A stretch of 64,000 nt of DNA, from positions 2,166,515 through 2,230,514 of the forward strand of contig CBDDCL010000015.1 of assembly GCA_965226245.1 (NCBI GenBank), in the 5' to 3' direction. Both the position numbers and the translations under genes were made by a program. The notes beneath the pieces are model-generated. The model was not told where the DNA came from, searched no databases, and saw nothing but the letters and a program-made list of their open reading frames with translations. Source of the stretch: Bryobacterales bacterium (GTDB lineage: Bacteria > Acidobacteriota > Terriglobia > Bryobacterales > UBA6623). The first letter of the stretch is position 1; each line of letters opens with the position of its first letter. Below are positions 1 through 64,000 of the stretch, one piece after another.

Positions 1-286
1 CACGCGCCGGAGGCGCGGGGTGGCACGGCAAAGCCGTGCGCCACGGTTGTTCCGCGAAGGGTGCGGAGCTGTCTCACATATTCAGATTAGCAGGTGGTGG
101 GCGGGAAATCAGGAGTGGATTTATTTAAGCGTATGATTTGAAAGGGAATAAAAGTCTTGAAATAACGCGGCCCGTTTTTAGGGATGGGTGTTTTGGCGGT
201 TGGGGAGCGGTGGCCGGTTCAGATGCAGGCGATGAGACGCTACGTCGGCCCGGAGGCCGACGCGGCCCGCCAGGAGACGTGCGCCA

Positions 287-2198
287 GTGTGCCCAGCATG
301 GGCTGATTCTAGCAGGATGAAACGATCCTGCCGGGACCGATGGAGGTAACCGTAGGGAACCGCAGAGCGGAAGTCGTGGGGCGCAAGCCGCACGGTGAAA
401 GCCGAAGGAAGCGGGGAACAAATACTTCGACTGTAGGAACACAAACCGGCAGAGAGGCCGCGTACGGGCGGTTAGCGTGCTGGCCACCGCGAAGCCCAAT
501 ATCCATACGAGACGTGCGAGGTAGAGCCGGACGGCACGAAGGAACAGAATCAGCACCTTACCTGGGGAGAGCTGCCCCGTGAGAGCGGGGGAGAAGTCAG
601 CAGAAGCCATAGTAGCCGAGAAGGCGGGTAACGCCGCTGGAGCAAAGGGCTGAAGGACCAAGGAGCAAAGCTAGAGGAGCGACTGGCACAGCGTGCAAGA
701 GGTTTCCCGGAGTCCCGGACCGCAGGGTCCTTCCCCGCTGGGGGAACGAGACGGGGAGCAGGCGGAGGCAGAAGCGGTGGAACCGTGGCGGGCCAATGCC
801 GGCGGGAACCCGAGCGTGAGCCGCGAGACTCTCGACAGAAAGTGATGCACGACGATCTGATGGAACAAGTGGCGGCCGAAGAGAACCTGCGGCGTGCGCT
901 GGGGGCGGTGAAACGCAACCGCGGCGCGGCGGGCATCGACGGCATGACCACCGAACAACTCGAATCCCACTTGGCACGCCACGGTGAAAAGATCCGGGCG
1001 AAACTGCTGGCGGGGCGCTGGACGCCGAGTCCCGTGCGGCGGGTAGAGATATCCAAACCGCACGGAGGCCAACGGCTGTTGGGCATCCCGACGGTGATGG
1101 ACCGGCTGCTGCAGCAAGCGTTGCTGCAAGTTTTGACGCCGATCTTTGAGCCTGGTTTTGGGAGCCGATGTTCAGCGAGTCGAGCTACGGATTTCGGCCA
1201 GGGCGGAGCGCGCACGATGCGGTACGCGTGGCACAGGGATACGTCCGCGAGGGCAAGGACTGGGTGGTGGATATAGACATCGCCAAGTTCTTCGACCATG
1301 TGAATCACGACATTCTGATGCGACGGATCGCGCAAGTGATTCGGGACAAAAGGATCTTAAGATTGACAGGCCGGTATTTGAGGGCCGGAGTACTGCTGAA
1401 CGGGGTGCTGGTCAAAAGCGAGGAGGGCACGCCGCAAGGCGGGCCGCTGTCTCCATTGCTGGCGAACATCTACCTGGATGCACTGGATCGGGAACTGGAG
1501 AACCGCGGGCTGAGTTTTTGCTGTTATGCCGACGACTGCAACATTTATGTGAGCAGCGAAGCGGCGGCGAAGCGGGTGCTGGCGGGGATCTGGAGCTGGA
1601 TCGAGCAACATCTGCGACTGCAAGTGAACGAGGCGAAGAGCGGGGCGGGGCGGCCTTGGGAACGGAAGTTTCTGGGGTTTCGCATCAACCGCCGGGGGCA
1701 GCGGGAAGTGGCGCCGCAAAGTGTCGAGCGGCTCCAGCAGAAGGTGCGAGAGATATGGCGCAGTTGCCGCAGTGTCACGAGCCGGGAATTACGCGACGAG
1801 TGGCGGCGGTATATCGTCGGCTGGTGGGGTTACTACCGGCTGGCCGAGGATCGGCGCGCGGTCTTTTGGCTGGAAAGCTGGATTCGGCGGCACATTCGGA
1901 AGTGCTTCTGGCTGCGCTGGCACAGCGTGCGGGGTCGCTGCCGCGCATTGCGGCGCTTGGGCGTGCCCGAGCGGATGCTGCGCTATGTGCCGACGCGTCG
2001 TGGCGCTTGGTTTGTCGCGGCGCGGGCGATGATGCATCGGGCCCTGTCGAAACGTAATTTGCAGCGTTACGGATTTGTGATGCCATCGGATCTCGCGGCC
2101 AGCAGTTAAGCCGCTGGGTCCAACCGCCGGATACGGAAAACCGTACGTCCGGTGGTGTGGGAGGGTGCCGGGGCGCAATCCCCGGTACCCGACCCGAT
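287..2198 (+). mobile_element. Group II intron, class C (IIC)
   Basis: Starts GTGTGCCCAGCATGGGC at 287. Domain V/VI-like AACCGCCGGATACGG...CCGTACGTCCGGTGG...GACCCGAT ends at 2198. Internal RT/maturase ORF has no C-terminal endonuclease domain. Confidence 0.9.
845..2109 (+). pseudogene. ltrA: Intron-encoded reverse transcriptase/maturase, frameshifted
   Basis: Motifs GAAGIDG, RLLGIPTVMDR, SYGFRPGRS, GTPQGGPLSPLLANIYL and YADD are split across two frames by a 14-nt insertion at 1153-1166. Confidence 0.88.
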
Positions 2199-2222
2199 CG
2201 TCATTGGACAAAGATCCAAACG

Positions 2223-4850
2223 CTAGGCGGAGGCGCCTTGCGGCCCGGCGGCCTCAGCCAGCAAGCGCTCGGCTTCTTCGTAGGCCGGTTTGTAGTAGTG
2301 CGGCGGGCCGTCGCAGTAGGCGTAGTCCTTGGCTTTTTGGGCGTGGCCGCGGGCTTCGGCGGGCTTGCCGGAATCGAGGGCGAGGCGGGCCAGGAAGTTG
2401 TGGATCTCGGCCTGGTTGAGGCGGTACTCGCAGCGGTCGGCGATGGCGAGGGCTTTTTGGGCGGTCTCGCGGTCTTGGTGCAGGCGCGCCAACGCCAGCA
2501 GGATGGAGGGTTCGAGGTCGACCAGGTTGACGCGGCGGCAGCGGGTGAGGGCGTCGTTGAGGTGGGGCTCGGCGGCGGCCGTCTCACCTAGGGCCGTGTG
2601 GGCCCAGCCCAGCAGCCACTCGGCCTGGATGATATCACGCTCAAGGCCGTGGACGTCGGTGAGGCGGCGGGACTCCCAGGCTGCTGCCAGGGAAGCTCGA
2701 ACATTCCCCCGAAGCAAACTCAGCAGGGCGTGATAGGCTGGGTCCACGCACCGTCGGTGACTCACCTCGAGCTCCGACGTCAACGACGAGGGGCCATGGC
2801 CACTATTTATCATTTTCCAAAACTTTGTTGAGGACTCGAGCTCGCGCTCGGCCTCGGAAAAGCGACCTTCGTAGGCGAGCAGCCGTCCAAGCTCCTGATG
2901 GCCGATTGCCTCCCTGTCCTCGTTCTCGATCTCGCGGCACAGATCGATTCTGCGCCGCAGGCCACCTTCGGCTGCAGCCAGGCGGCCCAGCCTGAGCCGC
3001 TGAGTGGCTAGGTTCCCCAGGCCGACGGCGAGGCCATCTTTGACATCTTGCTTCTCATCAATCGCGATCTGCATCTCGGACAACGGGACTGCCCGGCGCG
3101 GCTGCGCCGACAGGCTGTATGAGTTGGCCAGCGCATTGAGCGTCCAGGCCTGGGCACTCTCGGATTCCAGCCGCGGCGGCCGCTTTTCGCCCTCGGGAAA
3201 CAGCGCCCCCAGCAGCTCGATCGCCCGTTCGTAGGCTCCGAAGCGGTAGTAAAGTGGATTCGGGATCAGCCGGTCACGCAGCAGGCGTTGAGCCGCGTCG
3301 AGGCGACTGGCGCCTACGGTGTGCCAGTAGAGCTCGATTGTGGGAGCCAGGTCGGCTAGCGTCTCGACCCGCTCCGGCGCGGGGCGGGCCTCGAAGTATT
3401 CCCGCAGGCGGCCGTGTATGCCGGCCTTGTCGGCCAGCCGGTCGTAGGAGTACTGCCGCACGATCGGATGCAGGTCGTAGCGCTCGCCGTCCGGGTCGCG
3501 CAACAGCAGCCCGCGCGCCTCGAGCTCGTCCAGGGCCGCGTCCAGCTTGGCACCCTTCAGGGTGGCCACGGTCTCGAGCGCCTCGTAGTCCATGGGGCTG
3601 CGAAAGGCGGCGATGCGGCTGAGCAGTTCGCGGCGCTCGGCGGACATCTCGTCGTAGGCGACTGCGAGGATGTCGTGCCCGTGCTTGCCCTTCAGCTTGT
3701 CCAGCACCGTGTGCCGCCCCGACGCCTTGATGTCGCCCTTCATCCGGCGGTCCTTGACGATCGCCCGCGCCAGCAGGCTCACCGACAACGGATGCCCGCC
3801 GTAGGGCGCGACGGCCTGGGCGATCTCCGCCCGCGTGCCTTTCACCCCCGTGGACTCGAAGAAGCTCACCACGTCGTCGGGCGCCAGGTTTTCGAGCCGC
3901 TCGTGGCGGCAGCCGGCAAGGTCGATCAGCTCGTTTGGAAACAGGCGCGAGGTGAGCAGCACTCGCCCGGCGAGCGCGAGCGAGGCCGCGGACTGCAGGA
4001 ACTCGGCGGCGCGTGGGTCCACGCAGTCGTTGTCGTCCCCGCCTCCCTCAACGTCGCCCTGATAAGGGGCGCGGTAGCCGGCGTAGGCGCGCAGCTCGCG
4101 CTCGAAGCCGTCGAGGATGAGCAGGATGCGGCGCTGCCCGAGCGCGCCGAGCACGATGTCGAGTTTTTCGCGGTCAGACAGGTCGGCGGCCGAGTCGTCG
4201 CTCGCTCCGACGTAGCGAGCGGCCCGGTCGAGGAAGGCGCCGAAGTGAGCGTCCCGCTCGTAGAACGACCAGAAGAGCACGCCCTCGGGGCGCCGGTCCT
4301 CGGGGACGCGCAGGTTTTCCGCGTCCGCTTTCGAGTAGCCGGCGGGCGGGGCGCCCAGCACGTCGGCGTGCAGCCAGAACCAGGCCAGGGCCGACTTGCC
4401 CATGCCTCCAATGGCCTCGACCACGCAGACCGGCCGCGAGCCGGCGGTGAACCATTCCGTGAGCCACCCGCGCTCCGCAATGCGCCCTGTGAAGTTGGGT
4501 TGCAGCGGGTACGGGTGGACGAGGTCCGGCGCGAGCCGCTCTGGCGCTTGCTGGTTGGGCAACTCCCGAGGCTGGGGCTTGGTCGTGGGCGGTTCTTGCT
4601 TGACTGGCTCCGGAGGCTTCTTCCCAACTGCGTCCAGTTCCGCCTTTTTTTCAGTCCTCTTCTTCAGATAGATCCAAAAAAGCGAACCCAACCCGCAAAC
4701 ACCTACAGCCCCAACGAGGCCCCACATCCCATAGGCCTCAACGAAATCACCGACGAGCTCCCCGAGGCTCTTCTTGACCTCTTCAGGCAACGCGACCTGG
4801 ATTAGCGCGAGTTTCGGGTGGAATACCATGTGGGCGACCCGCAAAGTCAC
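2223..4850 (-). CDS. STAND-class (NB-ARC/AAA-like) NTPase with C-terminal TPR-like repeats and N-terminal hydrophobic helix
   Basis: Walker A GGMGKS, Walker B LLILDGFE, GGHPLSV and YDLHPIVRQY motifs, helical repeat C-terminus. Start codon uncertain (4850 or 4829). Confidence 0.8.
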   Translation of the reverse strand: MTLRVAHMVFHPKLALIQVALPEEVKKSLGELVGDFVEAYGMWGLVGAVGVCGLGSLFWIYLKKRTEKKAELDAVGKKPPEPVKQEPPTTKPQPRELPNQQAPERLAPDLVHPYPLQPNFTGRIAERGWLTEWFTAGSRPVCVVEAIGGMGKSALAWFWLHADVLGAPPAGYSKADAENLRVPEDRRPEGVLFWSFYERDAHFGAFLDRAARYVGASDDSAADLSDREKLDIVLGALGQRRILLILDGFERELRAYAGYRAPYQGDVEGGGDDNDCVDPRAAEFLQSAASLALAGRVLLTSRLFPNELIDLAGCRHERLENLAPDDVVSFFESTGVKGTRAEIAQAVAPYGGHPLSVSLLARAIVKDRRMKGDIKASGRHTVLDKLKGKHGHDILAVAYDEMSAERRELLSRIAAFRSPMDYEALETVATLKGAKLDAALDELEARGLLLRDPDGERYDLHPIVRQYSYDRLADKAGIHGRLREYFEARPAPERVETLADLAPTIELYWHTVGASRLDAAQRLLRDRLIPNPLYYRFGAYERAIELLGALFPEGEKRPPRLESESAQAWTLNALANSYSLSAQPRRAVPLSEMQIAIDEKQDVKDGLAVGLGNLATQRLRLGRLAAAEGGLRRRIDLCREIENEDREAIGHQELGRLLAYEGRFSEAERELESSTKFWKMINSGHGPSSLTSELEVSHRRCVDPAYHALLSLLRGNVRASLAAAWESRRLTDVHGLERDIIQAEWLLGWAHTALGETAAAEPHLNDALTRCRRVNLVDLEPSILLALARLHQDRETAQKALAIADRCEYRLNQAEIHNFLARLALDSGKPAEARGHAQKAKDYAYCDGPPHYYKPAYEEAERLLAEAAGPQGASA

Positions 4851-4899
4851 ATCAATTGTAAACCACCAAAACTCCCAGGGATGGGGAGTTCCGGAACCA

Positions 4900-5270
4900 G
4901 GAGTTCAGTACCTGCATCATGAGATTCGTGTCAAACGTGGCAGAAAATTCGGGAGCCAGACTCGGAGTCCCGACCGTGAGGGAGGGGTTAGCCGCTTCGA
5001 CGCGCCTCATCCGCCAGCGGCCACGCTCCCCCTTTTGGTTGCGGCTCGTCCGCGTTTGGAGGAGTTCGGCGGACTTCGGACACCTTTGCAAAAGGAAGTT
5101 CGGGGGCGCGGTGACCTTGGCAAGCGAGAGTTCGGGGACCTCGAGTCCATCAACTAAAGTTGGCGAAGGGCCGTAGCAAACGGTCCTTCGGGGGTGAGGG
5201 GTGGGCCAAGACCGGCCGCGTCGGATGCTGCGCGTCGAAGCGGCAACCGCTCCCTCACGGTCGCGGCTCC
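4900..5270. repeat. REP-like inverted pair (GAGCCGCGACCGTGAGGGAGCGG family) within a ~160-bp dispersed element
   Basis: 4965-4988 and the reverse complement of 5246-5269 are near-identical. 4915-5055 recurs at about 16918-17070. Confidence 0.75.
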
Positions 5271-5981
5271 GGCGACCCGATTGGTGGTTGCCGGAGAGCC
5301 GGATTGCAGCCTCATCGGGCAAAGTGGCCTGTTCGCGGCGGCTTCCTTGCCTTTTGGAGCACTATGCACGTTAAAGCTCGACTCTAAACGCTGTGGCATG
5401 AATTTTGGGTGGAATCGCAAGTCGTTTTGTTTCAGTGCCTTGAGGTCCGCTTTTGCAGTTTTTTACAGAAAATGTAAGGGTTTGGGGATTTTTGCCCCTC
5501 CAGAGGACACTTCGCGTTTTCTTTGATTCGTGCATAACCGTTCGTAATTCGATTGATTCACCGTTGTCAGGATAGCAGCGTGGTTGCCGGCATTCTTACC
5601 TGTGCGGGCAGGATGTGTTGAAAACACGGGGAATATTTTTCTTAGGACTACGTGACTCAAACGGCTGGTTTTGGGAATTGCGCGGTTTTCGAGCCATTTG
5701 GATGAATGAAAGACGGGGGCAAGACGGCAGGAGACCGGCCTCCACGCGGCCGGTCCCTCCATTCCAAAAGTCCCCCCGGGGGGGGGGGGCGAGGTGGAGG
5801 ACACCTCAGGGGATCAGGGTGGCCATCACGGAGCGAACGCTTGGGCGCCGCCAGATTCAGCTTAATACTAGCCCACGGTGGAGCCGTCAGGCGGAACCGC
5901 GGGTAGCGTCGGGCAACAAGAGTTGGCGAAGGGCCGGTGCAAACGGTCCTTCGGGGGTAAGGGGTGGGTCCAAGATCGGCC
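5158..5981. repeat. ~60-bp direct repeat pair with a GAAGGGCCG..CGGTCCTTC hairpin
   Basis: 5158-5217 and 5921-5981 align with few mismatches. Confidence 0.8.
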
Positions 5982-6281
5982 ACGAAGGGGCCGGTCTCTC
6001 CGGTTTGGGTTGCGACCGCCACCGGCAAGGCCCTAACGACACCCGGAGCTGGGTGGACAGCCGGCACGCACGCCGAGCGTCGAGATGAGTCTCGACGCGG
6101 CAAGCTGGAGAGCTTGGGCCACGAACTGTTGAAGCCCGTACAGCGGCCGGCTCTTTCTCGCATCTGCCCGCTCCAAGAAAATCTCTTTTCGGCACAAAGC
6201 GACCGTCTATACAAGACAATAGCCTATTATTTTCAGTCCTTTACCTGAAAAAGAATCTGAAGTACTTGACACGTGCCCTAC

Positions 6282-6584
6282 AATGAGAGCAGTAAGACCG
6301 GTGAGGGGTTGATCTCGGGGACAACTCGGTCGCTTTCCGGCCGGGACGACGGTTCGAGTTGCTCTCCGTTCGTTGTATCGAGGTCATACCCGCGGACGGG
6401 TTCGCCGCTCCAATTGAATTGGGGTGACGAACCCGTCTCAGCGCTCTCTATTGGCTCCCGTTGGAGCAGGGCGCAGCGGTCAACCAACGGGGGCGACAGG
6501 GGTCTCTGACGTATGAAGATGGATTGTACGCTTACGTTGCCCGGCGGGACGCGGGCTCATTCGCTTGTCCCGCCGGGTTTTTTT
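6282..6584 (+). ncRNA. Candidate structured non-coding RNA, family unknown
   Basis: Several complementary segments (6306-6317/6379-6391, 6322-6328/6355-6361, 6395-6404/6428-6437, 6454-6464/6484-6494) followed by an intrinsic terminator. No credible ORF. Confidence 0.45.
6540..6584 (+). terminator. Rho-independent terminator
   Basis: CCCGGCGGGAC / GTCCCGCCGGG 11-bp stem followed by T7. Confidence 0.8.
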
Positions 6585-6779
6585 GGCGGCGCCACGCGCT
6601 GTGTTGCGCCCATACGCCGTCACCAGGCCGGCTGCGGGCGACGCACAATGAGTCGCAACCGGCGAAGGGGCGAACAAAAGGAGTACGAATTTTCTGAAAT
6701 CCGCTCAAACCTGCTCACTTGCCGGACAGAAAAAGAAAAGAATGATCGCTCCGATTCCCTCCCCACGGCGTTTGCCCGT

Positions 6780-6891
6780 GTAGGGGAGGGTCACCGTGCC
6801 CCCTTCGCCCTAAAGTGTGCCCTCCAGTTGGCGGCTGGAGGCTCACTGGGCGGCTGGCGCCCTCAAGGCGGGCACGGTGACCCACCCCTAC
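6780..6891. repeat. GTAG-type REP doublet (REPIN-like)
   Basis: GTAGGGGAGGGTCACCGTGCCC (6780-6801) and an inverted copy (6870-6891), 21/22 identical. Confidence 0.8.
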
Positions 6892-6911
6892 ACTTGGGCT
6901 CACCCCTGCAC

Positions 6912-8843
6912 TCAGTCTTTCGCCGCTCCAGTGGCGGCCGGCGGCTGCTCCGCCACATAGCGGTCTAGCCAGAGCTGAAATACGAGCAGACTCCAAAGAG
7001 TCTTGCCGTGGTCTTCGCGCCGCGCCAGATGCCGGCTGATCAGGTGTTCGACGGCGGCCGGATCGAAATAACCGCTGCGGCGCAATCGCCGGGAAGACAG
7101 CGTGTCGCAAAGCAGTTCCCTCAGGTCCCCGCACAGCCATGTCGCCAGCGGCAGCACGAATCCCATCTTCCTCTGGGACAGCACGCGCGGTGGAACCCGG
7201 CCGCGCAGCAATTGCTTCAACAAGTGCTTGCGAGTCAAGCCGCGCATCTTGACCTCGGACGGCAAGCGGTGGACAAACTCGGCCAGCTTGTGATCTAAGA
7301 AGGGTCCGCGGGTTTCGAGATTGTGGGCCATGCTCATGCGGTCGACTTTGGTCAAGATGCCGTCAGGCAAGTAGATTCTCGAGTCCATGAACATCAGGCG
7401 GTTGACGCCGTCTTGCCGGCTCGCTTGTTCCAGATGTTGCTCGTAGAAACGGAACGCCGGGAGCGCTTCATCACGGTCCCGCAAAGCCTCACCCCAGAGC
7501 CGCTGCTTGAGATCGTCCGAGATGACCTCGAGCCATTTCAGTTGGGCTCGTTCCGGGGAAAGCTCGATGGCCGACACGAAACGTTTGGCACGATTCTCGA
7601 AGCTGGCCCGGCTATGAGACACCGGCAGTTGACGGACGGCCCAAGGGATCAGTCCGTGGCTCAACGCTCGCGGCAGCCTGTGGTACCACTCCATGTAACG
7701 ACTCGCGGCGTAGTGGTTATAGCCCCCGAACAGCTCGTCCCCGCCGTCGCCCCCGAGCGCTACGGTGATGTGCTCTCGTGCCAGCCGGGAAACGTAGTAA
7801 ATCGGAATCGCGGACGATTCCGCGTAGGGCTCATCCAGGTGATGAATGTAGCTTGGGACAATCTCGTTCGCCTCGATCCGGGCCACGAGTTCATGGTGCT
7901 CGGTTTCAAACCGCTCGGCCGTGAGGCGCGCCAGCCAGGACTCGTCGTAGCTTCTGTCGTCGAACCCAATCGTAAACGTCTTGATCGGCTGGGACGTGAT
8001 TTCGCGCATCGCCGCCACGATCGCGGTCGAATCGATCCCGCCGCTGAGCAGCACTCCGATCGGCACGTCGCTCACCAAGCGATAGCGCACGGCTTCTTTG
8101 AGCATTTCCCAGGTGGCTTCAGCGCGCTCGGCCGGGTTGGATGCAGCGGAGTGCTCGGCGTCCCATCTGGGATCGAGCAGGTCCCAGTATTGATTCATCT
8201 GGACGGATCCGCCGCGCTGGATGAGCAAGGTATGGGCGGGCAGCAGCTTGTGAACGTTGCGGAAGATCGAGCCCTCGCCGGGCACGTATCCGTGAGTCAG
8301 ATAATCGTCGGTGGCCTGCGGGTCGACCTCTCGCGGGATTCCCGCGGCCAGCAGAGCTTTGAGTTCCGATCCGAAGACAAGCCGGCCGCCGCCGAGGTAG
8401 TAGTAGAGCGGCTTCACGCCCAGACGATCCCGGATCAGCAAGAGCTGCTGCCCGCGCTGATCCCACAATGCGATGGCGAACATTCCCCGCAGATGCTCGG
8501 CCAGCGCCGCGCCGTATTCTTCGTAGAGATGAACGATCGTCTCGGTGTCGGATTGGGTGTGGAAATGATGGCCCCGAGCGGTCAGCGTTTCGCGAAGTTC
8601 GCGGTAGTTGTAGATCTCTCCATTCAGGACACACCAAACGGAGCGGTCTTCGTTATGCACCGGCTGGTGACCGGTTTCGAGGTCAATGACGTTGAGCCGG
8701 GCGATGCCGATCGATACCGGCCCGTCGGCGTAAACTCCCCGGTCGTCGGGCCCGCGATGGTCGAGTGTCCTCACCATCGCCTCGGTGTCGCGAGCCTCGG
8801 CTGGTTTGCCGTCGAAGTTCAGTTGTCCGCAAATGCCGCACAT
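6912..8843 (-). CDS. asnB: Asparagine synthase (glutamine-hydrolyzing) family amidotransferase
   Basis: N-terminal MCGICG, HRGPDD, LSGGIDS and GDGGDELFGGY motifs. Start placed at the Met before Cys1. Confidence 0.92.
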   Translation of the reverse strand: MCGICGQLNFDGKPAEARDTEAMVRTLDHRGPDDRGVYADGPVSIGIARLNVIDLETGHQPVHNEDRSVWCVLNGEIYNYRELRETLTARGHHFHTQSDTETIVHLYEEYGAALAEHLRGMFAIALWDQRGQQLLLIRDRLGVKPLYYYLGGGRLVFGSELKALLAAGIPREVDPQATDDYLTHGYVPGEGSIFRNVHKLLPAHTLLIQRGGSVQMNQYWDLLDPRWDAEHSAASNPAERAEATWEMLKEAVRYRLVSDVPIGVLLSGGIDSTAIVAAMREITSQPIKTFTIGFDDRSYDESWLARLTAERFETEHHELVARIEANEIVPSYIHHLDEPYAESSAIPIYYVSRLAREHITVALGGDGGDELFGGYNHYAASRYMEWYHRLPRALSHGLIPWAVRQLPVSHSRASFENRAKRFVSAIELSPERAQLKWLEVISDDLKQRLWGEALRDRDEALPAFRFYEQHLEQASRQDGVNRLMFMDSRIYLPDGILTKVDRMSMAHNLETRGPFLDHKLAEFVHRLPSEVKMRGLTRKHLLKQLLRGRVPPRVLSQRKMGFVLPLATWLCGDLRELLCDTLSSRRLRRSGYFDPAAVEHLISRHLARREDHGKTLWSLLVFQLWLDRYVAEQPPAATGAAKD

Positions 8844-8961
8844 CGAGCTGTTCAATCCGGGCTAAACCCTGGGTCACCGTTTCGACTGCGCGGCTCGCCG
8901 TATCCGCGAGAATAGCATCCCTTTCGAACCGGCAATCGGGCCGGGCTGGTAACATTGCGGT

Positions 8962-10548
8962 TTGATCGAGAAGGTCAAGCGTTACGAGCTGTGGCTTCTG
9001 GCCGTTTGCATGGTCTTGTTGGGCGCCGTCGCGATGTGGCTGTTGCTAACGCGCCCGGCGCATCGCATCGAGGGTGAATTCCTCGAACGGGAAGACCGCC
9101 GCCAGGTCGATGAATGGCTGCGAGAGCGGATGCAGTCCCCCATCGCCGAGAACCAGGCCCGCGCTTGCTTGGCTCTGGGGCGGATCGGCGATGACAGTAC
9201 GCTTGACTTGCTGCTCGAAGCGGCGAAAAGCTCGGCGGCACGGGTTCGCGCGGCAGCGGCCTTTGCTGTCGGCGAGATGGAAGACCGCCGAACCGCCGCC
9301 GAGCTGGGCGGCAAGCCTGGGCCGCGGGCCGCCGCCGTGCTCATGGAGCTGCTGGGAGACGAGGATCGTCTGGTCGTCACGAACGCTGTTGAAGCACTCG
9401 GGAAAATGGAATGGCTTGCTGCCATCGAGCGGATCAAAAACACGCCCGCGCCGCATCCCTTCACGCTTGCGGCAATGGCGAGGATGAATGCGGTCGAAGC
9501 GGCGCCCTGGATCGCGCAGCGCCTCAAATCCGACGACCAGTCCGTCCGCTGGTCCGCGGCGGATGCGCTCAATCGCCTGGCGGTCCCCTGCGATGAGGGG
9601 ATCACACGGTCGTTTCTCAATCTGACAAGGGATAGGGACTGGCGCGTGCGCGCTGCTGTTGTCGAAGGACTCGCGCGGGCGGAGCCGTCCGAAGAGGTTC
9701 TTGCGGCTCTGACGAAAATGACCGACGATCGGGACGCGAAGGTGCGCATTCATGCCTTCGGGTCGCTGGCCGCATTAGGCCGGGAGGAATCGCTGGAGAC
9801 AATTGTAAAAGGACTGGGAGACCCCAACATCAACGTCCGCGTGTCGGCGGTTGAAGCACTGGGGACGCTGGGCAGTCGCCGCGCGATCCCGTTGTTGCAG
9901 TCGTTGCGGTCTGAATCCGGCGAGGTTTCCGGCGCCGCGGAAATGTCGCTGGCTCGATTGACCGGCAATAGCGGAGAGTTTCCCGGCAGCGCGGCGGGTA
10001 AGTCTCCTTCGCGACAGAATCCGGCAGGAACCAAGGGTCTTGGGCACGAAGGCAGGTCCAGCCCGCCCGGAGCGGCGATCAAGACTCGCTACGCTCCCGA
10101 AGACTACCAGCGAATCGCCCGCACGTTAAACCGTCGCCTCACGATGCACACGAGTGCCGGGTCGTTCGAACTCGAGCTTGACTACGACAACGCGCCTTTG
10201 ACGGCCGAGCGTTTTTTTGAGCTGGCCGGCCAGGGTGGCTTCGACGGGCAAAGTTTCAGCATCGTCGAGCCAGCGCGGCTGGCGGGTTTTGACGTTTCCA
10301 TCCCGGGTCAAGATGATGCTGCCTCGCGGACGGTGCGATGCGAAATCAACCAGCAGATTTTTGTCCGGGGAAGCATCGCCATGGTGGCGGAACCGAAGGA
10401 CTCCGGCGGCGGCCGCTTCCTGATCTGCCTGCGGGAGTTGCCCGAGTTCGACGGGCGCTACACCAATTTCGGACGATTGATTTCGGGAGACAATCTGATT
10501 GATCAGATTACGAGGGAAACCCAAATCCTGCAAATCAGCTCGCCGTGA
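8962..10548 (+). CDS. HEAT-repeat protein with C-terminal cyclophilin-like domain and N-terminal TM/signal
   Basis: Repeated VRxxAxxALG units. C-terminal APLTAERF...YTNFGRLISG resembles cyclophilin-type PPIase. Confidence 0.75.
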   Translation: MIEKVKRYELWLLAVCMVLLGAVAMWLLLTRPAHRIEGEFLEREDRRQVDEWLRERMQSPIAENQARACLALGRIGDDSTLDLLLEAAKSSAARVRAAAAFAVGEMEDRRTAAELGGKPGPRAAAVLMELLGDEDRLVVTNAVEALGKMEWLAAIERIKNTPAPHPFTLAAMARMNAVEAAPWIAQRLKSDDQSVRWSAADALNRLAVPCDEGITRSFLNLTRDRDWRVRAAVVEGLARAEPSEEVLAALTKMTDDRDAKVRIHAFGSLAALGREESLETIVKGLGDPNINVRVSAVEALGTLGSRRAIPLLQSLRSESGEVSGAAEMSLARLTGNSGEFPGSAAGKSPSRQNPAGTKGLGHEGRSSPPGAAIKTRYAPEDYQRIARTLNRRLTMHTSAGSFELELDYDNAPLTAERFFELAGQGGFDGQSFSIVEPARLAGFDVSIPGQDDAASRTVRCEINQQIFVRGSIAMVAEPKDSGGGRFLICLRELPEFDGRYTNFGRLISGDNLIDQITRETQILQISSP

Positions 10549-10586
10549 ATGTTTACCGGGCGCGCAAACACCGGACCGCAACGCGC

Positions 10587-11477
10587 TTATCGAAAGGTTG
10601 GGGCCGGCTGCGCGGCCAGCGACCTCAATGCCAGCAACCGCGCCGTTCTTGGATGGCCATTGTCCTCGGCCAGACGCTGAGCCGTGCGGCCCCGGTAGTC
10701 GGCCGCGGTGGGGTCGGCCGCCGCCCGCAGCAACTCCTTGACGATTTCGATGGACCCTTCCGAGGCCGCCAGCATCAGCGCCGTCCGTCCCTCGCTGTTG
10801 ACGGCCTCGACGCCGGCGTCTTTCTTCAGCAGCGTGTTCAAAATGCCGGCGTGGCCCTCGTAAGCGGCGCTGATCAAAGGCGTCCAGCCCATGCTGGAAG
10901 CCGCGTTGACGTCGGCGCCCCGTGCCAACAACAGGTCTACGCATTTTTCATAACCACGAAAAGCGCACTGCCCTAAGCCTGTGTAGCCGTTCTTGTCGGC
11001 GCCGTCGATATCCGCTCCCTTGCTCAGCAGGAGCTTGATCATTTCCAGGTTCCCCTGGGAAGCGGTATAGCTGAGCGCGGTGCCTTCGAGCGCGGCGACC
11101 AGATTCGGGTCGGCTCCGCGGTCCAGCAGCAGCCCCGCCACGGCGGCGTGCCCGGCATAGGCGGCCGAGTGAATTGCCGCCCGCCCCTGGGCGTTCTGTG
11201 CATTGACGTCCACTCCCGAGTCCAACAGAGCTTCGACCACTTCGATGTGACCTTGCGACGCCGCGGCTGCGAGGGCCCGGCGCCCTTGCTCGGCTTCCGG
11301 GGTTCCGTGGTAATCGAGAAACGCCCTGACCTCGCTGATCTTTCCGTCGCGAGAGAGTTCGACAAGGTCACCTTCGGGCGGGCTCGAACAGGCAACAAGA
11401 AACACTGCGGCCAGCGGGGCGAGCGCCGCCTGGAAAATCGCTCTGGCGGATGGTTTCATCACTGCGAACTCAACCAT
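10587..11477 (-). CDS. Ankyrin-repeat protein, probable lipoprotein
   Basis: Multiple GxTxLxxAAxxG ankyrin repeats and lipobox-like LVAC. The upstream ORF extension is a tandem repeat, so the start is placed at 11477 (or 11459). Confidence 0.85.
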   Translation of the reverse strand: MVEFAVMKPSARAIFQAALAPLAAVFLVACSSPPEGDLVELSRDGKISEVRAFLDYHGTPEAEQGRRALAAAASQGHIEVVEALLDSGVDVNAQNAQGRAAIHSAAYAGHAAVAGLLLDRGADPNLVAALEGTALSYTASQGNLEMIKLLLSKGADIDGADKNGYTGLGQCAFRGYEKCVDLLLARGADVNAASSMGWTPLISAAYEGHAGILNTLLKKDAGVEAVNSEGRTALMLAASEGSIEIVKELLRAAADPTAADYRGRTAQRLAEDNGHPRTARLLALRSLAAQPAPTFR

Positions 11478-11512
11478 GGCGGAGCCAATTCCTCGCGGCA
11501 GGGCCGGACCTT

Positions 11513-11584
11513 GGTCTGCGCCAACCACGGGGTCTGCGCCAACCACGGGGTCTGCGCCAACCACGGGGTCTGCGCCAACCACGG
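11513..11584. repeat. Tandem repeat, 4 x 18 bp (GGTCTGCGCCAACCACGG)
   Basis: Four exact units read directly. Confidence 0.95.
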
Positions 11585-11665
11585 ACTTCCGTCCGTGGCT
11601 CTGTCCGGCCATCTGTAGTTTTCCGCCATGGTCGGCAACGATCTGACTATACCGGTATTGAGTTT

Positions 11666-12283
11666 CTAGGCCTGTCGCACGACAAAGTCGAAGCGCCCGG
11701 CGGTTCCCCTGCCCGCCGGTTTCGGCCGGATCATGCGGGATGGCCGCGCGTGCGGATCAGCCGCGATATGCGGGTCCCCTTTGATATAGAGCTGAGTCGT
11801 CAGAATCGGACCATCCGGGGCGCTGACCTTGAAATGAATATGAGCCGGGCGGAACCGATTCCCCACATCGTAGGGCTTGGGAACGAGGGTTTTGAGCCGG
11901 TAGAAGCCGCGATCGTCGGTGTAGAGCCGGCCTCGCATCCCGAAGCCCTCATTGTCATACTGGGCGTCATCGCCGGTTTGCCACACATCGAGCAGCGCGT
12001 GCGTGATTGGCTTGCCATCGGTCTTGAAAACTCGGCCTGTTAGATCGAGGCGTTTCCCGGGCGCCCCATCTTCATACAACACGGACCTTTCCGGCGCATC
12101 CGGCGTGTAGAAGGGACCTTCGATGTCGTCCTCAGTCTCGACCCATGGCATCTTCGGCGCCGCCTCCAGACGCTGGTGGAAAAGGAAGGCGGCTGAACCG
12201 AGCAGCCCGGCAGCGATCATCTCACGGCGATCGAGCCGGGACCCGCTTTGAATGACTGGGCTGGAGATTAGTGGCTCTCGCAT
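11666..12283 (-). CDS. Intradiol ring-cleavage dioxygenase family protein with Tat-like signal
   Basis: GPFY, DVWQ..D..YD and RPAHIHFKV motifs. N-terminal DRREMI plus hydrophobic stretch. Confidence 0.85.
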   Translation of the reverse strand: MREPLISSPVIQSGSRLDRREMIAAGLLGSAAFLFHQRLEAAPKMPWVETEDDIEGPFYTPDAPERSVLYEDGAPGKRLDLTGRVFKTDGKPITHALLDVWQTGDDAQYDNEGFGMRGRLYTDDRGFYRLKTLVPKPYDVGNRFRPAHIHFKVSAPDGPILTTQLYIKGDPHIAADPHARPSRMIRPKPAGRGTAGRFDFVVRQA

Positions 12284-12411
12284 CGGCTTCTCTGTATAGT
12301 TGCCACACTCAACCCGCCGTGGCCGGGACGCGCGTCAAACAGAGTGATATGTGAACGAAACAACGCTCTGATTATACAAATAAAAGGCGCCACAGTCGTT
12401 CCGGATGCAGG

Positions 12412-13764
12412 CTAGATCAGTCCCACCGCGTGCAGAAAGACCAACGTAATAGCCACCGGGACGAGAAACTTGAGCAGCAACAGCCAGCCGGTGAAAAACA
12501 GCCCTAGTTTCGTCCCGCTAAGGAAGTGGTGGCGGCGGATCTTGTCGTCCATCTTCCAGCCCGTGTAGATCGCCACTCCCAAACCGCCCAGTGGAAGCAT
12601 CCAGTTCGAAGCAAGATAGTCGAAAGCATCGAACCAGTTCTTCCCGAAGATGCCGGCGAACCCATCGCCAAACAATGGCCCCCCGCTCAGCGCCGACGGA
12701 ATGCCGACAAGAGCGACCATGGCGCCCGAGATGAGCGTGGCTTTGCGGCGGGTCCAGCCACGTTCGTCAATGAAGTAAGCCGCGGTGACTTCGAGCATCG
12801 AAATGGCACTCGTCAGGGCGGCGAATACCAGCAGGCCGAAGAAAGTGAAGGCTAGCAGGCCGCCCCCCGCCATCTGGCTCAATGCGATCGGGATCGTGAT
12901 GAAAACGAGTCCGGGCCCAGCGCTAGGCTCCAACCCAAAAGTAAAGATGATGGGAAATAAGACCAAGGTTGCCAAAAGAGCGATGAGGGTATCCAGGAAC
13001 GAGACCGTGATGGAAGCGGCGACGATGTCGTCATCTGTTTTTAGATAACTTCCGTAGGTCATGATCGACCCCATCCCCAGGCTCAACGTAAAGAAGGCGT
13101 GCCCTAAGGCTTCGAGAACACCCGCCGCGGTGAGCTGTTCGGAGTGAAACCCAAAGACAAATTCGAAACCTTTCCAGAAGCCCTCGAGCGTAAAGGATTT
13201 GATCAACAGCGCGACCAGCATTAAGAGCAACAGCGGCATCAGGATTCGCGACCAGCGTTCGAGTCCTTTCGAGACGCCGCCTATGACGACGGCCGCTGTC
13301 AGCAGCATGAACACCCCATGCCAAAACAGGTTCAGCGAGGGAGAAGCGAACACGGCGTCGAACGCTGGCTGGAAACTTTCCGGGGCGGCGCCGGAGATTT
13401 TCCCCGTGATCGCAAGCCAAGAATAGTGCAGCGACCATCCGGCAACGATGCTGTAGTAGGAAAGAATGACGAAGGACGACGCAACTCCCAGCCAGCCAAA
13501 CGCAACCCATGGGCTGCTCCGGCCGGCCAGTTGCCGCAGCGCCCCCACCGGCGACTTCTGAGTGGATCGCCCCATCAGGATTTCGGCCGCCATGACCGGC
13601 AGCCCAACAAAAGCAATACAAACGAGATAAAGCAGGACGAAGGCGCCGCCGCCGTTGACTCCTGTAATGTAGGGGAACTTCCATATGTTGCCGAGTCCGA
13701 CAGCCGATCCGGCGGAGGCCAGAATAAACCCCGTGCGCGATTTCCAATGTGCTCTTTCCGGCAA
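12412..13764 (-). CDS. Sodium-dependent transporter, NSS/SNF family
   Basis: GSAVGLGNIWKFPY signature and about 12 hydrophobic segments. Confidence 0.93.
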   Translation of the reverse strand: MPERAHWKSRTGFILASAGSAVGLGNIWKFPYITGVNGGGAFVLLYLVCIAFVGLPVMAAEILMGRSTQKSPVGALRQLAGRSSPWVAFGWLGVASSFVILSYYSIVAGWSLHYSWLAITGKISGAAPESFQPAFDAVFASPSLNLFWHGVFMLLTAAVVIGGVSKGLERWSRILMPLLLLMLVALLIKSFTLEGFWKGFEFVFGFHSEQLTAAGVLEALGHAFFTLSLGMGSIMTYGSYLKTDDDIVAASITVSFLDTLIALLATLVLFPIIFTFGLEPSAGPGLVFITIPIALSQMAGGGLLAFTFFGLLVFAALTSAISMLEVTAAYFIDERGWTRRKATLISGAMVALVGIPSALSGGPLFGDGFAGIFGKNWFDAFDYLASNWMLPLGGLGVAIYTGWKMDDKIRRHHFLSGTKLGLFFTGWLLLLKFLVPVAITLVFLHAVGLI

Positions 13765-13872
13765 AGCGATACCTCGACCAGGAAATTTCGAAGGGACCTG
13801 CTAGTCTAAGTGCTTCAGTCTTCCCCTGTGATCCACGCGGCACAGTCGATTGCGCGGCAGAGTTCGCGCCGC

Positions 13873-14166
13873 ATGCCGAGTAAGAACCGCAAAGATAACA
13901 CAGTCGTGAATACGGATGTGGCCACTAGCGCCATGAAATTCTCCGAGCTAATGTTGGACTCCATCAATCAAAGTGAAATTCCTCTTCGGTTCGAACCCGG
14001 CGCGGAGGAGGCGGTCGCGAAGCCCGTCATCGAGATGCTCAAGATGTGGGTGGCGGCCCACGATCCTGATCCCGCGAACGGCGACTTCGAGTACGGCCAG
14101 AAGGCTCTGATCGTCCAGTTGCTCCAGGAGCTGGAAGATGCCGTCGACCTGCCGGTCGAAGACTAG
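13873..14166 (+). CDS. Small hypothetical protein
   Basis: Protein-like composition. Its TAG stop is the IS630 target site. Confidence 0.55.
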   Translation: MPSKNRKDNTVVNTDVATSAMKFSELMLDSINQSEIPLRFEPGAEEAVAKPVIEMLKMWVAAHDPDPANGDFEYGQKALIVQLLQELEDAVDLPVED

Positions 14167-15455
14167 CTTAGTCCTCCTTCCCATAAATACGATGACGTAT
14201 TGTGGGGTGGCTTCTTTGGTTTTGCCTCGGCTAGACTGGTCTTAACACGGAGACCAGTCGATGCCAAGAAAAAGCCCCTTCTCCATCAAGCTTACATCCG
14301 AAGAGCAACGAGTGCTGCAAGCGAGGGCCCGAAAGTATACCTCATCGTATCGAGACGTGATCCGGGCCAAGATCGTCTTGCTTGCCGCCCAAGACCTCTC
14401 CAATGACCAGATCGCTCGGCGCCTCGACACCCCCCGTCAGATCGTCAGCAAATGGCGCAAACGCTTCTTCCTCGACCGCCTGGCTGGTCTCGAAGAGCAG
14501 CCCCGCGGCGGTCGTCCGCCGACGTTTTCCCCCTCAGCTCGTCGTCGCCGTCAAAGCCCTCGCTTGTGAATTGCCCGCCCAGTCCGGCTTGCCGCTCTCC
14601 CGTTTCTCCGTCTCCGAGATTCGCCATGAGGTCCTGCGTCGAGGTCTGGTCGCCGACATCAGCGGCGCCACCCTCTGGCGCTGGCTCGACTCGGATGCGC
14701 TGCGCCCCTGGTACCACCGCAGCTGGATCTTCCCCCGCGACCCCGACTTCGCCGAAAAGGCCGCCCGCATCCTGGATCTGTACGAAGGCCGTTGGCAGGG
14801 CAGTCCGTTGGGGGCAGACGATTTTGTTCTCTCCGCCGACGAAAAAACCAGCATCCAAGCGCGTCAGCGTAAGCATCGCGGCAAGCCGCCTGCCCCCGGC
14901 CGCTCGGCTCGCGTCGAGAATGAATACAAGCGCCTCGGTGCTTGGGCTTACCTGGCGGCTTGGGATGTTCATCGCGCCAAGCTGTTTGGCCGCTGCGAAA
15001 CGAAAAACACCAGCGCCGGGGTCGATCGTCTGGTGGCGGAAGTGATGAGTCAGCCGCCCTACTGTTCGGCCCGGCGGGTTTTCTGGATCATGGACAACTG
15101 CTCGACTCATCGCGGCGACAAGGCCGCCGAGCGCTTGCGCACGCGCTGGCCCTCGGCGGTGCTGGTCCACACGCCGGTGCACGCGAGTTGGTTGAATCAG
15201 ATCGAGATCTACTTCTCGATCCTGCAACGCAAGGCCCTCACCCCGAATGACTTCTCTTCGCTTGACGAACTCGAGGAGCGCCTCCTAGGTTTTCAGCAAC
15301 ACTACGAGCAAATCGCGACCCCTTTCCGGTGGACCTTCACGCGCCACGATCTCAAGCGCTGGCTGGCCAAGCTCGATAACTCTAGCCTCACTCCTGCCGC
15401 TTAGGTTGATACCCTACAAACATACGTCACCGTAATTCTGAGGCAGAGGACTTAG
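14167..15455 (+). mobile_element. IS630-family insertion sequence
   Basis: Imperfect ~35-bp TIRs (CTTAGTCCTCC...TACGATGACGTAT versus reverse complement of the right end CTAAGTCCTCT...TACGGTGACGTAT). CTAG flanks at 14163-14166 and 15456-15459 (equivalent to a TA duplication). Confidence 0.88.
14261..15404 (+). CDS. IS630 transposase in two frames (HTH + DDE), likely -1 frameshift
   Basis: HTH ORF 14261-14569. DDE ORF has ADEKT, IMDNCSTH and HASWLNQIEIYFS. Frames overlap at TTTTCCCCC (~14525-14533). Confidence 0.85.
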
Positions 15456-15501
15456 CTAGAGGCAATGCTGTTCACTTAGAGCCTCCGAGTCCAGGGTCTT
15501 T

Positions 15502-15648
15502 GAGCCGCGAAGCGGCGCAGGATCGTAGCCCAGGGTGGAGCGAAGCGGAACCCTGGGTGCGAATACCATCAAGGGTAAGCCCCGCACGGGGCGTAGGAGC
15601 AGACCGGCCCGTTCGTCTCCGAGGAGAGCAATGTGCGGCGGGCGTTCA
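15502..15648. repeat. ~145-bp dispersed REP-like element (CCCAGGGTGGAGCGAAGCGGAACCCTGGG family)
   Basis: Inverted homolog at 38205-38349 and partial copy at 37935-38044. Confidence 0.8.
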
Positions 15649-15754
15649 CCGATGTCCGATACATGATGACCCGCCATGCAATAAAAAGTCCGCGGAACCG
15701 CTAAGTGAACGGTATTGGGACTAGAGGCTGCCCGGCGCCCTGCAACCACCGCGG

Positions 15755-16621
15755 TCAGTCTTTCACTTGTCCCGTGTAATGGATGACGGTATCAATCAAA
15801 CCGATTTCAACACGGCGATTCTTCTGGCGGGCGGCTGATGTAAACGCTTTGACGGCTGGACTGGATTCCCCGAATCCCTTCGCCTCGACGAGGTCCCCCG
15901 GAATCCCCGCCTGCACAAGATAGTCGCGTACGGAGCGGGCGCGCCGGCCGGAAAGATTTCTGTTGTAGCTTTCCGGTCCCGTGTCGTCCGTGTGGCCATA
16001 GACGTAGAGCCGGTATCCGTGCGACGCCAGCAGAACGCCGGCGATGCGGCTCAGAATCTCGCGATTCTCGGAGCGCAACGTATCTTTGTCGAAATCGAAC
16101 AGAAAGGAATCTTGGCCCAAGTTCATCACCATCCCGAGGGGTGTTCGCCGGGTGTCGACAATGTGACTGAGGGCTTCCTGCATGCGGTCGAGTTCCTGTT
16201 CGCGTTGCTTGCGGATTTCGTCGGCCTCTTGGCGAGCCCGCTGCGCCTCTCGCCGCGCCTGCTGAGACACAGCCTCAAAGCGCTGCGCCTGCTCACGAGC
16301 CAGCTCCCGCTCGAGCTCGGCTTGCCTGCGAGCCTGAGCAAGTTTTTGGGCTTCCTCTTCCGCGTTTTGCGCCCTGGTTTGCGCCTGGTCGGCTTCCGCC
16401 CGCACTTCGCCGACCTCTCGGCGAAGCCCCTCCAACTCTCGTTCGAGCGATTCACTTTGGTTCTGGGACACTTTCAGGCGCTCTTCGAGCTCGCCCATTT
16501 GTGTCCACATGTTCCACAGCACGACCAGAGCCGCACCCGACAAAACGGCGACCGCGATTGGGACAGCCCGGCGCGATCGCGTGCCAGAGTGCTCGCGTGG
16601 CGACTGCTCAGTTGCCGGCAT
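15755..16621 (-). CDS. OmpA/MotB-family protein with TM anchor and coiled coil
   Basis: C-terminal FDFDK..L, VYGHTD..G...YN..LS.RRA.SV..YL and NRRVEI motifs. Confidence 0.88.
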   Translation of the reverse strand: MPATEQSPREHSGTRSRRAVPIAVAVLSGAALVVLWNMWTQMGELEERLKVSQNQSESLERELEGLRREVGEVRAEADQAQTRAQNAEEEAQKLAQARRQAELERELAREQAQRFEAVSQQARREAQRARQEADEIRKQREQELDRMQEALSHIVDTRRTPLGMVMNLGQDSFLFDFDKDTLRSENREILSRIAGVLLASHGYRLYVYGHTDDTGPESYNRNLSGRRARSVRDYLVQAGIPGDLVEAKGFGESSPAVKAFTSAARQKNRRVEIGLIDTVIHYTGQVKD

Positions 16622-16890
16622 GCTTGATTAGCCCTACTGTCATTTTCGCACGTGATTGTGCCGGACGCGCCGATCCGAATCGCAAGCAGCGCCGACCGAG
16701 CGATGCGGTTGAGACCCAATCGCGGACCACATGCTGAGTGACGGACGGATGAAAGCGCCACTGCGTTCCATCCAAAGAATTCTCCCGCACAGCGTCAGGT
16801 CTCGAAGAATCTCCTTCAGGGTCCGGCCTGGGGGGAAATATTGCCGCGGACTCTGCGTGCGAGCGAAAATGGGGAACAGGGCGCACCGTG

Positions 16891-16917
16891 AGTGTCGATT
16901 ATCTGGATTATCATTAG
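16891..16917 (+). pseudogene. C-terminal relic of a HigB-type toxin (SVDYLDYH*)
   Basis: AGT GTC GAT TAT CTG GAT TAT CAT TAG matches the typical HigB C-terminus and lies upstream of higA. Confidence 0.55.
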
Positions 16918-17078
16918 TACAGCATCATGAAATTCCCGCCAAACGTGGCAGAAAATTCGGGAACCAGACTCGGAGCCCCGACCGTGAGGGAGGGGTTAGC
17001 CGCTACGACGCGCTCATCCGACAGCGGCCACGCTCCCCCCGGTTTGGTTGCGGCTCGTCTGCGTCAGGAGGTCCTAAC

Positions 17079-17366
17079 ATGGCAATGAAGAATCCTGTGC
17101 ATCCGGGCGCCATTGTGCGCCAGGACTGCCTGAAACCCTTGGACCTGTCGGTCACCGGGGGGGCAAAGAGGCTTGGCGTCGGGCGCCAAACGCTTTCCAA
17201 CCTCGTGAACGAAAAGACATCCGTGTCCATCGAAATGGCCTACCGGTTGTCGAAGGCGTTCGGCTCGACTCCGGAGACCTGGCTTGGCATGCAGTTGGCC
17301 TTCGACCTCGCCCAATCGCGTGACTTGGAACGAAAGATCAAGGTGAAGCGCATCGAGGCCGCGTAA
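17079..17366 (+). CDS. higA: HigA-family antitoxin
   Basis: MKNPVHPG...RQTLSNLVN...SIEMAYRLSKAFGSTPETWLGMQ. RBS AGGAGG upstream. Confidence 0.9.
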   Translation: MAMKNPVHPGAIVRQDCLKPLDLSVTGGAKRLGVGRQTLSNLVNEKTSVSIEMAYRLSKAFGSTPETWLGMQLAFDLAQSRDLERKIKVKRIEAA

Positions 17367-17451
17367 CGCCCCAAGCCGGCCGCCGGGGACGGCGGGGGCT
17401 TGAGTCAATTTGAGCTGGTTGCTGGGGGGGCGCCTTGCGGCTAGCGCGGGA

Positions 17452-18462
17452 TCAACCCAGCTTCCGCCCGATGTCAGCAGCTATCTGAGCGCCGTGAAAG
17501 CGGCCGTTCTCAATGAAGATCTCATTGGTATGCATGCCTGCAACGATCACGCCCGCCAAGTAAACCCCTGGGCGGTCGCTCTCGAGAGTTTCGGGATCGG
17601 TCTGGGGGCGCTGTGACTCGGTGTCGAAAACAATGCCCGCCCGGCCCAGGAACTCGAGGTCAGGCTGGTAGCCGGTCATGGCAAGAACGAAATCATTGGG
17701 CAGAGCGGCCTCTCCGTTTGGCGTGCGGATGCGGATGGCCTCCGGGGTGATCTCTTCGACGCTAGACTCCGGGTAGGCCTGAATCTCGCCGTTCTTGATT
17801 CGATTCTCAATATCGGGAAGGATCCAATATTTAATCTTGCGGCTCAGCCGGCTGGAGCGATAAATCAGCGTCACCCGGGCGCCGGCGCGATAGCATTCGA
17901 GTGCCACGATCGCGGCGGAGTTCTTACTCCCAATCACGGCCACATCGCTGCCGTAGAAGGGGTGAGCCTCTTTGTAATAGTGAAATACCTTATCCAAGTC
18001 TTCGCCCGGGATGTTCATCTTGACCGGCAAATCGTAGTAGCCGGTGGCAAGAATGACTTTCTTCGCTCTGTAGCAGCGCTTGTTATTCAGCCGGCCGGTT
18101 GTCTCGAGCACGAATTTGCCGTCCGAGCCGCCTACCGCGTCGACATTCTCGTGCTGCCGGATGTCGAGGTTGTAGTGAGCGCCAGCGCGCCGATAATATT
18201 TCAAGGCTTCCGTACGGGTCGGCTTATCCCCCAACGCTGTCATCGGGATGTCCCCGATTTCAAGCAGTTCCGGTGTCGTAAAGAAGGTCATGTGGGTGGG
18301 ATAGTGATACAGAGAGTTGACCACGCACCCCTTCTCGAAGGCGACAACAGACAGGCCCCGGCGGGTCACTTCGATGGCGCAAGCCAGCCCGGTAGGTCCC
18401 GCGCCGACAACAGCGACATCGTAGAGGGATGTATCGGTCTGCGGCGAGCTGAAATCCGGCAT
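17452..18462 (-). CDS. ypdA: YpdA-family bacillithiol disulfide reductase
   Basis: GAGPTG FAD motif, EKGCVVNSLYHYP, FFTT.ELLEIG, HYYKEAHP and FIENGRFH motifs. Confidence 0.88.
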   Translation of the reverse strand: MPDFSSPQTDTSLYDVAVVGAGPTGLACAIEVTRRGLSVVAFEKGCVVNSLYHYPTHMTFFTTPELLEIGDIPMTALGDKPTRTEALKYYRRAGAHYNLDIRQHENVDAVGGSDGKFVLETTGRLNNKRCYRAKKVILATGYYDLPVKMNIPGEDLDKVFHYYKEAHPFYGSDVAVIGSKNSAAIVALECYRAGARVTLIYRSSRLSRKIKYWILPDIENRIKNGEIQAYPESSVEEITPEAIRIRTPNGEAALPNDFVLAMTGYQPDLEFLGRAGIVFDTESQRPQTDPETLESDRPGVYLAGVIVAGMHTNEIFIENGRFHGAQIAADIGRKLG

Positions 18463-18638
18463 CGATTGGGATATTCGGCGAGATTAACGTACCATTGTAG
18501 CTGGCGCCGTCGAAGGCGCTTGGGAGGACAGGCGTCAAGCCCGGGGGAGATGCAGCCGCAACCGGGCCGCAACCGGGCGGGTCCTCTGCCTGATTTTCTG
18601 GCGCCCCGTATTCGGACGCCCCCAAGCGTGGCCAAACC

Positions 18639-19757
18639 GTGAAGATTGGAATCACCTGCTATCCGACTTACGGCGGCAGCGGGATCGTAGCCACCGAACT
18701 GGGCATGGAACTCTCGGCGCGGGGGCACGAGGTCCACTTCATCACTTACGCCAACCCCATTCGGCTCACCGCGGATCTGCCCCGCATCCACTACCACGAG
18801 GTGGAGGTGAGCAACTACCCGCTATTTCAGTACCCTCCTTACAGCCTGGCGCTGGCGTCCCGGATGGCGGAGGTCGCCCAAACCGAGAGCCTCGACCTGC
18901 TTCATGTGCACTACGCTATCCCGCATTCGGTCAGCGCGCATCTCGCCAGCCAGATGTCCGCCGGCAAGCTTCCCTTTGTTACGACTCTGCATGGCACGGA
19001 TGTCACCCTGGTCGGAACCGATCCGTCTTTTCTGCCAATCACTCGTTTTTCGATTGAACAGAGCCCGGGGGTAACGTCGATCAGCGAGTACCTCAAGCGG
19101 CGCACGATCGAAGTATTCGGAGTCGGCGAGGAGATTCGCGTCATCCCGAACTTCGTCAACTGCGAGTTGTATAGACCGGAGCCGAATGCCGACCTGCGGG
19201 CTCGCTACGCGCGCGCCGATGAAGCCGTGCTGATGCACTTGTCAAACTTCAGGCCGGTGAAGCGTATCTCTGACTGCGTTCATATCCTGGCTAAGGTGAA
19301 TCCGGCGATTTCTTCACGGCTCCTGATGGTGGGCGACGGACCGGACCGGGTTCAGGCCCAGGCGCTGGCCCGAGAACTGGGTTTGGAGGAGCGCGTCATT
19401 TTCCTCGGGAAGCAAATTGACGTAGCGCCGCTGCTGGCCATTGCGGACCTGATGTTGCTGCCGAGCGAGATGGAAGGGTTCGGACTCGCCGCGCTGGAGG
19501 CGATGGCGTGCGGTGTTCCTCCCATCGCGTCGGATGTGGGCGGATTGCCCGAGGTCATTCATCATGATCGAGACGGATTCCTGCTGCCTGTTGGCGACAT
19601 CGGCGGAATGGCGGAGGCAGCGCGGAACGTTCTTGGTGACTCCGCTCGAAAGAAAGCTCTGGGGACCGCGGCTCGGGAAACGGCTGTGACGCGTTTCTCG
19701 GCGGATAAGATCATCCCCCAATACGAGCAGTACTATAGGGACGTTTGCGGCCGGTAG
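18639..19757 (+). CDS. bshA: N-acetyl-alpha-D-glucosaminyl L-malate synthase (GT4)
   Basis: MKIGITCYPTYGGSG, LLHVHYAIPH, TTLHGTD, HLSNFRPVKR and EGFGLAALEAM motifs. Confidence 0.93.
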   Translation: MKIGITCYPTYGGSGIVATELGMELSARGHEVHFITYANPIRLTADLPRIHYHEVEVSNYPLFQYPPYSLALASRMAEVAQTESLDLLHVHYAIPHSVSAHLASQMSAGKLPFVTTLHGTDVTLVGTDPSFLPITRFSIEQSPGVTSISEYLKRRTIEVFGVGEEIRVIPNFVNCELYRPEPNADLRARYARADEAVLMHLSNFRPVKRISDCVHILAKVNPAISSRLLMVGDGPDRVQAQALARELGLEERVIFLGKQIDVAPLLAIADLMLLPSEMEGFGLAALEAMACGVPPIASDVGGLPEVIHHDRDGFLLPVGDIGGMAEAARNVLGDSARKKALGTAARETAVTRFSADKIIPQYEQYYRDVCGR

Positions 19758-19762
19758 CACGT

Positions 19763-21442
19763 TCAGGGCAAGCGCCGAAACTCGGTGAGCTGGTAGTGGT
19801 ACCCGCTCGTGTCTTCTAGATCGAGGAAGCTGAAAGCCCAGCGGTCCACGGGCGAGAGGGGCACAAAGAAACGCCGCCGTCCTTCGTATTTTGAGGCCAA
19901 CGCTTCCTCCAGCCGGCTGATCATGCGATCGGGAGAAATGTCGTGGCTCCGGCGAAGGAACCACATGCTGGTCCATTCATCGCTTCGAATTTCTTCGAGC
20001 GCCAGAGCTTGGCGCTGCTCCCCGCGGATTTCCACGCAGGCAATGTCGTCGCGCAACTCCGCTAAGAGCGGGGCGGCGTCGGTGTTGTACCCATCGATAA
20101 GAACGACGGCCTTTCGTGCTTCGGATTGGTCTCGAATGTGATTAGCTATCTCTCGAAACGGGACCAAATAGCCGTGGTTCAAAAAACCCTCTTTTTGAAA
20201 ATAGCTCGTCAGCGATCCCGCCGAGACAGCCAGCATCGCCAGGCAAACGATGGACCCTAGTTTCGGGCTGTTTCTTCTCCCGCGAAGGAGCCAGAGCAGG
20301 TAGAACGGCAGCAGAAACAGCAAACGAGCCCCGACGAAAGAAAATGCGACCCAAGCGCTTGCCCCGAAATAGCCGATGCAGGCCACGGGCACAATGAGTG
20401 GAAACCAGCCCAAGCGGTTTTGCCAGCCCAGCCACAGCAGCCAAATCACGCCCGGTCCCGTCAGGAGGCCGAGCAGGATCGCCCATGCGGGGAATGCCTC
20501 CCCGTATGTAAACGATGTGAACCAGTAGACGAGTTTGACGGATGTTTCCAGCACATAGCCTTGCACCAGGGAATACACCTCACGGCGCGGAACCTGCAAG
20601 ACGGCACGGGCGAGCGCGGGCAGCCAGGGAGCGTAAAGCACCGTGGTCACCAGCGAGGCGAAAAGCAAGGTGCGGACGCGCTCCCGCTCTTTTTGCTGGA
20701 ACCAGCCGTACAAGAGCACGAGTCCCGCCCCGGCACTAACCGCGAGCCCTGGAAGATAGTGGACCCACAACAGCAGAGCGCAACCGAACCCATGCCAAAA
20801 CGCGGCCCGTAGTGACTTCGGCCGCTGAATCAGCTTCCAAGCCCAGGCAAGAGCCACGACCGAGACAGCTAGTTGCAAGCTATAGGACCGCGCCATGCGG
20901 GAATACATCAACAGAGTTGGGGAGAGGGCCCATAGCGCCAGGAACCAGACTCGCGTTGAGAAAGGCGATCGTTTCAGCCACAGGAAGTAGATCAGAATGG
21001 TCGAGGCCAGACAAAAAACGGCGGATAGCGCCCGCGCCTGAACGACCAGGTCACCTGTCCATCCGAGCTGAACCCAGGCCTTGGCCAAGGCGTAATAGAG
21101 CGGAGGATGAATATCCCGCTGCAGGATTTCGGGGATTTCATTCCAGGGAAAACCGATGACCCGGAGCGTGAAGATCTCATCGCCCCAAGCATCAAGCAGA
21201 TCTAAACGGTAAAAGAGCAAAGACGCCTGAAGCAGCAAGAAGCCGGGCAGAAGAAGCCTTTGTGGCCACGGGCCTGACCAGGATGAATGCTGATCCGCGG
21301 GCATTCTCAAATCTAGCACGCTGAGGCCGGCTGCGAGGAACCGGGGTCCTCTAGACTCTGCATCCCAAGGGCGCTTGACCGCGGGCTTCCGCCCGCGGCT
21401 CTGAAATTGGCTTTCCAGGGCTTTCTGCTGCTTGTCATCCAT
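19763..21442 (-). CDS. Polytopic membrane glycosyltransferase (GT39/ArnT-like)
   Basis: WGDE, DIHPPLYY and YSRMARSY motifs with many TM segments. True start may be near 21304. Confidence 0.8.
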   Translation of the reverse strand: MDDKQQKALESQFQSRGRKPAVKRPWDAESRGPRFLAAGLSVLDLRMPADQHSSWSGPWPQRLLLPGFLLLQASLLFYRLDLLDAWGDEIFTLRVIGFPWNEIPEILQRDIHPPLYYALAKAWVQLGWTGDLVVQARALSAVFCLASTILIYFLWLKRSPFSTRVWFLALWALSPTLLMYSRMARSYSLQLAVSVVALAWAWKLIQRPKSLRAAFWHGFGCALLLWVHYLPGLAVSAGAGLVLLYGWFQQKERERVRTLLFASLVTTVLYAPWLPALARAVLQVPRREVYSLVQGYVLETSVKLVYWFTSFTYGEAFPAWAILLGLLTGPGVIWLLWLGWQNRLGWFPLIVPVACIGYFGASAWVAFSFVGARLLFLLPFYLLWLLRGRRNSPKLGSIVCLAMLAVSAGSLTSYFQKEGFLNHGYLVPFREIANHIRDQSEARKAVVLIDGYNTDAAPLLAELRDDIACVEIRGEQRQALALEEIRSDEWTSMWFLRRSHDISPDRMISRLEEALASKYEGRRRFFVPLSPVDRWAFSFLDLEDTSGYHYQLTEFRRLP

Positions 21443-21815
21443 TCTGATGGCTCAACTGTTTCCCTTCGACGGTTTTGAGTCGTTCGATGATGTCGTCGAT
21501 GGCGGCGCCTCGGTACATCATGTCCATGGCCAAGCGCGAGGCGCTGACTCGGCTGGCAGAGGAGGCTTTCTCGTCGTCCATCACGTTCTCGAGCGTGTCG
21601 AGGGCGCGAACGCTCATTTGCTGGAGGCGGGTGGTGGTGTGGGCAAGAATGTCCCGCCGGGCTGCTCTTAGGGCAGTCTGGAAGCTTTCCTGTTTCATCC
21701 AGCGATAAATGGATGCTTCACTCACATTTGCTCTCTTTGCCGCTCTATCGATCGTATTCGTTAGCAAAAGAGCTTCAATGGTCTTGTTCTGCTGTGTTGT
21801 AAGTTGTTCATTCAT
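21435..21815 (-). CDS. HTH protein resembling the phBC6A51/terminase small subunit-like family
   Basis: N-terminal HTH (AAKRANVSEASIYRW), helical C-terminus ending IIERLKTVE, lower GC than flanks. Confidence 0.55.
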   Translation of the reverse strand: MNEQLTTQQNKTIEALLLTNTIDRAAKRANVSEASIYRWMKQESFQTALRAARRDILAHTTTRLQQMSVRALDTLENVMDDEKASSASRVSASRLAMDMMYRGAAIDDIIERLKTVEGKQLSHQNG

Positions 21816-22268
21816 AAGGGTTGACTTTTTTCAATGAGAGTATTTGAGAGTCTGTGAGAGGTTTTCTGGCTTTTGGGTCCCGCCGGGGCCGTGGAATGGT
21901 TTGTCCTCTCCTTTCTGATGCAACTGAGTCATTGTTGGTTTTGCGCTTTTAGGATAACAAGCCGATCTTGGGATTCCTTGCGGACGGCGGGTAATTCTGT
22001 TGAAAACAAAGGGACTATATTTATGATTTATCCGTGACTGAGTTGGGGTGATTTGCGGTTCTGGGGGGGGAGCGGTGTTTTGGGGCCAAAGTGGCGTGGG
22101 GGTAGCCGGTTCGGCGTTTGGTGGGGCGTTCGCGGCTGAACGGCTCGTCGCCGCTTTGTGGACGAGCTTTGGGCATCCAGAGGCAGTCAAGGCTGGACCG
22201 GGTGGGCGGCAAAGAATTCAGCTTGCAGATATGTACTTTGTATGACATTGTACCTTGAAAGGTGCAGC

Positions 22269-22638
22269 ATGGCGGAGGAGCCGAAGAGACAGAAAATTCG
22301 GCTGATCTTCTACCGCACGACGGCGGGGAGCGAACCCGTCAGGGAGTGGCTGAAAGGGCTGGATGAAGTCGAGCGTCAGGCGATAGGGCCAGGCTATAGG
22401 GAACGACCTGCTGCGCGCACAATGGCGTTGGCCGGTGGGCATGCCGCTGTGCCGCCCGATGGGCAATGGCCTCTGGGAAGTCCGGACGGACCTGCCGACG
22501 AAACGGACGTCGCGTGTGCTGCTCTGCCTCTACCGCGAGCATCTGGTCGCGCTGCACGGGTTTATCAAGAAAACGCGGGCTACGCCGGAATCGGATCTGG
22601 CCACGGCGCGCAAACGTCAAAAGGAGCTGGAACGATGA
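22269..22638 (+). pseudogene. RelE/Gp49-like type II toxin, frameshifted
   Basis: FYRT..G.EPVREWL and WPVGMPLCRPMG.GLWEVR halves are joined by a 13-nt duplication at 22377-22401. Confidence 0.82.
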
Positions 22639-22913
22639 GCAAGAAGCATATGGGATCGAGCATTGAAGACTTCCTCAAGGAGGAGGGCATCTTCGAGGAA
22701 GCGCAGGCACAGGCGGTCAAGGAGGTCGTCGCATGGCAGCTTGCCGAAGCCATGAAGTCGCGGAAAATCTCGAAAAACAAGATGGCCACACTGCTCAAGA
22801 CGAGCCGGACCCAGGTGGACCGCCTGCTTGACCCGAAAAACGACATCACGCTCGGCAGCCTGCAACGGGCAGCGGCGATCGTTGGGCGGCGCGTCACCAT
22901 TGAGCTGGTTTAA
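22635..22913 (+). CDS. XRE/HTH antitoxin paired with the upstream toxin
   Basis: MSKKHMGSSIEDFL..EG, MATLLKTSRTQVDRLLDP and TLGSL.RAA motifs. ATGA overlap with the toxin stop. Confidence 0.85.
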   Translation: MSKKHMGSSIEDFLKEEGIFEEAQAQAVKEVVAWQLAEAMKSRKISKNKMATLLKTSRTQVDRLLDPKNDITLGSLQRAAAIVGRRVTIELV

Positions 22914-23017
22914 GACCGGTTGAAAAGGCTGCGGAAGCAGGGGAATCAATTGTGGCCACGAACGTGGACGACATCATCAGAGTCGGCGGGAGTCGGTAGG
23001 GGAGTCGTTGAGTCGTT

Positions 23018-23412
23018 AGGGACAGTCACCTTATCAGGTGAAAAATACGTAAAGCCCGCATCACATCGTAACAAACGTTACACGTAGACACGTCAGCGTA
23101 CCCGATCTCACGTCAGCTGCGCTCGGGAGGCCCTCGACAGGTAGTTAAGGTGACTGTCCCTCATACCTCATACCCTGAAGCACTGGGGGCGCCACAGCAG
23201 AGTGCGGATATTTCTCGTTTGCGGGACGCGACCCATAGCGGGCGCCCCTGCGGCGACGAGGCATTTGTGGAAGACCTCGAGCGGCGCCTCGGGCGTCGGC
23301 TTAAGCCGCAGCAAGGCGGTCGGCCACCATCCGGCGGGGACAGTCACCGGGTTTTCGCGGCTGCTGCAGGCGATTCCGCAAGAGTTGACAATAAAACCCG
23401 GTGACTGTCCCC
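23018..23412. repeat. Two REPIN-like inverted pairs (GGGACAGTCACC family)
   Basis: Perfect IRs at 23018-23033/23146-23161 (16 bp) and 23336-23355/23393-23412 (20 bp). Confidence 0.88.
23195..23335 (+). pseudogene. C-terminal relic of a Y1 (RAYT-like) transposase
   Basis: LRDATHSGRPCGDEAFVEDLERRLGRRLKPQQGGRP resembles RAYT-type C-termini. Confidence 0.55.
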
Positions 23413-24055
23413 ATCAGCCCCATCAGTCCCCGACTTTCCCCCGCGCTCGTCGAGCCAATGGACGAGAAGGGGACCTTTTTATTCCCCCGCCGGAGAAATC
23501 AGGCTAAGTGGCTTGGTCGGAGTATGTTACGAACCAACAACCGCTGATTGCTTGGTGGTAGCGCGATGTCGCAATAGCTATCTCGACCTGCACTGAGAGG
23601 AGCGTTCACACATGCGGGCTGCGTCCACCCACCCTTAGTTTCCACCTCAGCAGCGGTGTCCGTTATCTAAGAAACCGACTGGGTTGGCCCCTCGTGCTCT
23701 AGGGCGTCCAACTGAATCAATTTGGTGCCTTCCAGTCAAGAATTAGACCCTGCGACTTATTGAACGCCAACATCAGTCCAGGCCATTGTTAATACTAGGG
23801 TCGGCCTATGTCGCAGTACTTGGTACACACGGCTCTTTCGAGAATGTATTCCTTCATACGGTCCGCAGTTCTGTGTCGTGATGATCGTGCTGTTACGAAA
23901 CAGTCCGATGACGCCCAAAGCCCTGCGGGCAAAGAGGTTCGCCTTCATGCCGAGCCGAGACCGAGGGGGTTGGTAGCATGATTCCAAACAGGACGACTTC
24001 GGAAGCTCAGGTTCCAAGAGTGGTCGAGGATACCCTACCACCGGCTGGAGAGGCT

Positions 24056-24534
24056 ATGAAGGTGCGGACTCGTGAGAAGCGCCAGCGGCTCCGTAGCGAA
24101 TTTTTCCGCGGCAGGAAGCTGCGGATTGGCTACCGCGGGCAATTGCTGGTCGCTAAGGTGGTCGACTCTAGCGACCACGGGCTGGGAGTGGAGATGTCCG
24201 CACCACTGGAGATCGACTCGTTCGTTTCGTTCGTTGGTATTGGACTCCGAGGCCGCGCACAAGTTATGCACTGCCGACCCAGCGACGACGGCGTGTTCCA
24301 TGCTGGACTCAAGATTGAAGCAGTCAGTTTCGGCAAACTCGATGTCTCCAGCCGGGCACTCCCCAGCGAAACCGTCAAGGCATATAACCCGCGTGATCGA
24401 TTACTCAATGCAGGTGCGATTGGGGAACCAAAAGGCCGCGGTACAGATGATCTTGTCGAAGGAGTTGAAGAAATGCATTGCGACGGCACCCAAGACTCAA
24501 GTGAGGAGAGATCTCGGATCAACGTTTCGGAGAG
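24056..24534 (+). pseudogene. 5' part of an interrupted gene: PilZ domain
   Basis: RxxxR (RQRLR) and DxSxxG (DSSDHG) motifs, RBS GGAGAGG. Cut at the TSD and in frame with 34824-36812. Confidence 0.75.
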
Positions 24535-25561
24535 ATGGGGTATTTAGTTGACTCCAGTAGCCACTACATCTTGGGGGTGGGGGTGCCGGCCCTGGTGGCC
24601 TCGACCATTGTCTTATAGGGAGCAGGGTCGGCGGCGACCGCCTGCTGGAGGAGGCGATAGAAAAGTTTGCCGCGCGACCGTGAGGTCCGCCGGTTGAAGC
24701 GGAACGTGAACTCGTCCAGGTAGTAGTCCAAATACTCGTGACTGACAGCCCCCTGGTGGGTCCCCAACAGCCAGCGCTTTAGCAGAGAGGCGACACGATG
24801 GACTCTCGGCAGCAGCTTACTCGCCGATTGCCGCTTCCCGCGCAGCACGGTGACTTCATGGCGGTATCCTTTGTTCTCCAATCCCGCATAGCCTTCCCAG
24901 CCGTCGGTGTGCACGAGGCTGCCAGGTTGGATAGCTTCTTCGACAAAGGCTTCCAAGCTCGCCGCTGAGGCATCCGCGATCCGACGGAGCCGGATGCGAC
25001 CCATACCGCGCCCATCCTCCTCGGCAGCAACCGCAACTAACGCTTTGCCAACCATTTCGCGACCTCGGACGCCCTCTTCGACTCCGCCCACATACGTTTC
25101 GTCCACCTCCACCCGGCCGACCAGCCGATTGCGACCGGGGCGCACCATGGCGCGGCGGAACTTGTGCAGCCAGGTCCAGGCGGTTACATAGCTACCCAAA
25201 CCCAAGACCCGCTGCAACTCCAGCGCGCTGGCCCCGCCTTTTTGCGTTGTCACCCACCAAGCCGCCCGGAACCACAACGTCAAGGGCTTGCGGGTGTCCT
25301 GGAAAATCGTGCCCGCCGTCACCGAGGCCTGGTAACCGCAGTCGGCGCAGAGCAGCAGATTGCGTTTGCTGGCCCATGAGGACTGGATCCCACAGCGCGG
25401 GCACACGAACCCCTCCGGCCAGCGCAGCTTCAGCAGGTACTCCCGGCACGCCTCCTCGGTCGAGAATCGAGCTTCCAACTCGACGAGGTTTCGGGGGTAG
25501 TCCTCCTTCATGCCCCCAACCACAACATATTGTGGCTACTGGAGTCAACTAAATACCCCAT
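24535..25561 (-). mobile_element. IS1595-family IS, copy 1 (transposase 24564-25523)
   Basis: 30-bp TIR ATGGGGTATTTAGTTGACTCCAGTAGCCAC. Zn ribbon (CPRC/CADC) and DDE motifs (VEVDETY, HTDG, YLDEF.FRFNRR). Confidence 0.95.
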
Positions 25562-25563
25562 TC

Positions 25564-25638
25564 GCCAAGATCACGGGCGTGTCCCGTCCTACCCGCTACA
25601 GCTCCATGAGCACCCGAGGTCTCAGGACGAACCCTTAG
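25564..25638 (+). pseudogene. C-terminal HTH relic of a serine resolvase/invertase
   Basis: AKITGVSRPTRYSSMSTRGLRTNP* resembles resolvase HTH tails. Truncated by IS copy 1. Confidence 0.5.
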
Positions 25639-25842
25639 CGTGTATTTCAACACGAATCTGGTCGGTACCCCTCGTGCGGGGCGTCCCTGATGCTGTCGAT
25701 GAGTCGTTGGGTTTGGTTCATGGTGTCTCCTTCGATGGTTTGCTGTGTTTTCCCTTCACCAGGGGAAGAGGGAGAACCACAAACCAGAGTAGGAGACTAG
25801 AGCGAGCGCGGGGCGACGGGCAAGGACCAGATAAGACAACGC

Positions 25843-26460
25843 GAGTGACAGACGCTGAAAGCGAGCGGAGCGTTCTGGCGCGAGAGTTGCCCTGGGACGC
25901 CGCCAACGGCGGGCCGCTGTGAGCGGAAAGGCACCACAAGCAAACACTCAATCGAAGCGGGAAGAAAAGAACAAGCGCGGCGAAGCGAACGGCTCCGCCG
26001 CGCCCTGGCGCGGTTGCCCGCTAGGACTCGTCCACCTAAACCTCCGGGAGTTCTGCTTCTGCCGGAAGCTGGAAGAGGCGCGTGTGGGCGAAGTCGGCCA
26101 CTTTCGCAAGCACCAACAAGTCGTTGCGCCCGAAGCTCTGCGTACTCTTCCATTGATCGCCTTCTTTGTAGAGGCGGGAAAAGGTGACATTGTGCCTCGG
26201 CTGTTCGTCGGTTCCATTGCGCCAAATCGTAGCCTTGACGCGACCGATCCGGACTTCTGTGATGGGTTTCTGATTAGCCATAATGTTTTTCTCCTAGAGA
26301 GTCAAAGGGTTTGTGAGCGTTTTTCGCTCACCCGCGAATGGCGGAAAACGCCCAAACCCTGACGCGGTAGGAAAGCGCCGTCCGCGCCGGTGACGGGCAG
26401 AGCCGACAAAAGCTAAGGTTGAGTGACAGACGCCGAAGGCGAGCTAAAGCGTTCTGGCGC
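25843..26460. repeat. ~40-bp direct repeats flanking the small ssb-like gene
   Basis: 25843-25881 and 26421-26460 (GAGTGACAGACGC.GAA.GCGAGC...AGCGTTCTGGCGC). Confidence 0.8.
26036..26281 (-). CDS. Small plasmid-type protein, possibly single-stranded DNA binding
   Basis: Strong RBS (AGGAGA). Beta-rich sequence EVRIGRVKATIW..HNVTFSRLYK..QWKSTQSFGRNDL. Function is inferred. Confidence 0.65.
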   Translation of the reverse strand: MANQKPITEVRIGRVKATIWRNGTDEQPRHNVTFSRLYKEGDQWKSTQSFGRNDLLVLAKVADFAHTRLFQLPAEAELPEV

Positions 26461-26697
26461 TGGCCTTGCGTCGGCCCAAACCGGGACCGGCGACGGGAAG
26501 CACGGGAACATGGCGCAACCTAGACCCGTCCGCCGCACGGCGCGAAAGCGATTTGGCGCAACACCGGAAGGCATGTCACCATTGAGCCTCGCCCGGCAAT
26601 GCTCGATCAATGGAGCAAGGGGTAACGGGTGGGAAAGTGGACCGCCCGAATCGCGGCGCTTGCAGCGCGTCGGGGATGATCCAGGGAAACCGCGATT

Positions 26698-28197
26698 TCA
26701 GCGGCGGTTCCATAAGCCGATCCCTCGCCGCCGCGCTTGTTCTTCCAGTTGAATAAACTCCGTCCGCTTGGAGAAGGGAAAGCGCCGGTAAGCATGAGCG
26801 TAGCCGTCGCGGATCAGCCGGGCGTTGAAGTTGTCTCCGTCCAGCAGGACGTAGCGAAGCCAGCGCCCGTAGCGGTCCACGGTATCTCCGGTGCGGTCCT
26901 TTTGGAGTAGCACTGTCTTACCTTCGAGCGCCGCCTTGGTGAAGGCGCTTGCCTCCCGTCCGAAATACTGCACCGCTTCGGTGGGGTGCTTCGTCTCCGG
27001 GGTGTCCACGCCGATGAGCCGGACGGTGTAATTCTTCCCTTGATGGCGCACCTGGATGGTATCGCCGTCAATGGGGTATTTAGTTGACTCCAGTAGCCAC
27101 AATATGTTGTGGTTGGGGGCATGAAGGAGGACTACCCCCGAAACCTCGTCGAGTTGGAAGCTCGATTCTCGACCGAGGAGGCGTGCCGGGAGTACCTGCT
27201 GAAGCTGCGCTGGCCGGAGGGGTTCGTGTGCCCGCGCTGTGGGATCCAGTCCTCATGGGCCAGCAAACGCAATCTGCTGCTCTGCGCCGACTGCGGTTAC
27301 CAGGCCTCGGTGACGGCGGGCACGATTTTCCAGGACACCCGCAAGCCCTTGACGTTGTGGTTCCGGGCGGCTTGGTGGGTGACAACGCAAAAAGGCGGGG
27401 CCAGCGCGCTGGAGTTGCAGCGGGTCTTGGGTTTGGGTAGCTATGTAACCGCCTGGACCTGGCTGCACAAGTTCCGCCGCGCCATGGTGCGCCCCGGTCG
27501 CAATCGGCTGGTCGGCCGGGTGGAGGTGGACGAAACGTATGTGGGCGGAGTCGAAGAGGGCGTCCGAGGTCGCGAAATGGTTGGCAAAGCGTTAGTTGCG
27601 GTTGCTGCCGAGGAGGATGGGCGCGGTATGGGTCGCATCCGGCTCCGTCGGATCGCGGATGCCTCAGCGGCGAGCTTGGAAGCCTTTGTCGAAGAAGCTA
27701 TCCAACCTGGCAGCCTCGTGCACACCGACGGCTGGGAAGGCTATGCGGGATTGGAGAACAAAGGATACCGCCATGAAGTCACCGTGCTGCGCGGGAAGCG
27801 GCAATCGGCGAGTAAGCTGCTGCCGAGAGTCCATCGTGTCGCCTCTCTGCTAAAGCGCTGGCTGTTGGGGACCCACCAGGGGGCTGTCAGTCACGAGTAT
27901 TTGGACTACTACCTGGACGAGTTCACGTTCCGCTTCAACCGGCGGACCTCACGGTCGCGCGGCAAACTTTGCTATCGCCTCCTCCAGCAGGCGGTCGCCG
28001 CCGACCCTGCTCCCTATAAGACAATGGTCGAGGCCCCCAGGGCCGGCACCCCCACCCCCAAGATGTAGTGGCTACTGGAGTCAACTAAATACCCTATCGC
28101 CGTCAATCACCCACTCGACGCGGGCGGAAATCGGATCAAGTTGGGCGCTGGTGATAAGGCCCATGAAGCCACAAACAAAGATGGCTAGTCCGGTCAT
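26698..28197 (-). pseudogene. Thermonuclease (SNase-like) with signal peptide, interrupted by IS1595 copy 2
   Basis: Rejoined motifs VIDGDT, VRLIGVDTPE, DRYGR.L.YV and GLW. ATG at 28197. Confidence 0.9.
27071..28097 (+). mobile_element. IS1595-family IS, copy 2 (transposase 27109-28068)
   Basis: 8-bp TSD CGCCGTCA at 27063-27070 and 28098-28105. Two amino-acid changes and one TIR mismatch versus the other copies. Confidence 0.95.
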
Positions 28198-28223
28198 TTT
28201 GGCCCTGAGTGGTAGGGGTAGGG

Positions 28224-29183
28224 CTAGGCGTCTTCGACCTTGAGTTTTTGAATGTCCCATTGGTTTGTCCTCGCTTCGTAGCCTTTGACGAAAACTGCTT
28301 CTTCGGCGAATCGCCGTCCCTCGTGGCGCGTCATGTGAATCACCATGGCGATGCCGTCCACCACGCCTCTACAGGTTACTTCCCACGGTAGCTCCCCGCC
28401 GCCTTGCATGGCGCAACTGGCGATCCGGGATAGGGCGCTCGTTGCGTTGTTGGCGTGTACGGTCGTCAGTGATCCGCCGTGGCCGGTGTTGAGTGCTTGT
28501 AGGAGGTCCGCCGCCTCTCCGCCGCGAACCTCGCCCACGACGATGTGATCCGGGCGGTGACGTAGCGCGTGGCGGACTAGATCGCGGATCGTGACCGCGC
28601 CTTCTTGCAAACCGCGAGCCTCGAAGCGGACGCAATTCGACCGCTCGATGCGAAGCTCCAAGGTGTCCTCGATGGCAACTATTCGCTCATCATCGGGGAG
28701 AAGTTCGATAAGGGCATTGAGCAACGTGGTCTTGCCTGATCCGGTTCCGCCTGAAACTAGGATGTTGCGCCGGGACCGCAACACCCGCTCGGCTTCGGCC
28801 CGCACGTTTTCAGGGAGTGCGCCTTGCTTCACGAGGTCCGCCGCCGAGAACGCCCGCTTACCAAAGCGCCGCACGGTGATAGCGACTTGAGGACTGGCGG
28901 GCGGAACGCAGATGGCAACCCGCGATCCGTCATCGAGCCGGGCATCGACAATGGGAGAGGTCGCCGGGTCCAGTCCCAAAGGACGGGCGATATGGATAGC
29001 GGCCCGTTCCAGCGCCGCTTCGTCCAGGTCCGGCGCGGCGTGTGGGGCCAGCCGTCCGGCCCGCTCGATCCACACATTAGCGGGACCGTTAATCATGATC
29101 TCGCTCACTTCGGGATCTTCAAGGACGCTCTCTAAGCCCGGTAGAAAGGGTTTTAGGTGTTCCAGTCCGCTCGCGGCGCTCAT
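28224..29183 (-). CDS. virB11: VirB11/CpaF-family secretion ATPase
   Basis: GGTGSGKTT, IEDTLEL, RPDHIVVGEVRG and NTGHGGSLTTVHAN motifs. ATGA overlap with the virD4-like gene. Confidence 0.88.
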   Translation of the reverse strand: MSAASGLEHLKPFLPGLESVLEDPEVSEIMINGPANVWIERAGRLAPHAAPDLDEAALERAAIHIARPLGLDPATSPIVDARLDDGSRVAICVPPASPQVAITVRRFGKRAFSAADLVKQGALPENVRAEAERVLRSRRNILVSGGTGSGKTTLLNALIELLPDDERIVAIEDTLELRIERSNCVRFEARGLQEGAVTIRDLVRHALRHRPDHIVVGEVRGGEAADLLQALNTGHGGSLTTVHANNATSALSRIASCAMQGGGELPWEVTCRGVVDGIAMVIHMTRHEGRRFAEEAVFVKGYEARTNQWDIQKLKVEDA

Positions 29184-31852
29184 ATTTGGCCCGCCTCTTT
29201 CGCTCTCCAATAGGAGTGTTCGGCTGGTAGATAGTGCGGCTTGAGGTAGACGCGGCGCGGCTCAAGCGACTGCGCCCCGTCATAGGGCAAACAGATTGCT
29301 TGACAGTTCGAGAGTAAGGCGAAGTCTCGCGGGTGAAACACGGCCTCGCGCTGCTCCCGGAATGATTTGGTCGCGCCCATGCTCCCGCCTCCGCCTCCGG
29401 CCCGTCCTGAGAGCGGGGAGACTTCCGAGCGTTTGGAGGTCTCGCTGATGGTGTAAGATTCCTTGATCTTCGCCACCTGGCCGCACAACTCCGACGCGAT
29501 CTTGGCGGATGCGTCATCACTCAGCGATAAGAAAATGCGAGTACGGAGCGTCTGCAACAGCGACCGCCACGCTTCCGAGCTTCCCAAGACGGCCCGCAAC
29601 GAGGAAATAGATTGCGTGGCGACAATCGGGATGCAGCGGCATTGCCGGGTCAGCGCAAAGGATTTTTCATCGCCTGATGGGTCTTCCTCGCCCACTGAAG
29701 CGAAGGCTTGATATTCGTCACAGATAAAGACGGCGGGCCGAAAGTAGCTGCCCGGATTCGCCTTCATCTGAGCCGGTCGCATGAGAAGCGCTTGTAACCA
29801 AGCGTTCTTGAGCATCACGCCCACGGCGCGGGATAGCGCCGGGTTGATACCAGCGGGCATATTCAAGGCCAGCACCTTGCCCTGCTCGATCAACTGATAG
29901 ATCGGCGGTAGCTGGCGTGTGATCGGGGCTTCCTCTTGGGTAGGGGGTTGGTTGCTCTCGGTTGAGGGGTCGGGTGTCTGAGGGGTCTTGTCGTCCGGCT
30001 CCGTCTCCGTTATGATCCACGCCGCCTCCTTCGCCTTGACTGGTTTCGGTTCCGCCTCCTGGGGCGGGTTGTCGTCCGGCTCCGCCGCCGCCTTCGCCTG
30101 CGGCTCCGGCTGTGCCGCTTTGACCGGCTCCGGTTCCGCCTCCGGCTCCGGCTGTGCCGCTTTGACCGGCTCCGGTTCCGCCGCCTTCACCGTCTCCGGC
30201 TTTCTCGCGGTCTTTGGCTTCTTCCGCGCCTTTGGCTCGCCTCCCCATGTGTATCTGATCTCCGCCGCCTGGGGGGTCTTGTCGTCCGGCTCCGCTGCCT
30301 CCGCCTCCGCTTCCGGCTTCGGTTCCGCCTTCGGCTCCGCGTTGTCCGCCGCCGCGTCCTTCTTCGCTTTGAGGCGCTTGATTTGGGCTTGCAAGATGAT
30401 GGCTTGAGGATCGTCGGTGATGTACGGCGCGGGGAGACAAAACACCCTCGCCACGTCCGGCATATCGAACATGGAAAGGAACACCGAAACGCCCTCGACA
30501 ATCGAGGACTTGATCTTGTTGTCTAGGTTTTGCCAGTCGTGGACAAACCAGCGCTTGATGGCCTCGACGCGCTCTCTGGTATCTTTGCCGGGTCCAGATT
30601 CCCAGACGATTTCATGGGTGATTTTGAGTTCTTCGAGCTTCGCTTTGAGCGGGCGGGTGTGGACGGCTTGGTGCTGTTGGCCTCCCGGTGTACGGGTCCA
30701 GTTCCATTGTTCAAGATGTGTGAGTTGGGGTACCAGTGCGTCCGCCTCGACGAAAATGGTCCCTGTGTTGAGGTCGTCGCTCAGCTTCTCCGCCGCCTCG
30801 ATCTTGGACGCGAATAGCTCCGGCTCGATGGCACAACGGTAGACCTGTTGCAACGTCACCCATCGGTCCGGGAATACGCGGTGAAGCTCGATGATCCAGC
30901 GGACCAGATTGGTATAGGCTTGCTGCCAGAAGGGTTCCTTGCCCTTGCCGAACAACTGATTGAGCAAGCTCGAAACGGTGTAGGCAAGCGAGTACGAATC
31001 GAGCCACCAAGCCGAGAGCGGATTCCATTGAGAACGGGAGTCCATGCCAATCTCGATGTAGTCTTCTCCACGGCCCGCCTCGACGAGGATTTGGCGGATG
31101 TCGTGACAGAAATCTCCCTTGACTTCGAGCACCAGCGCCGCCGCCCGCATGTGCGGATTATGCGCTTGCCAGCCGAGAAGCTGGCGGGCAAACGGATTCA
31201 TGCAAGCCGAGGTTTTCCCTGATCCCACGGCTCCGAAGATCGCCACGCCGGTATACAGTCCGCGCTCCGGGATGGTGAGCCATGAGGGACTGAAAATCTC
31301 CCGCGCCTCGATGGGGTGATGGACCTCCCCGATAACGATGGCCGGAGCCTGTTGGTCCGCTGAAAGCGGCCACGGTGGGAGCTTGGCGAAGGGCGCGAAA
31401 TCGCGCCGCCGTCCTTCTAGCCAGACCTTCCAAATGGTGACGGAAATAACTCCGCACAGCATCACGACAACGAAGGGCGAAAGGTAGTACCAGACCAGCA
31501 TGGCCGTGAAAACATCGGGCGTGTGATATTGCACCAAAGCAAGGATCGGGTGCTCATCAAACGACGGGAAGGGACGCCGTACAAAGCTCCACACGGCATA
31601 CCACAGACCGCCGAAAAAAAAGAGCAGCAGGGGCGGAAGCCCGACAACGAATTGTACGACGCGAAACACCGTCCAGCCGAACAACATGAGACCTTGAAAG
31701 ACGCGCCATCCGGCCCAACCCAACAGCACGAAACCTTGCACGACCAGCCAGCCGAGGACGGCGAAAACCCGGATCGGGTTTTTCCAGTTCATCGGGCCAG
31801 CGGGCCGGTGCCAAAGCTCCTGAAGATTAGGGCCGATTTCGCGCCACTTCAT
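29180..31852 (-). CDS. virD4: VirD4/TraD-like type IV coupling protein with internal Pro/Ala/Glu/Lys-rich insert
   Basis: N-terminal TM segments, Walker A GAVGSGKT, Walker B ICDEYQ and ATQS motif. Confidence 0.85.
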   Translation of the reverse strand: MKWREIGPNLQELWHRPAGPMNWKNPIRVFAVLGWLVVQGFVLLGWAGWRVFQGLMLFGWTVFRVVQFVVGLPPLLLFFFGGLWYAVWSFVRRPFPSFDEHPILALVQYHTPDVFTAMLVWYYLSPFVVVMLCGVISVTIWKVWLEGRRRDFAPFAKLPPWPLSADQQAPAIVIGEVHHPIEAREIFSPSWLTIPERGLYTGVAIFGAVGSGKTSACMNPFARQLLGWQAHNPHMRAAALVLEVKGDFCHDIRQILVEAGRGEDYIEIGMDSRSQWNPLSAWWLDSYSLAYTVSSLLNQLFGKGKEPFWQQAYTNLVRWIIELHRVFPDRWVTLQQVYRCAIEPELFASKIEAAEKLSDDLNTGTIFVEADALVPQLTHLEQWNWTRTPGGQQHQAVHTRPLKAKLEELKITHEIVWESGPGKDTRERVEAIKRWFVHDWQNLDNKIKSSIVEGVSVFLSMFDMPDVARVFCLPAPYITDDPQAIILQAQIKRLKAKKDAAADNAEPKAEPKPEAEAEAAEPDDKTPQAAEIRYTWGGEPKARKKPKTARKPETVKAAEPEPVKAAQPEPEAEPEPVKAAQPEPQAKAAAEPDDNPPQEAEPKPVKAKEAAWIITETEPDDKTPQTPDPSTESNQPPTQEEAPITRQLPPIYQLIEQGKVLALNMPAGINPALSRAVGVMLKNAWLQALLMRPAQMKANPGSYFRPAVFICDEYQAFASVGEEDPSGDEKSFALTRQCRCIPIVATQSISSLRAVLGSSEAWRSLLQTLRTRIFLSLSDDASAKIASELCGQVAKIKESYTISETSKRSEVSPLSGRAGGGGGSMGATKSFREQREAVFHPRDFALLSNCQAICLPYDGAQSLEPRRVYLKPHYLPAEHSYWRAKEAGQI

Positions 31853-31922
31853 AGGTCCGTCTCCGTGCTTTCAGCGCCGCTCCTGGGGGGTTGTTCTGAG
31901 CCTTCCCGCAGGGATAAATGAG

Positions 31923-32021
31923 GACGAGAGCGACCCCCTGAGGCCGGAGTAGAGACACGGTACAGCGTGTCTCTACGAAAGGCCGCAGGTCCCCCCGCTT
32001 TTTGGGGGGGTCGCTCTCGTC
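31923..32021. other. Nested inverted repeats (oriT-like candidate)
   Basis: 16-bp outer IR (31923-31938/32006-32021) encloses an 11-bp hairpin (31949-31959/31966-31976). Confidence 0.5.
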
Positions 32022-32210
32022 TTTCTCACTCGCCCGCGTCCGAAGCGATCCGGGCCGCTTCAAAGCGGCTAACCACGGCGGAATGAGGCACATAGAGGAA
32101 AGCGGCTTCGCCGCATTTCTCGATTTAAGCGTGCGACACCCCCCCCCTCTGAGCGTGTCACAATCTGCATGGGGCGTTGTACCATAAAAAAATGGCCTAT
32201 TTCCCGTCTC

Positions 32211-33164
32211 TCAGCCGCTCTCATCTCGCTCCGCAAACCGCACGGCCCGCCATGTCGAATAGTCGTCAATCGAGACTGCTCCGGTAGCTCCGTTAGCTTC
32301 GGGTTCGGGGGGCATTCTCATGAGTGCTGCCGCCCGTTTCATGGCTAACGGTTCTCCGCCGTAAGGGATGAAAAACTCCGTGTTGTTTTGGATTATCGCG
32401 TCTTGGATGGCCTTGATTTCCTGGTTCACCGTCAGTCCTTTATCGGGTGTCCCTGGCTCCGCCGCCGCCCATGTTTGAAGCACTCGCGCCGTCCGGTCCA
32501 CGGTGGCATTTTCAACCGCAATTCCGATTACCCGAACCTGCCGCCCCTTCTTGCGAAGCGCATCCCAAAGCGGCCCATGCACGGCTCCCCACGAGTGGAG
32601 TTCACTATCCGTCTGGTTGCCCGGATCGACGTAGACAAAGGTGATGGTTTCAGGGTCCACGGCAAGAGGCAGTTTAAGGGCAAAGTAGCGCTTTTGGTTA
32701 GCCGCCACACCGTAGTAAATCCGGCGCGGAAGCAAGCGGAGCGGCAAGCCGAGCTTCTCAAAAAACTCGACCTTCTCCGGCTCGGCGGGGAGCCAATTCA
32801 TAGCTGGATGTTGCAGCACAAAATCCAGCGATAAAAGCCGCCGTATGAGAACAGGCTTTTTGGCCTTTCGCCGGTGACGGATGTTCTCGACGCCTAGCGC
32901 CCGGTAGATGGCGTTGCTCGATATGCGGCACGGTCTAGCGCCCCCGGAGAACATGAAGTTTTCGTTTTCGACCGCCGCTCGGCGCTCTATCAATGTCTCG
33001 ACGAATCGTTGCGCCCGTTGACGACCCGTACTGAAATAATCACAGAACTGCCCCCGCGTGAATACGCCGCTGTGAAGACACACCAGCGCGATCCATTCCG
33101 CGTCCGGGCCGGTCCATCCGAGCGGTTCCAGCTTGCAATCTCTTCCCCGTAAATGCTCGATCAT
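32211..33164 (-). CDS. Uncharacterised T4SS-associated protein (wHTH-like N-terminus; possible relaxase-like)
   Basis: Long ORF translationally coupled to the virB8-like gene (ATGA). No canonical HUH relaxase motif is visible. Confidence 0.7.
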   Translation of the reverse strand: MIEHLRGRDCKLEPLGWTGPDAEWIALVCLHSGVFTRGQFCDYFSTGRQRAQRFVETLIERRAAVENENFMFSGGARPCRISSNAIYRALGVENIRHRRKAKKPVLIRRLLSLDFVLQHPAMNWLPAEPEKVEFFEKLGLPLRLLPRRIYYGVAANQKRYFALKLPLAVDPETITFVYVDPGNQTDSELHSWGAVHGPLWDALRKKGRQVRVIGIAVENATVDRTARVLQTWAAAEPGTPDKGLTVNQEIKAIQDAIIQNNTEFFIPYGGEPLAMKRAAALMRMPPEPEANGATGAVSIDDYSTWRAVRFAERDESG

Positions 33165-33787
33165 AATTGATCTCCGGTGACGGTGGCCCGGTCGCCTTGC
33201 AAGTAGGTGATGACGATTCCCATGGGGTTGAACACGATCAACTCCGTGGGGATTTGGTGGAGGAACTGGAATTGAAGCGAGAGCGTCCAGCGTTCCCGGC
33301 CCACTTCGTTTTCCATCTCCATTCGCACAATGTCAAAATCGGCGGTGGCGCTGTGCGGCTGCTGAGGGTTGGGTTGAATCCTCAAAATGACGCGGGCGAC
33401 TTGCAATTCTCCCCGCGCCACGCCCGCCGCGAGAAGGGCGACATTTTGGCTCTCGGTGCGAAACGAGGCATTGGCGAGTGGCGTGCTGAGGAAGCGCAAG
33501 CTGCGGGACCAGTTCTGTGCGACCGTGGCCCGCCGCCGCGAGTAGAAGTCATAGATAAAGCGGTTGAGGAAATACTTGGTGGTGGGGTCCAGCGGGTCGG
33601 CCTGGGCCTCCATCACTTTGTAGGCGACGGCCTCGGCCCGCCCGACTTCATCAACCCTGACGACGATGGGACGAGGCGGCTCAACCGAAACAATGCGGAA
33701 GACGACGAGGATGAGCAAAAGCACTGCGATAGCCAGCCCAACAGATATCACCCGTAGATGACGGTTGGTGTGGATGGTTTCGCCCCA
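33161..33787 (-). pseudogene. VirB8/TrbF-like protein, 5'-truncated by IS copy 3
   Basis: Single TM followed by PIVVRVDEVGRAEAV and YFLNRFI..FYS. The frame is open to the IS boundary and hits a stop inside the TIR. Confidence 0.7.
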
Positions 33788-34814
33788 ATGGGGTATTTAG
33801 TTGACTCCAGTAGCCACAATATGTTGTGGTTGGGGGCATGAAGGAGGACTACCCCCGAAACCTCGTCGAGTTGGAAGCTCGATTCTCGACCGAGGAGGCG
33901 TGCCGGGAGTACCTGCTGAAGCTGCGCTGGCCGGAGGGGTTCGTGTGCCCGCGCTGTGGGATCCAGTCCTCATGGGCCAGCAAACGCAATCTGCTGCTCT
34001 GCGCCGACTGCGGTTACCAGGCCTCGGTGACGGCGGGCACGATTTTCCAGGACACCCGCAAGCCCTTGACGTTGTGGTTCCGGGCGGCTTGGTGGGTGAC
34101 AACGCAAAAAGGCGGGGCCAGCGCGCTGGAGTTGCAGCGGGTCTTGGGTTTGGGTAGCTATGTAACCGCCTGGACCTGGCTGCACAAGTTCCGCCGCGCC
34201 ATGGTGCGCCCCGGTCGCAATCGGCTGGTCGGCCGGGTGGAGGTGGACGAAACGTATGTGGGCGGAGTCGAAGAGGGCGTCCGAGGTCGCGAAATGGTTG
34301 GCAAAGCGTTAGTTGCGGTTGCTGCCGAGGAGGATGGGCGCGGTATGGGTCGCATCCGGCTCCGTCGGATCGCGGATGCCTCAGCGGCGAGCTTGGAAGC
34401 CTTTGTCGAAGAAGCTATCCAACCTGGCAGCCTCGTGCACACCGACGGCTGGGAAGGCTATGCGGGATTGGAGAACAAAGGATACCGCCATGAAGTCACC
34501 GTGCTGCGCGGGAAGCGGCAATCGGCGAGTAAGCTGCTGCCGAGAGTCCATCGTGTCGCCTCTCTGCTAAAGCGCTGGCTGTTGGGGACCCACCAGGGGG
34601 CTGTCAGTCACGAGTATTTGGACTACTACCTGGACGAGTTCACGTTCCGCTTCAACCGGCGGACCTCACGGTCGCGCGGCAAACTTTTCTATCGCCTCCT
34701 CCAGCAGGCGGTCGCCGCCGACCCTGCTCCCTATAAGACAATGGTCGAGGCCACCAGGGCCGGCACCCCCACCCCCAAGATGTAGTGGCTACTGGAGTCA
34801 ACTAAATACCCCAT
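33788..34814 (+). mobile_element. IS1595-family IS, copy 3 (transposase 33826-34785)
   Basis: Same TIRs and same protein as copy 1, opposite orientation. Confidence 0.95.
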
Positions 34815-34823
34815 TCGGAGAGT

Positions 34824-36812
34824 ATGTCTCAACTTGCTCCCGTGAGTACACAAGAAGCAACGACTACGGACAGTGCCGGACAAGCAGGCTCGCCGGATAG
34901 GGAAGGGCAAGCTTCAACAACACCTTCTGAGATGGCCCAAACCATCCCTCAAGCCGTGAAGCAAGAACTGCGAGACTCAAAACTCGATGAAATTCTTCAG
35001 CGTTGGACCGAGACCCAGCAGCAAATCGCGGAGTTGAAGGCGAATGTGTCCGAACAACACGCTGAGCTTGCGGCCGCAAAGGAGACGCTGTCGCGGTTGT
35101 GTGCGGAGACTGAAACAGCCCAGCAGTTGCAAGCCAGTAGAGTTGACTCCATACTGGAGCGCCTGGCGGTGCATGAGGCTGAGCTTCCAAAGTTGAACTC
35201 TATCGAGGATCTCTCGGGGAAGAAAAATGGAGTAGTTCAGCGCCTCGACCTGCTATCGAAAGTCTCAGGTTCGGCCTATGAAGTAGAGAAGCATCGTCAG
35301 ACCGCGGAGCCCGTTCCCGATCAGACCGAAGCTCCCCAAACGTCCGCGGAAAAGGGGGCGGCCGAGCTTGCGGCCAGCAGTGGCTCTACTCCGCCAGAAA
35401 GTCCCGCCGGGATCGCAGAAGAGGAACCGGAAGTTGAGCCAGCGGGCGCACCGCCCGCGAGGCAACGGTGGATTTCGAGCCGTGTCTTGAAGCTGGCGGC
35501 CGCCTGCGTGGCCGTTGTCCTGGCCATTGCAGTCGCTTACTGGATCTCCTCCGACGGCTCCTTCCAACAGGCCTCGAAGGTTGCCGCCTCGACGATTGCT
35601 CCAGAGACCCATGTAGCCGTTCCTCTGCGAGGAGTTGTCTTGGACGAAGGCACCGGAGGTCCAATCACGCATGCGACCCTCTATAGCGGCGGCGTGGAAG
35701 TAACAACCAATGCGCGGGGAGAGTTTGAACTACCCTCCGGCGTCCTCCGCGGGTCATTGGGGGTGAAAGCCGCCGGCTACCGGCAACGAACGCTGGAGCG
35801 GCTTGAAGATCCGCTCACGGTCCGCCTGGAGGCGATTCAGGTCAAGGCGATCTACGTCAGCCAATCCCGGATGGCTCACCCGGAGGGGTACCGGGCTATC
35901 CGCGAGCTGCTCGACGAGACGCCATTGAACACCCTGGTTGTTGCCGTCAAGTCGCCCCGCGGAAGGCTCATCCTGCCCGTCGAGTCCCCAGTGGCTGAGC
36001 AGCTTGGCGCTTACCGGCCTGACTGGCCGGGCAGCCTCGCGGAAGAGATTCGGTCTTTGAAAGAACAGGGGGTCTACACGATCGCGTATATCGCGGCGTT
36101 CCGCGACGACCTGGTGGCTCGGGGCAAGCCGGAGCTGGCGCTGAAGAGCCTCAAGACGCACCAGCCCGTTCGGGACGTCTCCGGTCTCGGATGGACCAAT
36201 CCGGCTCTGAAGGCGGTGCGGGATTACAACCTTGCGGTAGCCAAGGCTGCCGCTGAGGCGGGTTTCGATGAGATTCAATTTGACTTCGTTCGCTACCCCG
36301 TGAGCCGCTTGAGTGCGGAAGGTACGGACGCGGCGGAACGTCAGCGCCGCCTGCAGGCTGTGGTTGAATTTCTCCGCGCCGCCAATCGAACGCTGGCCCC
36401 CTACAACGTTTATGTGAGCGCCACCATGTTTGGTTCGTCGTGCGACATGCAGCGGGTCAGTCTTGTCGGCCAGAAGCTCGAGGAATTCGCCGCCGCGGTC
36501 GATTACGTCTGCCCGATGCTCTATCCCTCCGCGTTCGCTTCGAGCGCGAGTTTCCCAGACCCGTTGAAGCGTTCCTACGAGCTGGTTGAGCAGAACCTCA
36601 GGACGGCGGCCGGGCGTTTAGGGGGGCAGAGCTACAAACTCCGCCCCTGGCTGCAGAACTTTGCACCGGCGGGATCTTCCGTGCGTGCGATCGACGCAGA
36701 GACCATCGCCTCGCAGATCCGGGCGGCTGTGGACTCGCGCTCCAGCGGTTGGATGCTGTGGGACCGCACGAGCCGCTATCCCAACACGCGCGAGGCGCTG
36801 TCGATCCCGTAA
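34824..36812 (+). CDS. 3' part of the interrupted gene: coiled coil, TM helix, carboxypeptidase-regulatory-like domain, DUF4015-type putative glycoside hydrolase
   Basis: KAIYVS, GVYTIAYIAAFRD, GFDEIQFDFVRYP, DYVCPMLYPS, LRPWLQNF and GWMLWD motifs. In frame with the PilZ part across the TSD. Confidence 0.82.
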   Translation: MSQLAPVSTQEATTTDSAGQAGSPDREGQASTTPSEMAQTIPQAVKQELRDSKLDEILQRWTETQQQIAELKANVSEQHAELAAAKETLSRLCAETETAQQLQASRVDSILERLAVHEAELPKLNSIEDLSGKKNGVVQRLDLLSKVSGSAYEVEKHRQTAEPVPDQTEAPQTSAEKGAAELAASSGSTPPESPAGIAEEEPEVEPAGAPPARQRWISSRVLKLAAACVAVVLAIAVAYWISSDGSFQQASKVAASTIAPETHVAVPLRGVVLDEGTGGPITHATLYSGGVEVTTNARGEFELPSGVLRGSLGVKAAGYRQRTLERLEDPLTVRLEAIQVKAIYVSQSRMAHPEGYRAIRELLDETPLNTLVVAVKSPRGRLILPVESPVAEQLGAYRPDWPGSLAEEIRSLKEQGVYTIAYIAAFRDDLVARGKPELALKSLKTHQPVRDVSGLGWTNPALKAVRDYNLAVAKAAAEAGFDEIQFDFVRYPVSRLSAEGTDAAERQRRLQAVVEFLRAANRTLAPYNVYVSATMFGSSCDMQRVSLVGQKLEEFAAAVDYVCPMLYPSAFASSASFPDPLKRSYELVEQNLRTAAGRLGGQSYKLRPWLQNFAPAGSSVRAIDAETIASQIRAAVDSRSSGWMLWDRTSRYPNTREALSIP

Positions 36813-37034
36813 GCCGGGCTTTGTCCTCCAGGGACCGCGCTTGCGAGCAGCTCAGGTCGGCGGACTCGATTGTGTACTCGCCTGCTCGCCTTCCTGGGAG
36901 TTCGCTCCTTCCGTGGCCGGAATCGGCACGTTGCAGGAGGCTGCGGAGGTCCAGGGCACCAAGTTGTCCTCACTTCAGACTCGCTGCTGCGGGGGGACTT
37001 AGAGCTCGTCAACCCAAGGCGTTCCGCACAACGA

Positions 37035-37300
37035 TAACTAATGGTAACAAGCACTTTCCACCAGCTAACCAATCCTATCACGGCCAAGGCCCTGAGTCGA
37101 GTCGGTTTTCGGCCTTTTCGGTGACGGCTGGGAAGGCTCCGACGGCTGATTGCTGGATGGAGAGTTATTTTTCGACAGTTATCCGACGACCCTCATTCTC
37201 GGTGGCGCCTGCCAGAGTCTTGTTGTGCGTGATGGTTTGGCGGATCATCGGTTGCGTCCCAGACCCTGAGCAAATTGATGCCGCTGAATGACTGCCACGA
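37035..37300. repeat. ~270-bp dispersed repeat, inverted copy at 58840-59105
   Basis: Core 37147-37296 aligns with the reverse complement of 58842-58992. CCTGAGTCGAGTCGGTTTTCG occurs at 37091-37111 and (reverse complement) 59028-59048. Confidence 0.88.
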
Positions 37301-37554
37301 GCGCAAGGCTGTGCTGGTGCTTGGAAAACGGGCTTCTTGGAAACCAACCCGGCAGGAATTCCTCAGCGGATCGGTCCTGCCTAGTCGTTAGTGCCGTATC
37401 GGGGCTGGCTCGGGGTGCAAAGGTTGATGGGAAGGCGATGAGATCCGGTCCGAGGCAGTTTCGATAGGGCGACTGAGGAAGTAGAGGAAGTAGGGACAGA
37501 GCCCGAATAAAGAATCTTTACCCGTCCGATTCGAAACTCCTGGAACTCCTGAAA

Positions 37555-37746
37555 TCAACGGGCACGCGGCGATACGCTGGTCAACGATGGGACCTTGCGC
37601 AGGGGCCGAGGGAGTTTCCTGATGCGGGCCGAGGCCTCGCAGGGGTCCACGGCTTTCTGGGCGTTGAGCCAGAACTCCGGGGTTGTTCGGAAGGCGTCGG
37701 CGAGTTTGAGCGCCATCTCCGCGGTCACCGAGGCGCGGCCGTTCAC
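37555..37746 (-). pseudogene. C-terminal half of a HigA-type antitoxin
   Basis: VNGRASVTAEMALKLADAFRTTPEFWLNAQ. A second shorter relic lies at 38066-38104. Confidence 0.75.
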
Positions 37747-38349
37747 GATTCGCACCCAGCAACCACGGAAGAAGCGGAACCACTCGAATTGCGCCCGCTG
37801 GTAGCCCTTTAGTCGCCGAAAAACCGCTATACCCCGACGCCCCAATCCGCCCTCCTCACATCGCTCTCCGCGGAGACGGACAGGCCGTAGCCCTTTAGTC
37901 GCCGAAAAACCGCTATACCCCTACGCCCCAATCCGCCCTCCTCACATCGCTCTCCGCGGAGACGGACAGGCCCTGGATGGTTTTCGGACCCAGGGTTCCG
38001 CTTCGCTCCACCCATGGGCTACGATCCTGCGCCGCTTCGCGGCTTAACGGCTCAACGGTTCAACCGAGCGCCATCTCGGCGGTCAGCGAGGTGCGGCCGT
38101 TCACGATTCGCACCCAGCAACCACGGAAGAGACGGAACCACTCGAATTGCGCCCGCTGGAAGCCCTTTAGTCGCCGAAAAACCGCGATACCCCGACGCCC
38201 CAATCCGCCCTCCGCACATCGCTCTCCGCGGAGACGGACAGGCCGGTTTGCTCCTACGCCCCGTCCGGGGCTTGCCCTGGATGGTTTTCGGACCCAGGGT
38301 TCCGCTTCGCTCCACCCATGGGCTACGATCCTACGCCGCTTCGCGGCTC
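37741..38349. repeat. Complex locally duplicated repeat cluster
   Basis: ~82-bp unit at about 37805-37886, 37890-37972 and 38163-38245. Blocks 37741-37808/38100-38166 and 37988-38044/38292-38349 are duplicated. Confidence 0.85.
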
Positions 38350-38450
38350 AACCGCTCAACGGAACAGCGACTCAACCGCTCAACGGCTCAATGGAAAAGC
38401 GGCTCAACCGCTCAACGGCTCAAACGCTCAACCGCTCAACGGAAAAGCCG
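38347..38450. repeat. Degenerate 8-bp tandem array (CTCAACCG/CTCAACGG/AAAAGCGG variants), 13 units
   Basis: Read directly in 8-nt register. Confidence 0.9.
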
Positions 38451-38470
38451 ACTGTGCTGAACTAGAAGGT

Positions 38471-39418
38471 GTGGAGATTCAAACCAGTGCCGAGGATATT
38501 GAAAAGCGCCTGGACGTGTTTCTGTCTCAGAAATATCCCGACACCAGCCGGGCGCGGATTCAGCAATGGATTCGTGATGGCCGAGTCCAGGTAAATCAGG
38601 CGCCCGCCCGCGCCTCTCTGCGGCTGCGAGGAAGCGAGGTCGTTTCCGTCGAGCCTGCCCCGGCCACTCCGCTCAAGGCCTTCGCCGAGAACATCCCCCT
38701 CGACCTGCTCCACGAAGATGACGACATCGTCGCCGTCAACAAACCGGCCGGCATGATCGTACACAGCGGCGCCGGCGGTAAATCGGGAACGCTCGTCAAC
38801 GCTCTGCTGCATCACTTTTCCACGCTTTCGACTCTGGGCGGGGAGTTGCGTCCTGGAATCGTCCACCGCCTGGACCGCATGACGAGCGGAGTGCTGCTGG
38901 TGGCCAAGAACGACCTCGCTCACCGGCGTCTGGCCCAGCAGTTCCAAAACCGCGAAATCCAGAAAACGTATTGGGCCATCGTCCACCGGGCGATCGAGAA
39001 GCAGCACCCCGCCGCCAGGAAAGTCGAAGTGGATGGGCACTGGTGGGGCCGGCTCGAGATGCCGATTGGCCGCGACACTCAGCAGCGAATCAAGATGAAC
39101 ACACGCCCAACAGGACGCGCTGCTCAGACCGATTTTCGCGTCCTCCAACAGTCGGCAAGCTGCGCGCTGCTCGAAGTTCGAATCGCAACCGGGCGGACTC
39201 ATCAAATCCGGGTCCACCTGTCGAAAATCGGCCATCCGGTTGTGGGAGACCGCCTTTATGGGGCTCCCGCCATGCCGCCCGGGCTTCCCGCCCTGGAAAG
39301 GTTCTACCTGCACGCGCGCCAGATCGGGTTCCTGCACCCCAACACCAAACAGCCCATTGTGATCGAAGCCCCCTTGCCAAAAGATTTCACGGATTTGATC
39401 CGGCTTCTGGAGCTATAA
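38471..39418 (+). CDS. rluD: RluA-family pseudouridine synthase with S4 domain
   Basis: VNKPAGMIVH, RPGIVHRLDRMTSG, TGRTHQIRVHL and LHAR motifs. GTG start at 38471 inferred because the upstream extension is repeat-derived. Confidence 0.9.
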   Translation: MEIQTSAEDIEKRLDVFLSQKYPDTSRARIQQWIRDGRVQVNQAPARASLRLRGSEVVSVEPAPATPLKAFAENIPLDLLHEDDDIVAVNKPAGMIVHSGAGGKSGTLVNALLHHFSTLSTLGGELRPGIVHRLDRMTSGVLLVAKNDLAHRRLAQQFQNREIQKTYWAIVHRAIEKQHPAARKVEVDGHWWGRLEMPIGRDTQQRIKMNTRPTGRAAQTDFRVLQQSASCALLEVRIATGRTHQIRVHLSKIGHPVVGDRLYGAPAMPPGLPALERFYLHARQIGFLHPNTKQPIVIEAPLPKDFTDLIRLLEL

Positions 39419-39449
39419 TCGAAGGTAAGACTCGGGAGTCCTGGAAAGC

Positions 39450-40430
39450 ATGATCCCGAGGCAACGTCCCATGAAGAGGTTTGGCCTATTTGTTCTTGCC
39501 TCCGCGCTGCTGCTGGCTCAAGACGGCAAGAACGCGCCTGTTGGGGGACCGGAAGATCTCCCCGGCGAAATTGTGGCTCCGAACTCGACGATTCGAGTCG
39601 AGGTCTCCCGTGTCCCGCTGTTGTTTACCGTCACTGATAAGAAAAACCGCTTCATCACAAACCTCGAGCGCGAGGATTTCGAGGTCACCGACAACGGCAA
39701 GAAGCAGAGCATTCGGGAGTTCGTTCGGGAAAGCGACCTGCCGCTGCGAATCGGCATTCTGCTCGACACGAGCAACAGCATCCGGGGCCGCTTCACTTTC
39801 GAACAGGAAGCGGCGATCGAGTTTGTCCGCGGCGTCTTGCAAGAAGAGAAGGACAAAGCGTTTCTTGTCAGTTTTGACACGCGCGCCGAACTGATCGTCG
39901 ACTTCACCAACAACCCCGACGAGTTGGCGAACGGCATCCGGGCGCTGCGGGCCGGGGGCGGCACCACGCTCTACGACGCCATCTACTATGCCTCCCGGGA
40001 CAAGCTGCCCGAGGATTGGCCGCCCGAGCAGTTTCGGCGGGCGCTGGTGATTCTCGGCGACGGCGAAGACAATCAAAGCTCGGTGACGCGCGAAATGGCT
40101 CTCGAGATGGCGCACAAGGCCGAGGCGGTGATCTATGCCATCTCGACGAATCAGAAGGGAGTCCAAATCCCGGGCGACAAAGTGCTCAAGAGGTTCACGC
40201 AGGAAACCGGCGGCGTGGCTTTCCATCCTTTTCAGGCTCGCGATCTGGAGCAATCGTTCGCCGATATTGCCAATGAACTTCGGCATCAGTACTTCATCCT
40301 CTATTCGCCGACCGATTTTGTCGCCGATGGAAGTTTTCACAGAGTGCGGATCAAGACCCGCGTGAAAAACACCGCCGTTCGAACCCGCAAAGGCTACTAC
40401 GCGCCTTTTCCGGGCGAGCAGCGCCGCTAG
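39450..40430 (+). CDS. VWA domain protein (Acidobacteria-type)
   Basis: LLDTSNS MIDAS-like motif, [17 protein letters not shown] and TGG...ELRHQY. Signal peptide. Confidence 0.88.
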
Positions 40431-40487
40431 CCTCCGCGGCCCGTCCAGCGCCGCGCGCAATTTTTTTTCGGAATCGCCTGTTTCCTC

Positions 40488-40516
40488 TTTCGCTTTTTGT
40501 TCGCCCATGGTACAAT
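40488..40516 (+). promoter_or_regulatory. recA promoter: extended -10 (TGG TACAAT) and candidate LexA box TTTC-N7-GTTC
   Basis: TGGTACAAT at 40508-40516. TTTC (40488-40491), 7 nt, GTTC (40499-40502): one mismatch to GTTC-N7-GTTC. Confidence 0.5.
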
Positions 40517-40560
40517 TGCGGACAAGACCATTGTCCGCCTGGAAAAAGGAGCTTATCCAA

Positions 40561-41628
40561 ATGGATCAGAAAGATCGTGAACGCAGCCTAGAGCTGGCGC
40601 TAGGTGAAATTGAAAAAGCCCATGGAAAGGGATCGATCCTGCGTCTCGGGTCGCGAGACGTTGTCCCGGTCAGCGCCATCCCGACCGGATCGATTTCGGT
40701 GGACTCCGCCCTGGGAGTGGGCGGATTGCCGCGTGGCCGGGTTGTCGAAATCTTCGGACCGGAATCCTCCGGCAAAACCACGCTGGCGCTGTCCGCGCTT
40801 GCCCAGGCCCAAAAATTGGGGGGGATGTGCGCCTTCATCGACGCCGAGCACGCCATGGATCCGATCTATGCCGCAAAGCTCGGTGTCGATGTCGACAATT
40901 TGCTGGTCTCGCAACCCGACAGCGGCGAGCAAGCCTTGCAGATCGTTGATGTTTTGGTCCGCTCCAGCGCCATCGACCTGCTTGTGGTGGACTCGGTCGC
41001 CGCACTGGTCCCCCGGGCCGAGCTGGAAGGAGAAATGGGCGACAGCCACATGGGTCTGCAAGCGCGCCTGATGTCGCAAGCTCTGCGCAAGCTTACGGGA
41101 GCGGTGTTCAAGTCGAACTGTTGCCTGATTTTCATCAACCAGATCCGCGAGAAGATCGGTGTCATGTTCGGCAGCCCGGAGACGACCACCGGCGGCCGCG
41201 CTTTGAAGTTTTACACCTCCATACGACTCGACATTCGCCGTATCGGTCAGATCAAGGACGGCGATCGCGTGATTGGCAACCGCACCAAGGTCAAGGTCGT
41301 CAAGAACAAGGTCGCGCCGCCATTCCGGCTGGCCGAGTTCGACATCATGTACGGCGAGGGCATCTCGCTCGAAGGCGACCTGCTCGACCAGGGAGTCGCC
41401 AACGGCATCGTGGCCAAGAGCGGCGCCTGGTACTCCTATGGAGGCGAGCGCATTGGTCAAGGCCGCGAGAACTCCAAACAGTTCCTGAGGGACAATCCGG
41501 ACATTCGTGACCGGCTCGAAACCGAGCTGCGGCAGGCGCTCGGCCTGGCCCCGCAGCCCCGCCCCGAACTCGCGGAAGTTCCCGAGGACGAAAAAGCCGC
41601 CAGCTCAAAGGCAGCCGCGCAGGGGTAG
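40561..41628 (+). CDS. recA: Recombinase A
   Basis: [37 protein letters not shown] and GGRALKFY motifs. Confidence 0.98.
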
Positions 41629-41705
41629 AGTCACAACTCCGGTTTCGGTATTTGGCGGGCGGCGCGAGTGCAGCCGGGATGCGCTCGGCGCTGCCTTGTC
41701 CTCTT

Positions 41706-41839
41706 CTCCGCGCCGGAACAGAGCCGCGCCCGCAAGGGTGCGGTCGAGTCTGGCAGTGACCGCATTTCCGGTGGCGGCCCCGACGCACTGACTACCCTCG
41801 ACCGCACCCTTGCGGGCGCGGCTCTGTTCCGGCGCGGAG
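41706..41839. repeat. Perfect 43-bp inverted repeat (REPIN-like) between convergent recA and ggt
   Basis: 41706-41748 is the exact reverse complement of 41797-41839. Confidence 0.92.
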
Positions 41840-43675
41840 CTACCATCCCACTGCATAGGCCACCCTTCTCGGGTCCGCTCCCGCGGCCATCGTCCCTTTC
41901 TCCAGGTCATGGAGGATTCCCTGCATGCTGCCTAAGGCGTAGCCGTCGATTCGCTCGACCTTGTGCCCCATGTTTTTGAGTTTGTTGGTTACGCCTTCGG
42001 AAATCCGGTTTTCGACACGCACCGTGATTGGGGAACCAGGCTTGTAGAAACTCGGGTCGGCGACAAGAGCCAGTCTCGGGGCCGCAATCGCTTCCTGGAT
42101 TTCCATTCCGAAGTCGAGCACGTTGATGACCGCCTGAAACTGCGTCTGGCCGATCGTTTCTCCCCCCGGCGTACCAATGGCCAGCACGAATCGCCCGTTC
42201 TTCAGGACAATGATCGGCGAGTTGTTCAGTATGGGGATCTGACCGCCGCGCGCGTAGTTGACATGATCGGGGTAGGGTGCGGTCGAGCCAATGCGGGTGC
42301 CGTTGTTGAAAGTCAGGCCGGTGCTGCCGACCACAACGCCGGTACCGAACGCGCTGCCATGGGTGGGCGTGCAGGCGACTGCGTTGCCGTGCTTGTCGAC
42401 AATCGAAAAGCTGTCGGTGTGACCCTCGGGATCGATTCGCTCCGAGAACCGCGTCGGGCGATGGGAAGCCAGCCGCGCATCCGTCTTTCCTGCCCTCTCG
42501 CCACCCGCATCACCTGGCTCTGGATAAGCCATCGCTTTGGCGGCATCGATCAGCTTGCGCCGCTCAGCCGCGTACTGCTTCGAAAGCATCCCCGCGACGG
42601 GAAGGTCGGTGGTCTTGGGGTCGGCGACATAGCGATACACGTCGGCCTTGGCGACCTTGATGCTTTCGACGACGAGATGCAGGACTTCAGGCGAGTTGTG
42701 CCCGAGCTTCTTCAAGTCAAACCCCTCGATCAGGTTGAGCTGCATCGTCACTTCGAACCCGCCCCGCGAAGTCGACGGGCTGCTGTAGACGTCATAGCCG
42801 CGATAGGTTGTATGAACAGGCTCGGCCCAGATCGGCTCGTAACCGGCGAGATCTTCGGCGCCAAACAACCCGCCATGTTCTTTGTAGAAGCGGATCACCT
42901 CCGCGGCGATGTCCCCTTTGTAGAAGCGGTCAAAAGCCGCCCGAAGAGCCTCGGATCGTGACTTCCCCTGTTTCAGAGCCGCCTGCTCGGCTTCCACGAC
43001 TTTCGTGAATGTAGAAGCCAAGCCCGGTTTCGTCACTCTCTCATTCGCAACAGGCATTCGTCCCTGGGGGAAGAACGCGGCGCGGCTCGATGCAAACTTC
43101 TCGAACAGCTCCTGGTGGCCGGCAATACTCCCGACTACGGACTTCTCGATCGGGTGACCGTTTTCGGCGTAATCGATTGCGGGTTGCAAAAGCTCGCCGA
43201 GACTCATCGTTCCGAAGCGGTCGAGCGACGCCACCCAGCCGCCGAAAAGGCCGGGCGCCACGCCCGCCTTGATGCCCTTCCTCAGCTCTTCGTCCGTGAC
43301 TTCAGCGGCGTTTAGCGCCTTTGGAGCAGCGCCCGTTGCGTTTAATGAATAGACCCTGGCGGTGGATTTCTCATAGATCGTCATGAAGCCGTTGCCGCCG
43401 GCTCCCGACATTTGCGGACGAACGACGTTGAGCGTCGCCAGCACGGCGACCGAAGCATCGACCGCGTTTCCGCCCTTGAGCAGGATTTGCATGCCAGCCA
43501 TGGAGGCCAGCGGATGGCCCGAGGTGACCAGGCCGTGCATGCCGGGAACGGAGGGGCGGCGGGCGCCGCGGGGTGTTTCGGCCTTGGGTGGCTGGGGGCC
43601 GGGGCCGCAACCGGTGAGGGTGACGATGACAAACGACAGCGAAACGGCTAATGCAATGTTTGCTCGGTTCCACAT
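41840..43675 (-). CDS. ggt: Gamma-glutamyltransferase family protein, lipoprotein-type signal
   Basis: GGNAVDA, HTDSFSIVDKHGN (Thr nucleophile), GTPGG and GADPRR motifs. Confidence 0.9.
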   Translation of the reverse strand: MWNRANIALAVSLSFVIVTLTGCGPGPQPPKAETPRGARRPSVPGMHGLVTSGHPLASMAGMQILLKGGNAVDASVAVLATLNVVRPQMSGAGGNGFMTIYEKSTARVYSLNATGAAPKALNAAEVTDEELRKGIKAGVAPGLFGGWVASLDRFGTMSLGELLQPAIDYAENGHPIEKSVVGSIAGHQELFEKFASSRAAFFPQGRMPVANERVTKPGLASTFTKVVEAEQAALKQGKSRSEALRAAFDRFYKGDIAAEVIRFYKEHGGLFGAEDLAGYEPIWAEPVHTTYRGYDVYSSPSTSRGGFEVTMQLNLIEGFDLKKLGHNSPEVLHLVVESIKVAKADVYRYVADPKTTDLPVAGMLSKQYAAERRKLIDAAKAMAYPEPGDAGGERAGKTDARLASHRPTRFSERIDPEGHTDSFSIVDKHGNAVACTPTHGSAFGTGVVVGSTGLTFNNGTRIGSTAPYPDHVNYARGGQIPILNNSPIIVLKNGRFVLAIGTPGGETIGQTQFQAVINVLDFGMEIQEAIAAPRLALVADPSFYKPGSPITVRVENRISEGVTNKLKNMGHKVERIDGYALGSMQGILHDLEKGTMAAGADPRRVAYAVGW

Positions 43676-43766
43676 GGGTCGATCTCCTTGGGCAGTAGGT
43701 CCCGGCTCTCAGCCGGTCCCTAGAGTTTCTACATTCTGCAGACAGGGGGGACGAACCGCCCTGAGG

Positions 43767-43812
43767 TGGCGCGCGCCTCCCGGCGGGCCGCGTCGGCCTC
43801 CGGGCCGACGTA
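43767..43812 (-). repeat. Hairpin repeat homologous to the intron 5' exon (241-286)
   Basis: 43/46 identity in reverse complement. Confidence 0.88.
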
Positions 43813-43955
43813 ACGTGGCCTTCCGTCCGCACCCGGACCTGCTCTCAGCCGGTCCTTCGGCGCCGGAGCGGGGACGAAGGCCGGCAGGGGCTTTGAACCG
43901 CCGCGTTATCAAGCCGAGACGCCCTCGGCACAAGAGCAGCCGGCCAAAGTTTGTT

Positions 43956-45143
43956 TCAATCCACCTTGTACGGCGTGAGGCTGGCTCTTGACACATAGGC
44001 CACAACGTCCGTATCGGTGCGGATCAAACAAAACTTCCCTTTACCTTCAATCATCGTCACCTTTGTACCCGCTAGCAGCTCGCCGTCGGGACGCTTTGAT
44101 TCCCCGGGGCCATCGAGGTAGTAGCGAGTGTCGTCTCGAAGCCTGTGGGTGAACTCCAGGAGCTCGGACTCTCGAAACTTCCATTCGTCGGGCAACTGGA
44201 CGACCAAGGCAACACCGGCGGGTTCGGGATGACTTTCGTTGACCAGCACAAGGCTTTCGTTTTCTTCGAACCAATCCAGCCCTTCCCAGTTTGTCGCTTT
44301 CCACTCAGGAGGGGCGATGAGGTCAAGATCGAGAGGGGCTCCGATTGGTTCTCCGTCGCGTGAGAATCGCTGCAGCCAATGGTATTGGTATTCTCGCTCG
44401 CCTTTCGAGTTGTGGGAACTAAGCAAGACAATGAAACCCCAAGCGCCATCGGCTTCGCGGCGCCAAACCAGATCCGGAGCGCGGAAGCGTTGCGCCCGAG
44501 GCGCCCTTCCTCTCGGTCGTGGCGCCTGCAGCGTGATAAAGTTCGGTGACCGAATGAGTATGCCGCTGTCACCAGGGCTGAGGGTGTGAAGAAGTACGAT
44601 CGGGCGCAGCGCCAAGCGGCCTACCTTTGGCTGTAGCTGTGCCGGCACGTGCTGGTACTCGGGGTATCCGCCCTCCCACAGTACGGCCACGCGGGAACTG
44701 CCATCGGGCATGGCACGAACCGCCAAGCCCTCCAACCCGCGTTTGCCAAACTCGGCGAGCGGCGCATCGTAGCTGGCAACCACCCCATCCGGACCAAACA
44801 GGGCTCGCAGCCGCTCGGAAAGCACAACAACCCGGCCGTCACCCAGCACCTCAATCGACTCCGTGTCGGTAACCAGGTTGCCGTAGGGAAGCTGAATTCT
44901 TTCCAGTGCGCCGGGCTCGATCGGAATCAGCGGCCCTTTTCGTCCCCGCAGGGACAAGCGGAAGTAGGCGCCACGCTGGCCGTCATCCACGATCAGCAGG
45001 TGATCCCCGGAACGCACGACGCCGGACGCCTCGGCGATCGCGAAATTCTCAGCGGCCGGTGACAAGTTCACGAACAGGCTGCAAAAAAGAGAAGCGAAAA
45101 GAATGGATAGGCGGATCGGCACAACAGGATTCCAGCCACTCAT
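43956..45143 (-). CDS. Secreted hypothetical protein (beta-propeller/phytase-esterase-like) with C-terminal SH3-like domain
   Basis: Signal peptide, EASGV and GLEGLAV/WEGLDW motifs. Domain calls are tentative. Confidence 0.6.
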   Translation of the reverse strand: MSGWNPVVPIRLSILFASLFCSLFVNLSPAAENFAIAEASGVVRSGDHLLIVDDGQRGAYFRLSLRGRKGPLIPIEPGALERIQLPYGNLVTDTESIEVLGDGRVVVLSERLRALFGPDGVVASYDAPLAEFGKRGLEGLAVRAMPDGSSRVAVLWEGGYPEYQHVPAQLQPKVGRLALRPIVLLHTLSPGDSGILIRSPNFITLQAPRPRGRAPRAQRFRAPDLVWRREADGAWGFIVLLSSHNSKGEREYQYHWLQRFSRDGEPIGAPLDLDLIAPPEWKATNWEGLDWFEENESLVLVNESHPEPAGVALVVQLPDEWKFRESELLEFTHRLRDDTRYYLDGPGESKRPDGELLAGTKVTMIEGKGKFCLIRTDTDVVAYVSRASLTPYKVD

Positions 45144-45494
45144 ATCTTACCGAAACACCACAGAAGAGGCTTCTGGGCCGGTCTTGGACCCTGCATGGTT
45201 GACGAGATTTCGGATTGCCAAGTTGCAATCTAATACGATTGAGGGCCTGGTTCGGTTTCCGGGCGAGCCACCAATATCGCCCCGCCGAGGCTTGGCTCTT
45301 TGATTTGCTCCTATCGTTATCACAATCCCCAGGTTAAAGCCCTCGGCTGTTGATGTTGTGCCCCTTCGGGGTAGGGGAGCGGCAAAATTGCCGGTCCTTA
45401 CTGAAGACTTCAGCGGGTTTCTCTTGTTAATGCTTGCGGCGAGAGGGGGTGGGATAATGACTTCGGTCCCTTTCGAGAATCTCAGGAGAATTGC

Positions 45495-46430
45495 GTGATG
45501 ATCCGGTATTCGGTTTTAGCTTTTGGCATGGTGGTAACGGCGCTCGCGGGTGATGCGCAATTCAATGGCAAATGGGTGATCGACGCCCAGCCGCCCCACA
45601 CTCGCGCGCTTTGGCTCAGAATCACGGGAGCCGGGACGGACCAGCTTGAGGGCCGCTTCGTGGGCGGCGTGTCCGGCCGTTCGCAACCCCTTGTCAACGC
45701 CAAGATCGTGGACAGCGAGCTGAGCTTTCTCGTTGAGAGGTATGTGGAAAGCAGCAAGCAGTGGCGGCGCGCGACGACGACGGTGCGCGTCGTTGGAGAT
45801 AAATTGCAGGGGGCGACTCAGCGCGGGAACGGGGAGATCAAGTGGGTTGGGCGACGCTCCGAGGTAGTCGCCGACCGGGATGACGGGAGCTGGCGCTCGG
45901 GCGAGCCGGTCGTCCTGTTCGCGGGCAAAGACCTATCTGCATGGCATGGGCAGTCACCCGGCGGCGAGAAAACCTGGCACGTGGACAAGAACATTCTCCG
46001 CAACAGGGATAAGGGCGACATGCTGGTCTCGAACGAGAAGTTCTGGAATTTCAAGCTGCATGTGGAGTACCGGGTCGCCCCTCACAGCAACAGTGGAATC
46101 GGTTTGCGCTCGCGTTATGAAGTCCAAATTCTCGACGATCACGGAGAACCGGCCTCCATCCACGGCAACGGCGCGGTGTACAGCACGATCAAGCCCAGCT
46201 CGAACGCCAGCTTGCCGGCCGATTCGTGGCAGACTTTCGACATCACTCTCATCGGGCGCGACGTAACTGTTGTCCTCAACGGAAAGACCACGATCGACAA
46301 GCAGGAGATCGAAGGCCTTACCGCCATTGCCACCGATACGAAGGAGAACGAGCCCGGGCCCATTACGCTGCAGGGCGACCACGGCCCGATCGCATTTCGC
46401 TCGATTGTCGTAACGCCGCTGGTGAGGTAG
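45495..46430 (+). CDS. DUF1080 (3-keto-disaccharide hydrolase-like) protein
   Basis: LF.GKDLS.W, F.LHVEY, NSGI, YEVQILD and ITLQGDHG.IAFRSI motifs. Confidence 0.85.
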   Translation: MMIRYSVLAFGMVVTALAGDAQFNGKWVIDAQPPHTRALWLRITGAGTDQLEGRFVGGVSGRSQPLVNAKIVDSELSFLVERYVESSKQWRRATTTVRVVGDKLQGATQRGNGEIKWVGRRSEVVADRDDGSWRSGEPVVLFAGKDLSAWHGQSPGGEKTWHVDKNILRNRDKGDMLVSNEKFWNFKLHVEYRVAPHSNSGIGLRSRYEVQILDDHGEPASIHGNGAVYSTIKPSSNASLPADSWQTFDITLIGRDVTVVLNGKTTIDKQEIEGLTAIATDTKENEPGPITLQGDHGPIAFRSIVVTPLVR

Positions 46431-46565
46431 GGGTCGGCGGAAATGTTGGGGCCTGGGGGCGCAACACTGCGTCGACAGAAGTGTCGACGCGGCAAGCTGA
46501 GAGCTTGCGCCACGTCAGGGCGGCGGGTCAGGCGAGCGGCGTGTGGCTAACCTGCCGACCCGTTC

Positions 46566-47201
46566 TTGCCGATGAGGGGGAGAGAGATGCTCTCGGTCCC
46601 TTGTCCTGTCCTTTGTCGAGCGCTGGGGCTCGTGCTGATCGTGATCGCTGCCGCGGACGGTTTGTCAGCGCAACTCAAAGGCTTTCCGTGGATCAATCGC
46701 GGCGACCCCAAAATCAACGCGGGCGTATTTGTCAACGCCCCTCGGTTCAAGCTGGCTTGCAAGGAAGTCGGGGTGTTTCCCTTCCGCGTGCCCGATCAAG
46801 GAGAACCGCAAGCATCTGCCTTTGCTACATTGCTTCGTCAAGCGCTTCTGATGCAAGGCGCCGCCGAAACGATCGCGGATATCCCGTCACTTCCCTGGGA
46901 TGACATGCCTGCTTGGAAGCTTCGCGAGCTGACCGACGCGGAGAAGATATCGGCCGTCGCGAAAGATGGTGACGCCCGCCGCCTGGACCTTGTGGTTCTC
47001 GGCAGCGTGGACTCACTGTTTCGCAAGCCGTCGGGCGGCCTCGAAGCCCGCGTGACGATCCGCGTCGTCGATACGAGTGACGGAGAGATCTTGTGGTATG
47101 GAACCCGCCAAGCCGCCTGGATTCGCTACTTCCCCGCGGAAGAGTGCCTTCTCCACATCGCCTGGTCGTTTGTCGAGGCCTGGGCGGGGTCCGGGCGCTA
47201 G
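46566..47201 (+). CDS. Secreted hypothetical protein
   Basis: Signal peptide. LDLVVLGSV...RVVDTSDGEILW resembles TolB-N/CsgG-like folds. Confidence 0.6.
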   Translation: MPMRGREMLSVPCPVLCRALGLVLIVIAAADGLSAQLKGFPWINRGDPKINAGVFVNAPRFKLACKEVGVFPFRVPDQGEPQASAFATLLRQALLMQGAAETIADIPSLPWDDMPAWKLRELTDAEKISAVAKDGDARRLDLVVLGSVDSLFRKPSGGLEARVTIRVVDTSDGEILWYGTRQAAWIRYFPAEECLLHIAWSFVEAWAGSGR

Positions 47202-47382
47202 CCCGCTTTTCTCACCGCGTGGCGAGGCGAAGTGCGTGAGAGGCCCGTCAGTGCGAGGCGCGCGCCGCTCAGCGCGCGGAGGCGTACTTGAACAGTACGG
47301 TGAGCACGGTGAGCAAGCGCAACGAAGTAATGGCGGGCCTGTCGCGTGCTTCGACCGTCAGGCGGTGAGAAATGCGGGCTAG
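47198..47382. mobile_element. MITE-like element with CTAG termini
   Basis: 21-bp TIRs (47198-47218/47362-47382, 20/21 match). Partial second copy at 50836-50885. Confidence 0.72.
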
Positions 47383-48527
47383 CCTTGCGGCGACAACCCG
47401 AACTCGGTCAAAGTTCTCTCGTCTTCCCGGTGAATGGCGCCATCCGGCAGCAGAGCCGTGTTCAGCATGAGATTTGCGTCGTAGCCGGCTGCTTTCTTTT
47501 CCGCCGCCAGCACCTGCTCCAGGCCGCGGCGCCTGCCATCGTGACGCCGGTCGTAACCCCATGCGCCTGGCTGCAGCGTGAAAGCCATTTCCTTGGGCTT
47601 GTCACGGTTCAGAACCCATGCCGCCGCGGCTGGGGCGCCTCCCAGCGGGTTCTGGCCGGGCCGGCCGCCGTGCGCCGTGAAATCTTCTTGACCGTTGGCG
47701 CCTTCGCCGAATCCGATCAATACGCCGGGATGAGCTTCTCGTAAACGCTCGTAGCTTTGCTCAATTATGAACAGATCGGGGCGGCTGTAATAGCCCATGA
47801 CCGGGTACAACCACAAGCCGGCGAGGGGCTCGTAGCGGTAAAGGATTTCCGCTAGTTGCTCGTCGATGAACTTAAGATAGAGAAGAAAATCTTCTTCGCG
47901 CTCGAGGCGGTACTCAGGCGGCGGCTCGTCGTAAGCGGGACGCGCATAAGGCCAGTCGAGCCGAACGCTGTCGCGCGGATAGAAATAGGGATGATTCCAG
48001 TCGAGGGCGTAGGAGTAGGAAAGGAAAAGCCCCAAGCCCTTCGCCCGGCAGGCCTCGGCTATCTCGCCGACGAGGTCGCGCCGCGCCGGGGAGTTTAAGC
48101 TGCAAAAGTCCGTCGTGTTGGTGCGAAACAGGCAAAAGCCGTCCGGAGCGCGGGCGCTGAAGTTGATATAGGCGGCTCCCGCTTCGAGCGCCAGACCGCT
48201 GATGCGGCCGGCGTCGAAGCGGTCCGCGTTGAAAGTTTCCTTGAGCTTGAGATATTCGCCCGGCGGAATCTTATCGTCGAACTGCACGTAGTCGCCCCGT
48301 TCGAGCTGGGCGTAGACGCCGTAGCGGACCGACAAGCCCAGCTTGGCTTGCCGGAACCACTCGAGAGCCGCTTGGCGGGGATCCGCCGCATAGGTATCAC
48401 GGTGGCCGGCCAGGAATGCCGGCGTCTCGCTTGCCTGGCCGTTTGGGCCGCTGCACGCGGCGCCGGCGGCAAGGGCCGTCAGCGAGCCCAGTCCCCCATA
48501 TTGAAGAAAATCCCTGCGGCTCGGCAT
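47379..48527 (-). CDS. Alpha-L-fucosidase (GH29-like) with Tat signal
   Basis: SRRDFL signal, WFRQAKLGL..R.G.Y, F.A..F, and RDLVGEIAEACR..GLGLFL.YS..DW.HP motifs. Confidence 0.8.
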   Translation of the reverse strand: MPSRRDFLQYGGLGSLTALAAGAACSGPNGQASETPAFLAGHRDTYAADPRQAALEWFRQAKLGLSVRYGVYAQLERGDYVQFDDKIPPGEYLKLKETFNADRFDAGRISGLALEAGAAYINFSARAPDGFCLFRTNTTDFCSLNSPARRDLVGEIAEACRAKGLGLFLSYSYALDWNHPYFYPRDSVRLDWPYARPAYDEPPPEYRLEREEDFLLYLKFIDEQLAEILYRYEPLAGLWLYPVMGYYSRPDLFIIEQSYERLREAHPGVLIGFGEGANGQEDFTAHGGRPGQNPLGGAPAAAAWVLNRDKPKEMAFTLQPGAWGYDRRHDGRRRGLEQVLAAEKKAAGYDANLMLNTALLPDGAIHREDERTLTEFGLSPQG

Positions 48528-48673
48528 TGAGTTTCGTGTATCGTTTCTTAGACCCGAACGGGCCCGTCTCTGGATCTGGACCGCTCCCCTGGAGCCTGTG
48601 AAAATCTGTCTCGGAAACGCTCCTGACGGTCACGACTCTGAATGACAGAGCCTACAGTATAATCGGGACGCCG

Positions 48674-49147
48674 ATGATAGAGCGAATCCAACCTCGAAGG
48701 CGAACTCATCTTGCAACGGCTGCGGTTCTTTTGGGCCTCTGCGGCGTTACTGTCCACGCCACGCGGCCGGCAGCGGCGCCGGAAGGGTTGCCCGATCCGG
48801 CGACGATGCGGCTCGACTATCGTCCCGGCGCTTATTTCCCGCCAGAGTTCCCGTTGCATGGCGAGGTGCGGCTGCTGACTTCGCCTGTCGTCGAGGCGGG
48901 AAAGCGGACCCGCGTGAAAGTCGAGTACACGGTTGGGGATATGGCGATCGAAGAAGGCATGGCGATAGAGATCTTCAAACATTTCACAAGCGACGTGGAA
49001 CAGCCCCGGCGCCGAGGCCCAGGATTACGGCTCACTCGCGGAGCTATCCGATCAGATAGCACGGCTATCCGCCACGATAGCGCCTGTACGCTTTTTGCCC
49101 AAGATCACAACGAGTCCGGGATCGGTCTTTCGATCTCATTCCGTTGA
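48674..49147 (+). pseudogene. Truncated secreted protein (N-terminus resembles DUF3604-type proteins)
   Basis: Signal peptide and VEAG....VEYTVG...I.EG..I.I segment. Sequence degrades after about 49000. Confidence 0.45.
49043..49081. promoter_or_regulatory. Tandem palindromes GCTATC-N6-GATAGC x2
   Basis: 49043-49060 and 49064-49081, 21-bp period. Confidence 0.45.
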
Positions 49148-49264
49148 GATAAAATAACTTGTGCCCACCAGACTCCGGCGGCTGGGGCCGTCCGGCGGTT
49201 TGGCCCCCGCAGTGCTTACTCTCTGGCTGAAATGAACTTACCGACGAAGCAAGGAGATCGAGCA

Positions 49265-50119
49265 GTGAAACGTAATTGGAAATCCAAGGGTGTGCTGCTG
49301 GCGGCGATGACCCTGCTCATAAGTCCGGCGCGGACGGTGGCGGCCACAAGTGTCGAATCAGATTGGAGCGCCCTGACACCAGAGCAGAAGGAAGAGTTTC
49401 TGCTGAACGCCAAGGTCATCAGCAGCAAGGAAATTGGCGTCGGGATCAATGGCACCCGGCGGGCCACTCTGACGGATGGGAAACTCACGCACGACGCGCA
49501 CGTGCAGACCGTAAATATCCATAAGACGCAGTTCAAGACTCTGAACGGCACCGAACTCAATTTTCGCGACAGCTACAAGTACAACATCGCGGCTTACCGG
49601 CTCGACCGATTGCTGGGGCTGAACATGCTGCCGGTGTCGGTGGAGCGCAACGTGGGTGGAGATACTGGTTCCGTGACTTGGTGGGTCGACGACGTGATGA
49701 TGATGGAGGCCGACCGCTACCAGAAAAAGGTACAGGTTCCCCCGCAGCGCAACGCGGATTGGAACGACCAGATGTATCAGGTTCGGGTCTTTAATCAATT
49801 GGTGTTCAACAGCGATCCAAACCTCGGAAACTTGCTCATCACGAAGGAATGGAAGATCCGTTTGGTCGACTATTCGAGGGCGTTTCGGACTCAGAAAAAC
49901 TTAAGAAACCCTGAAAACCTTGCTCGCTGTGACCGCCGGATCTACGATGCACTGCACGAGCTGAACGCAAGTGTTTTGAATCGGGAGTTGGGCGACTGCC
50001 TGCGCAAATCGGAGATCCGGGGAATTCTTGCACGGCGTGACAAGATTCTGGAAATCTTCGACGGAAAGATCGCAGCTAGCGGCGAGGCGTCGGTGATCTG
50101 CGACAAGCCGGGACACTAA
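49265..50119 (+). CDS. Secreted protein with atypical kinase-like motifs
   Basis: Signal peptide, AAYRLDRLLGL..LP.SV.R, N.D.NLGNLL and VDYSRAF motifs. RBS AAGGAG. Confidence 0.65.
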   Translation: MKRNWKSKGVLLAAMTLLISPARTVAATSVESDWSALTPEQKEEFLLNAKVISSKEIGVGINGTRRATLTDGKLTHDAHVQTVNIHKTQFKTLNGTELNFRDSYKYNIAAYRLDRLLGLNMLPVSVERNVGGDTGSVTWWVDDVMMMEADRYQKKVQVPPQRNADWNDQMYQVRVFNQLVFNSDPNLGNLLITKEWKIRLVDYSRAFRTQKNLRNPENLARCDRRIYDALHELNASVLNRELGDCLRKSEIRGILARRDKILEIFDGKIAASGEASVICDKPGH

Positions 50120-50165
50120 GTTCACCAACACGGTTGGCGAGAACGCGCAAGGAGGATAAACGGAC

Positions 50166-50813
50166 ATGACAATACGCACACTTTGTTTGCTGACTCTTTC
50201 CTGCTCGCTGGCGGCTAGTCCGCCCGAGCCCGTTTTGACTTCCCAGGAAGCTGCCCTCAGGATCTCTGAATACACCCAAGCTCAAGCTGTGATCGAAGCC
50301 CACTTCCCCAACTCGCTTTCCACCTCGCCAATCTTGATCAACTCCGCCGGACCGGCTCCGGTAAGCGAGCGTTGCCTCGCTTCTTGGCGGGACGCTTTCG
50401 AAGAGCTGACGAATCTGAACTACCTGTCCGGCTTCCACGAAAATGATGATCAGCTCGGCATCACGACCTCTCAACTCACCGCCCGGGGCCGCGAATTCTT
50501 GCGTCCTCTCACGCCGGGCAGCTCTTTTTGGGTCGTCACGGCGGCAACGGGGGAACCGGTGCGCGATCCGGAGATCGTTCGGATGATTGGCGAGAAACGC
50601 AAACGCGTGTTTGTTGAGTTCCGAACCAAAACCACGGGTCCGTTCGCCGTCATGTGGCGAAATCGGCTCTTCAACTCCGAGTGCCGCGGGGAGCTCGACG
50701 ACGCCGAGATGTTCGACGATCGGGGCTTGATCAGTCACGCCCACTTCCGGTTTCGCAGGACAGGTTGGAAGGTGGCGCGGGTTCTGCCGGGGCGTCACGG
50801 TGGCGACGAATGA
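50166..50813 (+). CDS. Secreted hypothetical protein
   Basis: Signal peptide, RBS GGAGGA, long ORF. Confidence 0.65.
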   Translation: MTIRTLCLLTLSCSLAASPPEPVLTSQEAALRISEYTQAQAVIEAHFPNSLSTSPILINSAGPAPVSERCLASWRDAFEELTNLNYLSGFHENDDQLGITTSQLTARGREFLRPLTPGSSFWVVTAATGEPVRDPEIVRMIGEKRKRVFVEFRTKTTGPFAVMWRNRLFNSECRGELDDAEMFDDRGLISHAHFRFRRTGWKVARVLPGRHGGDE

Positions 50814-50975
50814 CGTGCTGCCCGCCGTCGATCGCGGCGGGCCTATCGCGTGCTTCGACCGTCAGGCGGTGAGAAAGCGGGTTAGCGCGTTTTCGGCATC
50901 AGCACGATTTCATCGCGGGAACACTCCACTGAGAAGGATTGGGTGATGTGTTTGGACCGGCGGGAGTGCCGGTCC

Positions 50976-51356
50976 CTACTCGCCGGAGACTTCGTGGAGG
51001 ACGGCCTGGAATTTCTGCCGCTGTTGATTGTCGAGAAGCACCAGAATGCGGTCGCGGCCATCCGCTTTCATGTACTTGATGTTGCTCAGCAACTCGGCTT
51101 CCATCATGATGCATTCGTCCAAGATCGTTTTCACCTGGGTCACCTGCTCGCCGTCGAGGCCCAGCTCTTCTTGCAGGTGCTGGAGCGCGAGTTCGGGGTC
51201 ATGCCAGTTGCCGGTCGGATCGTGGGTATGATCAGCCTGAGGCGCGTTTTGATAAGCGCGGCCTCCAAATATCCCTGAAGCGGCCCCGGCCAGGAATACC
51301 AGCAGGAGGATTGCCAGGGCTTTTCCCTGACAGGAGTCCAGGCGCGGGCTTGACAT
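50976..51356 (-). CDS. Membrane-anchored periplasmic helical protein (Spy/CpxP-like accessory of the ECF operon)
   Basis: TM LLVFLAG.ASG, LQEELGLD.EQV.QVK.IL and R.RI..LL..QQ.QKF motifs. Confidence 0.65.
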   Translation of the reverse strand: MSSPRLDSCQGKALAILLLVFLAGAASGIFGGRAYQNAPQADHTHDPTGNWHDPELALQHLQEELGLDGEQVTQVKTILDECIMMEAELLSNIKYMKADGRDRILVLLDNQQRQKFQAVLHEVSGE

Positions 51357-51360
51357 GTTC

Positions 51361-51855
51361 TTATTTCTCCCGCAACATGCCGACAAGGATGGAGTTGCGG
51401 TTGCGTTCCAGATCGGCGCTGAGACGCAGCCCGTAATCCGCGGACGGGGGTTCGGTGAGCAGTCTCTCCGCGATGTGCTGAGTCGCGTCCGCGGCTGGGC
51501 CGCCAAATGTCACGGCATACCCGCCCAGCAACGCCAGCCACATCAAACTGCCAAATGCCAAACGGCGGCCGAATGCCGGTTGCAAGAATACCGCCCAGAA
51601 GGGAATCTCGCGTTCCCTTTCGACTTGCTGCATCACGCGGGCGTAGAATGCCGCTTGCGGTTCCAAGATTTCGCTCTCGGGAAGGCGCAGGTCTTTCAAC
51701 AGTTCAGCGGACTCTTCAAAAAGGACCAGCTCTTCGGCTTCGGCTGGATTCTGCTTGAGGTAGTCCTCGAACTTGGCCTGCTCTCGTGCGGGAAGAGTCC
51801 CCGCAAGGTAATCTTCCAATCGATCTCTCACAAACACCTTCATGACCTCTCCCAC
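51361..51855 (-). CDS. Anti-sigma factor (zf-HC2-like N-terminus, one TM)
   Basis: Directly downstream of the ECF sigma. RLEDYLAG.L......FE.YL and P..AFYARVM motifs, TM helix. Confidence 0.72.
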   Translation of the reverse strand: MGEVMKVFVRDRLEDYLAGTLPAREQAKFEDYLKQNPAEAEELVLFEESAELLKDLRLPESEILEPQAAFYARVMQQVEREREIPFWAVFLQPAFGRRLAFGSLMWLALLGGYAVTFGGPAADATQHIAERLLTEPPSADYGLRLSADLERNRNSILVGMLREK

Positions 51856-51875
51856 CTCGCCCCCAAAGGCGCCCG

Positions 51876-52532
51876 TTATGCTGTTGCAACCGCTTTGCGT
51901 TCCATCTTTGAAGCCGCTTTCACCAGCTTTTGCCGTGCCCGAAACAATTTTACTTTAATCGTGTTCTCGTTGAGTCCCGTCAGTTCAGCCAACTCCAGGA
52001 CGCTGAGGCCGTGGACTTCCTTCTGTATCAGCAGCAGCCGCTCTTGTTCGGACACCTTCGAGAGCAGTCTCATCAAATAGTCCCGCCGCTCCACCTGGAC
52101 CGAAATCGGCGGAGCTTTCTCGACGGCCAGCGCGGAGTTTTCCATCGTGCGGGTGTCGTCCTCGCCCAGATCACTTTCATAGACCAGCTTGCGAACTTTC
52201 TGTTTCCGCAAATAGTCGTAGCATTCATTGACGGCGATCTTGTAGATCCAGGTGATGAGTGAAGAGCGAAAATCGAAGCCCTTGATGGAGAAGTAGATTT
52301 TAGTGAACACCTGCTGGGCGATATCCTCGGCATCGTTGCGATTTCGCACAATGCCGTAGATGATCGAGAAGACCTTCGAACGATGGCGCTCGACGATTTG
52401 GCGGAACGCCGTCTCGTCTCCAGCCTGCGTGCGCCGGACAATCTCAGCTTCAGGGGTGTCTCGGAACGCCACCTTTGCCCTCGTTGTTTGGGTGGCGGGC
52501 AATCTCAGGGCTGTTGCTGTCGCCGTGCTCAT
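51876..52532 (-). CDS. ECF RNA polymerase sigma-70 factor
   Basis: GDETAF, DAEDIAQQVF, WIYKIAVN..YDYLRK and ENTIKVKLFRAR motifs. Confidence 0.92.
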   Translation of the reverse strand: MSTATATALRLPATQTTRAKVAFRDTPEAEIVRRTQAGDETAFRQIVERHRSKVFSIIYGIVRNRNDAEDIAQQVFTKIYFSIKGFDFRSSLITWIYKIAVNECYDYLRKQKVRKLVYESDLGEDDTRTMENSALAVEKAPPISVQVERRDYLMRLLSKVSEQERLLLIQKEVHGLSVLELAELTGLNENTIKVKLFRARQKLVKAASKMERKAVATA

Positions 52533-52719
52533 ACGTCCTTTCGACGCGATGCCACCCCGCCTCGTTTCAACAATTACAGATCGCCGTCTCCCAAGTCATG
52601 AATACGGGCCAAGTCCGCGTTTAGATCCCCTTCGTGTGCGGATCCGGCCAAGTTTCATCAGGCTCCATCTCAGGTCGTTCCGGGATTCGGGAAGCGATAA
52701 CCTCCTTCGTTGCAGCCGA

Positions 52720-53367
52720 TTAGGCTACAAAGTCAGCTTCCACGGCGGCCGATAGCGGCGGCTGAGATAGGTTTGCGCTTCCTTGTTCGGGGAGCTGGTT
52801 GCTGTAGTTCCACGCTCGGACAAACGCGACGTCGCCGATCTTGCCGCCCCGGATCATCTCGACGATCTTGTGAAAGTGCTCCCCCGAGCGCTGCTGCGTG
52901 CCGACCTGCACGATGCGCTTGTACTTGCGGGCGGCTTGAACCATCATGCGGCCTTCCTCGATGGCAACCGAGATGGGCTTTTCGACATAGACGTCTTTGC
53001 CGGCTTTACAAGCCTCGATGGCCATGTAGGGATGCCAATGGTCGGGGGTGCAAATGCAGACCGCGTCGATATCCGGGGCGGCGATCAGGTCGCGGAAGTC
53101 AGGATAGACTTTGGCGTCCGGGACCATTTTGAGCGCCAGCTCCAAGTTCGGTTTGTAGATTTCCGAGAAAGCCACGACCTCGAGCTCGGGCTGCCTCAGA
53201 ACGGAGGTCAAGTTGTTGCGGCCGCGCCGGCCCATGCCGATGAAGCCCAGGCGAAATTTCTTCGTCGCCTCGGCGGCGGATAGTACAGCGGGTGCGGCTA
53301 CAGCGGCGGCCGGCGCGGCGGCCGCTGTTTTCAGAAAGGAACGTCTTGGAAGGTCACTGGAAGGCAT
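52720..53367 (-). pseudogene. Gfo/Idh/MocA oxidoreductase with Tat signal, 3'-truncated
   Basis: RRSFLK, IG.GRRG, TPDHWH, KDVYVEKP and QVGTQQRS motifs. Ends at about 215 aa with an unrelated tail. Confidence 0.78.
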
Positions 53368-53606
53368 CGATACGGGTCCTATTGGTTTCGCCAAGCTGGT
53401 TGGCCTTCGTAAAGAGCGCGAAGCTGGTTAGCCTGTGCAACGAGAACCATGCGCTGTAATGTACCAGACTAACGGAAAAGAAGGCATCGATACGGGTCCT
53501 ATTGGTTTCGCCAAGCTGGTTGGCCTTCGTAAAGAGCGCGAAGCTGGTTAGCCTGTGCAACGAGAACCATGCGCTGTAATGTACCAGACTAACGGAAAAG
53601 AAGGCA
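53360..53606. repeat. Perfect 120-bp tandem duplication
   Basis: 53360-53479 equals 53480-53599, with GAAGGCA at 53360, 53480 and 53600. Confidence 0.95.
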
Positions 53607-54002
53607 CTGAGGAAAGAGAATCGGCGAGGCGATTCATCGGACCCGTTTTCGTTTGGACTAGTCCAGCCGCCGGTTCATTGCCGGGCCTTTACAGTAACGA
53701 ACGGCCTTGGCAGCGTCGAAACGCCCGCAACGGTGGCGATGACCTCGAGATTCCCGTCCGGGGCGCTCGGGCTCGACGGCAAACACCTGCGTCTCGTCTT
53801 TGGATAGCGGGCCGTGGTGTTAACTTAGAAAATTAACGTGGGAATCCAGGCTAGCAGAATTCGGCGCGTTTGCATGACGGTTTTCCCAAGACCTCTCTTC
53901 CAAGACTGAATTCAGGCCGCGGACTCTCGCTTTGACCGCGGGCCAAACGGCGGCTGCAAGGCCGAAGAGCCGCAGCGTCCCTCTCTAACAAACTCAATCG
54001 GT

Positions 54003-55127
54003 TCACAAAAGTTTCGGATCGAGAGACTGCTTCCGCCCTTTCCCAGGACCCCACTGGGCAACGGCAAGAGCTTTGCGGCTGATGGTTGTGAAAGGAAGCG
54101 ACCCTAGCTCTTCAGGACTAACCCATCGATAACTTTTGCGGAGCTTGCCCGAAAGCTTGGCTTGGTAGACCACGCCCTTGTAGTCTCGGAACGTTATTGC
54201 ATGGCGGAATCGGCCGAGCGGTTCACCCAGCCTGATGCCGGCGTGCTGGAAGCTTTCTCTGCCGAGCTTGCTCTCCTGAGCTTCGGGGACCTCCCAGAAT
54301 CCTGGCATGACGGCGGCGCCGGCCGGGCGCTGCCTTACCAGAAGGCGGGTCCCTTTCGTGACGATAGCGACTGCGAGTTGAAGCTTTTCGGTGGCTGCCT
54401 TGCGGCGTTTGACGGGACGTTCGCTTTGTGTGCCCCGCTTTCTGGCGGTGCAACATTCACTAACCGGGCAAACCAGGCATTGGGGCTTGCGCGGCGTGCA
54501 GACGGTTGCGCCCAGCTCCATCATGGCCTGGTTGAAGGCGCCGGCGCTGCGCGGTCCGGCAGTTTCGATCAGAGCCTGGGCTCGGTCTCGCAGCTCCGAC
54601 CGGACGGCCGAACGAGCCGTGTCGCGATCGTCGTCGAGCAGGCGAGTCAAGACGCGGATGACGTTGCCGTCCAGCGCCGCCCGCCTTTCTTGCCGGGTGA
54701 TGCTGGCGATCGCCGCTGCCGTATATTCGCCGACTCCGGGAAGCGCGCGCAGGCCGTCAAAGCTATCGGGGAACGTCCCACCGCCTTCAGCGACGACCTT
54801 TTGAGCCGCCAACTGCATTTGGCGGGCGCGGCGGTAATAGCCCAGGCCGCTCCAAGCTTCCAGTACGTCTTGTTCCGGCGCCTCGGCGAGATCTTGCACT
54901 GTTGGAAACCTCTCCAAGAACCTCTCGTAGTAGGGGATGACGGTCGTCACCCGCGTCTGCTGCAGCATGACTTCCGAGAGCCAGATGCGGTAAGGGTCTT
55001 TGGCGCCGCGCCAGGGCAGATCGCGCTTGTGGCGGCGGTACCAGCGGAGAAGGGGCTGGACGAGCTTGCGAACCTGAGAACCCGTAACGCGGGATGGCAA
55101 ACTAGTCGGTTTCTGTCGCAACGCCAC
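54003..55127 (-). CDS. mutY: A/G-specific adenine glycosylase
   Basis: RDLPWR, SEVMLQQT, WSGLGYYRRAR, LPGVGEYTA and CTPRKPQCLVCP.SECC (4Fe-4S) motifs. Confidence 0.95.
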   Translation of the reverse strand: MALRQKPTSLPSRVTGSQVRKLVQPLLRWYRRHKRDLPWRGAKDPYRIWLSEVMLQQTRVTTVIPYYERFLERFPTVQDLAEAPEQDVLEAWSGLGYYRRARQMQLAAQKVVAEGGGTFPDSFDGLRALPGVGEYTAAAIASITRQERRAALDGNVIRVLTRLLDDDRDTARSAVRSELRDRAQALIETAGPRSAGAFNQAMMELGATVCTPRKPQCLVCPVSECCTARKRGTQSERPVKRRKAATEKLQLAVAIVTKGTRLLVRQRPAGAAVMPGFWEVPEAQESKLGRESFQHAGIRLGEPLGRFRHAITFRDYKGVVYQAKLSGKLRKSYRWVSPEELGSLPFTTISRKALAVAQWGPGKGRKQSLDPKLL

Positions 55128-55194
55128 ACCTCAGGCGCTTCAAGCCGGCTGGGTTGTCACCCTAGCTGCCCGTGGCGGAAGTCCGAGGACGCGA

Positions 55195-55286
55195 AAAAAG
55201 GGGACGGCCAGCCAATTTCCTTTCGACGAAGCGCTGATTTTTAAATGGATTGGAGAAGCGGAAATTGGTGGCAGTCCCCCATTTTT
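55195..55286. repeat. Imperfect inverted repeat pair (GGGGAC.GCCA.CCAATTTCC), REP-like
   Basis: 55195-55220 versus the reverse complement of 55260-55286. Similar to the 23018 family. Confidence 0.7.
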
Positions 55287-55362
55287 CGCCCGCACACACT
55301 TCTGCCACGGGCTGCTAGCCCGGCAACGATCGAAGTGGGGTCCTGGCGCCACCCACAGCCCC

Positions 55363-56109
55363 CTACTCTCGGCTCAGACTTGCCTTCAGATAATCACGGT
55401 TCATCTGTGAAATGAAGCTGACGCTGATCTCCTCCGGGCAAACCGCCTCACAGTCGTAGGTGTTCGTACAGCTCCCGAAACCCTCCGCATCCATCGCTGC
55501 CACCATGGCCTTCACCCGGCGATATCGCTCCGGCTGGCCTTGCGGCAAATTCGCCAGGTGGGCGACCTTGGCCGCGACAAACAAGGAGGCCGATGCATTC
55601 TTGCAGGCAGCCACGCAAGCCCCGCAGCCGATGCAAGTGGCAGCGTCCATGGCAGTGTCCGCCTTATGCTTGGGTATCGCGATTAGGTTGGCGTCCGGAG
55701 CTCCTCCGGTATTGACCGAGACAAAACCTGCTGTCTGCAGAATCCGGTCGAAGGCGCTGCGATCCGTGACCAAGTCCCGGATCACCGGGAAAGCCTTCGC
55801 GCGGAAGGGCTCGACTGTGATCGTGTCGCCGTCGTTGAACACGCGCATATAAAGCTGGCAAGTCGTCGTCGCGGCCTCCGGTCCGTGGGGTATGCCGTTG
55901 ATCACCAGCGAACACATGCCGCAAATCCCTTCGCGACAGTCGTGGTCGAAGGCGACAGGCTCTTCGCCCTTTGCGATCAAGTCTTGGTTCAGAACGTCGA
56001 GCATTTCGACGAACGACATCTCAGGGACAACGTTATCGACCTCGTAGGTCACAAGCTCGCCTGCCGCCTGAGCGTTTTTCTGTCGCCAGATTCTCAGTGT
56101 AACTTTCAT
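55363..56109 (-). CDS. sdhB: Succinate dehydrogenase/fumarate reductase iron-sulfur subunit
   Basis: [21 protein letters not shown] and C.N..DCEAVCP motifs. Confidence 0.95.
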
Positions 56110-56128
56110 GATGAATCGCGTTCGCTAG

Positions 56129-58042
56129 TTACTTGTAACTCCGAGTTGCCAGCTTGACCTCCTCGAAATGGAGTAACTCCTTATGCAGGAGAGGCTCTTT
56201 GTTGGGTCCCTGATATTCCCAGGCGGCCACGTGCGAGAAGTTCTCGTCGTCGCGCACAGCCTCGGCGTCCTCCGTCTGGTACTCTTCGCGAAAGTGTCCG
56301 CCGCAGGATTCTTCACGAGCGAGTGCGTCGCGGCACATCAACTCGCCAAACTCCATGAAATCGGCGACGCGGCCGCCATATTCGAGAGCCATGTTGAATT
56401 CCTGGCCTTCACCGGGAATCCGAACGCTGTTCCAAAATTCTTCGCGCAGCTCCGGGATTCGTTGCAAGGCCTTCTTGAGGCCGCTAGCGTTGCGGGACAT
56501 CCCGCAATGCTCCCACAGTAGCAGGCCCAACTCCCGGTGGAACGAGTCGGCGGACCGTCTGCCGTTGACGTTGAGCAGCTTTCCAACCCGCTGGCGCACT
56601 TCCGCTTCCACGCGCTTGAATTCGGGGTTGCCGGTCGAGACGGGATCCAACTTCGCACTGGCTAGATAGTGACCGATGGTGTGCGGCAGGATGAAGTAGC
56701 CATCCGCAAGGCCCTGCATCAGTGCGCTTGCGCCTAAACGGTTTGCTCCGTGGTCAGAGAAGTTAGCTTCACCGATTACATGAAGCCCTGCAATCGTGGT
56801 CATCAGGCTGTAATCCACCCACAGACCGCCCATGGTGTAATGCACCGCTGGGTAAATTCTCATGGGAACCTGGCAGGGATCTTCAGACGCGATCTTTTCA
56901 TACATGTGAAAAAGGTTGCCGTATAGCTGTTCGATGACGTCCTTGCCTCGGCGCTGAATCGCTTCCGAGAAATCCAGGTACACGCCCTGACCCGTCGGTC
57001 CCACGCCGCGCCCCTCGTCGCAGACCTCCTTGGCGCTACGCGAGGAAATGTCGCGGGGCGCGAGGTTGCCGAAACTGGGGTACTTTCTTTCCAGATAGTA
57101 ATCGCGTTCATCCTCGCTGATCTCATGGGCGGGGCGCCGATCGCCCTTGCGTTTCGATACCCATACCCGCCCATCGTTCCTCAGCGACTCGGACATCAGC
57201 GTCAGTTTCGACTGGTAATCGCCGCTGTGCGGTATGCAGGTAGGGTGGATCTGTGTGAAACAGGGGTTGGCGAAGGCAGCTCCGCGCAGGTAGGCGCGGT
57301 AGCTAGCCGAGACGTTGCTGCCTTTGGCATTGGTCGACAGATAAAATACGTTGCTGTAACCTCCGGTGGCTAGGACCACGGCATGGGCAGCCCACGAGCG
57401 TATCTCCCCGCTTACTAAGTCACGTGTCACGATCCCCCGGGCGCGGCCATCCACAACGACCAAGTCCATCATTTCTGAACGGACGTGCATGCGGACCCCG
57501 CCTTGGCCGATCTGGCGGTTCAGCACCGAGACGGCGCCCAGCAGCAGTTGCTGCCCGGTCTGCCCGCGAGCGTAAAACGTCCGGGAGACAAGTGCGCCCC
57601 CAAACGACCGATTGGCGAGCAGTCCGCCATACTCGCGGGCGAAGGGCACGCCCTGGGCCACGCATTGATCAATGATGTTGTTACTCACCTGGGCCAGCCG
57701 GTAAACATTCGCTTCGCGGCTTCGAAAATCGCCGCCCTTGACCGTGTCGTAGAAGAGCCGGTAAATCGAATCCCCGTCGTTGGGGTAATTCTTGGCGGCG
57801 TTGATGCCACCCTGGGCGGCAATGCTGTGGGCCCTGCGAGCACTATCCTGGAAGCAAAAGCAGCCGACGTGATAGCCCAGCTCCGCCAGCGTCGCAGCCG
57901 CCGAAGCGCCCGCCAGTCCGGATCCCACAACAATGATGTCAAACTTGCGCTTGTTCGCCGGGCTGACCAGCTTGATCTCGACCAGGTGCCGGCCCCACTT
58001 CTGCTCGAGCGGTCCGGAGGGGATTTTGGCGTCCAAGTTCAT
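56129..58042 (-). CDS. sdhA: Succinate dehydrogenase/fumarate reductase flavoprotein subunit
   Basis: [35 protein letters not shown] and ESCGGHFR motifs. Confidence 0.96.
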
Positions 58043-58044
58043 CG

Positions 58045-58740
58045 CTAGTTTGCGCCCTGGGTTGGCTCGATCAGCCCGAATAGAGCCGATAAAGGGATCG
58101 TGACGTTGCCGATGACGACAAGGACCGCGACCGCGAGACCCAACCTTTCGATCAGCGCTGCGATCCCTGGCCGGCTCAAGCCCATCGTCTGGAATAGACT
58201 CGCGACACCGTGGCTGAGGTGCAAACCCAGCAGGAGGGTCGCCACGATGTAGGCGATCGAGACAAGCGGCTGCTGGAAACCCAAAATCGTCATGGAATAG
58301 ACGTCGTGACGGCCAACCGCGTCCTCCAAATGGAAGTGCTCAGGATGAGTGACTCCTATAGTGAAGTGCAGCAAGTGGTAGATGACAAACGACAGCAACA
58401 CCAACCCGCTCATCGCCATCGTGCGGGAGGAGAAGGTCGAGCGGACTGTTTTCTTGACAGCGTATGGGCTGGGGCGCGCCCTGCGGTTCGCAAGGCTCAG
58501 CTTCGCAATTCCCCAGACATGAATGATAAGCGCCGCAAGTAAGCCGAAGCGAGCCGCCCAGAGCGGGCCAGGGTTCGATTTGAGAAACGCGGCATAACTA
58601 TTGATTGCTTCGGGGCCTAAGTAGATTTGCAGATTTCCCAGCATGTGAATGGTCACGAACAGAACCCATATGAGGCCCGTGACCGCCACTAGAAACTTGA
58701 TCCCGACCGTGGACGACAGCCCTTGCAGATAGCCCTTCAT
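58045..58740 (-). CDS. sdhC: Succinate dehydrogenase cytochrome b subunit
   Basis: K.LVAVTGL, HMLGNL and HL.HG..S.FQT.G motifs. First gene of the sdhCAB operon. Confidence 0.92.
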
Positions 58741-58839
58741 TTTCGCGGAAACTCCTGAAGGAGTGATTTTGATTCTAGCACTCGACATAGGAGTCACTAG
58801 AACCTATCTCACAAACGGCGTGGGCGAGGCTTGGTCCTC

Positions 58840-59105
58840 AGGGCAGCCGTTCAGTAGCATCAATTTGCTCAGGGTCTGGGACGCACCCGATGATCGGCCA
58901 AACCATCACGCACAACAAGACTCTGGAAGGCGCCACCGAGAATGAGAGTCGTCGGATAGCTGTCGAGAAATAACTTCTCATCCAGCAATCAAGTTGTAGA
59001 GGCCTCTCAGGAGGTCGTTGGAGGAGTCGAAAACCGACTCGACTCAGGAACTTGGGGGTGCTACGATCGGATAGCTGGACGGAAGGCTTGTTATCACCAT
59101 CTATC
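58840..59105. repeat. Second copy of the ~270-bp dispersed repeat
   Basis: Inverted homolog of 37035-37300. Confidence 0.88.
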
Positions 59106-59166
59106 CGCCAAGCGGTACAATTCGCATGTCTGGGGCCCATGTCTGCGGCGGTACAATTCCGTCCGG

Positions 59167-59320
59167 GTGCGTCCTGAAGACGCGTTGTTCTAGCGGGTGC
59201 AAGTCCGGTCCGGGTAAGCTCCGGAGCGCCCGGTAGCAGGCTCCAGAGGGAGGAGAGATCCGACCAAGCGGAGTGTCAAAAGCCCTTGCAAGGGAAGGGA
59301 GCCAACCAGCGGGCCACAAC
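59167..59320 (+). mobile_element. 5' relic (domain I start) of a second group II intron
   Basis: Begins GTGCGTCCTGAAGACGCGTTG..GCGGGTGCAAGTCC..TCCGGGTAAG..GGAGCGCCCGGTAGCAGGCTCC, a pattern recognised from bacterial intron 5' ends. No RT or domain V follows. Confidence 0.55.
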
Positions 59321-59462
59321 AATCAGTGAGCGCTGTCAAAACGCTTACCACTCCTCCTACCGCGATAATTCACATTTGTCGGCAGTGGGGAAGCGCATCT
59401 CCCTTCCTTGACCCCCGGAGCCAAATCCCGTACGAGCTAACACCTGGAGGGCGCGCCGCCCT

Positions 59463-60704
59463 ATGGAAGTCACCGTTCTCATTCCCACCCACGACCACTG
59501 CGAGACGCTGTTGTGGTCGGTGGCCAGCGTCCAGCGTCAAAGTATCTCGGATTGGGAGATCCTGATTGTCGGCGACGGTGTTCCTGAGAGGACGCGAACC
59601 CTGGTGAAACACATGATGGAGCGAGACTCCCGGATTCGCTTCTTCGATTATCCCAAGGGACCCCGGCACGGGGAGATCCACCGCCATGCGACTCTTGCCC
59701 ACGCCAAGGGCCGCGTGATCTGTTACATGACGGACGACGATCTCTGGCTTCCGGGCCATCTCGAACACATGTGTCGGATGCTGCAGGTCGCGGATCTAGC
59801 CCACACAACGAACATCTTCGTGGCGCCGACCGGGGAACTCTTCCTCAATCACTTTGACGTGAATGATCTCGCCGATCGCGCCCGGCTTTTCGAAAACAAA
59901 GACGGCTTCGGTCTAGCAACAGGCGGCCACACCCTGGCAGCCTATCGCCGATTACCGGAGGGTTGGAGGACAACGCCGGAAGATACGGCGACCGATCTGT
60001 ACATGTGGCGACAATTTCTCGAGGAGTCCTCGTGTGTGGCTCTCTCCTCGCAAATTCCGACCGTGCTGTTCTTCGGTTCACCGCACCGCAAGGGCTGGCT
60101 CATCGAACAGCGCATGGCGGAACTCGCCTATTGGAGCGGCGAGATCTCCCGACCGAATGCATTTTCGCGTCTGCTGGCGAAAGCTTTGCAGTCACAGTGG
60201 AGGGAAACCCTCTCCGAGCGACTAGTTTCCAAGCCCGTACGGATCGCGGACGAGTTGCCGATTTCGCGCTGCCCAACGGGAGAAACGATTCGATTCGGAA
60301 AGAGCGGCGCCGGCCACCGTTACACGTCTTGGGGTTGGTCTCAACCGGAGGACTGGGGCGTCTGGACTGACGGTGAGCAGGCACGATTGTCCTTAGAACT
60401 CGAAAGACGCCCAAGTGGTGGCCTGATGCTGTCGCTGCACTCCATGGGCTATGTGACACCCAGCCGTCCGCGGCTCGAGGTACAGCCGACGCTCAACGGG
60501 CGCCCTCTCGAGGGGTTTGTGGTCGGAGGCTCGTGGGCAACTCACAGGCTGACGCTGCCGGCAAGGCTTATTCCCGAAAGGCCTGTCTTGGACCTGCGGT
60601 TTCTCATCCGGGACGCGACTTCCCCAGCCGAAGTCGGCGTATCTGCCGACCCGCGCCGGCTCGGACTCGGCGTGGACTGGATACAGCTTGACGAGCAGTT
60701 GTAG
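59463..60704 (+). CDS. Glycosyltransferase family 2 with C-terminal beta-sandwich domain
   Basis: VLIPTH, IVGDG, YMTDDD.WLPGHL and C-terminal GW..PE.WG.W...D.RRLGLGV motifs. Confidence 0.85.
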   Translation: MEVTVLIPTHDHCETLLWSVASVQRQSISDWEILIVGDGVPERTRTLVKHMMERDSRIRFFDYPKGPRHGEIHRHATLAHAKGRVICYMTDDDLWLPGHLEHMCRMLQVADLAHTTNIFVAPTGELFLNHFDVNDLADRARLFENKDGFGLATGGHTLAAYRRLPEGWRTTPEDTATDLYMWRQFLEESSCVALSSQIPTVLFFGSPHRKGWLIEQRMAELAYWSGEISRPNAFSRLLAKALQSQWRETLSERLVSKPVRIADELPISRCPTGETIRFGKSGAGHRYTSWGWSQPEDWGVWTDGEQARLSLELERRPSGGLMLSLHSMGYVTPSRPRLEVQPTLNGRPLEGFVVGGSWATHRLTLPARLIPERPVLDLRFLIRDATSPAEVGVSADPRRLGLGVDWIQLDEQL

Positions 60705-60709
60705 CTTCA

Positions 60710-61648
60710 TTATTGCGGAAGGCCAGCCGATCGACGCAAGGCAGCGACTCTCTCGACAACGAGCAAACCCTCGGCGGCGCTACTGCGAGGAGGAGGGCCA
60801 CCCTTTACGTGCTCGAGGAATGCCTGGAGTTCCCGAAGCAAAGGCATTTCTTTTGAGATGGCCCTGTTTTCCGCAGCCTCACGGCTGGAGCCGTCCCCGT
60901 TTGGGTCTCTCCGTACCAAAATGCGGTCGGAATAAGGATCAGGGAGAGTAGCAACTCCGCGTTCAAATGCGACGAGGACTGAGCGGTCTCGGACCAATCG
61001 CCTGCAAGACACGTCGATGACAACCCTCGGGGCCTGTCCAAGGATGCCCAGCAACCCGGTCGGCGCGCCCGAGGAATACTCAGCGAAGGCCCCGCGAACC
61101 GGCGGCACGCTTCCAAGGATCTCAAGAACGATACAAATCTCGTGCGGAGCTAAGATCCAAACAGCGTCAACATCCGAGTGAGGATTATTCCAGCCGAGAT
61201 GCCGTGTTCGTATCTCTTTGACAGGACCCAGTTCTCCCGAACGGGCGATCCGTGCCAACTCCTCCACCCCGGGATGGTACCGCCACTTGTCCATCACGAA
61301 AATCCGATTGGGGGCCGCCTCGGCGAGTCGCCGGGCACGCTCCACACCCGGCGTTAGCGGTTTCTCGACGAAAATGGGCGCTCTTCGCTCGAGTAATTCT
61401 TCAATGACGAGTGCGTGGGCAGTCGTTATTGTAGCGATGACGAAGCCATCAAGCCCGGCCGGCAGTTCGGTCACACTTGCCACAATCGAATCCGCACCTT
61501 TGGCTTCGGCGTGCGCCTTGCTCTTTTCAGACCGAGCTACGACGTGGACACGGCAGCCGAGTGACTTGAGATCTCGGAGGATGTGCACGCCCCAGTTGCC
61601 GCAGCCCACCAGTCCGATAGAGAGCCCAGGGAACAATGCCGTGCTCAC
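60710..61648 (-). CDS. Gfo/Idh/MocA-family oxidoreductase
   Basis: VGCGNWG and IFVEKPL motifs. Confidence 0.88.
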   Translation of the reverse strand: MSTALFPGLSIGLVGCGNWGVHILRDLKSLGCRVHVVARSEKSKAHAEAKGADSIVASVTELPAGLDGFVIATITTAHALVIEELLERRAPIFVEKPLTPGVERARRLAEAAPNRIFVMDKWRYHPGVEELARIARSGELGPVKEIRTRHLGWNNPHSDVDAVWILAPHEICIVLEILGSVPPVRGAFAEYSSGAPTGLLGILGQAPRVVIDVSCRRLVRDRSVLVAFERGVATLPDPYSDRILVRRDPNGDGSSREAAENRAISKEMPLLRELQAFLEHVKGGPPPRSSAAEGLLVVERVAALRRSAGLPQ

Positions 61649-62184
61649 TCTGTCCTCGCGGCCTGAAGCTGCTCTAACAAGACGCGATAGGGTGGCAGGT
61701 TCTCGTCACGGGGCGAAACAACAGCGATCTCAAAACGCCAGGGGATGCCGAGATCAGCGTCAGCCCAATGACAGCCTAGTTCGTCCGCTAGGTCCCAGTA
61801 ACGGGAAACGCTGTAAATGTGGATGGCCGGTGTGTGGAAGTAGAAGCCATGCGCGACACCGGCGGGGATCCGAATGGCCTCCATGTGCTCCCCCGACATC
61901 TCAACCAGAGATACACGGCCCTCTGTTGAACCTGGCCGGAGATCCCGCATGCCGATCGTCGCTCGACCCATGGCGACGACCAAGTAATCGTCGTGCTTAA
62001 CGTGCACATGAACTCCCCGCAATACCTTTGCCTCCGAGCGGACGAAGTTCCACTGAACCGGGTCAATACCCAAGTTCCACTCACGGCGAAAAAGTTCAGT
62101 CAGGCATCCGCGGAAATCTTCGTGCATGTCCAACGCGCGGCGGACGACACCTGCTGGGAGGCCAGCTTTCTTGGTTCGCGTCAA
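61645..62184 (-). CDS. rmlC: dTDP-4-dehydrorhamnose 3,5-epimerase family (cupin)
   Basis: D.RG.L.E.FR, VLRGVH, IP.GVAHGF and W.D.DLGIPW motifs. Confidence 0.82.
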   Translation of the reverse strand: MTRTKKAGLPAGVVRRALDMHEDFRGCLTELFRREWNLGIDPVQWNFVRSEAKVLRGVHVHVKHDDYLVVAMGRATIGMRDLRPGSTEGRVSLVEMSGEHMEAIRIPAGVAHGFYFHTPAIHIYSVSRYWDLADELGCHWADADLGIPWRFEIAVVSPRDENLPPYRVLLEQLQAARTE

Positions 62185-62556
62185 TGAGCGCTACCTCGCC
62201 GACAGGATACCATCGATGATCCAGATGTCGCAAAGGTCAACTACCTTTCGCGGACATGGCGGCGGGGATGAAAAACTTGTGGGCGGCGGGCAAGTCTGAG
62301 ACTTGGAATCACAACGCAACCTAACGATTAAGAAACTTGGGGCCCTCGCGTCATTGGTGAAATCCTCCGCCGAGCTCCGCGGCTCCAAGTGTTTTCCTTC
62401 CGGAAGGTGGACCGATCCCAAGCATGTCCCCGGAAGTTCCGATTTAGACCTCCGACTAGCCTATGATACACCTTTGAAATTGGGGTTGCAAGAGAACCCC
62501 CAAGCCGCTATCCGCCGTGAGAAGCGTCAGCCACGGCCTGCCGGCTAGACTGCGCC

Positions 62557-62970
62557 GCTCACAGATTACTGTTGATTATCCCGTATTTAGTTGACTCCGT
62601 AGTCAGAAGTTCGTGATGCTGCTGAGCCGGTCGAGGACGAATCGCCCTCCGTGTGTCCCCAACAGCCAGCGTGGCCCGAGACGGTCAGAAGTTCGTGATT
62701 GCTGAGCCGGTCGAGGACGAATCGCCCTCCGTGATTCCAGTGGCCGCAAACTGGTACGAACGCTTTGCCAACCAGCCCTCTTCGACTTCCGCGACCGCGA
62801 GCAGGAGGCGGTTAAGTACCCAAACCCAAGACCCGCTGCAACTCCAGCGCGCTGGCCCCGCCTTTTTGCGTTGTCACCCACCAAGCCGCCCGGAACCACA
62901 ACGTCAAGGGCTTGCGGCCTTGAAACGAACCCTATAGCGCTCATCTTCAGATTACTGTTGATTAATCCCG
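62557..62970. other. Scrambled mosaic of IS1595 fragments, duplicated target flank and a protein C-terminal relic
   Basis: IS pieces in collinear order (62583-62602, 62657-62671, 62759-62792, 62807-62917). CAGATTACTGTTGATTA(A)TCCCG occurs twice. Confidence 0.7.
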
Positions 62971-63997
62971 ATGGGGTATTTAGTTGACTCCAGTAGCCAC
63001 TACATCTTGGGGGTGGGGGTGCCGGCCCTGGTGGCCTCGACCATTGTCTTATAGGGAGCAGGGTCGGCGGCGACCGCCTGCTGGAGGAGGCGATAGAAAA
63101 GTTTGCCGCGCGACCGTGAGGTCCGCCGGTTGAAGCGGAACGTGAACTCGTCCAGGTAGTAGTCCAAATACTCGTGACTGACAGCCCCCTGGTGGGTCCC
63201 CAACAGCCAGCGCTTTAGCAGAGAGGCGACACGATGGACTCTCGGCAGCAGCTTACTCGCCGATTGCCGCTTCCCGCGCAGCACGGTGACTTCATGGCGG
63301 TATCCTTTGTTCTCCAATCCCGCATAGCCTTCCCAGCCGTCGGTGTGCACGAGGCTGCCAGGTTGGATAGCTTCTTCGACAAAGGCTTCCAAGCTCGCCG
63401 CTGAGGCATCCGCGATCCGACGGAGCCGGATGCGACCCATACCGCGCCCATCCTCCTCGGCAGCAACCGCAACTAACGCTTTGCCAACCATTTCGCGACC
63501 TCGGACGCCCTCTTCGACTCCGCCCACATACGTTTCGTCCACCTCCACCCGGCCGACCAGCCGATTGCGACCGGGGCGCACCATGGCGCGGCGGAACTTG
63601 TGCAGCCAGGTCCAGGCGGTTACATAGCTACCCAAACCCAAGACCCGCTGCAACTCCAGCGCGCTGGCCCCGCCTTTTTGCGTTGTCACCCACCAAGCCG
63701 CCCGGAACCACAACGTCAAGGGCTTGCGGGTGTCCTGGAAAATCGTGCCCGCCGTCACCGAGGCCTGGTAACCGCAGTCGGCGCAGAGCAGCAGATTGCG
63801 TTTGCTGGCCCATGAGGACTGGATCCCACAGCGCGGGCACACGAACCCCTCCGGCCAGCGCAGCTTCAGCAGGTACTCCCGGCACGCCTCCTCGGTCGAG
63901 AATCGAGCTTCCAACTCGACGAGGTTTCGGGGGTAGTCCTCCTTCATGCCCCCAACCACAACATATTGTGGCTACTGGAGTCAACTAAATACCCCAT
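62971..63997 (-). mobile_element. IS1595-family IS, copy 4 (transposase 63000-63959)
   Basis: Same TIRs and protein as copy 1. Left flank is TAATCCCG and the right flank begins TAA at the window edge, consistent with an 8-bp TSD. Confidence 0.95.
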
Positions 63998-64000
63998 TAA

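Follow-up and report, generated by a model that had tools for sequence, protein, structure and literature searches.

A group IIC intron of a Bryobacterales bacterium and the dispersed REP-like double-hairpin repeat that it occupies

The window, a 64,000-nucleotide stretch of DNA from a soil-dwelling acidobacterium of the order Bryobacterales, opens with a group II intron of class C (IIC), very probably a retroelement that follows the usual IIC target rule and takes its stem-loop from a dispersed, transposase-less, REP-like double-hairpin repeat. Wherever a 5′ junction could be recovered in the host genome (G000; 7.84 Mb, with the window on its main contig, C15), it falls at the same point of this repeat. 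The EBS1 of the intron and the IBS1 of its sites covary among relatives, and the repeat is found independently of the intron. The targeting mechanism is ordinary for IIC introns, i.e. a stem-loop plus a 4-nt IBS1, and the new element is the specialisation on REP-like repeats.

Identity and architecture of the intron

The intron and its 3′ flank have the following features.

287 to 2198, plus strand: IIC group II intron (Rfam, genome blastn, IEP closest to the GsI-IIC RT)
481 to 484, plus strand: EBS1, UGGC, in the terminal loop of a domain I stem (Rfam consensus structure, compensatory changes in relatives)
845 to 1276, plus strand: N-terminal piece of the RT/maturase, out of frame after about 1160 (ORF)
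1147 to 1160, plus strand: 14-nt insertion that breaks the RT frame relative to the intact G001 and G024 homologues (placement ambiguous by a few bases)
1168 to 2109, plus strand: C-terminal piece of the RT/maturase, RVT_1 and GIIM without an endonuclease domain (Pfam)
2122 to 2198, plus strand: domains V and VI (Rfam RF00029), with domain V at about 2123 to 2156
2199 to 2202, plus strand: start of the 3′ exon, CGTC, corresponding to the conserved C-N-T-C of the repeat module; C2199 is the presumed IBS3

The element is 1912 nt long, begins with GTGTG at 287 and ends with CCCGAT at 2198. A preliminary description of this DNA had called a IIC intron here, and both the ribozyme domains found by Rfam and an IEP nearest to the GsI-IIC RT bear this out. 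The Rfam matches are D1D4-3 at 395–554 (RF02001, 72.8 bits), D1D4-1 at 558–650 (RF01998, 44.7 bits) and the Intron_gpII domain V/VI model at 2122–2198 (RF00029, 43.1 bits), each above its gathering score. When the IEP was compared with PDB sequences by phmmer, the best solved match was the GsI-IIC RT (3.7e-101, 341 bits), followed by the Eubacterium rectale IIC RT (1.5e-61, 211 bits); representatives of other classes scored much lower, including TeI4h (IIB; 1.2e-20, 77 bits) and LtrA (IIA; 1.2e-19, 74 bits). The only Pfam domains in the IEP are RVT_1 and GIIM, and an endonuclease domain is absent. The RT/maturase ORF stops at 2109, 13 nt 5′ of domain V. As read off the sequence, domain V carries a CGC triad at 2125–2127 with a G.U wobble, plus a 2-nt bulge. 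Such a CGC triad is typical of IIC introns. The grouping of the RT, the missing endonuclease domain and the predicted ribozyme domains all fit membership in class C.

Downstream of the intron, an 875-aa ORF on the minus strand (2223–4850) has its stop codon facing the 3′ end of the intron. Elsewhere in the window are a 5′ stub from another group II intron (59191–59324, plus strand; RF02003, D1D4-4, 64 bits) and an Acido-Lenti-1 RNA (15503–15557, minus strand; RF01687, 40.2 bits), which fits an acidobacterial origin.

Intron copies lie in a two-hairpin module

A blastn search of the host genome recovered 11 full-length intron copies with 98.8–100% identity, together with truncated or internally deleted ones. 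The 5′ junction could be recovered for 19 copies, namely the 11 full-length and 8 further ones. All 19 junctions lie directly after the GCGCCA of a two-hairpin repeat, hereafter the module, which occurs in several sequence variants. The DNA farther upstream is unrelated among the 19 sites, which indicates independent insertions. The 3′ exons all start with C(G/A)NC.

A profile built from the 19 occupied flanks and run with nhmmer on C15 identified 227 copies, 19 occupied and 208 empty. The preliminary description had singled out 241–286 as one copy of a repeat, and mapping of all its genomic copies thus gives at least 227 on the main contig; this is a lower bound for the family, as more diverged relatives lie beyond the nhmmer count. 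The copies occur as single units spread over 7 Mb. In coordinates that count upstream from the insertion point, the stem of hairpin 1 comprises 8 bp (−44 to −37 with −32 to −25) around a 4-nt loop and that of hairpin 2 comprises 7 bp (−22 to −16 with −11 to −5), likewise around a 4-nt loop. On the 3′ side of hairpin 2 follow GCCA (−4 to −1), the insertion point and C-N-T-C. Among the empty copies, GCCA terminates 197 of 208 and C occupies +1 in 201 of 208, and GCGCCA is near-invariant.

Both stems are supported by covariation. Paired bases occupy 92.5% of the stem cells, 43 cells are changed on both sides, and none of 500 shuffles was as good; covarying pairs include TA/CG, CG/GC and AT/CG in hairpin 1, and CG/TA and CG/AT in hairpin 2. 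In B-type copies, GCCA stays unpaired beside two folded hairpins (z −4.9 and −5.3). The stems often contain G.T as well as A.C mismatches and thus give no hint of an RNA structure specific to one strand. As a short palindromic unit with more than 100 copies, an extragenic distribution and covarying stems, the module is a REP in the broad sense.

Two copies of the module lie in the window.

241 to 286, plus strand: occupied A-type two-hairpin module, with hairpin 1 at 243–250 and 255–262, hairpin 2 at 265–271 and 276–282, and IBS1 GCCA at 283–286
43763 to 43812, minus strand: empty A-type module, 46 nt plus CCTC, between two minus-strand genes

The reported match of 241–286 to the reverse complement of 43767–43812, at 43 of 46 positions, was reproduced. 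Its mismatches (positions 32, 37 and 40 of the 46-mer) all fall within hairpin 2, and it is far above chance, given that nhmmer recovers 227 copies on the main contig. The hairpin that had been noted upstream of the intron, CGTCGGCC-cgga-GGCCGACG at 244–263, is present and is not followed by a T-run, as had been said; 23 nt lie between it and the insertion point, and it is hairpin 1, not the stem-loop that is recognised. The latter is hairpin 2, which abuts IBS1 and was missed by the preliminary description, where only the distal hairpin appeared. Hairpin 2 of the occupied window copy is imperfect and weak, with two mismatches in its stem. The poor match of the 3′ exon, in which CGTCA aligns to CCTCA of the empty copy, also stands. 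It follows from the fact that the module runs past the insertion point only as C-N-T-C and that occupied A-type copies are CGTC-like, not CCTC.

EBS1 pairs with IBS1 and covaries with it

As the preliminary description had envisaged, EBS1 could be defined in domain I: it is UGGC and lies where the Rfam consensus places the terminal loop of the D1 stem; it forms 4 bp with the GCCA at 283–286. The pairing changes in a compensatory manner among relatives, from GCCA/UGGC here to CCCA/UGGG in G002 and GCUA/UAGC in G004. The wider clade adds at least nine more perfect combinations, which brings the compensatory combinations to at least 12 overall. The further IBS1/EBS1 pairs are listed below.

GCUC/GAGC, GCAG/CUGC, CAGG/CCUG, UGUC/GACA, GGUC/GACC
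GCCU/AGGC, CCUA/UAGG, CCCU/AGGG, CAAG/CUUG, GUCC/GGAC

Exceptions are G024 and G005, where EBS1 is CGGC against an IBS1 of GCCA, giving an A.C mismatch at −1. A search for EBS3 by covariation yielded no clean column among the introns compared. The stem-loop directly before a 4-nt IBS1 makes this the canonical arrangement of a IIC site (compare PMC1702495).

The normal IIC rule asks for a DNA stem-loop, then a 4-nt IBS1 paired to EBS1, then one 3′ base. Hairpin 2, with its 7 bp and 4-nt loop, presents a single-stranded GCCA for pairing with the UGGC at 481–484, and the introns are inserted between this GCCA and the C that begins the conserved C-N-T-C. The hairpin may be recognised as single-stranded DNA at replication forks, in the manner known from characterised IIC introns. 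In the host genome, dnaA lies at 6.16 Mb, and the skew reaches its minimum at 6.43 Mb and its maximum at 2.58 Mb. Thirteen intron copies run with the fork and six against it, a strand bias that is not significant.

GCCA|C is already in place in about 95% of the 208 empty copies. The family therefore constitutes a large reservoir of harmless extragenic landing sites, and such a reservoir explains the 19 insertions. The suggestion that a REP-like family serves as target reservoir is thus upheld: all 19 junctions are in the family, at least 208 copies are empty, T-tracts are lacking, the copies are extragenic, and the family is also present in a genus in which this intron was not found.

Genomic context of the module

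Genes were called with our own crude codon-usage caller (5039 genes), and the orientation statistics are hence approximate. By these calls, 202 of the 208 empty modules are intergenic. For the non-cassette empty copies that have a gene at most 300 nt away, the module is faced by gene 3′ ends in 63 sense and 78 antisense cases, and by 5′ ends in 30 and 37. The module therefore lies more often beside gene 3′ than beside 5′ ends (141 vs 67 within 300 nt), and with the 63/78 split this shows that it favours gene ends, as REPs do, in either orientation. Another count of orientation relative to the adjacent gene gave 111 vs 91.

Several known kinds of element were considered for the module and rejected. 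It is not a classical intrinsic terminator: a T-rich tail follows 3 of the 208 empty copies, there is no orientation bias, and a terminator scan found nothing at either window copy, with no T-run after either. A link to RAYT or IS200-type transposases was dismissed because none of the 24 Y1_Tnp matches in the genome is flanked by the module; for the 23 on the main contig, no module lies within 2.5 kb save in one fortuitous case. The best Rfam match to the module, at 20.8 bits against a gathering score of 54.6, is a sub-threshold chance match and identifies no known RNA family. An integron attC site does not fit, as the module consists of two short perfect hairpins, scattered singly, with no cassette array. 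Nor is the module a MITE, being a 46–50-nt unit without TIRs, of which only the B1 subset lies inside a TIR-bounded unit of about 820 nt.

That larger unit holds about 35 copies of B1, the most uniform subtype of the module, between inverted GGAGTTTCTACATT ends. It is MITE-like and non-coding (e.g. G000:C15:1009790-1010607, with about 20–40 relatives), contains an AT-rich promoter-like stretch as well as the B1 double hairpin, and is flanked by copies of a ccagccgtaaaacggctgg hairpin. The GGAGTTTCTACATT TIR motif also occurs in the window at 43723–43735 on the minus strand. Next to it, at 43695–43720 (minus strand), is a second hairpin repeat, ggaccggctgagagccggtcc, followed by ctac, which corresponds to a GTAG-tagged REP on the other strand. 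The ggaccggctgagagccggtcc hairpin often abuts the module and was seen upstream of many copies. A third hairpin repeat, gcggacggaagtccgc, is likewise common, so that the intergenic DNA is a mosaic of hairpin families.

Related introns and repeats in other genomes

Homologous introns were gathered from relatives, as the preliminary description had foreseen, and those of G001, G024, G005 and G009 follow the same module. With 150 candidates scored per genome, strong matches to a covariance model of the module number at least 81 in G003 and at least 102 in G005, counts that are lower bounds, and none were found among the candidates from G007, G011 and G027. In G003, which belongs to a different genus, no DNA match to the intron was found, and its RTs are only 37% identical, with no close IEP. 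The repeat family is abundant there without the intron and is thus independent of it. The G003 modules are nearly base for base the same as those of the host, including GCCA|CGTC (L061, L063, L065). Such near-identity across genera is unusual for non-coding DNA and suggests either recent spread or strong constraint.

A second pairing of intron and repeat occurs in the Bryobacterales MAG CBDBKC01, where 24 of the 26 copies of a sister lineage lie behind a different dispersed hairpin that ends in GCUA, CGCGGACC(T/C)C-loop-G(A/G)GGTCCGCG-CTA, and two lie elsewhere. EBS1 is UAGC in all 26 copies. Hairpins of this type are also dispersed in G004, with at least 25 copies compared with 0 in a reversed-pattern control.

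Had the intron been found at ordinary terminators unrelated to the repeat, the proposal of a REP-like reservoir would have lost its footing. None of the 19 insertions in the host genome lies at a hairpin followed by a T-tract, although the main contig offers about 150 sites of that kind. The picture is mixed in the more distant G017, whose introns occupy both the module and other hairpins (three of five sites are other hairpins), a usage that fits generic IIC rules. G017 also has four ORF-less mini-introns on C4, in which positions 1–566 of the query are joined to 1805–1912 and which are presumably mobilised in trans.

G017 mini-introns: C4:2453463-2454173, C4:4238046-4238756, C4:2583861-2584571 and C4:66481-67190

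In the G019/G010 lineage, the intron follows a stem resembling hairpin 1, so this related intron uses the other hairpin type. These diverged introns (L083–L086 in G019, L010 in G010) are placed directly after cgtcgacc-tgga-ggtcgacg, followed by c(a/g)g.

A conserved frame break in the RT gene and signs of exon co-travel

The 14-nt insertion at about 1147–1160 that splits the RT gene is present in all 12 ORF-bearing host copies and in the G002 copy, and is absent from G001, G024 and one truncated host copy (C15:6088556-6089803). Between the G000 and G002 copies, dN/dS is 0.33 in the N part and 0.165 in the C part, as low as between intact copies, so the broken RT gene still seems to be under selection. 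Possible routes to RT expression despite the break are a −1 frameshift at GGT TTT GGG or an internal start at ATG 1168. The candidate start codon, ATG here and TTG in G002, is located behind GGGAG. The intron may still be mobile, despite the frame break in the RT gene of every full-length copy.

The occupied sites differ from the empty ones within hairpin 2. Hybrid combinations of its 5′ and 3′ arms are enriched at occupied sites (12 of 19 vs 55 of 208, p = 0.0025). At A-type sites, T at −7 is found in four of six occupied but five of 72 empty copies, and C at +2 in none of five occupied but 48 of 72 empty copies. Among the 11 full copies, the relatedness of the introns follows the 7-nt 3′ arm that adjoins the intron (p = 0.0056 by permutation). 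In these copies no such tracking was seen for other parts of the module, namely hairpin 1 and the 5′ arm, or for the 3′ exon, nor was the 3′-arm signal seen in the 26-copy MAG CBDBKC01. From these patterns it looks as if about 11 nt of donor exon, comprising the 3′ arm and IBS1, travel with the intron in this genome.

Alternative explanations

The module might be the phylum's own intrinsic terminator without a U-tract, with the intron a textbook terminator-seeker. The location of modules mostly beside gene 3′ ends (141, against 67 5′ ends) would agree with this, as would the position of the B1 subtype at the end of a promoter-bearing non-coding cassette, and given the preference for gene 3′ ends a role of the module as bidirectional terminator or RNA stabiliser is possible. 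As an account of the insertions it is nevertheless quite improbable, since orientation is random by either count (63 sense vs 78 antisense; 111 vs 91), just 3 of 208 empty copies have a T-tract, the copies are near-identical within and between genera, unlike terminators, and all 19 insertions are in the module despite the roughly 150 canonical terminator-like sites on the contig. Alternatively, the pattern could be a passive by-product, in which insertion takes place at any hairpin followed by GCCA and only insertions in junk repeats survive selection. Generic hairpin+GCCA|C sites number 512 on the contig, and only 177 of these are in the module family. The other 335 lie outside the family as defined by nhmmer, many of them probably inside genes, and relatives use other hairpins at low frequency (3 of 5 sites in G017, 2 of 26 in the MAG), which lends this idea some weight. 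We regard it as unlikely, however, because many of the 335 have weak stems or are diverged family members and because group II introns splice, so that sense insertions within genes are not necessarily lethal. Under either filter the outcome is the same, with the repeat family as the reservoir.

A further alternative is that the intron itself has spread the repeat, as a hitch-hiking 5′ exon or through a SINE-like parasite of its RT, so that the association would reflect common descent, not targeting. The tracking of the 3′ arm by the 11 full copies and the excess of hybrid hairpins at occupied sites are in its favour, and CGTC-type REPs too have no known transposase (PMC3733652). For the module as a whole, this explanation is largely refuted and we consider it very improbable: the diversity among the 208 empty copies far exceeds that of the introns, which are about 99% identical; G003 has at least 81 copies and neither such an intron nor a close IEP; the module extends 3′ of the insertion point; intron relatedness is not reflected in hairpin 1 or the 5′ arm; and the 3′-arm signal is absent from the 26-copy MAG. 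We therefore favour targeting, by the normal IIC rule, of a REP-like repeat that exists independently of the intron.

Comparison with known systems and implications

IIC introns are known to occur after terminator motifs "or other inverted repeats" (PMC1702495), and bacterial group II introns as a whole have been assigned three natural target specificities, namely homing sites, terminator motifs and attC (PMC4424553). The closest relatives in kind are B.h.I1 of Bacillus halodurans and GsI-IIC of Geobacillus, which share the IEP class, a compact ribozyme, the CGC triad of domain V, a 5′ exon defined by a stem-loop and a short IBS1 (PMC1702495), and many near-identical intergenic copies. In contrast to their T-rich tail, IBS1 here is GCCA, and the stem-loop comes from a conserved repeat of more than 200 copies, without a U-tract or a fixed gene orientation. 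The IIC-attC introns, such as S.ma.I2, are likewise a IIC sub-lineage on one family of repeated structured sites other than terminators (PMC4424553). Unlike attC, the site described here is built of short stems with perfect pairing and a GCCA|CGTC junction, and is scattered chromosome-wide, with no long imperfect palindrome and no cassette array.

The use of extragenic palindromic repeats as a safe landing site is shared with ISPpu9, ISPpu10, IS1397 and the group II intron of Pseudomonas putida KT2440 (PMC1525189). Compared with the REP-targeting insertion sequences, the present element is a retroelement whose site would be read by RNA–DNA pairing; compared with the KT2440 intron, of which two of nine copies are REP-associated (PMC1525189), the association is complete (19 of 19). 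A IIC clade with a specialisation on REP-like repeats was not described in the literature that we covered.

For the module itself, the closest described class is that of the CGTC-tagged REPs (Di Nocera et al. 2013, PMC3733652), and the fit is partial. Those repeats have stems of 8–9 bp that start with A-T, loops of 4–5 nt, a CCA tail, CGTC/TGTC/CCTC variants and no transposase (PMC3733652). The module resembles them in its 8-bp stem, 4-nt loop, unpaired CCA-type tail, CGTC/TGTC/CCTC variants, extragenic location and lack of a transposase. It differs in being a fixed composite of two hairpins, with CGTC/TGTC paired in hairpin 1 and a second C-N-T-C after the tail, and its stems start with G-C; moreover, Acidobacteriota are not among the phyla listed for CGTC repeats.

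A broader scenario, which we put forward tentatively and as more doubtful than the targeting itself, is that Bryobacterales IIC lineages each co-evolve with a transposase-less, REP-like hairpin family specific to a species group, EBS1 being retuned accordingly (GCCA, GCUA, CCCA, GCAG and others), and would thus represent a fourth target class. In the same scenario, about 11 nt of exon would co-travel, with homology of the shared repeat helping to complete the 5′ junction, and RT activity would persist through −1 frameshifting or through an enzyme made of two pieces, despite the frame break.

With its conserved frame break, the RT offers a case in which recoding or a split enzyme could be tested, and the table of EBS1/IBS1 pairs allows easy annotation of the intron family and possibly retargeting. 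The Bryobacterales have a IIC clade that lives essentially only in dispersed REP-like repeats, as seen in two intron/repeat pairings that are independent of one another and show a matching EBS1 in either case. They thus offer a system for asking which features of a stem-loop IIC introns actually recognise, how the spread of retroelements and that of REP-type repeats influence each other, and how intergenic repeat "junkyards" form in the large genomes of soil bacteria.

Follow-up and report, generated by a model that had tools for sequence, protein, structure and literature searches.

How did a piece of a conjugative plasmid come to lie inside a chromosomal gene, bounded by two copies of the same insertion sequence (IS)? 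This question is raised by the window, the whole stretch of 64,000 nucleotides analyzed here, in which two inverted IS copies bound an approximately 7-kb conjugative-plasmid piece. The unit occupies window positions 24535-34814 (10,280 bp). The comparison of assemblies indicates that it is very probably a 10.3-kb composite transposon that entered a chromosomal gene of the DUF4015 family in a single step and duplicated the 8-bp sequence TCGGAGAG. The target gene, the duplications and the IS copies are listed below.

23978-24534, plus strand: disrupted target gene, 5' part, about 185 codons, assigned from the joined frame and uninterrupted homologues
24527-24534: left copy of the target-site duplication, 8 bp, TCGGAGAG, single at the empty site of a relative (L002)
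24535-25561, minus strand: IS copy 1 (c1), 1027 bp, IRR outer and IRL inner, 315-aa transposase read from 25511 to 24564
27071-28097, plus strand: IS copy 2 (c2), a simple insertion, 1027 bp, with the duplication CGCCGTCA at 27063-27070 and 28098-28105
33788-34814, plus strand: IS copy 3 (c3), 1027 bp, IRL inner and IRR outer, transposase at 33838-34785
34815-34822: right copy of the target-site duplication, 8 bp, TCGGAGAG, single at the same empty site
34823-36812, plus strand: disrupted target gene, 3' part, with a DUF4015 glycoside-hydrolase-like domain (Pfam, 1.4e-76)
62971-63997, minus strand: fourth IS copy (c4), identical, with left flank TAATCCCG and right flank TAA cut by the window end

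The c1 and c3 copies are 100% identical, lie in opposite orientation and are spaced by 8226 bp. The 8-mer TCGGAGAG abuts both outer ends in direct orientation, and the inner flanks are unlike each other (TCGCCAAG at 25562-25569, next to c1, and TCGCCCCA at 33780-33787, next to c3). The target duplication brackets the whole 10.3-kb unit and not the terminal IS copies singly. The earlier note had described the strands and lengths of c1 and c3, the shared outer 8-mer and the unlike inner flanks, and this description was correct to the base. Its reading of the outer ends as transposase-distal was also verified, as both are IRR according to the transposase directions in c1 and c3. The chance of a given 8-mer recurring at one given position is 4^-8, or about 1.5e-5. 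TCGGAGAG occurs three times in the window against 3.8 expected, which indicates no enrichment. The support for the junctions comes from assembled sequence only.

The empty site, which the earlier note had proposed to look for in relatives, was found in L002. This sequence is syntenic with window positions 14788-46866 at 99.6-99.97% identity, and the insert is absent. The site reads ...CAACGTT TCGGAGAG TATGTCTC..., with TCGGAGAG present once. In-silico excision of 24535-34822 gave a single open frame of 848 aa, and uninterrupted homologues of the target gene were identified (P0001, 100% identity, 752 aa; P0002, 71% identity, 100% coverage). Neighboring genes are recA (40507-41628) and those for a pseudouridine synthase and a gamma-glutamyltranspeptidase. 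Judged by recA, the flanks of the unit are chromosomal. The same composite was present at the same site in L096, a 7.19-Mb contig of ERZ28763718 that was assembled independently and is 99.97% identical to the window over 18.7 kb (5 mismatches in 18,708 bp). The empty site, the recA-bearing flanks and the recurrence in L096 support the earlier claim of whole-unit transposition into the chromosome.

IS1595-family elements carry a single transposase ORF in roughly 0.7-1.2 kb, terminal inverted repeats and an 8-bp duplication. The IS found here has one ORF (315 aa) in 1027 bp, within the size range of the family, and its ends (ATGGGG...CCCCAT) form perfect terminal inverted repeats of 30 bp. The catalytic domain of the transposase matched Pfam DDE_Tnp_IS1595 (PF12762, 6.5e-33; 114 bits, cut-off 27), its N-terminal residues 22-65 matched Zn_ribbon_IS1595 (PF12760, 9.3e-15), and the protein matched NCBIfam NF033547 (205 bits, cut-off 75). 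The N-terminal zinc ribbon is found in all IS1595 groups except IS1016 (PMC8101967). By its Pfam and NCBIfam assignment, the element is a member of the IS1595 family. The nearest named relatives of the transposase are of the ISRama1 type, with about 52% amino-acid identity; these elements share the single ORF, N-terminal zinc ribbon, DDE_Tnp_IS1595 domain, size of about 1 kb, 8-bp duplication and terminal inverted repeats. The transposase shares no more than 60% identity with any transposase in PLSDB and no more than 75% with any GTDB representative genome, and the element is a new IS under the usual naming conventions. For the ISSod11 subgroup, the ISfinder criteria are IS ends of the type nnnGcnTATC and a DDHK catalytic signature with an E-R(+4)-R(+7) motif. 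Read by eye, the transposase contains RVHRVASLLKR and LDEFTFRFNRR, and the IS ends read ATGGGGTATT. We take an ISSod11-subgroup signature to be possible.

The cargo between c1 and c3 consists of the following genes, all assigned from sequence comparison.

25564-25638, plus strand: remnant of a resolvase-type HTH_7 ORF, last 24 codons (AKITGVSRPTRYSSMSTRGLRTNP and stop), cut by the c1 inner end
26036-26281, minus strand: 81-aa ORF of plasmid-derived cargo; an identical protein adjoins SNase on L098
26698-27070, minus strand: SNase (thermonuclease-like), C-terminal part, split by c2 (Pfam SNase, 3.9e-27)
28098-28197, minus strand: SNase, N-terminal part; a 38-aa fragment is called in L096
28224-29183, minus strand: VirB11/TrbB-type secretion ATPase, 319 aa (Pfam T2SSE, 1.6e-49)
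29180-31852, minus strand: VirD4-like type IV coupling protein, 890 aa (TraG-D_C and TrwB_AAD_bind)
32211-33164, minus strand: 317-aa ORF, conserved in L093 and L094, where it likewise lies between virB8 and the gene for the coupling protein
33161-33787, minus strand: virB8 without its first 16 codons, cut by the c3 inner end (Pfam VirB8, 1.1e-12)

The ATPase also matched TIGR02788 VirB11 at 1.5e-65, under the equivalog cut-off. The 81-aa and 317-aa ORFs had no family match in Pfam and NCBIfam. VirB4 was ruled out as the identity of the 890-aa protein, as the latter carries coupling-protein domains and a separate 807-aa VirB4 is encoded upstream in the intact plasmids. Its PLSDB relatives are only distant, with at most 29% identity. 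When c2 and one duplication were removed in silico, a 154-aa SNase ORF was restored, and the duplication of c2's own, CGCCGTCA, lies on both sides of this copy as had been noted. An ICE or integrated conjugative plasmid requires a complete type IV secretion system (T4SS), a relaxase, and an integrase or replication module. This interpretation was rejected because virB2-B6, B9 and B10, which are present in L093 and L094, are absent here, and neither a relaxase nor an integrase was found within 24535-34814. On its gene content, the cargo is a non-functional conjugative-plasmid fragment from an environmental lineage. That lineage is probably acidobacterial, and no adaptive role is obvious for the cargo.

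The plasmid origin of the cargo was verified in plasmid-like contigs. The whole T4SS cluster is present in L093 (52 kb) and L094 (76 kb), in the order trbC, virB3, virB4, virB9, virB10, virB6, virB8, the 317-aa ORF, the coupling protein, virB11 and SNase. The two contigs align with cargo positions 33787-28095 at 98.8-98.9%, and the alignment begins exactly at the c3 junction. In both, the c3 site is unbroken (...GAGATA|TGGGGCGA...) and an intact 224-aa VirB8 is encoded. The c2 site is unbroken in L098 and in L094, where TGACGGCG is single. L098 matches window positions 27072-25552 at 99.5% and runs unbroken through the c1 junction via CTTGGCGA; the junction lies inside an 89-aa ORF with an HTH_7 match of 26 bits against a gathering score of 23.8. 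These three contigs and the cargo are colinear, and all three IS sites are uninterrupted among the contigs. The earlier statement that the inner ends cut virB8 (after codon 16) and a resolvase-like gene was thereby confirmed, as both sites are unbroken in plasmid-like relatives. The sampled relatives are 98.8-99.5% identical to one cargo half and only 89-94% to the other, which argues that the true donor is unsampled or mosaic. The note had also placed independent insertions on a donor plasmid. The unbroken IS sites support this part; no plasmid backbone bearing all three IS copies was found among the sampled relatives, and we therefore infer, strongly, rather than observe that the insertions took place on a plasmid.

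In L001 and L095, c3, the cargo and c2 form a nested unit of 7.7 kb with the IS copies in direct orientation. It sits in an lpxD-like gene and is flanked by its own 8-bp duplication, ACAAGTCA, in both. Removal of the nested unit restores an LpxD-type ORF, in which the junction separates the LpxD N-terminal domain from Hexapep repeats. This nested c3-cargo-c2 composite and its second transposition are not visible from the window alone. The 7.19-Mb genome contains two chromosomal cargo copies (L095 and L096), 190 kb apart, which shows that the nested unit, at least, has moved within the genome. The mobility of the 10.3-kb unit is suggested by its presence/absence polymorphism among genomes more than 99.6% identical, together with the second locus of the nested unit. 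A pseudo-compound or IS26-type translocatable unit has direct IS copies and arises by cointegration with an existing IS copy, with no new target duplication. This type was rejected, as the copies of the 10.3-kb unit are inverted and those of the 7.7-kb unit are direct but accompanied by the new duplication ACAAGTCA.

Other routes to the same arrangement were weighed. Misjoins classically arise at identical repeats such as these 1027-bp copies, and one 12.4-kb contig (L001) starts and stops inside IS copies; four identical 1-kb IS copies might accordingly have misled the assembler into joining a plasmid fragment to the chromosome. This is extremely unlikely because the separately assembled 7.19-Mb contig repeats the arrangement. 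Moreover, a misjoin would not place the same 8-bp sequence, in direct orientation, precisely at the two outer IS ends, nor would it explain a relative (L002) with exactly one copy of the 8-mer at the same position, and the inner junctions fall at colinear positions on real plasmids. Recombination was also considered: an IS-bearing plasmid would have joined a solo IS already present at TCGGAGAG, through recombination between IS copies or through replicative cointegration, and the product would later have been trimmed by deletions or inversions. The substrates exist, as the chromosome is rich in copies of the IS and L003 carries an identical one, and SNP patterns among IS copies suggest gene conversion. 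However, a single crossover or cointegration predicts directly oriented flanking copies with identical inner flanks, and the copies here are inverted with differing flanks. A crossover between inverted copies inverts the DNA between them and cannot delete it, whereas cargo and plasmid map are colinear. After intramolecular replicative inversion, one inner flank should carry the outer 8-mer as its reverse complement, CTCTCCGA, which is not seen there. Several additional unrecorded steps would be required, and the route is very unlikely.

The donor is a separate matter. The IS insertions might have gathered in a chromosomal plasmid remnant or ICE, from which the composite was transposed within the genome by the same mechanism. 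The two cargo copies 190 kb apart (L095, L096) and the failure to find a plasmid with the IS copies in place favor such a donor. However, both cargo halves have their closest uninterrupted relatives on plasmid-like contigs of 26-76 kb from related samples, and the exact coupling protein was found at only two chromosomal locations, which are these two. A chromosomal donor is considered possible but unlikely.

For the preferred reading, a composite assembled on a plasmid and inserted as one unit, the probable order of events is as follows. Three IS copies would have entered the plasmid-derived segment independently, in the resolvase HTH ORF, in SNase and in virB8 (codon 17). The transposase, presumably acting by DDE chemistry of either the cut-and-paste or the copy-and-paste type, would treat the 30-bp terminal repeats as equivalent. 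By pairing the outermost ends (IRR of c1 and IRR of c3), it would have moved all the DNA between them into the chromosome. In a separate event, ends of c3 and c2 (IRR plus IRL, in direct orientation) would have been paired, moving the nested 7.7-kb unit into the lpxD-like gene with duplication of ACAAGTCA.

The earlier note had regarded IS1595-bounded composites as rarely documented. This is corrected here, as Tn7052 (PMC7835479) and Tn7560 (PMC12561309) were already described. Tn7052 (ISEc69-mcr-2-pap2-ISEc69) was found on E. coli plasmids, and its transposition with 8-bp duplications was shown experimentally (PMC7835479). In both Tn7052 and the present unit, two IS1595-family copies move the enclosed DNA as a unit through the outermost ends, with 8-bp duplications. 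Tn7052 differs in its IS of the IS1016 group, a 217-aa transposase without zinc ribbon, direct copies, AT-rich targets and resistance-gene cargo; the present unit has a 315-aa zinc-ribbon transposase, inverted outer copies, GC-rich targets and dead plasmid-fragment cargo, and its evidence is comparative only. Tn7560 is an ISApl4 pseudo-compound transposon of Actinobacillus pleuropneumoniae, whose host AP_123 has 39 IS copies, most with 8-bp direct repeats (PMC12561309). Tn7560 has directly oriented IS copies and no flanking direct repeats, whereas the 10.3-kb inverted and the 7.7-kb direct composites both have clean 8-bp duplications, which indicate true transposition of the whole unit. [quoted passage not shown] As in the present unit, IS1595-family elements flank passenger DNA in both Tn7560 and this locus.

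Tn10 (IS10) and Tn5 (IS50) are IS4-family composites with 9-bp duplications and resistance cargo, and their cut-and-paste transposition through hairpins is established; we know of no established mechanism for the IS1595 family. They resemble the present unit in that inverted IS copies surround the cargo and the outside ends move the whole. Alternative pairs of IS ends yield alternative mobile units in Tn10 and Tn5, which parallels the nested c3-c2 composite. Neither a new mechanism nor a new element class emerges from the locus; IS1595-family composites are already known. It provides a clean natural record of the formation and movement of such a composite outside the clinical Proteobacteria in which they were described. 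Public assemblies suffice to recover the outer target site, the three inner IS sites, the plasmid source and the second, nested transposition, and plasmid-to-chromosome gene flux is documented in uncultured soil Acidobacteriota, probably Bryobacterales.

The locus also shows that the IS is active at present and that its insertions are polymorphic among strains that are nearly identical. L003, which carries the identical copy, is a 39-kb circular plasmid-like contig. The c2 copy differs from the others at three positions (901, 966 and 1025). Position 1025 falls in the IRR tip, which reads ACCCTAT and not ACCCCAT, so that an alternative parse of the c2 junction is formally allowed. Clean 8-bp duplications flank five simple insertions (c2, L004, L005, L007 and L009) as well as both composites. 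No 8-bp repeat was found in the flanks of the L010 copy. At six further copies, about half of the simple insertions, the 8-bp repeat is offset by 1 nt, and the definition of the IS end is thus imperfectly uniform. A broader and rather improbable reading is that the transposase pairs any two ends (IRR-IRR or IRR-IRL), so that a multi-copy plasmid sheds overlapping composites into the chromosome. The intact, twice-present module of coupling protein, VirB11 ATPase and 317-aa protein might then be kept for host use, for instance as a pair of domesticated ATPases that translocate DNA or protein, and not as debris. Separately, and as speculatively, an unusual end-processing step of this little-studied IS family might explain why the duplication is often offset by 1 nt at the IRL side.

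A repeat search found four copies (c1 to c4) of one element in the window. Junction reading and copy comparison gave a length of 1027 bp, ends of ATGGGG...CCCCAT, and perfect 30-bp terminal inverted repeats. Copies c1, c3, and c4 are identical in sequence, and c2 differs at three positions.

Copies of the insertion sequence (IS) in the window
24535-25561, minus strand, c1; left flank TCGGAGAG, right flank TCGCCAAG
27071-28097, plus strand, c2; flank CGCCGTCA on left and right
33788-34814, plus strand, c3; left flank TCGCCCCA, right flank TCGGAGAG
62971-63997, minus strand, c4; left flank TAATCCCG, right flank TAA (window end)

Each copy has one ORF of 315 aa from the ATG, with the Zn_ribbon_IS1595 and DDE_Tnp_IS1595 domains. 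The ORF scored 205 bits against the NCBIfam IS1595 model (cut-off 75). The 8-bp duplication, the single transposase, and the zinc finger described for all groups of the IS1595 family but IS1016 (PMC8101967) are all present in this IS. Among GTDB representative genomes, the nearest transposases are 66-75% identical and come mostly from Bryobacterales, Terriglobia, and other Acidobacteriota MAGs; none above 75% identity was found there. These matches underlie the probable placement of the host in Bryobacterales. The best PLSDB match was 60% (Methylocella), and identity to the transposase drops to about 52% for the named ISRama1-type elements. We class the element as a new member of the IS1595 family; it may carry an ISSod11-subgroup signature by the ISfinder criteria. 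The transposases of c1 and c3 both read from the inside outward, so both outer ends of the composite are the transposase-distal end (IRR). A consensus scan for an outward promoter at IRR that could drive the 3' gene remnant found none.

At 62806-62917, 53 bp left of c4 and in the same orientation, lies a 112-bp stretch from the interior of the IS (IS positions 269-384, 96.6% identity), perhaps left behind by an older copy or by an aborted event. A second, unrelated IS is represented by an IS630-type transposase gene (DDE_3 and HTH_32) at 14382-15404.

In silico removal of 24535-34822 joined the 5' ORF (23978-24534) to the DUF4015 ORF (34824-36812) in one frame of 848 aa. A homologue search with this rebuilt protein found an uninterrupted protein with 100% identity (P0001) and another with 71% identity over the whole length (P0002). 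P0001 is encoded on L002, a 973-kb contig of a different ENA assembly that shares synteny and 99.6-99.97% identity with window 14788-46866. At the insertion site, L002 reads ...CAACGTTTCGGAGAGTATGTCTCAAC..., with the 8-mer once and the insert absent. The earlier note had called for such an empty site in relatives. The chromosomal flanks encode RecA, a pseudouridine synthase, a gamma-glutamyltranspeptidase, and glycosyltransferases. The structure which that note had described was correct in every element and at the coordinates given, and we regard 24535-34814 with high confidence as a composite-transposon insertion.

The target gene was also interrupted in the composite-free strain. A 528-bp non-coding MITE-like element with terminal inverted repeats CCTGAATTATGCA lies in its N-terminal part at L002 9442-9969 (window ~24235-24239). 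The gene has thus been struck by two different mobile elements in near-identical lineages. A second copy of the MITE-like element is at ~10770-11300 of the 12.4-kb contig L001, and none is in the window. A PilZ-like reading of the N-terminal 185 aa of the target gene, prompted by RxxxR and DxSxxG motifs that were picked out by eye, was rejected as Pfam support was absent. A 34-bp indel at ~17157-17190 also sets the window apart from L002. Tandem copies of an 86-bp unit occupy 37801-37972 (98% identity); its relatives at 37708-38362, ~15500-15644, and ~4907-5062 are short dispersed intergenic repeats.

The cargo between c1 and c3 was compared with plasmid-like relatives. On the minus strand, its order is virB8, a 317-aa ORF, an 890-aa protein, a VirB11/TrbB-type ATPase, SNase, an 81-aa ORF, and a gene end of 24 codons that adjoins c1.

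Cargo gene shared exactly with L098
26036-26281, minus strand, 81-aa ORF

Two relatives, L093 (52 kb) and L094 (76 kb), hold the entire T4SS cluster in the order trbC, virB3, virB4 (807 aa), virB9, virB10, an unnamed ORF, virB6, and virB8 (224 aa), followed by the 317-aa ORF, the 890-aa protein, virB11, and SNase (154 aa). The cargo is therefore a mere piece of a conjugation module. The separate 807-aa VirB4 rules out the 890-aa protein as VirB4 and identifies it as a VirD4-like coupling protein; it has TraG-D_C and TrwB domains. Near-identical homologues are abundant on 30-80-kb ENA contigs, and PLSDB relatives reach at most 29% identity. The homologues range from 806 to 915 aa. An in-frame tandem repeat (42-bp x 2.1) lies within the coupling-protein gene at window 30095-30182, and the length spread possibly arises through this region.

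The inner IS sites are uninterrupted in these relatives. Alignment of cargo 33787-28095 with L093 and L094 gave 98.8-98.9% identity, beginning 48 nt into virB8, precisely where c3 adjoins the cargo. Both relatives are unbroken there, with ...GAGATA followed directly by TGGGGCGA... At the c2 site, TGACGGCG occurs only once in L094, and removal of c2 from the broken cargo SNase gene gives back the 154-aa SNase. The plasmid-like L098 (26.5 kb), reached through the exact 81-aa protein, shares 99.5% identity with cargo 27072-25552 and continues unbroken through CTTGGCGA, the reverse complement of the c1 inner flank. The c1 site lies there inside an 89-aa ORF with a resolvase HTH_7 match above the gathering score. 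All three IS insertion sites are therefore empty in plasmid relatives, and the claim that the inner ends cut a resolvase-like gene and virB8 is borne out.

The most economical history would begin with three independent IS insertions into plasmid-derived DNA. Pairing of the two outermost IRR ends, one from c1 and one from c3, would then have been followed by transposition of the whole interval into the chromosomal gene. The immediate donor may have been a free plasmid, or the unit may have come from elsewhere in the chromosome. The empty site, a second assembly, and the colinearity of the cargo with plasmid DNA support whole-unit transposition, as had been proposed. A simple cointegrate or a single-crossover integration would leave direct copies with identical inner flanks, and neither was observed, in line with the earlier argument against cointegration and IS-IS recombination. 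An IS-IS inversion and an intramolecular replicative inversion would both place the reverse complement of an outer flank on an inner flank (CTCTCCGA for the latter), and none was found. Inverted copies that recombine do no more than flip the DNA they enclose, yet cargo and plasmid map are colinear.

Repeat-induced misassembly could in principle create such an arrangement. However, the identical 10.3-kb arrangement is present at L096, on a 7.19-Mb contig of another assembly, where 5 of 18,708 bp are mismatched, which makes misassembly unlikely. The exact duplication and the empty-site logic also speak against it.

A second, nested composite was found at another locus. L001 encodes the exact coupling protein and carries window 34815-27071 (c3, cargo, c2) at 99.97%, bordered on both sides by ACAAGTCA. 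Removal of this 7.7-kb unit and one 8-mer gives an LpxD-type ORF, whose junction separates the LpxD N-terminal domain from the hexapeptide repeats. The 7.19-Mb contig has this nested structure too, at L095; the 10.3-kb composite lies 190 kb away. The nested unit retains the cargo-side junction of c2, and the transposase-proximal end (IRL) of c2 is joined to the new target. The nested unit thus descends from a structure with c2 already in SNase; the c3 and c2 ends would have paired separately. The IRR-IRR (inverted) and IRR-IRL (direct) pairs thus each mobilised a composite, and both units have an 8-bp duplication. Cut-and-paste and copy-and-paste chemistry would each allow the two units to coexist in a single genome.

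L095 and L096 (ERZ28763718 ctg125699, 4.79 Mb and 4.99 Mb) provide two 7.7-kb direct copies of c3-cargo-c2. The lpxD-like gene at L095 carries another IS insertion near its 5' end. Patchy common SNPs among the IS copies of L095 and L096 (positions 901, 966, and 1025) suggest gene conversion.

A classical IS1595-family composite is the IS1016-flanked cap locus of Haemophilus influenzae. Transposition of Tn7052 (ISEc69/mcr-2) has been shown experimentally with 8-bp duplications (PMC7835479), and Tn7560 (ISApl4) is a pseudo-compound transposon from a genome with 39 IS copies (PMC12561309). The earlier view that IS1595-bounded composites are rarely documented is thus not upheld. The present composite is mechanistically unsurprising and unusually well documented by comparative data. 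It differs from the documented cases in IS subgroup, inverted outer copies, GC-rich targets, non-adaptive plasmid-fragment cargo, and probable acidobacterial host.

The 7.19-Mb contig holds many identical transposase genes. One identical IS copy is on L003 (ERZ25074053 ctg443165_16x_c, 38,959 bp; circular by name), which is plasmid-like with RepA_C, ParA, GmrSD, and a type I restriction subunit. The IS is therefore common to chromosome and plasmids in the community. Simple insertions were tallied from c2, ten fetched loci, and one further L001 copy. Clean 8-bp duplications were found in five (c2 and four loci). In six, about half, the repeat is shifted by one base, mostly through a variable extra base between the repeat and IRL.

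Copies with a 1-nt offset
L003, 5951-6977
L006, 5951-6977
L008, 5951-6977
L011, 5951-6977
L012, 5951-6977
L001, 9669-10736

The offset could reflect imprecise end cleavage that brings a donor-flank base along. The identical IS at L010 (5951-6977) has no target duplication (flanks ATCCGCAA and TATCCTCC), which suggests that the locus afterwards underwent IS-IS recombination or a deletion next to the IS. In all four assemblies (window, L001, L095, and L096), the IRR tip of c2 (position 1025) has ACCCTAT in place of ACCCCAT. The simple reading is a point mutation; since the target reads TATCGCCGTCAAT, the junction also parses as a longer duplication with an IS end 3 nt shorter.

Follow-up and report, generated by a model that had tools for sequence, protein, structure and literature searches.

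In transfer origins of the IncP/Ti type, an inverted repeat is followed by a nick region, YATCCTGY with the cut before its last base, that is cut by HUH relaxases, enzymes with a three-histidine (HUH) motif and a catalytic Tyr in a Rep-like fold. Relaxases of the MOBC family (TraX of pAD1 and MobC of CloDF13; PF13814, Replic_Relax) are characterised by site-specific nicking of oriT that leaves no stable covalent adduct and by a catalytic domain of the PD-(D/E)XK restriction-endonuclease-like type with a conserved acidic triad. They are proteins of ~300 aa that lack an HUH motif; their winged helix is N-terminal and precedes an alpha/beta domain in which acidic residues are conserved, and their genes adjoin that of the VirD4 coupling protein. 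In their origins, several short repeats are found some way off the position where the cut is presumed (PMC12857230, PMC5357655). The genes of relaxosome accessory proteins such as TraJ of RP4, TrwA of R388, TraM of F and PcfF of pCF10 abut the origin and the coupling-protein gene; these proteins bind origin repeats sequence-specifically and are mostly small ribbon-helix-helix (RHH) proteins (PMC12857230).

P0001 is a gene of a Bryobacterales bacterium located in a window of 64,000 nucleotides, the window being the whole stretch of DNA analysed. It is similar to the MOBC genes in protein size, in the layout of its two domains with conserved acidic residues, in the lack of an HUH motif, in its position beside virD4 and in the short repeats of its adjacent site. 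However, the Replic_Relax motifs HE...PD...E-x-D are absent from P0001, which has Y87, D114, E128, K131, D180 and H196 instead, and a nuclease fold is hinted at by weak structural matches only. In its layout, a wHTH plus a metal-dependent nuclease-like domain encoded next to VirD4, the module resembles MOBC, yet P0001 is no detectable member of that family. As for the accessory proteins, its gene abuts the candidate origin and the coupling-protein gene and the protein is predicted to bind repeats, but it is a 317-aa winged-helix (wHTH) protein with enzyme-like conservation in a second domain, and it persists in elements without a known relaxase. Because the family keeps to the same hairpin-plus-box site, P0001 is probably the protein with which conjugative transfer begins, at a transfer origin of a new kind and with a putative nicking activity.

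Genetic context of P0001 in the window

The following features were found around P0001:

32211..33164, minus strand: P0001, 317 aa, ATG start, unannotated family
33161..33751, minus strand: virB8-like gene (PF04335, E 1e-12), N-terminally truncated by IS1595
29180..31852, minus strand: VirD4-type coupling protein, 890 aa, with TrwB_AAD_bind and TraG-D_C domains
28224..29210, minus strand: VirB11-type ATPase (T2SSE E 2e-49; TIGR02788 VirB11)
33787..34814, plus strand: IS1595 copy at one transposon end (DDE_Tnp_IS1595)
24535..25562, minus strand: IS1595 copy at the other transposon end, 100% identical to the 33787–34814 copy
27069..28094, plus strand: third copy of IS1595, within the cargo; it has a separate 8-bp duplication, CGCCGTCA

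A preliminary description had reported a 317-aa ORF coupled to virB8 and adjacent to an inverted-repeat region and virD4. This was confirmed: the translation contains all six motifs listed for it (LVCLHSGVFTRGQF, ENIRHRR, RRLLSLDFVL, EPEKVEFF, RYFALKLP, and FVYVDPG), the P0001 start and the virB8 stop overlap as ATGA, and P0001 is neighboured by a 16-bp inverted repeat and by VirD4 (cluster 0), its conserved partner. The protein had also been described as embedded in a type IV secretion system (T4SS). The position between virB8 and virD4 was found to be conserved in intact relatives, but the T4SS of the window is not a working one, as virB8 is truncated (196 aa versus 223–225 aa in relatives) and virB2-virB6, virB9 and virB10 were not found at this locus.

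The two outer IS1595 copies bound a composite transposon of 10.28 kb (24535–34814), which has the 8-bp sequence TCGGAGAG at both outer flanks. The third copy interrupts an SNase-like gene after virB11 (cluster 17 fragment of 134 aa, 26698–27102). This chromosomal transposon, which captured P0001, virD4, and virB11, holds a mere remnant of the element. P0001 is intact but stranded here, and could be transferred only by a T4SS provided in trans, e.g., by the complete element on contig C9 of the same genome.

Structure and conservation of the P0001 family

The AlphaFold2 model of P0001 was confident (pLDDT 89.6) and showed a winged helix (residues ~19–82), an alpha/beta domain (~100–235) and a helical tail. 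Foldseek with the whole model confirmed the N-terminal wHTH, with MarR, ArsR and CadC as top matches (probability up to 0.99 over residues ~1–95) and the MarR, ArsR and SmtB repressors among its closest structural matches. Since only the wHTH was recovered in this way, residues 96–317 were modelled separately. The resulting model (pLDDT 88, alpha-beta-meander-alpha-beta topology) had no significant Foldseek match in PDB (best E = 0.2) or BFVD (best E = 0.016). The non-significant matches that recurred, to a RecB-family exonuclease (E 0.016), BspD6I, Cap4, Can2 and DUF2800, are structural hints that point weakly to PD-(D/E)XK nucleases; D114, E128, K131 and D180 are conserved, but the classic PD...(D/E)XK spacing is absent.

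In the family alignment, Y87, R98, R109, D114, E128, K131, R148, R159, D180 and H196 were conserved. Y87 is invariant and located at the domain junction, and D114, E128, K131, D180 and H196 are near-invariant in the alpha/beta domain. Judged from the alignment, this set, in which acidic residues are combined with His, Lys and the invariant Tyr, would exceed the needs of a plain DNA binder.

P0001 belongs to a large family of soil Acidobacteriota, which in this dataset comprises ~1,700 clusters at 50% identity and is present in ~10% of Acidobacteriota species. P0001 had zero matches in Pfam, NCBIfam, PHROG, PDB or PLSDB: a sequence profile search of PDB returned a chance match alone (pTAC3, E 0.1), and tblastn found no match in PLSDB plasmids. 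Scans of P0001 and of 28 diverse family members against Pfam, NCBIfam and PHROG gave weak wHTH matches at most, and a few members of the family had weak matches to the MarR or Crp HTH of Pfam. In agreement with the preliminary description, the sequence shows no H-hydrophobic-H motif. None of the relaxase families of Pfam was matched either. P0001 is not an HUH relaxase of the MOBF, MOBP, MOBQ, or MOBV type, having no match to PF03432, PF08751, PF03389 or PF01076 and a fold of wHTH plus alpha/beta domain, and its 317 aa with wHTH and second domain also distinguish it from small RHH proteins.

A relationship with Replic_Relax, which the preliminary description had put forward, was not borne out. 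Neither P0001 nor the 28 diverse members matched PF13814 (hmmscan, E up to 10), hhalign of the P0001 alignment against a Replic_Relax alignment of 26 PF13814 proteins gave a probability of 0.3% over 21 aligned columns of the wHTH alone, and the C-terminal domain had no significant nuclease match. The Foldseek, PF13814 and MOB HMM searches suggested at that stage thus recovered the wHTH, but no PF13814 or MOB match and no significant nuclease fold.

The spacer between P0001 and virD4

The non-coding region next to P0001 contains three features of interest:

31853..32210, minus strand: candidate origin of transfer, 358-nt conserved non-coding region, the spacer between P0001 and virD4
31923..32021, minus strand: outer inverted repeat GACGAGAGCGACCCCC / GGGGGTCGCTCTCGTC, 16 bp, perfect
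31899..31915, minus strand: invariant box ATCCCTGCGGGAAGGCT, candidate nick region, 5–8 nt 3′ of the repeat

The length of the spacer is kept within narrow limits (358–360 nt in Bryobacterales, 396–403 nt in Terriglobia). Besides the box, it holds repeated short motifs of the TGNNACA type and nested hairpins; the outer repeat encloses a C7-A-G6 mini-hairpin and an inner hairpin TAGAGACACG..CGTGTCTCTA (31950–31975). As single-stranded DNA, the spacer was predicted to fold with -44 kcal/mol (z = -6.2). Across 71 distinct homologous sites, the six outer stem pairs deviated from Watson–Crick pairing in just one of 426 cells (425 conforming); five of the six positions showed double (compensatory) changes, and the hairpin core GAGCGACCCC/GGGGTCGCTC was invariant. 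The box had the form ATCCCTGCGGGAAGG in 54 sites and the doubly compensated form ATCCTTGCAGGAAGG in 16, and forms a short palindrome of its own that covaries, as CCCTGCGGG or CCTTGCAGG. It was located ~300 nt after the P0001 gene on the same strand in 74 of 80 loci, and 14 exact copies were found in the genome of the window, nearly all on plasmid-like contigs. The repeat motif was partially linked to the wHTH sequence, a link that is confounded by shared ancestry.

With its covarying outer stem, a core that shows no variation and the invariant box 5–8 nt 3′ of the stem, the spacer looks like an oriT. The arrangement is shared with the IncP/Ti-type origin, where an inverted repeat is likewise followed within a few bases by a strongly conserved short sequence, and TATCCCTGC resembles TATCCTGC of IncP/Ti. 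The box differs from the IncP/Ti nick region in one extra C and in being a covarying palindrome, and the cognate MOBP relaxase is absent; the box is considered a candidate nick region. In an Rfam scan of 27–35 kb, the spacer matched no RNA family. A replication origin was rejected, as the small plasmids carry their own RepA_C with iterons elsewhere, and a virD4 leader RNA was rejected, as the spacer also occurs without virD4. Since the hairpin and box accompany P0001 where neither T4SS nor T4CP is present, the spacer belongs to P0001 and is not a virD4 leader.

These observations also bear on the reading of P0001 as a regulator of transfer-gene transcription, with a MarR/ArsR-like wHTH, a sensor or oligomerisation domain, and the spacer as operator and virD4-virB11 promoter or leader. 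The repressors among the closest structural matches, the weak MarR/Crp HTH matches and the location of the spacer directly upstream of virD4 would fit such a role. We nevertheless consider it very improbable, because the site also occurs without a downstream virD4 or other transfer gene and once lies upstream in inverted orientation, and because a 17-nt box that is invariant down to 32% protein identity, together with a long covarying hairpin, is atypical for an operator. The fusion of P0001 to ArdC-N and MPTase domains (see below) is also more in keeping with a protein that is transferred than with a repressor.

Occurrence of P0001 and its site in other elements

The order ArdC-c12-VirB2-B3-B4-B9-B10-c3-B6-B8-P0001-spacer-VirD4-VirB11 was conserved across dozens of loci belonging to two classes. 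The gene-neighbourhood analysis that had been proposed upheld the order P0001-spacer-VirD4, with the box after the gene as given above. The same hairpin and box were also found with P0001 homologs of 32–47% identity with no T4SS or T4CP nearby (loci L090, L091, L093, L094, and L098). Contexts without T4SS/T4CP included a 25.6-kb circular RepA_C/ParA contig, in which the P0001 homolog is fused to ArdC-MPTase and the site is kept, a second RepA_C contig with homolog and site, a contig with the site upstream of the homolog and inverted, and an island on a finished chromosome consisting of an integrase, P0001, the site, and a type I RM system.

In the genome of the window, the reduced plasmids on contigs C8 and C6 have kept P0001, the site, and VirD4 and have lost ArdC, c12 and the T4SS. 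Hitch-hiking of P0001 beside RepA_C was rejected as an explanation for its retention, since C8 and C6 lost ArdC and c12 yet kept P0001, and in the complete plasmid C9 the module has RepA_C at its other end, beside ArdC and c12. P0001 copies outnumbered those of c12 and MobA by ~3:1. As in a relaxase class, P0001 is found in cis with a putative oriT, and both are kept in elements without a T4SS.

Three independent clusters at 50% identity were fusions of ArdC-N, MPTase and P0001. The ArdC-N/MPTase architecture has been predicted for proteins that are transferred with DNA and released by the peptidase (PMC5512222), and this 'header' likely marks P0001 as delivered together with DNA. From the same three clusters and their polyvalent-protein architecture (PMC5512222), P0001 might be taken for an establishment or anti-defence factor that is delivered with the DNA and acts on the incoming strand (recircularisation, priming, protection) instead of nicking in the donor. 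There is little to recommend this explanation, which leaves the strict pairing with one DNA site and the fixed place beside the coupling protein unexplained; a relaxase is itself a classic transferred protein, so the fusions fit an initiator equally well.

Other relaxase candidates in P0001 elements

A Pfam scan for six canonical MOB families (Relaxase, TrwC, MobA_MobL, TraI_2, Mob_Pre, and Rep_trans) found none in the genome of the window, and none in four other Bryobacterales genomes with intact elements. PF13814, the seventh family scanned, had a single unlinked match in the genome of the window, a true Replic_Relax protein at C12:634-1323 that is unrelated to P0001. A subset of the Terriglobia elements was found to contain a MobA_MobL (MOBQ) relaxase ~16 kb upstream on the same strand (PF03389 E = 2e-21), with the N-terminal Tyr and the NPHVH motif visible in its sequence. 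This relaxase could be the enzyme acting at the box. In the same genome, about half of the complete elements lacked it, as did every Bryobacterales genome examined. Near the MobA genes of Terriglobia, neither a MOBQ-type nick sequence nor a second box was found, a result that does not discriminate between the readings.

The second candidate is c12, another unannotated wHTH protein of the same elements (~297 aa), which is encoded after ArdC and co-occurs 9–11 kb upstream of P0001 in intact elements of both clades. It contains Replic_Relax-like motifs (H-D...PD...E-V-A), and one member had a weak PF13814 match. The family search gave 858 matches and returned only close relatives without Pfam annotation. 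In hhalign, c12 gave probabilities of 0.3% against Replic_Relax and 7% against P0001, in both cases with the wHTH regions alone aligned and with a c12 alignment whose diversity (Neff 1.4) is too low for a fair comparison. It is like P0001 in size, in having a wHTH and a C-terminal domain without Pfam match and in its occurrence in the same elements, and in small plasmids P0001 occupies the position of c12 directly after ArdC. The two proteins have no detectable sequence similarity beyond the wHTH, and the H-D, PD and E-V-A-T-E motifs of c12 are nearer to those of Replic_Relax; moreover, c12 is not paired with the hairpin-box site and was lost from reduced elements that kept P0001. The relaxase candidates beside P0001 are thus c12 and, in the Terriglobia subset, MobA_MobL, with no canonical MOB in Bryobacterales hosts.

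P0001 might accordingly be a non-catalytic relaxosome accessory protein like TraM, TrwA or TraJ, with a wHTH that binds the origin at its repeats and hairpin and a C-terminal domain that oligomerises or docks onto VirD4; the strand would then be cut by c12 (MOBC-like) in most elements and by MobA_MobL in the Terriglobia subset. The wHTH is the sole significantly recognised part of P0001, c12 with its H-D/PD/E motifs and weak PF13814 match co-occurs, no separate origin was found beside the MOBQ relaxase present in some elements, and the box resembles the IncP/Ti-type nick region cut by HUH relaxases. Genes of accessory proteins also usually adjoin oriT (PMC12857230). We regard this as the main alternative, though a rather unlikely one. 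P0001 and the site persist in plasmids and islands without c12, MobA or any known relaxase; were P0001 an accessory factor, it could be provided in trans to an identical origin, which makes its retention hard to explain. The patchy occurrence of MobA described above also argues against it, as do the near-invariant D114, E128, D180, H196, and Y87, which are unusual for a pure DNA-binding protein, and the two-domain structure of 317 aa, the known accessory proteins being mostly small RHH proteins (PMC12857230).

A non-canonical relaxase, as suggested in the preliminary description, is supported in part: the linked oriT-like site, its persistence without T4SS or known relaxase and the Bryobacterales hosts free of the six canonical MOB families speak for it, and the MOBQ relaxase of the Terriglobia subset and c12 speak against it. 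A separate canonical MOB relaxase in homologous elements, named there as evidence to the contrary, was found in the Terriglobia subset but in none of the Bryobacterales hosts.

Proposed role of P0001 and implications

We give even chances to P0001 being an origin-specific initiator or non-HUH relaxase, as a candidate activity. In the ~360-bp region, the winged helix would recognise both the conserved hairpin and the short repeats, which are of the TGNNACA or CAATNNACA type. The strand cut, at or near the box ATCCCTGCGGGAAGG, would be made by the alpha/beta domain, after which the neighbouring coupling protein VirD4 would hand the DNA on to the T4SS, so that P0001 and its site would form a self-contained MOB module based on a non-HUH relaxase. 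The same even chances hold for the site being a transfer origin of a type not described before, which would be used by a large group of Acidobacteriota plasmids (conjugative, mobilizable and integrated) and islands. That the family represents a new MOB class, with a winged helix, a novel or diverged nuclease-like domain centred on Tyr87 and D114/E128/K131/D180/H196, and a new type of origin, is a tentative proposal to which we assign slightly less than an even chance. Some plasmids are known to carry an origin alone, or one with an accessory protein, and to rely on a relaxase provided in trans; the contexts without T4SS are for this reason no proof of catalysis.

Relaxase typing into MOB classes is the basis for classifying plasmids and integrative elements and for predicting their mobility, and a known gap is formed by T4SS elements in which no relaxase can be recognised. 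In soil, Acidobacteriota rank among the most abundant bacteria. If the proposed role is true, P0001 would be a further non-HUH solution for conjugative strand nicking, and gene and site would constitute a self-sufficient MOB module mobilising thousands of elements of soil Acidobacteriota that current tools score as relaxase-less. The P0001 profile and the hairpin-box motif would then serve as a direct marker for transfer origins, and mobility could be predicted for a large set of soil plasmids, integrated plasmids, and islands with defence genes that at present count as non-mobilizable. Even with an accessory role of P0001, the conserved origin, together with its specificity repeats, defines a testable new oriT family.

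The P0001 gene in the window

The gene for P0001, a protein of 317 aa, was found between a VirB8-family ORF and a non-coding spacer, beside genes of a type IV secretion system (T4SS). The features were as follows:

32211-33164, minus strand: P0001 ORF, 317 aa
33161-33751, minus strand: VirB8-family ORF, its stop overlapping the P0001 ATG as ATGA
31853-32210, minus strand: spacer, 358 nt, non-coding, directly downstream of P0001
31923-32021, in the spacer: outer inverted repeat with smaller hairpins inside
29180-31852, minus strand: VirD4-type coupling protein, 890 aa
28224-29210, minus strand: VirB11, downstream of virD4
26698-28102, minus strand, after virB11: remains of a staphylococcal-nuclease-like (SNase) gene, including an IS1595 copy
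24535-25562, minus strand: IS1595 copy, transposon end, outer flank TCGGAGAG
33787-34814, plus strand: IS1595 copy, other transposon end, outer flank TCGGAGAG
27069-28094, plus strand: third IS1595 copy, with its own duplication CGCCGTCA, splitting the SNase-like gene that usually follows virB11
62968-63998: fourth IS1595 copy

All motifs quoted in the preliminary description were present in the minus-strand translation, the coupling to virB8 and adjacency to virD4 that it reported were confirmed, with virD4 lying beyond the spacer, and the P0001 sequence contained no HUH motif, as it had stated. P0001 had no match in Pfam, NCBIfam, PHROGs or the sequences of PDB entries. The VirD4 homolog is longer than its relatives (890 aa vs. 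about 680-850 aa), and a putative repeat-built insertion has been noted at 29900-30400.

The four IS1595 copies (about 1,028 bp each) were 99.8-100% identical. The two end copies were 100% identical and inverted, and because they share the outer 8-bp duplication TCGGAGAG they bound a 10.28-kb composite transposon (24535-34814) with the cargo virB8'-P0001-spacer-virD4-virB11-SNase'. The transposon appears to have inserted into a gene whose halves lie at about 24056-24534 and 34823-36812 (the part encoding a DUF4015 glycosyl hydrolase). The window virB8 is shortened (196 aa vs. 223-225 aa), and virB2 to virB6, virB9 and virB10 are missing from the module. P0001 in the window is thus an intact gene, whereas the module around it, captured by a transposon, is decayed.

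The same genome has a 7.1-Mb chromosome and 14 contigs (C1-C14) of 24-117 kb. Most of these contigs encode RepA_C and ParA, are rich in IS copies and hold the same conjugation module in whole or decayed form. Complete, partial or fragmentary P0001 homologs were found on eight of them (C1, C2, C6, C7, C8, C9, C12, and C14), with a full conjugation module on C9. Such a set points to a swarm of related plasmids, or to plasmid variants left unresolved.

Context of P0001 with and without a T4SS

ORF clustering of 80 loci combined with Pfam scans showed an invariant order: ArdC - c12 - (c26) - VirB2 - VirB3 - VirB4 - VirB9 - VirB10 - c3 - VirB6 - VirB8 - P0001 - spacer - VirD4 - VirB11 - SNase, where c12, c3, and c26 are ORF clusters; RepA_C, ParA or an integrase was often nearby. 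In 74 of the 80 loci, a conserved box was located about 300 nt past P0001, on the gene's own strand. Two clusters of "small ORFs" between P0001 and virD4 were rejected as artefacts of a conserved non-coding region. In Terriglobia elements, an ankyrin-repeat block at the N-terminus brings ArdC to 734 aa (L084:9467-11671), an unusual feature for an anti-restriction protein of bacteria.

The hairpin and box were also found beside distant P0001 homologs in quite different settings (loci L090, L091, L093, L094, and L098), and this linkage outside the T4SS is the strongest evidence obtained. L091, a circular contig of 25.6 kb, holds ParA, RepA_C with iterons, and a 654-aa fusion of ArdC-N and an MPTase-PolyVal peptidase to a full-length P0001-family domain; T4SS, coupling protein and known relaxase were all absent from it. 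L090 encodes a similar fusion of 721 aa. Such fusions (P0136, P0145, and P0158; L090:3846-6011, L091:10001-11965) occurred on small plasmids lacking a T4SS, with the hairpin and box about 300 nt downstream. In L094, RepA_C is divergent from the gene of a 37%-identical homolog, and in L093 (32% identity) the site is upstream and inverted. On a finished chromosome, L098 (G099:C1:4020000-4039900) showed the order tyrosine integrase, P0001 homolog, hairpin and box, type I restriction-modification; the restriction-modification system, its cargo, is complete, and an M78-peptidase/HTH pair is also present. L098 is a defence-carrying island laid out like an integrative mobilizable element.

Since the site accompanies P0001 homologs in these different settings, the spacer was ruled out as a leader or operator of virD4, and P0001 is improbable as a transcription regulator acting there. 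A role of the spacer as replication origin was likewise ruled out, because RepA_C has separate iterons. Relaxases enter the recipient along with the DNA. The ArdC-N/MPTase fusions fit a protein entering the recipient with the DNA (PMC5512222); that P0001 is a transferred establishment factor seems unlikely.

The candidate oriT

Spacer length was conserved within Bryobacterales (358-360 nt) and Terriglobia (396-403 nt), and the single strand was predicted to fold at -44 kcal/mol (z = -6.2). Pairing in the outer stem was almost perfectly kept among 71 distinct versions of the site: of 426 cells (six pairs per version), 425 held a Watson-Crick pair, five of the six pair positions showed double substitutions, and the inner core GAGCGACCCC/GGGGTCGCTC was invariable. 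Most versions (54) have ATCCCTGCGGGAAGG as the box, 5-8 nt 3' of the stem; 16 have ATCCTTGCAGGAAGG, which is doubly compensated, and one has a different variant. A short motif, in 5-12 copies distributed over the spacer's 5' part and the loop of the hairpin, varied by element (TGTCACA, TGCCACA or TGGAACA in Bryobacterales; CAATTGACA, CAATGCGCA or CAAATTACA in Terriglobia). It partly tracks P0001 residues 44-53, the start of the recognition helix, a suggestive sequence association that is confounded by common ancestry.

In classic oriTs a conserved short sequence comes after a hairpin; the P0001 site is like them in anatomy, but unlike them in sequence. TATCCCTGC may resemble the IncP/Ti nick region.

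Predicted structure of P0001

An AlphaFold2 model built from a 28-sequence alignment (mean pLDDT 89.6) predicted a winged helix at residues ~19-82, for which the leading PDB matches were all MarR, ArsR or CadC proteins. Residues 96-317, modelled alone (pLDDT 88), formed a helix, a four-stranded meander, a helix, a strand and a helix, then a helical tail, with no significant structural match (best E = 0.2 in PDB and 0.016 in BFVD). Among the weak matches, PD-(D/E)XK nucleases came up repeatedly (RecB-family exonuclease, R.BspD6I small subunit, Cap4, Can2, "PD-(D/E)XK nuclease", and DUF2800), which is taken as a hint.

Polar residues conserved among 57 diverse members were Q39, Y87 (98%), R96, R98, R109, D114 (98%), E128, K131, R148, R159, D180, H196, and R309. 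This pattern looks more enzyme-like than that of a plain DNA binder; the canonical PD...(D/E)XK spacing was not seen in it.

Other relaxase candidates

Six-frame scans of twelve whole host genomes detected no element-linked Relaxase (PF03432), TrwC, TraI_2, Mob_Pre or Rep_trans gene. A separate canonical relaxase was confined to some Terriglobia elements: 7-8 of them carry a genuine MOBQ (MobA_MobL) gene on the same strand, upstream of both c12 (by about 5 kb) and the P0001 homolog (by about 16 kb), with no separate oriT-like site seen beside it (e.g., L084:6822-7832, L085:6332-7762). Other complete elements of the same Terriglobia genome and the whole Terriglobia genome G011 lack MOBQ, and MobA_MobL, like the families above, was nowhere in the five Bryobacterales genomes scanned, including that of the window. 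The latter has one true Replic_Relax gene (C12:634-1323), and this showed no systematic linkage to P0001 elements.

The unannotated c12 protein (about 297 aa; 858 matches, no Pfam) is always encoded just after ArdC, where the T4SS operon begins (L010:946-1839 and relatives; C9:31484-32374). Its sequence shows a wHTH and, judged by eye, H-D...PD...E-V-A-T-E motifs whose spacing is like that of Replic_Relax, and one member matched PF13814 weakly (E = 0.0097). c12 is a candidate for a rival relaxase or a paralogous partner of P0001; it was missing from reduced plasmids and islands that retain P0001. A second, less probable reading is that P0001 is a non-catalytic accessory protein binding the origin, the nick then being made by c12 or MobA.

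P0001 and its site fit best with a self-contained MOB module, which in conjugative elements would adjoin the coupling protein and in mobilizable ones would stand on its own. The proposal of a non-canonical relaxase is partly supported: it gains from the pairing kept in contexts lacking a T4SS and shares its ground with c12 and, in some Terriglobia, MOBQ; we infer, at about an even chance, that P0001 is the initiator or non-HUH relaxase cutting the DNA. Among known systems, MOBC comes nearest in predicted function and layout: it has a wHTH and a restriction-endonuclease-like domain, no HUH, nick-distant repeats and a gene beside VirD4 (PMC12857230, PMC5357655). Membership in this class (Replic_Relax), which had been suggested, was not supported, because there was no profile match and a profile-profile comparison, made against 26 true Replic_Relax proteins, gave a probability of 0.3%.

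Distribution of the P0001 family

More than 2,383 homologs were found in a 90%-clustered collection (1,700 clusters at 50% identity), none with a name or Pfam domain. Among species-representative genomes, the hosts were Bryobacterales, Terriglobia and other Acidobacteriota (30 of 301 Acidobacteriota species sampled), and copy number per genome was often high (one MAG had 31); this patchy spread is typical of mobile elements. No PLSDB plasmid encoded P0001. Related ORFs of 350-460 aa (G025, G134, G145, G279, and others) matched only profile positions 5-240, which cover the wHTH and the beginning of the second domain, and differed at the C-terminus; they may form a sister family. Neither the P0001 family nor its origin is described in the sequence libraries and literature searched, and both deserve experiment.
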